Positions 1-64,000 of a stretch of 64,000 bases of DNA are shown here, in pieces (the first letter of the stretch is position 1; each line of letters opens with the position of its first letter). Both the position numbers and the translations under genes were made by a program. The stretch is from positions 62,001 to 126,000 of the forward strand of contig NIVC01002776.1 in NCBI GenBank assembly GCA_002269645.1, written 5' to 3'. This stretch comes from Macrostomum lignano (lineage: Eukaryota). The notes beneath the pieces are model-generated. The model saw only the letters and a program-made list of their open reading frames with translations. It made no database searches and had not been told where the DNA came from.

Positions 1-2240
1 GCGCCGACGGTACAGCGGCTTCATCGGGCGCCGTGGTGAGGACGATGGTGTCGCTGTGAGCTCCGTCAGCGGCGCGGGCGTAAGCGCGGAAGAGGCCGGC
101 GCAGATCTCGCCACCGCGGTGTCGCCGCTGCTCAGCTCAAGCAGTCTGAGCACCAGACAGCCGTCTGGCCTCACAAAGTCGTCAAGGAAGCCATCGAGAA
201 CCCTGGCGAGCTTCAGATGGGCGCCGTCCTCTTCCGATTGGCCGACGATGGTTCCGGCCAGCCTGAGGCAGCGCGTGAGTTGGCGCCTTCGGCCGCGCGC
301 CGGCGCCAAACGGGTGCACCACAGACAGAGGCTGAGCAAAGTGGCGAAGAGCGCGACAATGAACCAGAGCCACAGGAATGCGAAGAGTTTCTCGTGGATC
401 ATGTTCACCGGCAGAGCGCACTGGGCCAGGCTCATCTGACACGGGAGGGAGGCATACATGTAGCGCATTCGCACTTTGATTTTTCTGTAATCGATAGCAC
501 CGATGTACATGGCATTTATGAAGCCCTTTGAAGCACAAGTTTTTACCGATTGTAGATAGAGCTATTGATAGCACCACTGTACACAGCCATGTTAGAACCA
601 GTTTACATAAGAGGTTTCTACTCTAATCCACAAATCATTAACTGATCATGGAGCAAGGCGTCTACCTGAGTCTTCCCAGCCGCCCCCTTGAGCGCCACAG
701 CGCAGCAGCCGGATCTCGGGAACAGACCGGTTCGCCTCCAGTCGGCGCCAGTCGCCAAGTGTCCGACCAGATCGGAGCTGAAGCCGAGAACCGAGCTCAG
801 CAACGATACTGAGGTGTCCGGGCGAACTAGGTAAGCCATCACTAGCAGCTGGCCGACCAGATTTCCGATGTACATCAACTTGACAGCGATGTACACCCAG
901 ACAAGTCGAGTGCCGAGGCGCTTTGATGGTAGGCTGAGGGCCAGGCTGAAGGAGGCCATCGAATTTGAGAATGGGATGAATGGAATAACGGAATTTAAAA
1001 AAAACTTAATACTTATTGACGATATAATGAGCACTATACGAAGAAGCTCTGAGCACTCCACAAAGCATCTCTGAGCACTCCACAAAGCATCCCTGAACAC
1101 CCAGCAAAACATCCCTGAACACTCCACAAAGCATCCTGAACACCCAGCAAAACATCCCTGAACACTCCACAAAGCATCCCTGAACACCCAGCAAAACATC
1201 CCTGAACACTCCACAAAGCATCCCTGAACACTCCACAAAACATCCCTGAACACTCCACAAAGCATCCCTGAACACTCCACAAAACATCCCTGAACACTCC
1301 ACAAAGCATCCCTGAACACTCCACAAAACATCCCTGAACACTCCACACAGCATCCCTGAACACTCCACAAAATATCCCTGAACACTCCACAAAGCATCCC
1401 TGAACACTCCACAAAGCATCCCCGAATACTCCGCAAAGCATCCCTGAACGCTCCACAGGGTCTCACCTTCCCCGCAGACCCCGATGCAGCTTGTCTGACC
1501 AGGAGCCCGCCAAAGGCCGCGTACTGCGCAGCCAGAGCTCCAACTGCCTGGCCACCTGCCGCAGCGTCTTCTCGCGCTTTTCCCCGTCGGATCGCTGCGC
1601 CTCGGCGGTAGCGCGCGCCAGCTGCCACAAATCGCAGCTGGCCCTGGACTGCACAAACAGCCGCCAGAACAGACTCGGTGCGTAGAATGCCACGCCCTGA
1701 GCCGCGAGGACGAACGGCAGCCACTGGTAGTAGTAGATCTTCCGGTCCCGGTACCGATCTGACCAGGTCTCCAAGTGGTTCTTGATCTCAAATTCGTCCA
1801 GGGGCACATTGTAAAGACCGTCGGTGTAACACATGCTGGTTATGTAGGCTGTCTGGCCTTCGTGCGAGCCCAGAATGTTAGGCACGTAGCAGGTGATGGG
1901 GTTGAGGAAGTAAGTCTTCAGCGTGGTGATGCTGCTGAACACTATCAGCAGCAGCACTGAAATTGGGGCATCGGGTGGAAGCTCCAATTGAAGATTGAAG
2001 CTGCATGTAGGGTTGAGACTATAGGACACGGGTGCAAATGATTTTCTAGTTCAATATGACACTCGCTCAAGGCGGCTGTTGTGACGCAAGCCTATTCATT
2101 TGCGTACTAACCACACCTTGCACAGTATGCCAGTCACTACCTGTAAACAGAAAGTTGATCCGGTCAGCAAAGTCGTCCAAGCCGACGTGGCCCAGGGCGT
2201 CCAGCTTTCCAAGGCGATCCAGAAACTCAGTGAGCAGCAT
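1..2240 (-). CDS. Innexin (gap-junction/pannexin family); exons 2240-2141, 1956-1467, 945-666, 435-<1; 3' end outside window
   Basis: Spliced translation starts MLLTEFLDRLGKLDALGHVGLDDFADRINFLFT|VLLLIVFSS, then PITCY...SMCY, YYYQWLPFVLAAQGVAFYAPSLFWR, LFPRSGCC, and Q|MSLAQCALPVNMIHEKLFAFLWLWF. These are innexin hallmark motifs. All three introns are GT-AG with matching phases (1,2,0). The last exon is open to base 1. Confidence 0.95.
1047..1457. repeat. 22-bp tandem repeat (CCCTGAACACTCCACAAAGCAT), ~18 copies, in innexin intron 2
   Basis: Directly visible periodicity. It explains the spurious ORFs 618-1724, 1006-1809 and 1034-1456. Confidence 0.95.
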
Positions 2241-2920
2241 GATCGACCGCTGAGCTTGGCTGAGTAGATAAGTTGAGGATAATCCAATAAGCTGAAGCAG
2301 CGATGCACAGAATCCGAGCTTCCAGGTTAAATCACTGTTTAAATTCTGCTTTAGGTCCTTCTGCTGACGCAAATATGAAAGCGTGGGAGAGCCGAAGTCA
2401 GGGAGACCTCGCATAGACCTAGGGCACGCACGCAGCCAAAGGCTGAACTTCATTGGATATTAGCTGATTTGCCGATGCAAGAGAGGCGGAAAGCTGAAAC
2501 ACCAACCAACCATTAGTCAAGTCTGTTCAGAGCTGGAACCTTCGCAACAGACATGCCCAGGCATTATGAGCGTACTAGGTTGATAAAATACTGAGAAATA
2601 TCTCAATCGGTTTTTAAAGTAAGACCTCTCGGCCAGGCTTAAGGTACGGACTAGTAGTTTTCCCCGAATTAAAAGGAGGACTGCAGTGCTGCTCAGGCAG
2701 AGGTGGCTGCCTATTGAAAATCTGACAGACAGAATTTTCCCCTTCATCAGGAAGTAATGAAGAATAGGCTGAGGCTGCGCTGGATTCGGCAGCCAATGAG
2801 GGAAATGGTGGGAAGATTTTGGTAGAATAAAAGTGTCCCATCCAAAAGCTGAGTCCATGCCACGAGCTCATATTTGTTAAACTCAGTTAATTCCAATCGA
2901 CAAAATTATCCCCTTGAGTG
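2241..2920. promoter_or_regulatory. Putative bidirectional promoter between innexin (-) and DEG/ENaC (+)
   Basis: Start codons diverge ~680 bp apart (2240 minus, 2921 plus). A CCAAT box (AGCCAATGA) lies near 2790. Function is inferred from layout only. Confidence 0.4.
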
Positions 2921-5688
2921 ATGTCCGGCCGATCCAGCTCCCTGATCCCCGTGCTGCCAGGCAACGTCAGCCGCACCGTCAGCTTTGAATGCTCGTCCAT
3001 CCCGGACCCACGCTCGTGTCGCGATGATTTAACGGTGTCGCCGACCCAGGAAGATGCGGAGATGCCTGTGGCGGCTTCGGAGGCCGGGCGGCCCGGCAGC
3101 GGCTTTTCACCGGCCAACGGTGACGGACGCCTCGTGCGGCGCCTCCGGCCAGCAGTTCGCTTACGGAAGCGGCGCCCAGGCAGTGGGCCCTACAGCTGGT
3201 CCAGCATGCAGCGGGCGGCCAGCTTCCAGACACTGTTTCGCTCCTTCGCCAACGACACCACGGCGCACGGCATCCGGCAGCTGGCCGCGGCCGACAGCTG
3301 CTTGCGACGCTTGTTGTGGGCGAGCGTCCTGGCCCTGGTGACCATGGGCTGGGTCACCCACCTGGCCAACGAAATTCACTACTATTTCAGCTACCCGGTT
3401 AACGTGCAGACCAGCTTTCTGATGGGGGCCTTCAGTTTCCCGGACGTGATCATCTGCGACCCGATCGGGCCCATCCGGCCGGATCTGATACTGCGCGCCT
3501 TCAACGGCACCGGCCACCACGACCTGCTGCAAAGCTCCGACGGCGTCGCCATCCTGCCGCAGATGTTTTGGGGCGAGCTGCAGCACACCGACAAGTCGCG
3601 CTTCTTCCTCAGCCACTTCATCGACCTGCCGAGCAGCGCCCTGCGCCCGGAGGACTACATCATCTTCTGTCGCTACCAGAAGCAGCCGTGCAATTTCCTG
3701 AACTTTTCCGTGTACTACCACCACGACTTCATGAACTGCTTTGCCTTCCAGCCGCCGACGCGGAAGATGAGCGCCGCCGGCACCGACAACGGCCTGACGC
3801 TGGTGCTGAACGTGCCGCAGCGTCGTTTTGTTGAGTCCTTCTCCGGCTTCGGGAGAAGTACGAGGAGGCCCTGCTGCCGCTGGGGTTGCGGGTGTCGCTG
3901 CAGCAGCAGGGCACCATTCCGCACCCGAGCGAAGGCGGCTGGGTGCTGCCCAAGGGCATGCTGACCGAGATCAACCTGTGGCACTTTAGGTGTGCTGTTA
4001 TTGTGTCATGCTGTTATTTTCATTATCTGTAGTAGTCACTCATCGATTGATGCGATTGACTGCGATTGACTGCAGGCGGACGAATGATTATTAATCTTCG
4101 AATTGTCTAAATTAATAATAATTACGGCCAGTTTCGCCCCAAAATGCGTGACATCTCAATGGGCACCTGAGCCCCGAGAGCATTCTGTCCCCTCCCCCGA
4201 GCCCCGAGAAGCAATTTCGGCTATTGAATCCTGCTTCTTTTCCCTCTGGGCCGGAGCAGTTCATCAATTATTCATGCCTTAATAGCACGGACGAGATCAG
4301 GTTGTGTTAGAAAAAACGGCCCAAATAAAATAGCAGACACAGCAGAGAAAACTGAGAGTAGCGATGCAGCTCAGAGCGGAGCCTGGAAGCGCATCCCCGC
4401 CTCTTTCTCCTCCAACCGAACCTTATCTGCCGGAGCAGCTGCTGTCCCGGTCTGGACAGATAAAACAGGCTAATAAACCTTGGCGCGAAGGCGAAAACAT
4501 CCGCTTCCCATCTCCTTTTCTCCAGGAAAACAGGAGATAGCAGGCGCGAGAGTGATAAATAGCGACAAGGGGTTTGGAACTGTGCATGTGCTCATGCTCA
4601 TAACTCTGAAGGTGATATCCGCTTTGTCAGCTTAAACGACTTAAGATTGTTCGGTTGAGAGTGTAGCCTCGGACTCGAGCTCAGCGAGTCCAACAAGGAA
4701 GGGCAGCTTGTTCTGGAGTGGTAATGAGCTCAGCCAGTCCAAGGGAGGGTTGGAGTCTCATTTAGTCAAAGTCAAGCAACGGAAGCTTCCCACCCACAGG
4801 AGCTCACTAATCAACACGCCGGTGGCTCCGTGCTCTGACGGTGACAAGATCCCGCACTTCAACCACGCCACTGGACATCTAGACGAGTACAACTACCGCA
4901 CCGAGGACTGCCTCTACCACCAGATCCTGCGCCGCACCGAGGAGATCTGCAACTGCTCCGTGCACGTCGACGATCACTGGCGGAACGGCTTCGACTGGCC
5001 GCGGAGACCCAACTGCCACTCGAGCTTCAACATCACCCGGCACCAGCTGGACTTCGTCATGCAGCTGCGCCGGAAGCCGCACGATCACCACGACGGACGG
5101 GCCGCCGCGGAGGCCCTGCGGGTGCTGGACAGCGTTGCGGCGCCGGTTACGCGGGTAATCGACTGCTTCCAGCAAGCCCGCCAGGAGGGGTCCCCGTTGG
5201 ACGTGCTGGCGGCCTGCCCGAACCCCTGCAACTACGAGAACTATGTGACGGCGATCTCGCAAGCGATGTGGCCGCAGGCCGAGATGCTCGACCGCATCAA
5301 GGAGATGCTGCTGGACACGATCTCGCGCGAGTACTTTGAACCGCTGGAGAGTCTGGGTCGGCTGAGCTCCCTCATCAGGCCGCTGGGCGAGGATTTTGCG
5401 GAACTGTTCGGACAGCTTCGGGCCTGCAACAGAAGCGCCTGCTCAGCCCGGCTGCACTCCCAACTGTACAGCTTCATGGAGAGAAACTTCCTTGAGCTGC
5501 GCGTGTTTCCCCGCAGTCTGGACATCCAGTTCACTGAGGAGAAGACCAGCTTACCGCTGAGCAGTCTGATGTCTCAGCTGGGCGGACTCAGCGGCCTCTG
5601 GCTCGGCATCAGCATCGTCACACTGTGCGAGTTCGTCGAGTTCTCCGCGGCGCTGCTTCGGCGGGCGTGCCGTCCCATGCCGCCGTGA
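2921..5688 (+). CDS. DEG/ENaC/ASIC-family sodium channel; exons ~2921-3989 (apparent 1-nt frameshift at ~3835-3853) and 4800-5688
   Basis: N-terminal FANDTTAHGI (HG motif), TM1 LLWASVLALVTMGW, YFSYPV, FPDVIICD, NCFAF, GLTLVLNV. In the -1 frame: LGLRVSLQQQGTIPHPSEGG...GMLTEINL. Cys-rich thumb and TM2 LMSQLGGLSGLWLGISIVTLCE. Intron 3990-4799 is GT..AG, phase 2. The start codon is uncertain (2921, 3062 or ~3207). Confidence 0.92.
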
Positions 5689-6035
5689 ACTGCTGCGACT
5701 GGGACAGATTTTAGACTGCTTGACTTCTGCTAGCAAGGACTTTTAAGTGTCACCTGGACTATAGCAGGGACTTCTAAATTATATAGCTATTGAGGAAAAG
5801 TAAACAAAAAGCACTTTTCATTGCCCAATGGGATAAGTAATGGATGCTAAAAATATTTGCCATTATCCAGTTCTAATACCTAATGCTCACTATCCACATA
5901 TACTACTCGTAAATTCTAATTCTAAAATGATGCACAATTCTTAATGGAGGGTGTTCACTGTTTACTTTATTTTCGAAAATCCTCTTTAACATTGGGGCGT
6001 GCCTTTCCAATATAAAAGAGCTCCCTTCAGTTAAA

Positions 6036-6371
6036 GTACTCACTTCAAGACAATAGTACTCAATTTAAGAAGAGTGCTCACTTTGAAACAGGAGTTATCG
6101 GTATGCCCATTCAAGACAGGAGTGCTCACTTCAAGACAGGAGTGCTCACTTCAAGACAGGAGTGCTCACTTCAAGACAGGAGTGCTCACTTCAAGACAGG
6201 AGTGCTCACTTCAAGACAGGAGTGCTCACTTCAAGACAGGAGTGCTCACTTCAAGACAGGAGTGCTCACTTCAAGACAGGAGAGCTCACTTTAAGACAGG
6301 AGTGCTCACTTTAAGACAGGAGTGCTCACTTCAAGACAGGAGTGCTCACTTCAAGACAGGAGTGCTCACTT
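6036..6371. repeat. 20-bp tandem repeat (TGCTCACTTCAAGACAGGAG), ~13 clean copies plus degenerate 5' units
   Basis: Direct periodicity. Confidence 0.95.
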
Positions 6372-7099
6372 TTCTTACTTAGAGACAAGAGACTGCTGAG
6401 CATCCGACAGGAAATGGTCGTTATAATAGAGTGGCACCTACTTCAAAACTATTGCTCAACCGTACATTGTACTAATTCTCTTGTAGTGAAACCGCCATCC
6501 ATAGCGGTATCAATTTGTGCCCATACGAACGTATAATTTAGCAACGTTTTGCGCCACCGGCAGCGGAAGGGGCCATGCCAGATCCAAGGCGCAGTAGGTA
6601 TGAAAGCTGTGACCAATAAATCACGATTATCAGAGCTGGGTGGGCTGGGGTCGAAGCGACCGGAGCTGCCAGTCCGCCCTGGCTTTCTCGCCGATTTCCT
6701 TCTCCAGTTAATTAAACTAATTCTCAAATATGACTTCAAACTTCCGAACATCAGCGAGCATAAATATAATCATCAACTACTGATTAATTTAACACACGCG
6801 TACGGTATATTGCGAAGAGAGCTTATTAAACAGTAGGAACACCAAGCCACTTTTCCTACTGTCGAACCACGAAGGGGGCGGGGAATTTCTAACATTTTTG
6901 CTGCGCCAGAACGAAGCAACGCAGGCAAACAAAATTCAAGATCACAGGCTAACTTTTTTGCTCAGCCTTCTCAAACAAGAATCAAGTCACGAGCCCTCCA
7001 GACCGTCGAGATATTCAAGGATTCTGCTAAAAGATCGGATTTTTCCTTAAGCGCCACTATTATTAAATCACCCGGCCATGTGCGCCAACCAGCACTGCT

Positions 7100-7196
7100 C
7101 CTAAGTGCAGCCTTCCCAAGACATCCCTAAGTGCAGCCTTCCCAAGACATCCCTAAGTGCAGCCTTCCCAAGACATCCCTAAGTGCAGCCTTCCCA
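7100..7196. repeat. 26-bp tandem repeat (CTAAGTGCAGCCTTCCCAAGACATCC), ~3.7 copies
   Basis: Direct periodicity. Confidence 0.9.
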
Positions 7197-7691
7197 AATT
7201 TCATCAGCTCGTTAAATACGCTCGTTAAATACGTGGCTGCATCAGCTGACTTGATTGGTCACTGGCCTTCACCCAGGCGGAGCTCCTGAACCTTCAACAG
7301 GTGGCACCAGGTGACTATGGACTATGGACGCAGCAAAAAGCCCCACCCCCTTGCCCCTAGGTACTTCTGCTGTAAATGATTAACTGCAAATTAGAAATTT
7401 GAGAGAACTGATGGAAAGCCAAAATTAAAATCAATGTTATTTGAAGCGCGCAGTTAAAAAGGCTATATCGGCACACTTCGGGATAATTAAAGCAATCACA
7501 GCGCAAATCAATTTAAAATCATTTAAAACAAAAGCAACTATAAACTCGGCAATCTAGGATTTAGATAACAGTACAAATAACAGCGCACGCCAGCAATCCA
7601 ATAAAACGCGACCGCAGATCAGCTACTTAGGAACAGCAGTAGCGAAACAAGAATATTTCGTTAAAACTTTGCACAAAGTAATTAAAATTTT

Positions 7692-8052
7692 TTAGGCGAC
7701 AAAGTCGTGCCCGCCGCTTCTGCCGCCGCCGCCGCCGCGGTTGCCACCGTCAGCGGCGCGCGACGGCGACTCGGAGTAGACGACAGCGGCCGGGGCGTCA
7801 GCCAGAGCGCGAGCTGGCGCAAGCGGCGAGAAGAACTTGGCGGCCAGCAGGGCGCCGCAGACGGTGCCGATAAGGCTGCCGGCCAGAATGTCGCTCCAGT
7901 GGTGCTTATAGTCGGAGACGCGGGACATCGCAACGCTGGAGCCCACCAGCACCAGCGCCACCTGCGCCAGGTTTTTCAGCGAGTGCAGCGGGTGACGGAA
8001 GGCCAGGCGGGCCTGTGGGATAGATAGATACCCTAGATACCCTTATACACTA

Positions 8053-8116
<64 letters not shown>

Positions 8117-9129
8117 GGACAGACCTGCATGTAGACAGCCAGGTAGACGCACACGGCCATGGAGAAGGAGGAGTGCCCGCTGGGAAAAGACTTCATCGCA
8201 TTTGTGAATTTGCCGGAGTCCGGCGGGCGGCAGAAGTCGGGGGTGTACAGTTTGCCGCGCACGCAGGTGGTGTTGAGCTGGCAGGCTGCCAGAAAGTGCG
8301 GCCGCTGCCGGCCGAAGCCCATCTTGCCGACCACGGTGAAAATCTCGTTAGCCAGACAGGCGAAGGCCAGCTGGTAGAGCCCGGCTGTTATGGCTGCAAA
8401 TAGCGGAGCAAATTTTTCCGGCAATATGCGGCCAACTACTGACAGTAGGGTGGGGTGGGCCGGCCGGTCGGATTTCACCCGCTCGGGGGCGTGCCAGTGC
8501 CGCAGGCACTCGACAGTGACCACCACGAACAGGCCGAGGACCACGCCGACGCCAATGCAGGTGCTGAAGGGCACGGTGCCCTCCTTCAGCGGGTAGCCGA
8601 TGCTCTCGTCGTCGCAGTAGAAGCCGCGCTGGAACGGCTTGACGGCGAAGTGGACGATGAGGCAGGCGGCGCCCAGCATCAGCAGCACCAGGAGGTGGCC
8701 GACGCCAGCCAGAATTGCCGAAGCTCGCGGCTCCATGCGGCCTGGATGAGCTCGCAGGTTTTGTCTGGGACCGGGACTGGCAACCGGGTCCGGTTTGGGC
8801 TTGCGGGCGGGAATGGGTTTTGGGACTTTGGCTGGGTTGGGATTAGGAATGCGCGCGGGATTGGGGTTGGGATTAGGAATCGGAACCGGATCGGACTTTG
8901 GGACGGGATTCAAGTTCGGCTTAGCTGTGGAGTCCGGGCTCGGCAGGGAGCTGGACTGTTGAAGAACCGGATTAGGTTTTGGAGCTGGAGCTGGAGAATT
9001 GGGATTACTGTTAGTGGTATTGACCCCGGGGCGAGGCTGGGAGTTGGAGTGGAATTTGCGAACGTGAAGGCCCGAAGTGCCGAAAGTATCGGTTTCAGCC
9101 TCCGAAGATGAGGATATTTCTGGAGACGC
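7692..9129 (-). CDS. PAP2/lipid phosphate phosphatase (PLPP/wunen-like), downstream copy B; exons 9129-8125 (ATG at 8736 if standalone) and 8012-7692
   Basis: PFQRGFYCDDESIGYP, C1 KMGFGRQRPHF, C2 SFPSGHSS and C3 SRVSDYKHHWSDILAG are all intact. Intron 8124-8013 is GT..AG, phase 0. The frame stays open 5' of the ATG up to a TTTTATTCCAG acceptor at 9130. Confidence 0.93.
8053..8124. repeat. (GACA)n microsatellite filling most of the PAP2-B intron, including its GT donor
   Basis: Direct; the minus-strand donor is GTCTGT. Confidence 0.95.
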
Positions 9130-9456
9130 CTGGAATAAAAGCAGATTTGTTTATATTAAGCAAGGGACTGGGGCTGCTGTGTTATAGTTATACTACCTAC
9201 TAGCTGTTACATGTATATGCCAAATGCCTACGAATTTATATATGGTACCTAATTTGCATATGACGCTTTTTAGTAGGTATGTGCGATGTGATAAGATTAT
9301 GAAGTAAAGTGCATGTACATTTGAAACTGTTTAATTAAGCTTTAGAAACTGATTTTTCGACGCAAAAACAGCCTTTAAAGTCGCATCGTGCAGAACACAC
9401 AAGACTAATTTTAAATGTACACAACTTTCTCAATCCACAGATTCAATAATCGCACA

Positions 9457-9591
9457 CGGGCTCACCTGAGATAGAATTTAGTAAGCAGTTTACACTACCG
9501 CGAAAGATTTTCAGCTGGATTTTCGGGCTCACCTGAGATAGAATTTAGTAAGCAGTTTACACTACCGCGAAAGATTTTCAGCTGGATTTTC
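9457..9591. repeat. 67-bp perfect tandem duplication
   Basis: GGGCTCACCTGAGATAG...CTGGATTTTC occurs at 9458 and at 9525. Confidence 0.9.
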
Positions 9592-10770
9592 AAAGCAATG
9601 CAAAAACGCAAAGTAAAGCCGGACTACAGACAGATAGACTGCCGGGGGTAAAGGACAGTTTTACAAGGCCCTGCACTCTCTCGCTGAAATTTCTCCGCCC
9701 GTTTTCGTGTACATTCCTCCCTTCTCCTTATCATAAGTTGGGGGGGGGGGGCTGGGCGTGGTTGGTTGGGTTAGCGCAAGTGTACATTTGTTGGGTGTAC
9801 ATTGGGCTCTTCTCTCTACTACTGCCTGGCCTTGGTTTGGAGGAGGCTGTCCAACGGGGGGGAGTTCATACGTGTAAGACCTACGATGTAAACCTCACAT
9901 ACAATACTTAACACATCGCCTCAAAGTTAAGCAATCTAAAAGGCCCTAAACTTCACCAGGGGCCTAAACTTGGGAATCATTAATGGAAATCCTAAATTGC
10001 GTCAACGGCAAAAAGCGTTAGCCTGAAAATAAAAACATCTTTTAGGTGATGTGAAGGTGAAGTTTATGTCTTGTGAAGTTTTTGTTTTACAAGAGGATGC
10101 TTGAAACTTTTAACCGATGTGAACTTTAGGTATTGTGAAAGCGCTCCCGCGCCATCCAACCACTGAACGGTTTTTAATAATATATTTATTAATTCATAAA
10201 CTAAGGAAACCAGCTTGTAAATTTGTAATATGCTTTAAGTCTTAGTTTTTAGTACGTAGCTACTTCTTGCTATTTGAGTACAATTACCACTTGAATGCAA
10301 AGTTTGGCGTGTCCGACCTAACAAAACAACAAGGCGAAGAGTTTTTGGTACGAGCGCACTTGCTGCCACTGGCAAAGCTTTCTCATCGCATCGCATCTCT
10401 AATAAACTCGGAAACTCTGCTCTGATAAACGACAATAAAGTAAGCGAGAAGAGATTAATAAGACACGAATGTGCGGTTCTGATTAAAATGAATAAACACT
10501 GCTGCAATTTTTTAACCGATCTTAATGGTTACTGACGGTTAAGTAGCTTAAAAATGAGGACTTTGGAGTGAATTACGCTAGTCAAATGTCAACAAAACGT
10601 ATGCAGATGCGCATTGCGCATGGAGAATGGCTTTCAATTTTCGCTGCTATAGTTACATGATTTCGCGATATCGATATTGATTAGCAACTCTAACATCAAA
10701 TAAAGGCGGGGCGACCGTGCAGCGCAAATGACCAGAAAAGACAAAACCGTTCTAAACCTGAGCCAGTCTC

Positions 10771-11893
10771 TCACACCACACTGCCAGCCAGTCTCCGCAC
10801 CCCCGGCCCAGCATCTTCCTTTCCCTCATCGCCGCTGCCGGTCTCCCGGGCCTCGTCCTGTTTGCCTTCAACGCCGAGCCCGCAGCCTTCACGAGGAACG
10901 ACGCTGGCCGCTAGCCAGGCCATGCCGTCACCGAGCAGCCCGCCAGCCAGCACGTCGCTCCAGTGGTGCTTGTAGTCCGACACTCGCGAGTAGGCCACGT
11001 ACAGGCCGGCCACCGCCGCCAGGAACTGGAAGGTCCGGCGAAGTAGAGCGGATCGACAGCGGCCCGCCCGCCGCTGCAGGTAGAGCAGCACAATGGTGGC
11101 GCAGTAGAGACTGAAGGAAGCGTGGCCGCTGGGAAACGAGCGCTGCGCGTCCTGAGAATGAGATGGATACGAGCGCATGCAAACCAAGTCCGCTTGAGCA
11201 GCCAAAAAACCCATGAATGCCTCCGCTGGACCCCCTGTATCTCAGCAGATCGCTGCCCCTGTCTCAGGGGGTTGCAGGGCATACTCTCAGCATGACTAAG
11301 CACTTTCTGCAGCACCGCACCTGGAATTCCCTCGCCGACACAGCTGGCCTGCAGACCACGGCCGCATCGTAGGCAACGCTGGCATTGCAGAAGCCGCCTG
11401 GCAGCTCCGGCCGACAGACAGTGTAAAAGAATGGCCGATGCCGGCCGAAGGCATTCTTGGCCATGCCCATCAGGAAGTCGCAGCCGGCCAGGCCCACACA
11501 GAAGTAGTAAACGGCATACAGGACGGCCGCGAAGTAGCTGGCCGCGAACTCGCTGGTGGCGAACAGGCGTCGCGCGAAGGCCACCAGGGCCGGTGCGCTA
11601 CGCAGGTGTCGGCGATCTCGACAGCGCCACTCGGCCACAGCGATAGTCAGCCAGGCGGTCAAGACGCCAACGGGAGCGCAGATATAGTAGGGCACGGAGC
11701 AGCGGCCCACCGGGTACCGGATGCTCTGATCGTCGCAAAAGAACAGCCTCGAGAATGGCGGGACGAGCACGTGCATGAGGCTCATGGCGGTGCACAGGCC
11801 GAACAGGACCAGGCCGTGCAGGCAGGCGCTGAAGGCAATACGGCCGCTGGACGGTGCCGTCAAGTCGAGAGACATCTGCTGCGTCGGTGGCAT
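10771..11893 (-). CDS. PAP2/lipid phosphate phosphatase, upstream copy A; exons 11893-11322 and 11151-10771 (or 11151-10801 if spliced onward)
   Basis: PPFSRLFFCDDQSIRYP, C1 KNAFGRHRPFF, FQ|DAQRSFPSGHAS and SRVSDYKHHWSDVLAG. Intron GTGCGG..CTCAG, phase 0. Confidence 0.93.
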
Positions 11894-12842
11894 GCACGGA
11901 GTCGAAAATTGAAATGGTAATTTTCATTTTGTTGCGGTCAGTTAGGGTGCATGGATTCTATTATGCGTGAGAGTGACTTCAGATTTGTCCTTGATAGTTT
12001 GAGCTGAGTTACGATTTGTACCGACATGTACTCGTATAACTACTACTGTTAACCAATATTTGTACTCTCCACTTCGTATAAATTTCGGGCTCTAGAGAAA
12101 TGACGCTTACATGTAATTATTATATTTAGAAAAAGATGATGGCAAGATGACGCAACGGGCCAGGCTTACTAACACTAACGTCTGATTTCGAAATTTTGAC
12201 TTTGAGACAGTCTGTGTAGTGATTTGAGAGATCAAAGCTGTTCTGAACGAGTTAAACGGAGTCCGAACTTCATCAGCAGATCTGATCTTGAGAATAACAC
12301 GAATAAATGATTTTTCGAGAACGAGCAGTTCTAGGTTAGGGATTGGGTTAAGTTTAATTTTAAAATTAGGTTTAGGCTTAGATTGGTGCTGAATCTGGGG
12401 CAAACTGGCCGGTAGTCAATTGCCGAACACCTAGCCACCTTAGCAAGTCAAAATTAGCACTCTAATGAGAGGCGATTGCCCACCTCTGTCACTTCAAACC
12501 GCAACTTGCGCCACTGCGTTAGGCAAAAATTGAGGGAAGAAAGGGATAAACCGCATAACAACCCTTAGCGAAGGGCATGAACTACTCTCTTACTTCAATG
12601 GTGAGTGTCGCAAGTCGCCCCTCGCTAGGAATGCTGCTTGTGACTGTTGCGGAGTATACAGTACGTGTAGCTACGCTCACATGCATTCAGCAACATAGAA
12701 GAGTCGCCACATTGTATGCCAGTAAGCGACTTCTCTCGGACTGACGACTTTTCCGAATTAAGCATTGTAATTCGAATGTTGCTGCCAGGTTTGCGAAACT
12801 ACGCTCGTAAATATACAATTTTGTCATTTTTGCGTGGTGAAA

Positions 12843-14082
12843 GACAAAGGATGACAAAGGATCATCCTTGACAAAGGATGACAAAGGATGATCCTTGACA
12901 AAGGATGACAAAGGATCATCCTTGACAAAGGATGACAAAGGATCATCCTTGACAAAGGATGACAAAGGATCATCCTTGACAAAGATGACAAAGGATCATC
13001 CTTGACAAAGGATGACAAAGGATCATCCTTGACAAAGGATGACAAAGGATCATCCTTGACAAAGATGACAAAGGATCATCCTTGACAAAGGATGACAAAG
13101 GATCATCCTTGACAAAGGATCATCCTTGACAAAGGATGACAAAGGATCATCCTTGACAAAGGATGACAAAGGATCATCCTTGACAAAGGATGACAAAGGA
13201 TCATCCTTGACAAAGGATGACAAAGGATCATCCTTGACAAAGGATGACAAAGGATCATCCTTGACAAATGATGACAAAGGATCATCCTTGACAAAGATGA
13301 CAAAGGATCATCCTTGACAAAGGATGACAAAGGATCATCCTTGACAAAGATGACAAAGGATCATCCTTGACAAAGGATGACAAAGGATCATCCTTGACAA
13401 AGATGACAAAGGATCATCCTTGACAAAGGATGACAAAGGATCATCCTTGACAAAGGATGACAAAGGATCATCCTTGACAAAGGATGACAAAGGATCATCC
13501 TTGACAAAGGATGACAAAGGATCATCCTTGACAAAGGATGACAAAGGATCATCCTTGACAAAGGATGACAAAGGATCATCCTTGACAAAGATGACAAAGG
13601 ATCATCCTTGACAAAGGATGACAAAGGATCATCCTTGACAAAGATGACAAAGGATCATCCTTGACAAAGGATGACAAAGGATCATCCTTGACAAAGATGA
13701 CAAAGGATCATCCTTGACAAAGATGACAAAGGATCATCCTTGACAAAGGATGACAAAGGATCATCCTTGACAAAGGATGACAAAGGATCATCCTTGACAA
13801 AGATGACAAAGGATCATCCTTGACAAAGGATGACAAAGGATCATCCTTGACAAAGGATGACAAAGGATCATCCTTGACAAAGGATGACAAAGGATCATCC
13901 TTGACAAAGATGACAAAGGATCATCCTTGACAAAGATGACAAAGGATCATCCTTGACAAAGGATGACAAAGGATCATCCTTGACAAAGATGACAAAGGAT
14001 CATCCTTGACAAAGGATGACAAAGGATCATCCTTGACAAAGATGACAAAGGATCATCCTTGACAAATATGACAAAAGGATCA
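12843..14082. repeat. 27-bp satellite (GACAAAGGAT-CATCCTT-GACAAAGGAT) with 26-bp variants, ~46 copies
   Basis: Direct periodicity. Each unit contains the interrupted palindrome AAGGAT-C-ATCCTT. Confidence 0.95.
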
Positions 14083-15170
14083 AAGCGCGAGAGGAAAAGG
14101 AGAAAGGAAACGCAAACAGAAGAAGCAACAGAAAGAGAGAAATAAAACTTAAGAAGTCTGAACTACTGAAGCAAACTAAGTCGCAACTGGAGCCAACCAG
14201 TAAGGCCAGTTCATTAGTACCACTCACTAGTAGCTCCGTGGGGCCAAAGATTTCTCAAATCAATTTTAAGACAGGTCTGAGCAATCTTCGACCTGTGGAG
14301 CTGTACATGAGCCGGCCTTTATACCTTGTAGTGACGAAATGCTTTTTTTATAACCATGTAGTTTCAAAGAGTTCATCAGTTTTTTCTTTCCACAGCTACA
14401 AATTAACGTTACTTACATTTCAGGCCGCGTCCTGCTCAGGAAGTTCCACTAAATTAATTTATAGAATTCAATTTCAACTTTATAGATATAACTTTTTAAA
14501 GAAATCAAAATGAAAACAAAATAACTTTTCTCAACTGAACTGAACAAGGACTGAATGAAGTCGGGTACCTGCCTCGCTGTCTAGTGTCAGACCTCAATCA
14601 TATATTCCTACACTGCAATACACCCGCCATTATATTCACAGAGCACACATTATCTGGCTGTCAGCAAGCAAAGCTTCTATTTGCCAAAAATCGCGGTGGC
14701 CGGGTCAAGCTTAGACAGCCCTGCTGCCAACTAATTAAAGCCGAAGCATGACCCCCCCCCCCCCTATAGCTGCCATTGATAAAGGCATTTTGATAGCCAA
14801 GCCAAACTGCTAGGGCCAACACACCGGCACTACCGCAAGCTGTGTTTACAAAGATAATTAAGTTTATCCCCCAATAATTCGTGTGCATATTGAAAGACCA
14901 TACTGCTAGGAATGGTCGAGTTATATAACGCAAACCAAACTGAACTGGAGACAGGTGCGAGTTCTGTCAATAAAATAAAATAAACAAGAAACAGTGGAAC
15001 ACACTGAAAACTTGATTGATTTTTTTTCATTCCAAGCCAGCCTGATGAGGCTGTTATCATTCAGACTCTGAATTTTGTTTGCATCTCAACTTTTATTGTC
15101 CCCGATGCTCCACACGGCTACCAGTTAGCGCTCTCAATCCATGGTCTCTCTTATCGAAATCGGATCCGTT

Positions 15171-16555
15171 TTAATCCTCGTCAGCGTCCTCGCCACCCTT
15201 GGTGCCCTCGCGGGCGTTCTTCCTCTTGACTCGGCCGGGCCGGCCGCCGCCCAGCGGGCTCTTCAACGAGAAGTCAATGTGCTTCTGGCTGTCCAGGCGC
15301 ACCATGAAGGACGGCACGTTCACCATCTGGCGGCGCACGCGGATGTGGCGCTGGCGGATCAGCACGCGGGCGTGGTGGATGCTCTTGGCCAGGCCGAGCT
15401 TCAGCACCTGCGCCGGGGCGGAGAATGGGGAAAGGGAGGGGTAGCTGGATTGTTGGCTGCGGGTGCGGTACTGCTGTGGGCTCGCGGCCCCACAAGTTCA
15501 CTTGCAGACACGGTAGTGACCCTCAGATCCACTTGCAGACTCGGTAGTGACCCTCAGATCCACTTGCAGACACGGTAGTGACCCTCAGATCCACTTTCAG
15601 ACTCGGTAGTGACCCTCAGATCCACTTGCAGACTCGGTAGTGACCCTCAGATCCACTTTCAGACTCGGTAGTGACCCTCAGATCCACCTGCAGACTCGGT
15701 AGTGACCCTCAGATCCACTTGCAGACTCGGTAGTGACCCTCAGATCCACTTTCAGACTCGGTAGTGACCCTCAGATCAACTTGCAGACACGGTAGTGACC
15801 CTCAGATCCACTTGCAGACACGGTAGTGACCCTCAGATCCACTTGCAGACACGGTAGTGACCCTCAGATCCACTTGCAGACACGGTAGTGACCCTCAGAT
15901 CCACTTGCAGACACGGTAGTGACCCTCAGATCCACTTGCAGACACAGCAGTGACCCACAGATTCCCTCGCAGACACAGCAGTGCCCCACAGATTCCCTCG
16001 CAGACACAGCAGTGCCCCACAGATTCCCTCGCAGACACAGCAGTGCCCCACAGATTCCCTCGCAGACACAGCAGTGCCCCACAGATTCCCTCGCAGACAC
16101 GGTATGATCCTTAGGCAGTGACTCAACAGTTTTCCGTCACACCCACTCTTAGACGGGGTGAATCAGAGCTCATATGTGAATCGAGCCATACAGACCCATG
16201 ACAAGGCGGCAATACTCACCTGGGTCTGCAGCCGGCGCTCAAGGAAGTCCTCAATCTTGAGGCCCAGCACGTAATCCAGCTTCATCTTGTCCTCCTGCAG
16301 CACGCCGATTCGAACCAAGCGACGCAACAGCGCGTTGCCCTCGAACAGGCGCCTGGGATCTTTCTCCTCAAGCGTGAGCAGCTCCCGGGCGGCCTTGCGG
16401 ATCTTGGCCAGGGTGTACTTGACGCGCCACACCTCGCGCTTGTTCTTCAGGCCGTACATACCGATGAGCTTCAGCTCGGCGTCCAGGCGCTCCTTCTCGA
16501 AGGGCCGACGAGGCGTCGAGTAGGTTTTGGAGTAGATTCGGGGCACGCGACTCAT
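15171..16555 (-). CDS. RPS9: 40S ribosomal protein S9 (uS4); exons 16555-16220 and 15407-15171
   Basis: [32 protein letters not shown]...ERRLQTQ|[24 protein letters not shown]...[28 protein letters not shown] is an unmistakable RPS9. Intron GTGAGT..GCAG, phase 0. Confidence 0.98.
15497..16103. repeat. 31-bp bipartite satellite inside the RPS9 intron (subtype 1 to ~15940, subtype 2 after)
   Basis: CGGTAGTGACCCTCAGATCCACTTGCAGACA grades into CAGCAGTGCCCCACAGATTCCCTCGCAGACA. Confidence 0.95.
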
Positions 16556-17642
16556 GGCTGCTGAGGGAGCGGCAGTTGGCAAGAGATGGCCAAGTTAATC
16601 AGATTGAATGTCGCAGCGGCAATGAGTGTCATTTGAGAAATGCTCTCGCTAATATAAGCTAGACATGTCTCAATGTCATCTCAAATGCGCTAATGCCATC
16701 TAGCAATGGGCTAATGCCATCTAGCAATGGGCTAATGCTATATAGCAATGGGCTAATGCCATCGAGATTATTTAAGACCAATAAAAAATATCCCAGATCC
16801 TAGATGTTAAGGCACTACTAAATATCTAAATTCTACCTGTATCCATACTGTACATATCAGACACGTTAAATCTACTTAAAGTAGACTATGGACTGAAAGT
16901 GGTTAGAATTGAAATGACAAAGTCAAAGAAAAGATCCCAAGACAACGCAAAAATCCCTTCGAAAAAATGCTCAATAATTGACAATAGCTCAGAAATACGC
17001 AACAGTATAATTGGTAAAAATTATGAGACTGTCAATTTGTCACTCGAATGCCAACGCATACAGGATCGCACAAGGTGCACTTGAGCACAAGGAATGGACT
17101 CAGTCAATAAAGAAAATTCAAGACAGCATTGTCTATGCATTGCTTAAAGCCATCTGCCAAGGCACAAGTTTAGATAAGCGGTAAAGTAATACACAACAAT
17201 TGCATCAAAGTCCCAAAAGAGCCAGTTGGAAAAGGAACAACAGTGAGTACAGGGTCGATCTAAATATTGCAAAAGCTTGGTCAGGTGCTACTCTGACATA
17301 AATATTGCGTATATATTATAACATCTGCATTTAATTAAAGTAAAATGGAAAAAAGTACTCTTTGAACTCTTACACGGATTTAAACAGTAGCGAGGACAAT
17401 AAAATGACAATAAAAATGGATAAGCAAACACACAATTCAGGAAGAACTATGCATGGGAGACAGATCCCACAGACCGCAACGAAAGAAAGACTGCTATGTT
17501 ATGAAATCTGGACAATTTATAGACTTATAATAATACAATAATAGTTGAAAATATGACTCGTGAAAACAATAATTATATTACAGAATGAGAATTAATCAGA
17601 ATCAAATATTTGAGTTAAAAAACTTCATCAGAACTATCTGGC

Positions 17643-17867
17643 TCATCGCAGGAATATGACATACACTGCCATGAGCAGGCAGCAGACAGACACGGGAACA
17701 TGCAGTCTGATGCCAATCACGGCCGCCTTGTACAGCACGCCCCAGATGCCCGACTTGTCAGTGAAGCACCAGTCCTTCAGCTTTGGGACTCGCTTCATGT
17801 AGGCGCAGGTGCAGATAAACAACAGCATTGCCACCAGCACGCCATCAAAGCTGTAGATGTTTGTCAT
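17643..17867 (-). CDS. TMEM167B: Protein kish-B, 74 aa, single coding exon
   Basis: MTNIYSFDGVLVAMLLFICTCAYMKRVPKLKDW...GIWGVLYKAAVIGIRLH matches the kish-B pattern as I recall it (MTNVYSLDG...CTCAY...GVFYKAAVIGTRLH). Confidence 0.93.
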   Translation of the reverse strand: MTNIYSFDGVLVAMLLFICTCAYMKRVPKLKDWCFTDKSGIWGVLYKAAVIGIRLHVPVSVCCLLMAVYVIFLR

Positions 17868-18863
17868 TGCAAAGCACTCGCCAATCTGCAACAATGTTGG
17901 CAATGAATTGGATCTGCGTGCGCCATGTAGCATCATACATTAATCTATTATTTCTAAAGCAAAAAATTATAATACCGAATTGAAAACCAGAATGCCAGCT
18001 GGTATCAGTTGAAAAAAAATCAAAATAAAATCAATAAAAACATCCTTCTGGGGACCTGTGTGGATGACATCCTATCAAGATAGACCCCTGTGTTTTATAT
18101 TTTTACAGTTGCTGCTCCCACACTATAATTTTTTGCTATCCTATACTGTCGCCTTGATGAATCAATTGATAAAAGGGAGATGAAAAATGTAAAAAATAGG
18201 TAAAAGTGAAAATTATTTATTTTTTTTATTATTATTATTTTTTAGGTTTTACTTTTTTGGCATGCCAAGACAGTTAAGCATGTGGATAAGTATGCTGCTT
18301 GAATGGGCTTTTGACTACAAAACAGATTGATTCAATTTTTTAGCCCATGGCTACCAGAAGAAATGACAATACTAGTACAAGCAAACCCCCAAGCTCAAGT
18401 TATAGAAGCTAAACTATGTCATTCTTCCTTAGCTATCAAAAAGCACAAATTATTTGCAAAGTTTGACAATGCTTGTTACCTTATAGCCAAATTGCAATGA
18501 ATTTTTGCTGCATATGAAACATTGCATTATAACTTTTGTAATTCTTGCAATGGATTCTTTAGCTTAAGATTTGACGAGTCAAACAATCATTTTCAAATTA
18601 TTATTAAGGTGCAAAGATTTTTGTTATAAATTTCTTCATTTTAATCAAATGACAAGCAGCTTTATTCTATTCTTTGAAATACTTTTTAGATGACAAATGA
18701 AGAGGCAACCTTTGTATAAGGCTTGAGGCTTGACTTGGTATAATTCTACCCCCTAACCTTTGTTCTAGTTCTAGCCATATTTTTTTAAGGAAATAACATT
18801 TTGTCAGATTTCAAAAAAGTCATAAAACTATAAAATAATTATCTATTCAATGACATATGTTAC

Positions 18864-19161
18864 CATACATGCGCAACAGTCGGCCGAGTCGGCCGATCCG
18901 GCCGACCGATCTGGCGGCCAACCAAGGAAGTCGCAAAAATGCCCACCTGAAAAAATAACCAAGTAGTAGTACTAAGTAGCTGACGAGGCATTTTGGCTTA
19001 ATAAGACAGTCATAGTTACTCCTGCCGTTTACCCAAAGTTGCGTTAATTTTGCTTTAGGGTTTTTTTACATGTAAGTCGCATTTTTGGCCAAAAACTACG
19101 TCGCATTTTTGTTGAAACTAAGTCGCATGGCCGACCAAATTTCGGAGGTTGCTCATGTATG
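18864..19161. mobile_element. 298-bp non-autonomous DNA transposon (MITE), hAT-like
   Basis: 14-bp TIRs CATACATGCGCAAC / GTTGCTCATGTATG (one mismatch). An exact 8-bp TSD TATGTTAC lies at 18856-18863 and 19162-19169. Subterminal GGCCGA and AAGTCGCA motifs are repeated. Confidence 0.88.
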
Positions 19162-20878
19162 TATGTTACATTAAATTCCAATTTTGCAGTCAGTCTATAG
19201 ATCATTTTATCTATTTTTTTGGGATACTCATCAGATTAAATTTTATAGTTATTTAGAAAGTTTTTTTAAAAGAAAGATTTTTTTTATTTCTATATATTCT
19301 TCAATAATTTTCCTTAGAAAAATATAATTTATATAGTATTAATAAATATAAATTTGGCTGTCAACTTTTATGTTTACTTTTTTATTAATTATTTTGCTAT
19401 GCTATATACATTTAAATGTTTATTGTGAAAGATTAAATTAACAGATTAAGTCATACAGAATTTTTTTAATTAACTATATATAAAAATATTTTATGAAAAT
19501 AGTATGATGAATGCAAGCATTGGTACTAGCAAATATGCATTTTTGTTCTTCATGTTCTAAAGACTTAGAAGTGCAGATTTTGCTATAAGAAGCTGCAATG
19601 AATTTGCTTGAATTTTTAGTTGCAAAACTGAGAAATTTTACTTTTTTAAGCAGCAAAAATTTTTAACAAAATTGTCAAATTTTGTGAAATAAATTTTGTA
19701 TTAGCTTCTATATTATCTTTAATATTGTGAGCAAGTAATAGCTGGCAATGCCTGTTAACTTTAATTTATTAAATCTATTCTAATTATAGTTCCTATAAAA
19801 AAACATTTTTGGAAGGGGAAGGAAGGCAGAATTCTAGCAACCCTTTTGTGTTCAATTGACAAAAAATACTGCATTGCAATTATAATAAACAATCCTTACA
19901 ATGTAATTTAGTGTCTAGGTTTTGGATTTCTTAAGGACAATCATCAAGTATTCTTCATTTATTTATTATTTATCAATGAGAAAATTAGCTGAAAGTAATA
20001 GACATCTGCATGTATTCCATATTATATATAGTAGCAACATTTAAATATAGTATTTAACAAAGATAAATCTATAAACAAGTGAAGCCGGGTAAGTAATAAT
20101 ACATTTTAGATATATCATTTCTATTAATTTATAATTTTACAAATTAAAGCATGCATTAAAAAACTTTTTAATACATAAAATGCAGCTTTTTTTATAACAT
20201 TCAGAAAAGTTGACAAAATAGTTACAAAAAAATGAAATAGATTATAGAAAAGTAAATGGTATAGTTGATAGAAAAATTGATAAAGTTTTTCAGCTTGTAA
20301 ATAGTCCTACATTAAAAAGCATAGTACTACATTCGACAAAAAATCTTGACTTGAAAAAAAGATCATTATAGGCTATTAGTCAATGGTTTAATAGCCCAAA
20401 AACTTTGAGAATTCAATTTAACTTTGGTAATATTGCCACAAGTTTCAACTGCTGTAACCATAGCCATAAGAAAAAAGCAATTTCTATAGCTGAATTTTCC
20501 TGTCATTATAGGGCTATTTTGTATAGAAAATTATAGTACATATAAAAAACCAAGACAGAATAGAGAAAAACAGCAGTAATAGAGATAAAGAAGTATAAAT
20601 TAAATAGATATAGATTATAGAAATAGAAATATAACATACTATTACTAAACTACTCTTGCTTTTATATTTGTATATTTATATATTGATATAGTTATTTATT
20701 AACTATACTTGTACACATACACTTGACTTGACTTAATACTTGGATTAGATTAGCATAAAGTGCAAGTGCAACAAAAACAAGCAAGACAACTAGATAAGCA
20801 AATAAAATAAACTTCAAAAAACTTTCTAAAAACTTCAATTTTTTTTCAAAACTTCAAAGTGTTAATTATCTACATGTA

Positions 20879-21415
20879 CGAGGGGAAGTAAAAAAGTAAA
20901 GATAGTTTTGTTGTAACGCTTAAAATATAAGAGGTATTGAAATGCAACTGGTTTTGTTTGAAAAAACATCTTTTGTTCTTAATTTGACAGAGTTTTGGTT
21001 CTTCTAGAGTGATTGATTTCTACATGATGACGCTCTAATCACAGTATCCCTATCAGCAACAGAAAATTCAAAAATCGAAGCTTGCACTAAGGTGAAGTTT
21101 CTTGTAAAACTTGGTTGGTAGACAGCCAAAATCATTGATGCTTTGAAGGTCTATATGGACACTGCTCCACCAGATCCAACCATTTACTGCTGGATTTAGG
21201 CTTTTAAGGAAGGCCGAGAGTCCATGGAAATGCCCAGTGGTTGGGAAGGCCCACGACATCGCGCACAGAGGAAAATGTGGCAGCTGTACAGCAGGTACTT
21301 GAGCAGGATCGGTGCGTGACCATAGACAATATTGCTGACCAAGTGGCCATCTCTCATGGCAGTGCTTATTTCATTGTGATGGACTGTCTTGGTCTGAGCA
21401 AGCTGAGTGCCCTTG
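20879..21415 (+). mobile_element. 5' remnant of a mariner (irritans/Hsmar2-like) element; pseudogenised transposase N-terminus
   Basis: TA|CGAGGGGAAGTAAAAAAGT left TIR. Translation NSKIEACTKVKFLVKLGW*TAKIIDALKVY...IYCWI*AFKEGRES/GRPTTSRTEENVAAVQQVLEQDRCVTIDNIA...ISHGSAYFIVMDCLGLSKLSA. Stops at 21119 and 21197, frameshift near 21235. No catalytic domain or right TIR found. Confidence 0.88.
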
Positions 21416-23159
21416 GTATACAATCATTAACGTACAATTCTTAACTATACATGCCATAGTCCAGATCATGCTAGGTGCACAACCAAACAAAAATTGAATA
21501 ATTACAAATGCACGCTAGAAAAAATGTAGTGCACAACCATTCTCAAAAATACGTGGTGTTGCGACAATAAATGACTTTTTTACATTGTAACAAAAAATAT
21601 TTTTTTAAATTGCATAATAGACCCTTATTACCAGATAATTTGGTTGCTTTTTATGCTTTTTGGCAATACTATTTATAGCAGGAAATTTATACATGCAAAG
21701 ATTTGTTTAAATGCCCTTTTACAAGCTTGAAAAAACCAGAAAGCTTAAAATTTGCACTTAAAAATGAACTAAATTGATTATTTATGTAACTATTTTGTTT
21801 TACTAATTATTTTTATTTTTAAATGATATACATTTTGTTTTTTTGCAGCACAATTTTTATTCACCATGTCTAATGCTTGTTGCATTGGTTATATGCTTAT
21901 TAATCATACAATTTTTAGTGGCATACAATTTACTAGAACACTTAATTAGTGTAATTTACTAGCGTACATTTACTAGATAGCTAAATACTTTCTGACATAC
22001 ATGTAACACAACACGATCCGCAATATGGACCATAATGATAGTGGAACAAAACTGGTTAATTTTTTAATGAAATGAAATAGAAAGAACATATACTATATAT
22101 ACTACTTATAAGTAGAAAACAAAAGTAAAAAAGACAAAGTAGATTGTAAATTCCAAATTCTAAAGATTCCAAAAGCCATGACCCTAAAATTTTTGTAATG
22201 CCTAGGATTGGAAAAGATATACATGCATATACCAAGCATAGGCCTACATTTAGTTTTAGTTCTAAGTCTTGCTAGAAATATTTGCTAGCAAGAAACCTTT
22301 GATAAGATTTGGGAGTAGGACCAGTAAATAATAAGGAATATCTTAGAATCTTAGATATATACTTAAACTAGGCCCCTAATATTAATACTTACAAGTTAGA
22401 ATTTAGATCTATAGACTATACCCAGATTAATACTTAGATAAATGCTAAGAATTATGCTTGGACATAGAGGTTAATTATAGGCCTAGCAAGTACAATTTTG
22501 GTGATAGCTATGTAAGATTCAACGAGAAAAGTTTAGACCTATTAAAACTTGGTGGATTAATGATAAGATTAGTTCAAAAATAGAAACATTTTGGAAGAGT
22601 AGAAGCTAACCTCTTTAACAACTTTGGACTTGTGGCATAAGATAATTGAGATTTTTGTAAGATAGTACTAAGTAAGACCCATAGTTTGGAAGGCGACATG
22701 TACGCCGGGATTTCCTGGCATACAGCAAAGGTCTCACAACTATAACAAGATTACTTAGTTTGCTTAGTTTTTACATAGTTACAAGATTACTATTCAAGAT
22801 TTTGACTTCGGATTTCGAGTCCTCAGATGACGATTCAGTTTTAAAAAGGTGAAAGCCTGAGTCAATGTAAAACAAAGTAAATTAAATGCACAGCTTATTT
22901 ATTAGTCAGAAACGCATCAAATAATAAATTATTTGCGACTGTTAGTTTTTACGTTTTGTAACTACTACTATCCTTTACAGCTAAAAGGTTGTAGATAGAA
23001 ATTCCGGGTGCAAACTTAAAAAAAATTATCCCGATATAATTGTAATAGTGCTCAATTTGCGTGCGCGTGCACTTCTAGTGTTTTCGGTTGTTTTCTCCGT
23101 ATTTCTTTCTGCGTCACCCCACCCCTGCGTATAGCCTTTCGCAAAATTTCTTTTCGTTT

Positions 23160-23310
23160 CTTATTGGCTGTAAACGCGTGAATAACGAGCCCTAACCAAT
23201 AGAGTGCTTAGTGCCTACCCTGTCGGCGAAATCCGATTGGTTAGGATTTTCTAAGCTGCGTTTTTCACCCTTCCCTCCCCCATCGCGGTTAGTCTATATA
23301 ATCAAGCAAG
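23160..23310 (+). promoter_or_regulatory. Promoter-like cluster (three CCAAT/ATTGG boxes plus TATA-like CTATATAA), ~1.3 kb upstream of the WIP-like ATG
   Basis: ATTGG ~23164, CCAAT ~23197, GATTGG ~23236, TCTATATAA ~23293. It marks the end of the AT-rich island. Assignment to the WIP-like gene is inferred. Confidence 0.35.
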
Positions 23311-24587
23311 CTGGAACGCAAATAAATCAAGTGTCTCCGGCTAAAGAAGTCCACGGAAATTCAAACTCAAGAATACGCGGCTACATAATTCTGATAGTTC
23401 AACAAGAAACTTGTACTTTTAGTTTAGAAAATGCAAGCTAATTTAGTATGCGCTTTTTCTGTTTCCATCGCAACTTAGTCGGTAAATTTTTCCTATTATA
23501 GACTTTCACTTTACCTCACCACAAGTTCTAAATCTTTTAGAGTAGGATGATTTTCTTGTCTGGAATTTCTCTACCCATTGTTTTGTAAATAAATAATTAC
23601 TTATTTATAGGGCAGGATTTATAATAAATTATTTATATGACATAAGTAATTGTTTTACTTCAATTTATTGATCCGAGAAGCATCTATAAATGCTTGTTAA
23701 ATAAGGCCATTTTTCCAGGCGTTTATCGTTGGTTCTTAATTTTTCGCTGTATTTAATTCCTGATCGAGAGTATCTCAAAATACATAAAATCACATGTGAC
23801 ACGACTGAATTATTGCTTCAAGTATCAGGAAAAAACAAGGTGCCGACTTACGAGTATCCATGCACTACGTCAATACGCTCGTTATTTCAGAAAGTTGATG
23901 GAACATGAAACTCAAGTTGAGGATATAATTTTTGTCTTTTGTAAGTCTTAATTTATTTGCTTAACTGCATCTTGCTTTCTGTTATGGAGCTTACATTCAT
24001 TAATAATATCCTTATCATTAATAACACGAAATATGAGTACAAGAAATCAAGGACCAAACATGAATTGTACCAAAACGTATACGTGCTTGCGGCCGTGCGA
24101 TGAATGAAATTATTGGCAGAAAGACCATAACGCCGGTAAGAAGAAAAGCATTATGTTTATACCCGTATTCATAAATGCAATTTAAAACTAAATGCATGTA
24201 TGCATGTTGATCGGGTGCACTGAGATACGCTGCCAGCACATTCTGCGCTATAAAGCAGAACAACAGACTAAACTGCCCAATATGAATTTAACGGAGCGCC
24301 ACTTGTATGTAATTTGCGACCCGTACAATCAAATGCGCATATATTAACCAAATCTAGGCTAAAGATGGTGCATAGCGGGCGCGGCTTTATATAGCCAGAG
24401 CGTCGGATGCAATACAGGTTTCACCTGTATGGCTCATTTGCGGCTGCAGCTCGCCCGTTCAAGCACAGTTTTAATTTGCACAGAAGTTTGTATATTAATA
24501 GTATTTATTAAGCTGGCTTTTCAAGCCCTTTGAACCATAAGCGTCTGATTTGGTAGTCAAGAGAGCTGACTGAACCAGCAGACAGCC

Positions 24588-26363
24588 ATGCCGCCACCGC
24601 CTCCACCGCCGCCGCCGCCGCCGCCGCCTCCGCCGCCATCGGGTGCTCCGCCTCCATCGTCAACAGCAGGTCGAGGAGCCCTCCTAGGCGACATCAGGAA
24701 AGGTGCCCGGTTGCGCAAAGTGCCGGAAAGCGAGAGAAACGACCGGAGCGACGCCCTGCCTGGAGGCGCTGGGAATGGCAAGGGCACAGGAAGGCCTGTC
24801 GCTGCTGGTAAGCCAACTCGCGATGCTTTCGTAGCATAACTGAAGAATGATCAGAGTAGACGAAGGGTTGGTCAGGTAACCAAGGGTTGGTTGGTCAAAT
24901 AACGACTGTACTGAAGGGCCCAAAGCGATTGTCAAGGTACATGTGTAAAACTAAATTAAATCTTCAGCAAACAACCGAAGATCGACGCACGTCTCTGACG
25001 ACGGAAGCAGCGGGGGCGGCGGATCAGGAGGCGGCGGGTTTCAGGCGGAGCTGATGGCGCAGATCAAGCGGGCCAGATCTCCCACAGCCTCCAGCGCTGC
25101 AGCCAGAGCCCCTGAGCAGGGGGCGCAGCGCTCTGCTGCTGCTTCGTCGTCGCTGGCGCCACCGTCCTCAGGATCGAATCTGCGGCACAGCCGCTCCAAC
25201 GAGGGCTTCCGAGCTTCGCCCAGCCGCTTGAGCCCGGAGCCGCCGCCTGCAGAAGGCCGCATCAGAGCTACAAACTATTTGCAGAGTCCGACACCTCCGG
25301 TACCCACGGGTCGAAGGTTTGCGCAAAACCCGCCACCTCCAATACCCTCAGTGGGTCGCAAGCCTTCTCGGGCGGGTCCGGCGACACAGCCGCCACCAGT
25401 GCCATCGGCTGGGCTTAAGCCTCAGTTAGGAGGTCAGGCGACACAGCCGCCACCAGTGCCATCGGCTGGGCTTAAGCCTCAGTTAGGAGGTCAGGCGACA
25501 CAGCCGCCACCAGTGCCATCGACTGGGCTTCAGCCTCAGTTAGGAGGTCAGGCGACACAGCCGCCACCAGTGCCATCGGCTGGGCTTAAGCCTCAGTTAG
25601 GAGGTCAGGCGACAAAGCCGCCACCAGTGCCATCGGCTGGGCTTAAGCCTCAGTTAGGAGGTCAGGCGACACAGCCGCCACCAGTGCCATCGACTGGGCT
25701 TAAGCCTCAGTTAGGAGGTCAGGCGACACAGCCGCCACCAGTGCCATCGGCTGGGCTTAAGCCTCAGTTAGGAGATCAGGCGACACAGCCGGCACCAGTG
25801 CCATCGGCTGGGCTTAAGCCTCAGTTAGGAGGTCAGGCGACACAGCCGGCACCAGTGCCATCGGCTGGGCTTAAGCCTCAGTTAGGAGGTCAGGCGACAC
25901 AGCCGCCACCAGTGCCATCGGCTGGGCTTAAGCCTCAGTTAGGAGGTCAGGCGACACAGCCGCCACCAGTGCCATCGGCTGGGCTTAAGCCTCAGTTAGG
26001 AGGTCAGGCGACACAGCCGCCACCAGTGCCTTCGCCGAGTCTTAAGCCGCGCCCCAAGTTCCAGTCCGGTCAACCGACAGTTGATCGGTCGGAAGCGCCG
26101 ATCCGCGGTTGCCAGCAGCTGCAGTCGCCACCGAAATTGCCGCCGAAGTCGCCCACGGCTGAGCCGCTGCAGACAGACGGTGCTTCAAGAGGCCGACCAC
26201 CGCCGCCGCCACTACCGTCGAAGTCGCCGCAGGGCGATGTTCAGCTGCCGCAGGGGCGGGACGGCAGCGCCAGAAGCTGGGGGAGAAGTACCAGTTCAAG
26301 CCAGCGGTCATGTTCCCTCGGGTGCAGACTTTCACGGACTGCCCGAAGGTCAAGCGGCTGTGA
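24588..26363 (+). CDS. WIP/verprolin-like actin regulator; exons 24588-24807 and 24968-~26363 (C-terminus in the -1 frame; frame-0 ORF ends at 26394)
   Basis: MPPPP...GRGALLGDIRKGARLRKV...NDRS is the WIP-type WH2. Phase-1 intron GTAAGC..TTCAG, then a second WH2-like FQAELMAQIK and a long Pro-rich region. GEKYQFKPAVMFPRVQTFTDCPKVKRL* in the -1 frame resembles the WASP-binding tail. Confidence 0.88.
25381..26047 (+). repeat. 57-bp coding minisatellite (ATQPPPVPSAGLKPQLGGQ) x ~11.7 in the WIP-like gene
   Basis: Units start at 25381, 25438, 25495 and so on to 26008. All are in frame with no stops. Confidence 0.95.
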
Positions 26364-26929
26364 ATTGACCACGGCGAGCGGCAGTCTGCCCTGATACGAG
26401 TTCTACCAGCCCGGAACAGCGGGTGCGAACTTCATGTATTTGCCGAAGAGACTTGAATGATGCTCTCCGTAGGCTCCATAAGATTGACGTTGAACTTGAA
26501 TTGACCTTGATATTGACCTTTCTAAACTCAATGAAGCAAAAGAAACGTTCTTAAAGCTTCCAAGCACTTCTTATTGGTGCCTTGATACACAGGCTCGTGT
26601 GTGTTACGTCGTAACTCATTTGATTTGATATTTTGGCAACTTTTCAGCTCGGCATGCAGTCTGATTGTCCATCAATATTAACTGATTATTTATTGTCTTT
26701 AGCGTTAAAATTTAACTTCAGAAAAATAATTTTTTTTTCTTGTGAAATTGCGAAATGCCCAATATTGCTGTTTCCCCCTAATGGTAATATTTTTGCTGCT
26801 GGCAACTTGACAAGCAAAAATATAATCATACCAATTAACCGTTTCTCATCGTTTTGCTGCAAAGGCTCATGAGGCGGACTTTTTCATCAAGCGGTCAGTT
26901 GTCTAAGACCTGAGGGTTTCAAGATCCCG

Positions 26930-27080
26930 GTAGCTCATCCCTTGGATCCCCACACGTCCCGACATCCATGTAAGGGTGATTCTGTTGAGGGACCCCAAGT
27001 TGTTAATGAGCAGCAGAGATGGCCAATGACATTTCTTATTAAACGGGACCAGAAGATCTCTGAGATCTCTGATAGCTATA
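26930..27080 (-). mobile_element. Probable degenerate RNase H fragment of a non-LTR retrotransposon
   Basis: AIRDLRDLL...LINNLGSLNRITLTWMSGRVGIQG resembles the retroelement RNase H motif (..N.V.L.WVPGH.GI.GNE). The catalytic GNE is lost. Confidence 0.45.
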
Positions 27081-28594
27081 TGCATATCCTCTTGGAATTT
27101 TACTTGAGGCAGTGAGGCAGTAGAATATGCACTCGTTTCTTTCTCTCTTTCTTTTGAGCCCTTCGTTGCACACGAGCGTCGCCCTGTTGTACTGAGTCTC
27201 GCGGTGTAAGTAAACAACCTTATTTTAGAGATCTTTTGGCTGACCCTCGCACCTCTAAACGCGAATTGAAAAAATGCAGATGTGCAAAGATGAGTCACTA
27301 AAATGCATGCCATTTACCATTTAGCTTCGTCTGTCTCACGGAACACTAAAAAAATTCTTCGCTGGGCGGTCGCAACAATGCCAACCCACCATCACAGGCT
27401 GTTTTTGCGACAATAAAACTATAATTTAACTATCAGTCACTTTGTGTCTACTAGTGGCTTATAATGTCCTGAGAAACCATGACAAGAACATGGCATTCTC
27501 TTCTAGCTTTACTTAAGTGACAAGTCACGTTAAAAGATAAAAAATTGTGTAGCAAAGGCAACAACCTAACCGTTGAAGACTTGACAAATTAGCCATGGAC
27601 AGAATCCTACGCCTATTCTGATCACCTGCCGTTTGTTTGTTGTGGTGAGTTGAGGCGCTGTGTTGTCGCGCTCGGGGATCCGGTGGTGCTGGTGTCCGCA
27701 GCGCCACCCCCTCCGGAGAGTACATGAAGTGGATGGTCGCTCCCCACCGGTAGCCCTCAGGTGGCAGAAATTTTCGGACCTGAAAACCCAAAAGGTTTGG
27801 GTTTGGGCCGAGGTAGGTGAGCCTGTCTTGAGTAAAGGCGGGAATTTACAGATAAAGTTGCTACGCATTCTCAACAAAGGGCCATGGCTACCGCCTTGAT
27901 GTCTCTGCGGTGAAGACCAGGGCCCTGGGGAGGGTGGAAGAGAGACAGGGGACGACATTGCAGTCGGGGGCGATAGCTCACCTCTCCCTGCCAAAATGTC
28001 ACCCACATCTAAACATGCTGTCACCTGACATTTCCGAACTACTGGCAGGTCCCAAGCGGATTACGGATGTGGCGATGGGCTCACCAATCAGGTTTACAAC
28101 AGCGACAACGAATGCTGCGGCTCGGTTGTTGCTGCCAGCCACGACCCGTAGGTTGAGACCAGTGGGAAACTTCTAATGCTATACTCGCATAACAAGTCCT
28201 GCACCTTTTCTAACAAATTTCAAACTGAACTTTTAAAACTGTTCAGGTCGAGGAAGAAGCTGGATTCTATAGATACTCTGCAGCGCAGCTCTGCCCCCAT
28301 GTAAGTGCCGCTACAGATACTGAAATAACTGGATGGGCCACGCAGGCGTGTAAAACAGCTTTCTACTTCCAGTTCAGTAGTAAGTAAAAATACATAAGCT
28401 ATTTTATAAAAAAACAAGCTACTGAAACCCGTGGATTTTGAACCTGCTGAATTCCAATCCCCACAACTATTTTTGCTTGCATTCTTAAATCTGAAGTCAT
28501 GCTGAAACTAAAGCTTGTTAATACGAGTAGATAAGATAGGGGTAGACAAAAATTGGAGTAGATGCGTGTTAAATTAAGATTTGAGGGCCTTTGA

Positions 28595-28810
28595 AACTTC
28601 ACTCCTCTCCTCACTCTTCTCATCCGTCTCCTTTTCTCACATCTCTCTTCTCTCTTTTCTCCTCTCTTCTCTCTCATCTCTTCTCATTCCTCTCTTCTCT
28701 CTTTCTCTCTCATCTACTCTCTCTCCTCTCTCTCTCACCTCTCCTCTCTTTTCTTGTCTCTGCTCTTTCCTCTCTCCTCTCTTCTCTTTCCTCTCTCCTC
28801 TCTTTTCTGA
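28595..28810. repeat. CT-rich low-complexity polypyrimidine tract
   Basis: Direct. Confidence 0.9.
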
Positions 28811-29335
28811 TCTCATATACCATTTTATCTAATAACAATTGGGGCGGGTGTAAGAGGTTTTGTGTGGAAAGACGCAAGTTAGAGGGTTAGAGGCTATGGG
28901 GAGGAGCTAATAAATGAGCCGTGTCTTTAAAATACATCAAAATGCTTCAGTTTAACTTACTACTCAACTGACAGTAGCTTACACACAAATGTGCTGAGTG
29001 GCCCATCTGGTTATTCTACGAGTAGGCATCTGTGGTCTACCGCGATCCAGTCGCTGTTGCGTTGGCTGCAGAATCTTTTAACTGTTATGAATAAAAACCG
29101 CTGCATCTACTACAAGTAAGCTCTAATCGTAACTTATAAAATTTTTCCCAGTTACTTGTATTTGCCTATCACAGCGTTTATCCAACCGCTAGACACTAGG
29201 GGGAGACTTTCCAATCCCAGCTTCCCCGATGAAGCAATTTTATTTAATAATTCAGCAGCTATGGCCTCCAAGGGGCCCAACCTGAGTGGATAAAACCGTC
29301 ATAAAATTCTACCAACAGCGCTGAGAACCGTCCCA

Positions 29336-31235
<1,900 letters not shown>

Positions 31236-31312
31236 GTCCTGCACTGCTCACTGATAATTCTGCTTGTCTTATTAATAAGATGCTCAGCTTATAAGCTGCT
31301 GGCGTGGGAGAG

Positions 31313-32222
31313 TGACACAATCAGAGTGCTAGTGAGAGTGACACGGTCAGAGTTATAGTGCGAGAGTGACACGGTCAGAGTGCCAGTGCGAGAGTGACAC
31401 GGTCAGAGTGCTAGTGAGAGTGACACGGTCAGAGTTATAGTGCGAGAGTGACACGGTCAGAGTGCCAGTGCGAGAGTGACACGGTCAGAGTGCCAGTGAG
31501 AGTGACACGGTCAGAGTTACAGTGCGAGAGTGACACGGTCAGAGTGACACTGCGAGAGTTACACAGTCAGAGTTACAGTGCGAGAGTGACACGGTCAGAG
31601 TGCCAGTGAGGGTGACACGGTCAGAGTGACACAGTCAGAGTGCCAGTGAGTGTGACACGGTCAGAGTGACACTGCAAGAGTGACACAGTCAGAGTGCCAG
31701 TGAGAGTGACACAGTCATATTGCCAGTGAGAGTGACACAGTCAGAGTGCCAGTGAGAGTGACACAGTCAGAGTGCCAGTGAGAGTGACACTGCAAGAGTG
31801 ACACAGTCAGAGTGCCAGTGAGAGTGACACAGTCATATTGCCAGTGAGAGTGACACAGTCAGAGTGCCAGTGAGAGTGACACAGTCAGAGTGCCAGTGAG
31901 AGTGACACAGTCATATTGCCAGTGAGAGTGACACAGTCAGAGTGCCAGTGAGAGTGACACAGTCAGAGTTCCAGTAAGAGTGACACGGTCAGAGTGCCAG
32001 TGAGAGTGACAAGGTCAGAGTGACACTGCAAGAGTGACACAGTCAGAGTGCCAGTGAGAGTGACACAGTCAGAGTGCCAGTGAGAGTGACACAGTCAGAG
32101 TGCCAGTGAGAGTGACACAGTCAGAGTGCCAGTGCGAGAGTGACACGGTCAGAGTGCCAGTGCGAGAGTGACACGGTCAGAGTGCCAGTGCGAGAGTGAC
32201 ACGGTCAGAGTGACAGTGAGAC
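31313..32222. repeat. 26/28-bp satellite (CACAGTCAGAGTGCCAGTGAGAGTGA and variants)
   Basis: Direct; built from iterated AGAGTG sub-motifs. Confidence 0.93.
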
Positions 32223-33121
32223 TTTCCGTAGTGCAATACTTACATTAGTAACTACATTAGTAAGGCGAATGTACTTTTAGGTAAAGTATCATAAAATACT
32301 CAATTCAATGTAGTTGTCATTCAGCGAAGCCAAATTATTTACCAACTGCTTTTAGGCTTAATTGATTGTTTTTGCCGGAGAATTTTCGTGTACGCTCGTA
32401 GCTGTATATACCTCAGCATATGCTACGTGCCCTGAATATGCTGCTGCGTACGACAGTAAACTTTTGCCTGAAACTCAGTTCTAAATTTAGACCGGAAAAG
32501 GTATCGACCTTGGCCCAGCTTTGGTCAAAGATATTTATTCTACATCGCAAGTCATGCTACCGTTCTTAGGATATGCTCAGAATTCTAATGCATAAAACCT
32601 CTCGCCAGTGTACATCTTCATCTACAAAACAGAGTTTAGTCCCACTGCTCTTCATCACTGACGCTCTTCAAAGCACATCGGCTGCAGAGTACAATGAGCT
32701 GGAAGCAGCCATGATGCAAATATTCCTTATAGCTCTATATAATTTTTTCTGGTGCGCAGGAAAGACAAAGACTTAAAGACAGGAAGGCATTTAGATACTT
32801 CAGCATATTAAAAAGCTCTGTTCTAGTGTTTACTGAGCTTTATGGGGCCAGCTCCAGATGTGGCGTGATCTTAGAAAAAGCCTCACCTCCCCCCTACTGT
32901 GAGACAATTCGCATCGTGTACCCAGCAAACTCGTGAGAAAGAGCTGAGCAGACAACTCACTCAAGCCCATATTACAGAAAATCTTGAGCATCGCTGTTCC
33001 AAATTGCCTCTCTTCCAGGTCTGCATTAAAATAAAAGAAATTTGAGCAAAATAAATTTGCAAAGAGAAAACAACACAACGCAGCCAAGACAACAACCCAC
33101 ATTGACTCGCAAAATACAGCG

Positions 33122-36100
33122 ATGCACAGTTTGTTGTGCCTGCTGCTAACCGGCTGCTGTCTGATTGTTGCGGTGAGTTTCAATGCTCAACTTGCTTTCT
33201 GATTGACTTTGCAGACAGACAAGCAACTGCCGGTAGGTCTTTTAGATTCTGCTACTCAATTATAGGAGTTACAGAGTCCCATCAGTTATAATACCTAAGT
33301 CGGTCTCTATGAGGCCACCTTTCCAGCTCTGCTTCCCTTCAATGTCATCAAAAAACGCGAAATTTCATTACCGCTAAAAATTTTGCACTTACTTTCATAA
33401 ATGGCAGTCTTTTTAGCGGTTGTGAAGTTTCGTGTCAATAAGTTTTTTAAACTTATTTGCAGGTGAACTGCCACGGCTACATGACGATCAAGTTTCAGCA
33501 GTACCACAACCATGACAGCCGGTGCTCCGATGGAACTTATTGCGACACGATTCTTTTCTTCAACTCCAGAGAGAGCGCCTGCGATCCGCACTTCCACCTG
33601 ACAGCTGACCGCTATAACGCTGGCGGGTAGGTAGTTAGAACTTTGACCAACCCTCTAAGCCTCCATCCTCTCGAGCATCAAGGGCGAAAGTCCCTTTTCC
33701 ATTGGTTCGAAATACTCGTACGCTTCCCAAAGACTTTGCTGAAATACAGATTTCGAATTCCTTTCAACTTCAGAAACGGGCTGTTCGACCACAGTCAGTC
33801 AGGCTGGTACTGGGACAAGGATGTGATCGACTTCGGATCGGATTTCGCGGGAATAAAGAATCCCGTTGTCATTGCGATGAACTTCGACAACAACGATGTG
33901 AGTCCGCGCACCGAGTAGTTCGCACCTGCGGTCTGAATCTGAGTCTCATTTCGTGCATGGTGAATTTTCAATTGCAGGGCCGACTCTTCATCAGAGTCAT
34001 TGTCCATGACAAGGACAGCACGGCAGACGATTTGATTGACATATTCTCGGCTACCCTGGAGGCCTCCGGCCCAGACGCAAAGGACCTGACGATTGTCAGC
34101 CATGCGATGGGTCACACGTAGGTTGCTCACATGCTCATAGTTTGTGATAACCTGTTCCAACGTTCATCAAATTTTATCCTTTAATCTCTGCTTCATCAGC
34201 TTGCGCATCCGATACTGGTACAGCTGCCATTCCGGCTACTACGGCGCGCTGTGCAACACCTACTGCATGGAGAAGAATAACGCGTGGGATGGTCATTACA
34301 CCTGCGGCTCAGACGGACAGAAAGTCTGCCGTAGCGGTGAGTGACTGACTTTAAGGCACCAATTCCTATCGATATCGATGGTACTTTTGCACAAAAACTG
34401 AATTTTCTCAAAAACGTTACTTCTTTACTTTCAATCTAAAGTTATGAGCCACTGGTTGAAGGTGTCTCTACGCTCGAGTACGTGCAGTGCCATGAATTGC
34501 CACTAGAAAATGAACGACTGAGAAAATTTTGCTACAGAGATCAGTTCCGCTTATGACTTTATAACGCATTGACTCACCTTAGGCTGGATCGGCGCCGACT
34601 GCAAGACGCCGCACCCGTGTAGCACCGGCGTCTGTCAGAACGGCGCCACTTGTGTACCTAACGGTGACTCCTACAGCTGCCGATGTCCCGCTGACTACTC
34701 CGGTACGAACTGTGAGACCTTTCTCAACCCGTGCACCTACCGAAACCCGTGCAAAAACGGCGCCACCTGCGTACTTAACGGTGACTCCTACAGCTGCCGA
34801 TGTCCCGCTGACTACTCCGGTACGAACTGCGAGACCTTTCTCAACCCGTGCACCTACCGAAACCCGTGCAAAAATGGTGCCACCTGCCAGCTGGACGCCG
34901 GCCGACAGCCGCAGTGCCGCTGCTTGCCGCAGTTCACCGGATCTCATTGTGAGCTCGACGTCGATGAGTGCTCGACTGAGTCGCCGTGCAGTAACGACAT
35001 GCCATGCGTCAACATTCACGGCGGTTTCTACTGCAACTGCACCGACGCAAAGCTCCACGGCAGCCTCTGCGAGTTCGACCGCTGCAACACCACCGTCTGC
35101 TTGAACAGCGGCATCTGTCACGTGAACGAGACGGACGGTGTTCCACGGTGCCTCTGTCCGGAAGGATTTTTAGGAGAGAACTGCGAGATCGATAACCCGT
35201 GCTACAGCAGCCCGTGCCAGAACGGGGCGCCCTGCAGAAACAGCGCCGTCGGATTCGCCTGCGACTGCCCGCCAGACTTCATCGGAGACCGATGCGAGAC
35301 AGCGAAGCCGAACTACTGCGCCAGTGGGCCCTGCCGCAACGGAGGAGACTGCGTCAGCGGTACGGACGGCTTCAGCTGCACCTGTCCAACAGGCTTCAAA
35401 GGCGCGCTCTGCGAACGTTTCGCATCCGAAGGCACCCCGAAATCGGTCGGCCAGGTGGGCGAAAATCCCGGCGACGCCTCGACTGGAAACTCCAGCGTTG
35501 TTGGAGTGGCGGCCGGATGCGCAGTAGGCTTCCTGCTGCTGATTGCCCTCGGCGTGTTCCTGGGCGTCTACCTGCTGCGTCGACGACGTAACGCCGGGTA
35601 AGTACTCGTAGATTGGATGGGCAAAAATAATACGCACCATTGTCGGTTACATCCTCGAAAGCTTGAACTCTCTCGCATAAATAGTATGTATCTTTGTTGC
35701 TAGATATGTGGTTCATTAAACACAGCTTACTATCCTTGATCCGTCCTGAACTACTCGCAGGTCCGAAGCAGATCTCGGGAGCAGCATCGGACACACCAAT
35801 GAAATTTATAACAATGCCAGCGAATTTACCGGCACAGTGCGCAGTTACGAGTAAGTAGAGCAGGTCAAATGTTGTTTAACAATCGGCGTTCCCTATGGGC
35901 CGTCTTGTGTCACTTTCCTTGCGCCTATTAATAATATTTAAAACGTGCTCAGTAATTTCTACTAGCAGTAGTGCATTAATACTGATTTTCTGCAAAAATT
36001 TCTCACAGCCCGACTGTCCAATGGGAAGACGAGCCTGCAGTCTACGAAGCAATCAGCGGTCTGCCGGTTGGCGAACCGGCGAACCAGCTGCCGGTCGGTG

Positions 36101-36135
36101 GACTGGAAAATTCGGCCTACGAAGAGGACGCCTGA
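33122..36135 (+). CDS. Delta/DSL Notch-ligand-like type I membrane protein, 615 aa; exons 33122-33172, 33463-33626, 33774-33897, 33978-34117, 34200-34336, 34583-35597, 35761-35850, 36009-36135
   Basis: Signal peptide MHSLLCLLLTGCCLIVA|VNC, an MNNL/C2-like N-terminus, DSL CHSGYYGALCNTYC...GHYTCGSDGQKVCRS|GWIGADC, 7 EGF repeats, TM and an RRRR stop-transfer. All 7 introns are GT-AG with consistent phases. Exon lengths sum to 1848 nt. Confidence 0.93.
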
Positions 36136-37568
36136 GCAACCAGCGGTGTTCAGAAACTTTTGCCTCGTGTGGCCAAGGAAAAGTTATTGAGAAGCGTCAT
36201 TGCTCTGTTTTATTGATTGATCGATTGACCAAGTTATCATTTAAGTTTACACTTTGCTTTAGCAAGCCGACTCCCGAACACTCATTCAACTCATGCACCG
36301 AATTCCCGCATTTTCCTGCCGATAATTTTCACAAAGTTTCGTTGCATCATAAAGTTTTAACAAGTGTTTACAGCTAATAAAACTGTTTTTTACAAGGTTT
36401 TTTGTATATAAAAGTTAACATCGCTTGCCCGAGAGTGCGTAATGCAATATTTAACTATAGCTCTGATAATTTCTGTTAATTTAACGCTCTTTGATCTCGC
36501 TAGATCTCGCTATTCGTAAAGTTAACTTGTCTGAAATTCAATGCGCTCAAAACTATTCCTTTAATAGATCTTTTTTATTTAAAAAAGTTGTTCTAATACA
36601 CTTAAAAATATTCGAAAACTTGCCGCCAAAACTTGAGTACTTTTCAGTCACTTTTCTGAAATAAAAATTCCAGGAAGTTCTTTGTAAAGCATCGCCAATT
36701 CTGTGAAGTGCTTGAGTCTCTGTTCAACGATGTGAGATCAGTTGGTCAGAGGATCATCTGTCATGACGCCCATTGACACAAAAAGCGTTTTTTTTGTTTC
36801 CCCCGGTGGGCCATCCCGCGATGTGAATGCAAATTGAAACTCCAAAGTGTTGTGCCCGGGTGCACTTGCACCGATGAGCAATCTCTGGCTCTCGGTCAAA
36901 GTGTGCCCGGCTCTGCAGTCCCACCCCCGGCCGCGTGCCTGCGCCAACCCCCCCCATTCTGTCTGCGTCAACCCCCCATTCTGTCTGCGTCAACCCCCCC
37001 TCCAGTTGCACCCACCCCACTGCCTGTTAGGCCAGCCGGCTTTGGCTGGCTGCGGCCCCAGTGCGCCCCCTCGCTCACCCTGCGATTGGATGGTGGTCCA
37101 GCCAATCGGTTTGTTTCCTCTCCCCTCCAATCGCGACCCCGACTTGTAACTTTTTCCTTGTTGGATAAGACGATCGTAATTTTGGCTAGCTGGGCCTGGG
37201 GTAGCGATACCTCAGGGCTTAACCAGCTAGCACAAATATAAATATATATGCAGGAGCGGCAGTAGGGGAGGCATCTCTCTTTCCTTGGTTGAATTGTGCA
37301 AGTCACAGCCATAAGTCTAATACTGCAATCTAGATACCTGTCTATTCCATAGACTGAAGAGAGAACATTGAGAGAAGCCACCCCTGCTGCCGCCACCGCT
37401 GTTACCCGAAGAAACAGAGTGAGTCGCGTGTCTTTCTTATTTGAGGGACTGGCGGGAATCAATCTGTGCAATAGGGACGGGCTGATTAAGTCTCGTGACG
37501 CGATCCCCCGCTCAGAGTCCGAAGTCAGTCCGGCCAGTTGACTGACGCCATCTTCGGCTCGTTCACTA

Positions 37569-37710
37569 TGATAGTCAGGGTAGTGATCCGACTATCTGTG
37601 ATAGTCAGGGTAGTGATCCGACTATCTGTGATAGTCAGGGTAGTGATCCGACTATCTGTGATAGTCAGGGTAGTGATCCGACTATCTGTGATAGTCAGGG
37701 TAGTGATCCG
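37569..37710. repeat. 30-bp tandem repeat (TGATAGTCAGGGTAGTGATCCGACTATCTG) x ~4.7 with an internal 7-bp inverted repeat
   Basis: The GATAGTC/GACTATC pair is present in every unit. Confidence 0.92.
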
Positions 37711-38140
37711 GCCTGTAGCACAACACAAGAGCACCTAAGATGCTCAGTGTTTGCGGCAGACAGACTCGGCAGTAAAAAGTTAATAAATAGCTTGTATTTA
37801 AAGGAGCTGCGCCTGGAGCTTAGTGAGCTCAGCGACAATAATCTGGGGCTCTCTTAGTTTGAGCGCCAACCCCCAAGGCACAGAGAGTGAGTTGCACGCC
37901 TGCTAATGAGAAAGTCAGGGTACACCCTGCGAACGTATCCGTGTCCGTGTTGCTCAGTGGTCAGCAGAATGGGGCGCGACTGCTTGTCCTTTCGCTGGCT
38001 GGGGGGTCCACAGTCAACTTGATTTGCGAACATTGCCCGGATGCCTCACTGAAAACTAACCAACACTTAGTGTCAGCAGTGCAGCATCCGGGTAGAATTT
38101 ACAAAACAACGATACTTGGCTCACACTGGTTTAGGATTGG

Positions 38141-54270: not shown

Positions 54271-57200
54271 ATGGCTCGCCTGTTGCAGCGCATGGTCTCC
54301 GACGCCACGGCCAGGATGGCCCAGGCGGTGCCCGGCCTGCAGAGGGCCGACTCGCAGCCCGAGACGAACTGCGGCAGCGGCGTCTCCGAGAGCCGGTGCG
54401 ACCTTCTGCTGCGTCAGGTGAAGCGAGAGGTGGCGCTGCTGATGGAGGTCGCCTCCGCTGGCACCGGCGGTGTGTCCAAGGACAGCCCGGTTGTTCACAC
54501 CCTGTGCTGTGAGGTTCTTGGGTTTTTTGTTCACGCCACTGTCTAATCAGTCACTCTATTGTTCACACCACTGTCTAATCGGTCACTCTCTATTGTTCAC
54601 ACCACTGTCTAATCGGTCACTCTTTATTGTTCACACCACTGCCTAATCGGTCACTCTCTATTGTTCACACCACTGTCTAATCGGTCACTCTTTATTGTTC
54701 ACACCACTGCCTAATCGGTCACTCTCTATTGTTCACACCACTGTCTAATCGGTCACTCTCTATTGTTCACACCACTGTCTAATCGGTCACTCTCTATTGT
54801 TCACACCACTGTCTAATCGATCACTCTCTCTTGTTCACACCACTGCCTAATCGGTCACTCTCTATTGTTCACACCACTGCCTAATCGGTCACTCTCTATT
54901 GTTTACACCACTGCCTAATCGGTCACTCTCTATTGTTCACACCACTGTCTAATCGGTCACTCTCTATTGTTCACACCACTGTCTAATCGGTCACTCTCTA
55001 ATTAAATTACCAGCGCGAGTTGAGAGCTGCCTTCTCTATGGTCTCAAGCGATATCCCGGATTCGAATCGATGCTGCTTCTCCAGCGAGTCGCAGCCGACT
55101 GTCCGCAGGCGGCCGGACTGCGACTCGACGGCGGCAGTGGCTGCTGCGCCTGGATTCGCCGAGCCCTGCTGTCGGGCTGCCTGGCCAGCATTGTGGAGCA
55201 CCTGGCGGCCAATTGCCGCCGCCTGTACGAGCCGGAAAGCATTGTAGGCGACGCCTGCTACGGACCGCTGCTGGCATCGCTGCTGGGTTCGTTGAGCTGA
55301 GATTTTGGGTGCACTTTTGATTACGTAACTTTAGGGCGAAGTTTCTTTCATTCTGCGCATAAATCATTAACTTAAACCTTCTCTGCAGAACTTGGCCACC
55401 TCCAACCACTGCCCTCTGAACCTCTGTCCGACTCCTCCTACCAGCAACCTCTCTGCCCCTGTGCCACACCCGCCTCCTCCTACCAGCAACCTCTCTGCCC
55501 CTGTGCCACACCCGCCTCCCCCTATCAACACCCTCTCTGCCCCTGTGCCACACCCGCCTCCCCCTATCAACACCCTCTCTGCCCCTGTGCCACACCCGCC
55601 TCCCCCTATCAACACCCTCTCTGCCCCTGTGCCACACCCGCCTCCCCCTATCAACACCCTCTCTGCCCCTGTGCCACACCCGCCTCCCCCTATCAACACC
55701 CTCTCTGCCCCTGTGCCACAACCGCCTCCCTGTACTCTGCATCTCGCACCTTTATACCTGTGACCACAACCCTCTCAAGGTGGGTCCTCCTCACTCCATG
55801 CTCTACCGGATCAGGTGTCTCACAAAGAAATCAAGCTTAAGTCAACAATTAAGCATCGCACTTCAAGTTAGTGCTTACTTAAAAGTACACACATAGGTTA
55901 ATTAGGTCCGTAGGCAGCTGAGAGAGAGAGGAGAGAGAGACAGAGAGAGAGAGAGAGAGACAGACACAAACACAGACACAGACACAGACACAGACACAGA
56001 CACAGACACAGACACAGACACAGACACAGACACGGACACAGACACAGACACGGACACAGACACAGACACAGACACAGACACAGACACAGACACGGACACA
56101 GACACAGACACGGACACAGACACAGACACAGACACAGACACAGACACAGACACAGACACGGACACAGACACAGACACAGACACAGACACAGACACAGACA
56201 CAGACACAGACAGACACAGACACAGACACAGAACAGATACAGACACAGACACAGACACAGACACAGACACAGACACAGACACAGACAGACACAGACACAG
56301 ACACAGAACAGATACAGACACAGACACAGACACAGACACAGACACAGACACAGACACAGACACAGACACAGACACAGACACAGACACAGACACAGACAGA
56401 CACAGACACAGACACAGACACAGACACAGACACAGACACAGACACAGACACAGACACAGACACAGACACAGACACAGACACGGACACAGACACAGACACG
56501 GACACAGACACAGACACAGACACAGAACAGATACAGACACAGACACAGACACAGACACAGACACAGACACAGACACAGACAGACACAGACACAGACACAG
56601 ACACAGACACAGACACAGATACAGACACAGACACAGACACAGACACAGACACAGACACAGAACAGATACAGACAGACACAGACACAGACACAGACACAGA
56701 CACAGACACAGACACAGACACAGACAGACACAGACACAGACAGACACAGACACAGACAGACACAGACACAGACACAGACACAGACACAGAACAGATACAG
56801 ACACAGACAGACACAGACACAGACACAGACACAGAACAGATACAGACACAGACACAGACACAGACACAGACACAGACACAGACACAGACAGACACAGACA
56901 CAGACACAGACACAGACACAGACACAGACACAGATACAGACACAGACACAGACACAGACACAGACACAGACACAGAACAGATACAGACACAGACAGACAC
57001 AGACACAGACACAGACACAGACACAGACACAGACACAGACACAGACAGTTCTGAATCCATCGTGTTCCAAAGTAGCTCTGCTGTTTGCCAAACGCATTGA
57101 ACTCCAATGCAATTTGAAGCTGCCTTTTGACAACAGCCTGGCAACGGGAGCTCCTTGATAAGCAGGAATTCACCCTCCTGAGTCCGAGTCGCTGGGTTGA

Positions 57201-60200
57201 ACTTGAGCTAAAGAAATTAGGAAGATGCCTTTGAGTTGGAACTGAAGCCGAGGCTCCGTGTGTCTCAAGTCTGCATCAAGTCTGCATCAAGGCTGGCCCT
57301 GGCCCGCCTTATCTCGAATCCATCTTGCCCTCATGCGAATCTCCCATTCCCTGCACGCACAGCCAACCCGATCGCCCTTGCTTTGCTTTTTTGCCATTTC
57401 CCTTCGCTTTTGGCCTCTTTTTTCCGAGAAGAAGAGGCTGCTGTGTTTATTCAGGCTAACATAATATTTCCTAGCTTTTATCCCGATAGTTGAGTTACAG
57501 ATCCGCCACAGGTTGCTGCACTCAGGAAAGAGCTCAGTTCTTCGTAGCAGATTCTGGGGAAAATGAATGCGGCAATTCCTCTTCAGGATGGCCAACACAC
57601 CCACCGCCACCTGCTCCCTGCCCCCTGCCGCCTTCCCCTTGCCCCTGCCCCCTGCTCCCTGCCCCCTGCCCCCTGCCCTCTGCTCCCTGCCCCCTGCTCC
57701 CTGCCCCCTGCTCCCTGCTCCCTGCCCCCTGCCCCTTGCCCTCTGCCCCTGCCCCCTGCCCCTGCCCCCTGCTCCCTGCCCCCGCCCTCTGCCCCCTGCC
57801 CCCTGCCCCCTGCCCCCTGCCCCCTGCTCCCTGCCCCCTGCCCCCTGCCCCCTGCTCCCTGCCCTCTGCTCCCTGCCCCCTGCCCCTGCCCCCTGCTTCC
57901 TGCCCCCTGCCCCTGCCCCTGCCCCCTGCCCTCTGCCCTCTTCCCCTTGCCCCTTGCCCCCTGCCATTCATTCATCATTCGTCATTCGATCATACCCAAC
58001 CCATGACCGCTCATTTCCAGTCGGACCCTGCGCCTTAGACTTTAAAAGCCAGCGTTCACTTCAGCCTCAGCCGCGGCCGCCGCTGCAAACTCAGCAGGTC
58101 AGATGGGCAACTCAGGGCTCAACTGAAGCAGTGAGAACTGTGTTTGAATTTCATATTTTAGCTGACAGTGGAATCGCAAAAAAGAAATGAAAAATCACAC
58201 TGCAACTTGGCAATAAAAATCCACTGTTTGAAATCATAAAATATCTGCTTGACCTGCTGAAATTCTCTTGGAAATGCATCTCCAAAAATGATTTTACTGC
58301 TCGCTGCAGACAGACGAACCGTTTGAAGAGGCTGGCGAGACCGTGCTGCACAAGTGGACCTGCACCCTTCTCCATCGGCATCCTGCAGCTGCTGGGGACC
58401 TCAGCTCGCCTGGCCACCTGCTGCTGCTGCGGACTCCGCGTGAAGGTGACTCAGGATTGACCTGTTCATCATCCCAGCTCACCTCTGCCCTCTGTACTAC
58501 TCTCGACCCTGGGTCTACTCTCATTCACTGCGCCCTCTACTCTCAGTCACTTTTCTCTCTACTCTCAGTCACTGCGCCCTCTACTCTCAGTCTCTGCGCC
58601 CTCTACTCTCATTCACTGCGCCCTCTACTCTCATTCACTTTTCTCTCTACTCTCAGTCACTGCGCCCTCCACTCTCAGTCACTTTTCTCTCTACTCTCAG
58701 TCACTGCGCCCTCTACTCTCAGCCACTTTTCTCTCTACTCTCAGTCATTGCGCCCTCTACTCTCAGCCACTTTTCTCTCAACTCTCATTCACTGCGCCCT
58801 CTACTCCCATTCACTGTGTCCTCTACTCTCAGTCACTTTTCTCTCTACTCTCAGTCACTGCGCCCTCTACTCTCAGCCACTTTTCTCTCAACTCTCATTC
58901 ACTGCGCCCTCTACTCTCAGCCACTTTTCTCTCAACTCTCATTCACTGCGCCCTCTACTCCCATTCACTGTGTCCTCTACTCTCAGTCACTTTTCTCTCT
59001 ACTCTCAGTCACTGCGCCCTCTACTCTCAGCCACTTTTCTCTCAACTCTCATTCACTGCGCCCTCTACTCTCAGCCACTTTTCTCTCAACTCTCATTCAC
59101 TGCGCCCTCTACTCCCATTCACTGTGTCCTCTACTCTCAGTCACTTTTCTCTCTACTCTCAGTCACTGCGCCCTCTACTCTCAGCCACTTTTCTCTCAAC
59201 TCTCATTCACTGCGCCCTCTACTCTCAGCCACTTTTCTCTCAACTCTCATTCACTGCGCCCTCTACTCCCATTCACTGTGTCCTCTACTCTCAGTCACTT
59301 TTCTCTCTACTCTCAGTCACTGCGCCCTCTACTCTCAGCCACTTTTCTCTCAACTCTCATTCACTGCGCCCTCTACTCTCAGCCACTTTTCTCTCAACTC
59401 TCATTCACTGCGCCCTCTACTCTCAGCCACTTTTCTCTCAACTCTCATTCACTGCGCCCTCTACTCCCATTCACTGTGTCCTCTACTCTCAGTCACTTTT
59501 CTCTCTACTCTCAGTCACTGCGCCCTCTACTCTCAGTCACTTTTCTCTCAACTCTCATTCACTGCGCCCTCTACTCTCAGCCACTTTTCTCTCAACTCTC
59601 ATTCACTGCGCCCTCTACTCTCAGCCACTTTTCTCTCAACTCTCATTCACTGCGCCCTCTACTCCCATTCACTGTGTCCTCTACTCTCAGTCACTTTTCT
59701 CTCTACTCTCAGTCACTGCGCCCTCTACTCTCAGCCACTTTTCTCTCTACTCTCAGTCACTGCGCCCTCTACTCTCAGTCACTTTTCTCTCTACTCTCAG
59801 TCACTGCGCCCTCAACTTTGTTACTGCGCCCTCTACTCTCAGTCACTGTGCCCTCTACTCTCAGTCACTGCGCACTCTAATCTCTAATCTCTACACACTC
59901 TAAAGCAAGGAGCACTGGGCAATGTCTATTACTGCACTGTCCATAATCAATAATCAATTAGATAATCACCCACCAGTGCATAATCCCTAGGCCGCGTCAA
60001 ATCTATATTTAGCCTGAAGTTTCAAGGCATTCGAGATCAAAGTGAAAATTAAATTAAGCGGATTATGAGTCCGGCCAGGTAAACACAGCGGATATGGCAG
60101 CAGGGAGTGAGAGCTGAAATCTATTTGATTCTGGGTCTCTCTCTCTGATGAAGCATAGAGCTTTAGTTACGGGCGGCCGGAGTCTGGGTCAGGCGTGAGC

Positions 60201-63200
60201 TGCTCAGAATTTGAGTAAAGCCGAGCCAGCCAGGCGGGCATTAATCAAATTGCCCGTAATTGGCGGTCCCGGCTGGCCGTGCGAGGCCGACCCGACAGAT
60301 TTCTGCGGGGCTGGCGCGAGGGCGAACGATATTGAAGCTGGGCCGGAATTCACAGGCGTGAGCTGGGCCCGCCCGCGGAATGCCTGGGGGGTAGCTTTGG
60401 GGAGCCCGAGGAGGGCAGGAAGTCGGTCGGCTGAGAGAGGGAAAGACTGCAGACCTTGTTTGATCGTCTGAGTTTTTAGTGCCCGACTGTCGGTATTGAG
60501 GACACTATTGGGATTTGAGGAATATGGGAATCATTTTGGCATTGGGATCTTTGTGCAGAGGCTCTAAGAGGCCTATGGGGATCTCACAGGCCTATCGGGA
60601 TCTCACAGGCCTATCGGGATCTCACAGGCCTATCGGGATCTCACAGGCCTATCGGGATCTCACAGGCCTATGGGGATTTCACAGGCCTATGGGGATCTCA
60701 CAGGCCTATGGGGATCTCACAGGCCTATGGGGATCTCACAGGCCTATCGGGATCTCACAGGCCTATGGGGATCTCAAAGGTATATGGGGATCTTTTATAG
60801 CTTTGAACTACTTCTGAAACAAGGGGATCTGTAAATTCGGCTGACACTATCGGCGATCGGAATTCGAATCCAGAACCTGACTCGAAATCCTGGAATTGCG
60901 GTGCAGCACTCGCGAAGTCCAGATTTCTGAGGACTACAAAAATCCCCAACATGCCTCAAATGCCAGCCCTAGCGCCACGGGCATCTCAGCCTTGGATTTG
61001 CGGGCGGATTAGGCACTGAGCGTATCCATAAGGTAGGCTAGCTGGTCTGCAGGGAGGCTGCTCACTCTCTCTGACTAATCAGCTCCGTCGCGCAACCCTC
61101 TCCCTTGGGTGCTTCTTATTAGAGAATTTTGAGTCACTGCTGGAGCACTCCAGCCGGGCAAAGCAGTGAAGCAGAGCTCGTAAAAGCCCCGCGTCCTTCT
61201 TGGTCTCTGAGCCACTCGCCCACTCACTTGCCCCCCCCCCCAGCTCAAAAATAGAAACCTGTGGGACACTGGAGTGGCTCCCTCACTTCCTCACTCCATT
61301 CACGAGTTCACTGATAGTCAACTCAAAATTTTCAGATTCTTCACTTAATTCATTGTGCCTCACATTTCGGACTTTTATATTCCAAATAGAGAAAGCATCA
61401 AGGCTATCAGTCCAAAAAAGCGTTACAAGTCAGAAGAAGAAAATGCAGCTGAGCTGATGGAGGAGGCTGCAGGAGCCGCTGGTGGCGGGGCATTGATTTT
61501 CAACACCAGCTCCCTTGAGGCCATCGATTCCACTGGCCGGCACAGGGGGGAGCCATGTGCGGAGATAATTGCGATGGCGAAGGCCAGACGCACGAGGCCA
61601 AGCCTCCAGGGTCATCCTGTCCCTGCAGCAGCCACTCTGGGGGGGGGGGTAATTTATCCCGGATTTACAGGGGAGTTAAAGTGCAGCCGAGTGCAGGGCC
61701 AGGGTGTGACGGGGCGTCAGTCTAATTGGGTTTGACTCTGCTAGCGGCTGAAAGATGATGATGGACTGTTGCAGCTCTAATATGAAACTGGAGACTAAAG
61801 TGCTCAACTCTGCTGCTCGCCCAACCCTAACTGGAGTGCCATCTGTGTTTAACTAGAGTGCCATCTGTGTTTAACTGGAGTGACATCTGTGTTTAACTAG
61901 AGTGCCATCTGTGTTTAACTGGAGTGCCATCTGTGTTTAACTGGAGTGCCATCTGTGTTTAACTGGAGTGCCATCTGTGTTTAACTGGAGTGCCATCTGT
62001 GTTTAACTGGAGTGCATCTGTGTTTAACTGGAGTGCCATCTGTGTTCAACTAGAGTGCCATCTGTGTTCAACTAGAGTACCATCTGTGTTTAACTAGGGT
62101 GCCCTGAGTGTCTAACTGGAGTGCCTTGAGTGTCTAACTGGAGTGCCTTGAGTGTCTAACTGGAGTGCCTTGAGTGTCTAACTGGAGTGCCTTGAGTGTC
62201 TAACTGGAGTGCCTTGAGTGTCTAACTAGAGTGCCCTGAGTGTCTAACTGGAGTGCTTTGAGTGTCTAACTGGAGTGCCTTGAATGTCTAACTGGAGTGC
62301 CTTGAGTGTCTAACTAGAGTGCCCTGAGTGTCTAACTGGAGTGCCTTGAGTGTCTAACTGGAGTGCCTTGAGTGTCTAAATAGAGTGCCCTGAGTGTCTA
62401 ACTGGAGTGCCTTGAATGTCTAACTAGAGTGCCCTGAGTGTCTAACTGGAGTGCCTTGAGTGTCTAACTAGAGTGCCTTGAGTGTCTAACTAGAGTGCCC
62501 TGAGTGTCTAACTGGAGTGCTTTGAGTGTCTAATTGGAGTGCCTTGAATGTCTAACTGGAGTGCCTTGAGTGTCTAACTGGAGTGCCTTGAGTGTCTAAC
62601 TAGAGTGCCCTGAGTGTCTAACTGGAGTGCCTTGAGTGTTCAGCAAAGTATTGCAAGCTTCAACAGGCTCTGTAAAGAGTGACCAGAGTTTTTCAACAAG
62701 ACGGCAGGTTTTTCCCCAGTAAGGAATCGATCCCCCCGCGCTACCGCCAGGCTCTCTGAGCATCCGCTGGACGCCCGCCGGGCCGGCTGCCAGGGCCAAC
62801 GGCTCGCTGTCAGCTCAGCCGGCAGCTGGGCAGCCTCAGCCCTCCTCGGGTTCCGACTCCTCGTGAGTCCGCGCTGTCTAATGCATTTTTATTTTTTTAA
62901 AGAAAAAAATAGTCTGAGCACTTTGCGCCACTCGAAACACCCGCAGGCCTCTGCAGCCGCGTCGAACTCCGCCGAGAAGGCCTCCACCACCGCAGGTGTC
63001 TGTTTCTGCTTCCGCCAATTCCGCTGCCTCTTCCGCTCCCAATTCCGCTACCTCTTCCGCTCCCAATTCCGCTTCACCTGTCGCTGTTAGCGGCTTCTCA
63101 GCGCCGCTCTGCGATGTCGCCTTTCTCACCTGCCGCGGCGCCGGCCTCACCTTGCTGACCCGGCACCGTCGCGCCGCTGCCGTTAATCCGTGCTCGGCTG

Positions 63201-63667
63201 CTGTTCGCCTCGCCTTCGCCTCGCCCAGCCAGCCGAGGCGCCTTCTGCGCCGGCTGGAGTCCGCCGGCTGCTGCCTGGAGCCGCCGCCGCTGTCGCCAAC
63301 ATCGGCGCTGAAGGACGCCGCCGTTGCTCCAGGAGCCTCCGCCGGCGAAGAGGCCGATGCTACCTACCGGCTGTCCGCGGCGGAGGACGCCGCCGACGTC
63401 GACGCCGACGAGGCTGAGTCTCGCCACGGTCAGTCGGACGCGATTTGCGCCGCCCGAACCTTCCAGGCGTGGCTGGCGCAGGCGCGGCACTCGCGGACTC
63501 TGCGACGCCGCCTCGCCGCTCTGGTTGGCGCTGGAAGCGTCGGCCTCTCGGCGCCAGCCAAGCCGCTGGCGGCCGGCCTGCTGGCTCCTGCAGCCGGGCC
63601 AGAGAGGCGCCTGGAGGCCTGCCGGACCGTCTACTGGAGTGGCTGCCCGCGCCACCTGCGATTCAAG
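54271..63667 (+). CDS. SGSM1/SGSM2 (RUTBC)-like RUN + PH-like + TBC Rab-GAP, divergent; exons 54271-54508, 55014-55286, 58021-58097, 58310-58445, 62751-62862, 63091-63667; remainder unresolved
   Basis: LLRQVKREVALLMEVA..DSPVVHTLC|SRVESCLLYGL; AWIRRALL..LASIVEHLAANCRRLYEPESIVGDACYGPLLASLL|VGPCALDF; PGHLLL; |GSLSIRWTP; LRRLESAGCCLEPP; RTFQAWLAQARHSRTLRRRLAALV; CRTVYWSGCPRHLRFK. These are collinear with the SGSM2 motifs as I recall them. The phase chain 1,1,0,1,2,0 is consistent. Confidence 0.85.
54530..55000. repeat. 34-bp tandem repeat (ATTGTTCACACCACTGTCTAATCGGTCACTCTCT) x ~14, SGSM intron 1
   Basis: Direct. Confidence 0.95.
55432..55730. repeat. 42-bp C-rich tandem repeat x ~7, SGSM intron 2
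   Basis: Direct. Confidence 0.93.
55920..57047. repeat. (GACACA)n hexanucleotide microsatellite, SGSM intron 2
   Basis: Direct. Confidence 0.97.
57597..57963. repeat. (CCCCTG/CCCCCTG/CTCCCTG)n C-run repeat, SGSM intron 2
   Basis: Direct; the minus strand carries dense G3-G5 runs. Confidence 0.95.
58485..59879. repeat. Higher-order satellite of related 22-bp monomers (CACTGCGCCCTCTACTCTCAGT / CACTTTTCTCTCAACTCTCATT), SGSM intron 4
   Basis: Alternating monomers that recur in multi-monomer blocks. Confidence 0.92.
60569..60790. repeat. 19-bp tandem repeat (ATCTCACAGGCCTATCGGG) x ~11, SGSM intron 4
   Basis: Direct. Confidence 0.93.
61829..62640. repeat. 22-bp bipartite satellite (AACTGGAGTGCCATCTGTGTTT, then AACTGGAGTGCCTTGAGTGTCT), SGSM intron 4
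   Basis: Direct; the subtype switches at ~62092. Confidence 0.95.
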
Positions 63668-64000
63668 GTTGGCGAAGCCCAGGGGAGAAGGTGGAGCGGA
63701 GCAGCTCAGCGGTAGTGCATCCCCAGGGCGATTCTCACCCGTTCGGGCCAGCCCCCAGGGCCCGGAGTTTGTTTCATGAGAAAGTCAGGGCCGTATGCGA
63801 GCTCAGGTGCTCAGCTGCTCGCCTCCCCTCTGTCTGAGAGGCGACTGTCGCCTCAATTTGCGGCAGCGCCCACGGGAAGTGAGAAGCGAGAGGAGTTGGG
63901 GAGGCTGCATGGGGCGGCCCGGCGGTTCTGACTTGAGAGAATTTCTATATTTAAATTTCAAGCGTGCAAAATCTGCCTCATCTGCGTAGCGTCGGGTTGA

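What the first reader, a model, noticed from the sequence alone, without database searches (positions are those of the whole stretch)
35578..36135. Delta-like ligand with a lysine-free, tyrosine-motif cytoplasmic tail
Seen: the spliced tail RRRRNAGSEADLGSSIGHTNEIYNNASEFTGTVRSYDPTVQWEDEPAVYEAISGLPVGEPANQLPVGGLENSAYEEDA* has no Lys and no evident PDZ-binding end. It has four Tyr in acidic contexts (EIYNN, SYDP, VYEAI, AYEED). Known: canonical DSL ligands need lysine ubiquitination by Mib/Neur to activate Notch in trans, and lysine-less DLL3 acts as a cis-inhibitor. Acidic pY motifs recruit SH2 proteins, and YxxI can drive AP2 endocytosis. Inference: a DSL protein repurposed as a Notch inhibitor, a ubiquitin-independent ligand, or a receptor signalling in reverse through tyrosine phosphorylation.
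Basis: partly seen in the sequence, partly recalled or inferred. Interest (0 to 1): 0.7.

Follow-up and report, generated by a model that had tools for sequence, protein, structure and literature searches.

The report
Flatworm Delta-like protein, lysine-free tail
The window holds an already annotated Delta-like gene of the flatworm Macrostomum lignano whose short cytoplasmic tail really has no lysine and none of the usual docking sites for the ubiquitin ligases that activate Notch ligands; it carries tyrosine sorting-type motifs instead, a feature shared with a little-studied group of invertebrate relatives.

Summary
Eight GT-AG exons (33122-36135, + strand) give a 615-aa type I membrane protein. 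It is 100% identical to the RNA-seq-derived GenBank product PAA55287.1 ('Delta-like protein', Macrostomum lignano). The 78-aa tail reads exactly as reported: 0 Lys, 4 Tyr, net acidic, ending EEDA.

The ectodomain is a Notch-ligand-type C2-DSL-EGF module by Pfam, AlphaFold2 and Foldseek, but it is divergent. The DSL loop is altered and there is no DOS motif. The tail also lacks the Mib1 N-box, the Neuralized NxxN motif and a PDZ-binding end.

Lysine absence alone is weak evidence (P about 0.11 at this protein's own Lys frequency), and the 'acidic context' of the tyrosines is compositional. The class comparison is stronger. Canonical Delta/Jagged tails in the hit list have 5-26 Lys. Non-canonical DSL proteins of flatworm, molluscs and echinoderms have short Lys-poor tails enriched in NPxY/NxxY (post hoc test).

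My best reading is a ubiquitin-independent, tyrosine-motif-sorted DSL protein, a natural analogue of the engineered Delta-LDLR chimera. A DLL3-like cis-inhibitor and a phosphotyrosine receptor remain open. This is a new variant of a known kind, of moderate interest.

The parts
33122..33172 (+). Exon 1: start codon and signal peptide (MHSLLCLLLTGCCLIVA)
   Evidence: gene model with gtgagt donor; identical to annotated PAA55287.1.
33463..34117 (+). Exons 2-4 (33463-33626, 33774-33897, 33978-34117): N-terminal C2/MNNL-like beta-sandwich
   Evidence: AlphaFold2 pLDDT 85-94; Foldseek hits to C2-DSL-EGF structures of DLL1, DLL4, JAG1, Serrate and Delta. The Pfam MNNL model does not hit.
34200..34336 (+). 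Exon 5: DSL domain with divergent loop CMEKNNAWDGHY
   Evidence: Pfam PF01414, E = 1e-10, residues 169-215; alignment to 27 canonical ligands.
34583..35597 (+). Exon 6: EGF repeats, transmembrane helix (35497-35577) and juxtamembrane RRRRNAG (35578-35597)
   Evidence: helix 511-548 in the model. Contains a 117-bp tandem duplication at 34639-34887.
35761..35850 (+). Exon 7: tail part 1 (SEADLGSSIGHTNEIYNNASEFTGTVRSY); Tyr560 codon 35807-35809 (NEIY, YNN); Tyr573 codon 35846-35848
   Evidence: AG acceptor, gtaagt donor, phase 2. Conserved in two further genomic copies.
36009..36135 (+). Exon 8: tail part 2 (DPTVQWEDEPAVYEAISGLPVGEPANQLPVGGLENSAYEEDA, then stop); Tyr586 codon 36043-36045 (YEAI); Tyr611 codon 36118-36120 (NSAY)
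   Evidence: GLENSAY resembles GLSNPAY of the paralogue.
36376..36381 (+). AATAAA polyadenylation-type signal about 240 nt after the stop
   Evidence: Read. The annotated CDS ends at the same stop.

Best explanation
The gene encodes a non-canonical C2-DSL-EGF type I membrane protein of Macrostomum lignano. Its 78-residue cytoplasmic tail is disordered, acidic and free of lysine. It also lacks the docking boxes for Mindbomb1 and Neuralized and lacks a PDZ-binding end.

I think its surface level and internalisation are most likely governed by short tyrosine-based sorting motifs rather than by the Mib/Neur-ubiquitin-epsin route. The motifs are two NxxY (NEIY560, NSAY611; the second matches NPAY of the closest paralogue) and one YxxO (YEAI586). 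PTB-type clathrin adaptors and AP-2 read such motifs. That would make it a natural counterpart of the engineered Delta-LDLR(NPxY) chimera, which is Lys-free and signals partially.

Shown: the gene model, the tail composition, the absence of the motifs, the ligand-type fold, and the class-wide enrichment of NPxY/NxxY.

Inferred: that the motifs are used for endocytosis, and that the protein engages Notch at all.
For: - Gene model and tail. Identity to the transcript-derived annotation.
- Ligand-type ectodomain.
- Tail predicted disordered (pLDDT below 50 for residues 548-615). No Pfam domain. No homologue outside the species among 1.84 billion representatives.
- No NxxN, no (L/I/V)KN box, no PDZ class I end; two NxxY, one YxxO.
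- Survey of DSL-bearing hits: every canonical (Pfam MNNL+) protein with a recognisable TM has a 71-301 aa tail with 3-26 Lys (all but P0114: 106 aa or more, 5 or more Lys), commonly QNxxN and ATEV/EYIV, and none has NPxY.
- Non-canonical DSL proteins: NPxY in 6 of 11 tails (shuffle mean 0.22) and NxxY in 10 of 11 (shuffle mean 2.25). Scallop and Sinanodonta tails have no Lys beyond the juxtamembrane cluster.
- M. lignano paralogue tails pooled: 3 Lys in 337 residues against 52 in 1821 in the ectodomains, Fisher P = 0.037.
- The only tail Lys of the paralogue is Glu in its near-identical copies.
- The paralogue has the same 3' exon architecture, with both tail introns in phase 2.
- Literature: the Lys-free Dl-LDL+ chimera with an NPxY signal is partly active (PMC3241720). 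FxNPxY is read by PTB adaptors ARH, Dab2 and Numb, and YxxO by AP-2 (PMC2173531).
Against: - The query has no strict NPxY. NSAY and NEIY lack the Pro and the upstream aromatic residue of FxNPxY.
- Short motifs arise easily by chance, and the query-only NxxY test is marginal (P = 0.027).
- The motif class was noticed first and tested afterwards on a hand-picked set of 11 tails.
- Tail sequences of the paralogues are not alignable apart from GL-N-AY, and that motif sits at different positions within the last exon.
- The genomic copies are 93-100% identical, too close to show selection on the tail.
- No orthologue from another flatworm could be retrieved, so conservation of the tyrosines across species is untested.
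- The Dl-LDL+ chimera fails in lateral inhibition (PMC3241720), and DLL3 internalises well yet does not signal. Tyrosine-driven uptake would therefore not prove ligand activity.
Confidence: 0.42

Rival explanations
1. DLL3-like modulator. The protein does not activate Notch in trans. It acts cell-autonomously as a cis-inhibitor or intracellular regulator of Notch, and the Lys-free tail keeps it out of the Mib/Neur-epsin activation route.
For: - It shares the list of DLL3 peculiarities given in PMC2064846: no Lys and no PDZ ligand in the ICD, and a divergent DSL domain.
- The DSL loop that is R-P-R-D-D-x-F in 22-26 of 27 canonical ligands reads M-E-K-N-N-A-W-D here, with one extra residue.
- There is no DOS motif, as in DLL3 (PMC2504490).
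- Lysines are needed to tune down cis-inhibition by Drosophila Delta (PMC10655352), so a Lys-free ligand would be expected to cis-inhibit strongly.
Against: - DOS-less ligands such as DLL4 and LAG-2 do activate Notch (PMC2504490).
- The C2-DSL module is modelled with high confidence and the cysteine, YYG, GHY and GW-G scaffold is intact.
- The class-wide NPxY/NxxY enrichment points to active sorting signals, which a purely retained inhibitor would not need. DLL3 does internalise, though.
- This is not orthology. DLL3 is a vertebrate paralogue and was not among the hits.
Confidence: 0.25
2. Receptor or bidirectional signalling protein. The tyrosines are phosphorylated and recruit SH2/PTB signalling proteins, as in MEGF10/Draper/CED-1, tyrosine-phosphorylated DNER or ephrin-B, so that binding of Notch or another partner signals into the DSL-bearing cell.
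For: - Four Tyr in 78 residues, including YNN (the pYxN pattern preferred by the Grb2 SH2 domain; own knowledge), YEAI (similar to the Src-family pYEEI preference; own knowledge) and two NxxY.
- EGF-repeat receptors MEGF10/Draper combine NPxY with ITAM tyrosines and signal through Src-family kinases and Syk (PMC9804383).
- The M. lignano protein P0117 pairs NPVY with proline-rich PPxLPPRP stretches.
Against: - No ITAM spacing (YxxL/I-x6-12-YxxL/I) and no EMI domain.
- The acidic environment of the tyrosines is explained by composition (P = 0.25).
- There are no phosphorylation data.
- Many PTB domains prefer the unphosphorylated NPxY form (PMC2173531).
Confidence: 0.15
3. Nothing specific. The tail is a fast-evolving disordered linker in a Lys-poor, Arg-using protein. 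Absence of Lys and the tyrosine patterns are chance outcomes without function.
For: - P(0 Lys) = 0.11 at the protein's own Lys frequency.
- The tail has no detectable homologue outside the species and is not alignable with the paralogue tails.
- The model gives it low confidence.
Against: - Lys depletion holds across the M. lignano DSL paralogue tails (Fisher P = 0.037).
- Strong NPxY/NxxY enrichment in the wider non-canonical class.
- The tail exons differ less between genomic copies than the flanking introns do (2 differences in 434 bp against 15 in 642 bp; small numbers).
- Conserved two-exon tail architecture in the paralogue.
Confidence: 0.15

Closest known systems
Vertebrate DLL3 (divergent DSL ligand)
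   Same: Lys-free intracellular domain without a PDZ ligand, a divergent DSL domain and no DOS motif (PMC2064846, PMC3241720, PMC2504490). The query shows all four.
   Different: Not an orthologue. In a rough NJ tree of the C2-DSL region the query groups with invertebrate non-canonical DSL proteins. Its tail carries NxxY and YxxO motifs. The localisation and cis-inhibitory behaviour of DLL3 are untested here.
[quoted passage not shown]
   Same: A DSL ectodomain with a Lys-free tail whose only recognisable signal is an N-x-x-Y-type endocytic motif. The chimera shows that such a tail can support partial Notch activation without ubiquitylation.
   Different: The query is natural. Its motifs are NEIY and NSAY, not FDNPVY. 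Strict NPxY is found in its paralogues and in mollusc and echinoderm relatives. Activity is unknown.
Canonical Delta/Jagged/Serrate ligands
   Same: Signal peptide, C2-like N-terminal domain, DSL domain, EGF repeats and a single TM. The best structural matches are DLL1, DLL4, JAG1, JAG2, Serrate and Delta.
   Different: No Pfam MNNL hit, an altered RPRDD-xF loop with a one-residue insertion, and no DOS or Delta/Jagged-specific EGF1-2 signatures. The tail is 78 aa with 0 Lys, against 106-301 aa with 5-26 Lys, and it has no QNxxN/NxxN motif, no IKN box and no ATEV/EYIV end.
C. elegans DSL-only ligands (LAG-2, APX-1 and secreted DSL proteins)
   Same: A DSL domain without a DOS motif. They show that ligands far from the Drosophila prototype can be functional (PMC2504490).
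   Different: No sequence comparison was run here. Nematode ligands have few EGF repeats and some have no membrane anchor.
MEGF10 / Draper / CED-1 engulfment receptors
   Same: A multi-EGF type I membrane protein with a tyrosine-motif tail (NPxY plus further Tyr motifs) that is tyrosine-phosphorylated and linked to Notch biology (PMC9804383).
   Different: The query has C2 and DSL domains instead of an EMI domain. It has no ITAM spacing and no strict NPxY.

Membership tests
DSL (Delta/Serrate/LAG-2) Notch-ligand family | Type I membrane protein with a signal peptide and a single transmembrane helix | tested here: met
   N-terminal hydrophobic leader. Hydrophobic residues 511-537 followed by RRRR. 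Helix 511-548 in the model.
DSL (Delta/Serrate/LAG-2) Notch-ligand family | DSL domain | tested here: met
   Pfam PF01414, E = 1e-10, 42.2 bits (cut-off 24.2), residues 169-215. All six Cys, YYG, GHY and GW-G are conserved.
DSL (Delta/Serrate/LAG-2) Notch-ligand family | N-terminal C2/MNNL domain | tested here: met
   Pfam PF07657 does not hit. AlphaFold2 models residues 21-160 as a beta-sandwich with pLDDT 85-94. Foldseek aligns 250-330 columns to C2-DSL-EGF structures 4xbm, 5mvx, 4cc0, 7alt and 7alk, E = 1e-14 to 1e-29. Met by fold, not by sequence profile.
DSL (Delta/Serrate/LAG-2) Notch-ligand family | Binds and activates (or inhibits) a Notch receptor | not testable with these tools
Canonical Delta/Jagged subgroup | Conserved DSL loop C-R-P-R-D-D-x-F-G-H-Y | tested here: not met
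   The query has C-M-E-K-N-N-A-W-D-G-H-Y with one extra residue. Among 27 canonical sequences the counts are R 22, P 19, R 25, D 23, D 26 and F 25.
Canonical Delta/Jagged subgroup | DOS motif in EGF1-2 (consensus from PMC2504490) | tested here: not met
   The regex of the published consensus matches 29 of 49 Pfam-MNNL-positive hits. It matches none of the M. lignano proteins or other non-canonical DSL proteins. The regex is imperfect. Pfam PF21700 and PF21795 are also absent.
Canonical Delta/Jagged subgroup | Intracellular lysines as ubiquitin acceptors | tested here: not met
   0 Lys in 78 residues, against 5-26 in all but one of the canonical tails surveyed (P0114: 71 aa, 3 Lys).
Canonical Delta/Jagged subgroup | Mib1 N-box ((L/I/V)KN(T/I)N, IKNTW or IKNxIEK type) and Neuralized-binding NxxN | tested here: not met
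   No [LIV]KN and no N..N in the tail. Motif definitions from PMC3241720, PMC11887331 and PMC12678834.
Canonical Delta/Jagged subgroup | C-terminal PDZ ligand (ATEV, EYIV) | tested here: not met
   The C-terminus is EEDA, with no [ST]-x-hydrophobic end. A weak class III-like reading (E-x-A) cannot be excluded.
DLL3-type divergent ligand (functional class, not orthology) | Lys-free ICD, no PDZ ligand, divergent DSL, no DOS | tested here: met
   compared with the descriptions in PMC2064846 and PMC2504490.
DLL3-type divergent ligand (functional class, not orthology) | Fails to trans-activate; acts in cis; largely intracellular | not testable with these tools
   Needs cell assays and localisation data.
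NPxY (PTB-adaptor) endocytic cargo | Strict (F)xNPxY motif in the cytoplasmic tail | tested here: not met
   The query has NEIY and NSAY only. Strict NPxY is present in paralogues P0002/P0125 and P0117 and in Asterias, Bradybaena and Babylonia relatives.
NPxY (PTB-adaptor) endocytic cargo | Binding to a PTB-domain adaptor and motif-dependent uptake | not testable with these tools
   Biochemical and cell-biological test.
YxxO (AP-2 mu2) endocytic cargo | Y-x-x-bulky hydrophobic motif in an accessible cytoplasmic segment | tested here: met
   YEAI at 586-589 in a segment predicted disordered. This is a pattern match only, and such patterns are common by chance.
MEGF10/Draper/CED-1 receptors | EMI domain, NPxY and ITAM (YxxL/I-x6-12-YxxL/I) | tested here: not met
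   No EMI domain in Pfam. No strict NPxY and only one YxxO motif, so no ITAM.

The most novel reading that the evidence does not exclude
A natural, phylogenetically widespread class of DSL ligands (flatworms, molluscs, echinoderms) has replaced the Mindbomb/Neuralized-ubiquitin-epsin activation step by direct recognition of NPxY/NxxY and YxxO motifs by clathrin adaptors. In this class the pulling force on Notch would be generated without ligand ubiquitylation. The M. lignano protein, with no lysine at all, is the extreme case.
Probability: 0.2. Interest if true: 0.7.

Novelty: new variant of a known kind. Interest (0 to 1): 0.42.

Why it matters
The accepted model says that Notch ligands must be ubiquitylated on tail lysines by Mindbomb1 or Neuralized so that epsin-dependent endocytosis can pull on Notch. 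Whether ubiquitin itself is needed has so far been probed with engineered ligands such as DlK2R and Dl-LDL+.

A natural DSL protein with a Lys-free tail, no E3 docking sites and tyrosine sorting motifs would be an evolutionary experiment on the same question. It sits in a transgenesis-capable regenerating flatworm, and similar tails occur in molluscs and echinoderms.

If it signals, ligand endocytosis by other adaptors is sufficient in vivo. If it does not, it extends the DLL3-type 'decoy or cis-inhibitor' solution beyond vertebrates.

On present evidence, however, this is an annotated but uncharacterised gene with a sequence-level peculiarity and no functional data.

Tried and rejected
1. Orthologue search with the N-terminal C2-DSL region alone and with a profile of the four M. 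lignano paralogues. Both returned no hit at all, not even the query itself. This is a limitation of the word index and says nothing about absence. No flatworm orthologue tails could therefore be compared.

2. Tail-only phmmer against 1.84 billion representatives. Apart from the query itself, the hits inspected (P0126-P0132) are mostly bacterial WD40-repeat proteins plus other tandem-repeat proteins. The best is P0126, E = 5.6e-19 over 12 stretches. I rejected this as homology. The score is the sum of a short match (AISGLPVGEP against AASGKPIGEP) over many repeats. A single repeat unit scores 9.6 bits. Pfam finds nothing in the tail even at E = 10, and the tail is modelled as disordered.

3. 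Pairwise BLASTP of the tail against 13 other non-canonical DSL tails. Nothing was significant. Only GLENSAY/GLSNPAY stands out.

4. Selection analysis on the three genomic copies. The copies are 93-100% identical, so they are too close. I report only raw difference counts.

5. Literature and supplement searches for the gene identifiers and for natural NPxY-tailed DSL ligands. Nothing was found.

6. 'Tyr in acidic contexts' as a signal. Rejected as compositional.

7. Presence of Mib1, Neuralized, epsin or PTB adaptors, and of a canonical Delta/Jagged, in M. lignano. Gazave et al. 2009 (PMC2770060) does not cover flatworms.
Full report
**What is there**

The window is Macrostomum lignano DNA (a free-living flatworm). 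On the + strand, eight exons with GT-AG borders join into a 1848-nt reading frame of 615 codons:
- 33122-33172
- 33463-33626
- 33774-33897
- 33978-34117
- 34200-34336
- 34583-35597
- 35761-35850
- 36009-36135

The product is 100% identical over its full length to GenBank PAA55287.1, locus tag BOX15_Mlig020206g1, which UniProt names 'Delta-like protein'. The annotated gene spans exactly the same 3014 bp on contig NIVC01002776.1. The GenBank annotation of that assembly was derived from RNA-seq-based transcript assemblies (PMC5730564). The splice joins that create the tail are therefore backed by transcript data, which I did not inspect myself.

The finding's start coordinate, 35578, is the first Arg codon after the transmembrane segment (35497-35577). 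It has 78 residues, no Lys, five Arg, four Tyr and 14 acidic residues, and it ends EEDA. Retention of either tail intron gives an immediate stop, so simple splice alternatives also lack lysine. An AATAAA lies about 240 nt after the stop.

**Is it more than chance?**

Taken alone, only weakly.
- At the Lys frequency of the protein's own ectodomain (14 of 493), a Lys-free stretch of 78 residues has P = 0.11. At 5.5% P is 0.012, and at 7.5% (the level of canonical ligand tails) it is 0.002.
- All four Tyr have an acidic neighbour within three residues, but shuffles of the tail achieve this in 25% of cases.
- Two of the four Tyr sit in an N-x-x-Y context (NEIY560, NSAY611), with shuffle P = 0.027.

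**What kind of protein is it?**

Pfam finds a DSL domain (E = 1e-10) and EGF repeats, but not the MNNL model of the ligand N-terminus. A sequence search of solved structures hits DLL1, Jagged-1, Jagged-2, DLL4, Serrate and Delta.

An AlphaFold2 model built on 40 DSL proteins gives pLDDT 85-94 for residues 21-215, a transmembrane helix at 511-548 and pLDDT below 50 for residues 548-615. Foldseek places C2-DSL-EGF crystal structures of DLL1, DLL4, Jagged-1, Jagged-2, Serrate and Delta on top, with E = 1e-14 to 1e-29 over 250-330 aligned columns. The ligand architecture is therefore present.

It is nevertheless divergent in four ways:
- The loop that reads C-R-P-R-D-D-x-F-G-H-Y in 22-26 of 27 canonical ligands reads C-M-E-K-N-N-A-W-D-G-H-Y, with one extra residue.
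- The published DOS consensus (PMC2504490) is not matched.
- The Pfam signatures specific to Delta/Jagged EGF1-2 are absent.
- In a rough NJ tree of the C2-DSL region, without bootstrap, the M. lignano proteins fall with other non-canonical DSL proteins outside the canonical Delta/Jagged cluster.

**The tail compared with other tails**

I extracted the tails of the DSL-bearing hits.

Every canonical protein (Pfam MNNL-positive) with a recognisable transmembrane segment has a tail of 71-301 residues with 3-26 lysines; apart from the Sinanodonta protein P0114 (71 residues, 3 lysines, NVTY), which I group with the non-canonical tails below, they are 106-301 residues with 5-26 lysines. They usually also carry a QNxxN or NN box and an ATEV or EYIV end. 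None has NPxY.

The query tail has no NxxN (the Neuralized-binding motif, PMC12678834). It has no (L/I/V)KN box (Mib1 N-box type, PMC3241720 and PMC11887331) and no PDZ class I end.

The non-canonical DSL proteins behave differently:
- These are M. lignano paralogues P0002/P0125 and P0117, Asterias P0004 and P0050, and the snails P0071 and P0116.
- They also include scallop P0023 and P0027, Sinanodonta P0114 and an unnamed Logan contig, P0100.
- Most have short (42-126 residue), acidic, Lys-poor tails; P0116 (212 residues) and P0100 (424 residues, 17 Lys) are longer.
- NPxY occurs in 6 of 11 such tails against 0.22 expected from shuffles.
- NxxY occurs in 10 of 11 against 2.25 expected.
- The scallop and Sinanodonta tails have no lysine beyond the juxtamembrane cluster. 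Juxtamembrane lysines were found dispensable for signalling in Drosophila Delta (PMC11887331).

This test is post hoc and the set was hand-picked.

Within M. lignano, the pooled DSL tails hold 3 Lys in 337 residues, against 52 in 1821 in the ectodomains (Fisher P = 0.037). The single tail lysine of P0002 is Glu in its near-identical copies P0125 and P0124.

The paralogue locus has the same 3' architecture as the query. A large exon ends just after the Arg cluster, followed by two small tail exons, and both introns are in phase 2. The tails themselves are not alignable. The only resemblance is GLENSAY (query) to GLSNPAY (paralogue).

**Conservation**

Two further genomic copies, on NIVC01003632.1 and NIVC01000795.1, encode proteins 96% and 99% identical to the query. 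A fourth protein in the cluster (P0123, UniRef only) is 97% identical. All three tails are identical to the query's except for one Phe-to-Cys change. This fits the known redundancy of this assembly (PMC5730564).

Between the two other genomic copies and the window, the tail exons show 2 differences in 434 bp and the flanking introns 15 in 642 bp. This is consistent with constraint, but it rests on few events.

Outside the species, the tail has no detectable homologue among 1.84 billion representative proteins. The WD40-repeat hits in that search are an artefact of repeat-summed scoring. Two attempts to find flatworm orthologues through the N-terminal region returned nothing at all, not even the query.

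**How it most likely works**

The literature sets the frame:
- DLL3 has a Lys-free, PDZ-less tail. It internalises but does not signal (PMC2064846, PMC3241720).
- Drosophila Delta with all tail lysines changed to Arg still supports complete development. Its lysines are needed for Mib1-dependent signalling and to reduce cis-inhibition (PMC5675594, PMC10655352).
- A Lys-free chimera of Delta with the NPxY endocytosis signal of the LDL receptor restores signalling partly. It induces Wingless at the wing margin but fails in lateral inhibition (PMC3241720, citing Wang and Struhl 2004).
- FxNPxY is read by PTB adaptors (ARH, Dab2, Numb) and YxxO by AP-2 (PMC2173531).

Against this background my best reading has confidence 0.42. 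The tail is decoupled from Mib/Neur-ubiquitin control and is sorted through its tyrosine motifs. These are NSAY611 (homologous in position-independent sense to NPAY of the paralogue), NEIY560 and YEAI586.

Whether the protein then acts as a ubiquitin-independent trans-ligand or mainly as a modulator cannot be decided from sequence.

The rival readings are:
- A DLL3-like cis-acting inhibitor (0.25). This is favoured by the altered DSL loop and the missing DOS motif.
- A phosphotyrosine-signalling receptor of the MEGF10/Draper type (0.15). The protein has no ITAM and no EMI domain.
- A functionless, fast-evolving tail (0.15).

**Novelty**

The gene is annotated but I found no publication mentioning it. 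I also found no description of natural DSL ligands with NPxY-type tails. Lys-free DSL tails are known (DLL3), and ubiquitin-independent ligand activity is known from engineered proteins.

I therefore file this as a new variant of a known kind. Planarian work shows that flatworm Delta genes do act on Notch in trans (delta-2 and notch-1, PMC11801701), so a functional test in M. lignano is realistic.

Noticed in passing
window 34639-34887 (+), inside exon 6: A 117-bp tandem duplication (2.1 copies, 95% match) duplicates one 39-aa EGF repeat almost exactly. The other genomic copies differ in this region: P0121 has a different repeat variant and P0123 lacks 44 residues. This suggests recent change in EGF repeat number, or assembly collapse.
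   Followed up: partly
window 30894-31235 (+): An ORF encodes a RING finger (Pfam zf-C3HC4_3, E = 5.7e-8) about 1.9 kb upstream of the DSL gene start. No upstream exons were recognised, and the GenBank record lists no gene within 10 kb upstream. An E3-ligase-type exon next to a ligand that cannot be ubiquitylated on lysine is probably coincidence.
   Followed up: partly
window 24588-24839 and 25054-26394 (+): A poly-proline stretch followed by a WH2 actin-binding motif (Pfam WH2, E = 4e-10). After it comes a 446-aa proline-rich ORF built from 11.8 copies of a 57-bp repeat (25375-26048). It looks like a WASP/WIP/verprolin-type actin regulator and is not annotated in the GenBank record.
   Followed up: partly
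window 12843-14082, 29584-29930, 41564-43580, 46885-47586, 49790-51538, 55938-57047, 58514-59884 and others: The window is unusually rich in long micro- and minisatellite arrays, for example 48-bp x 42, TGTC x 438 and AGACAC x 190. These explain the extreme GC- and AT-skew blocks in the composition profile and fit the reported 15% simple/tandem repeat content of this genome.
   Followed up: no
window 18001-24000: An AT-rich block (GC 0.29-0.34) lies within a window that is otherwise at 0.45-0.60 GC. Its content was not examined.
   Followed up: no
window 35761-36135 (tail exons) versus bacterial proteins P0126-P0136: The tail scores E = 5.6e-19 against a bacterial WD40-repeat protein, because a short match (AISGLPVGEP against AASGKPIGEP) is summed over 12 repeats. 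A single unit scores 9.6 bits and Pfam finds no WD40 in the tail. I judged this to be chance.
   Followed up: yes
loci L001 (NIVC01003632.1), L002 (NIVC01000795.1), L003 (NIVC01000092.1): The gene exists in three near-identical genomic copies (93-100% DNA identity, introns included), and the closest paralogue in at least three. The paralogue's only tail lysine (NNKTV in P0002) is glutamate (NNETV) in P0125 and P0124. The paralogue shares the two-exon tail architecture, with phase-2 introns.
   Followed up: yes
protein P0117 (M. lignano, 1073 aa; not in the window): This looks like a fused gene model. A DSL-EGF-TM protein with an NPVY tail is joined to a second EGF-TM protein whose tail also has NPVY, VYEVP, SYEEP and a PPQLPPRP stretch. 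It suggests a wider M. lignano family of EGF-repeat membrane proteins with NPxY plus proline-rich tails.
   Followed up: no
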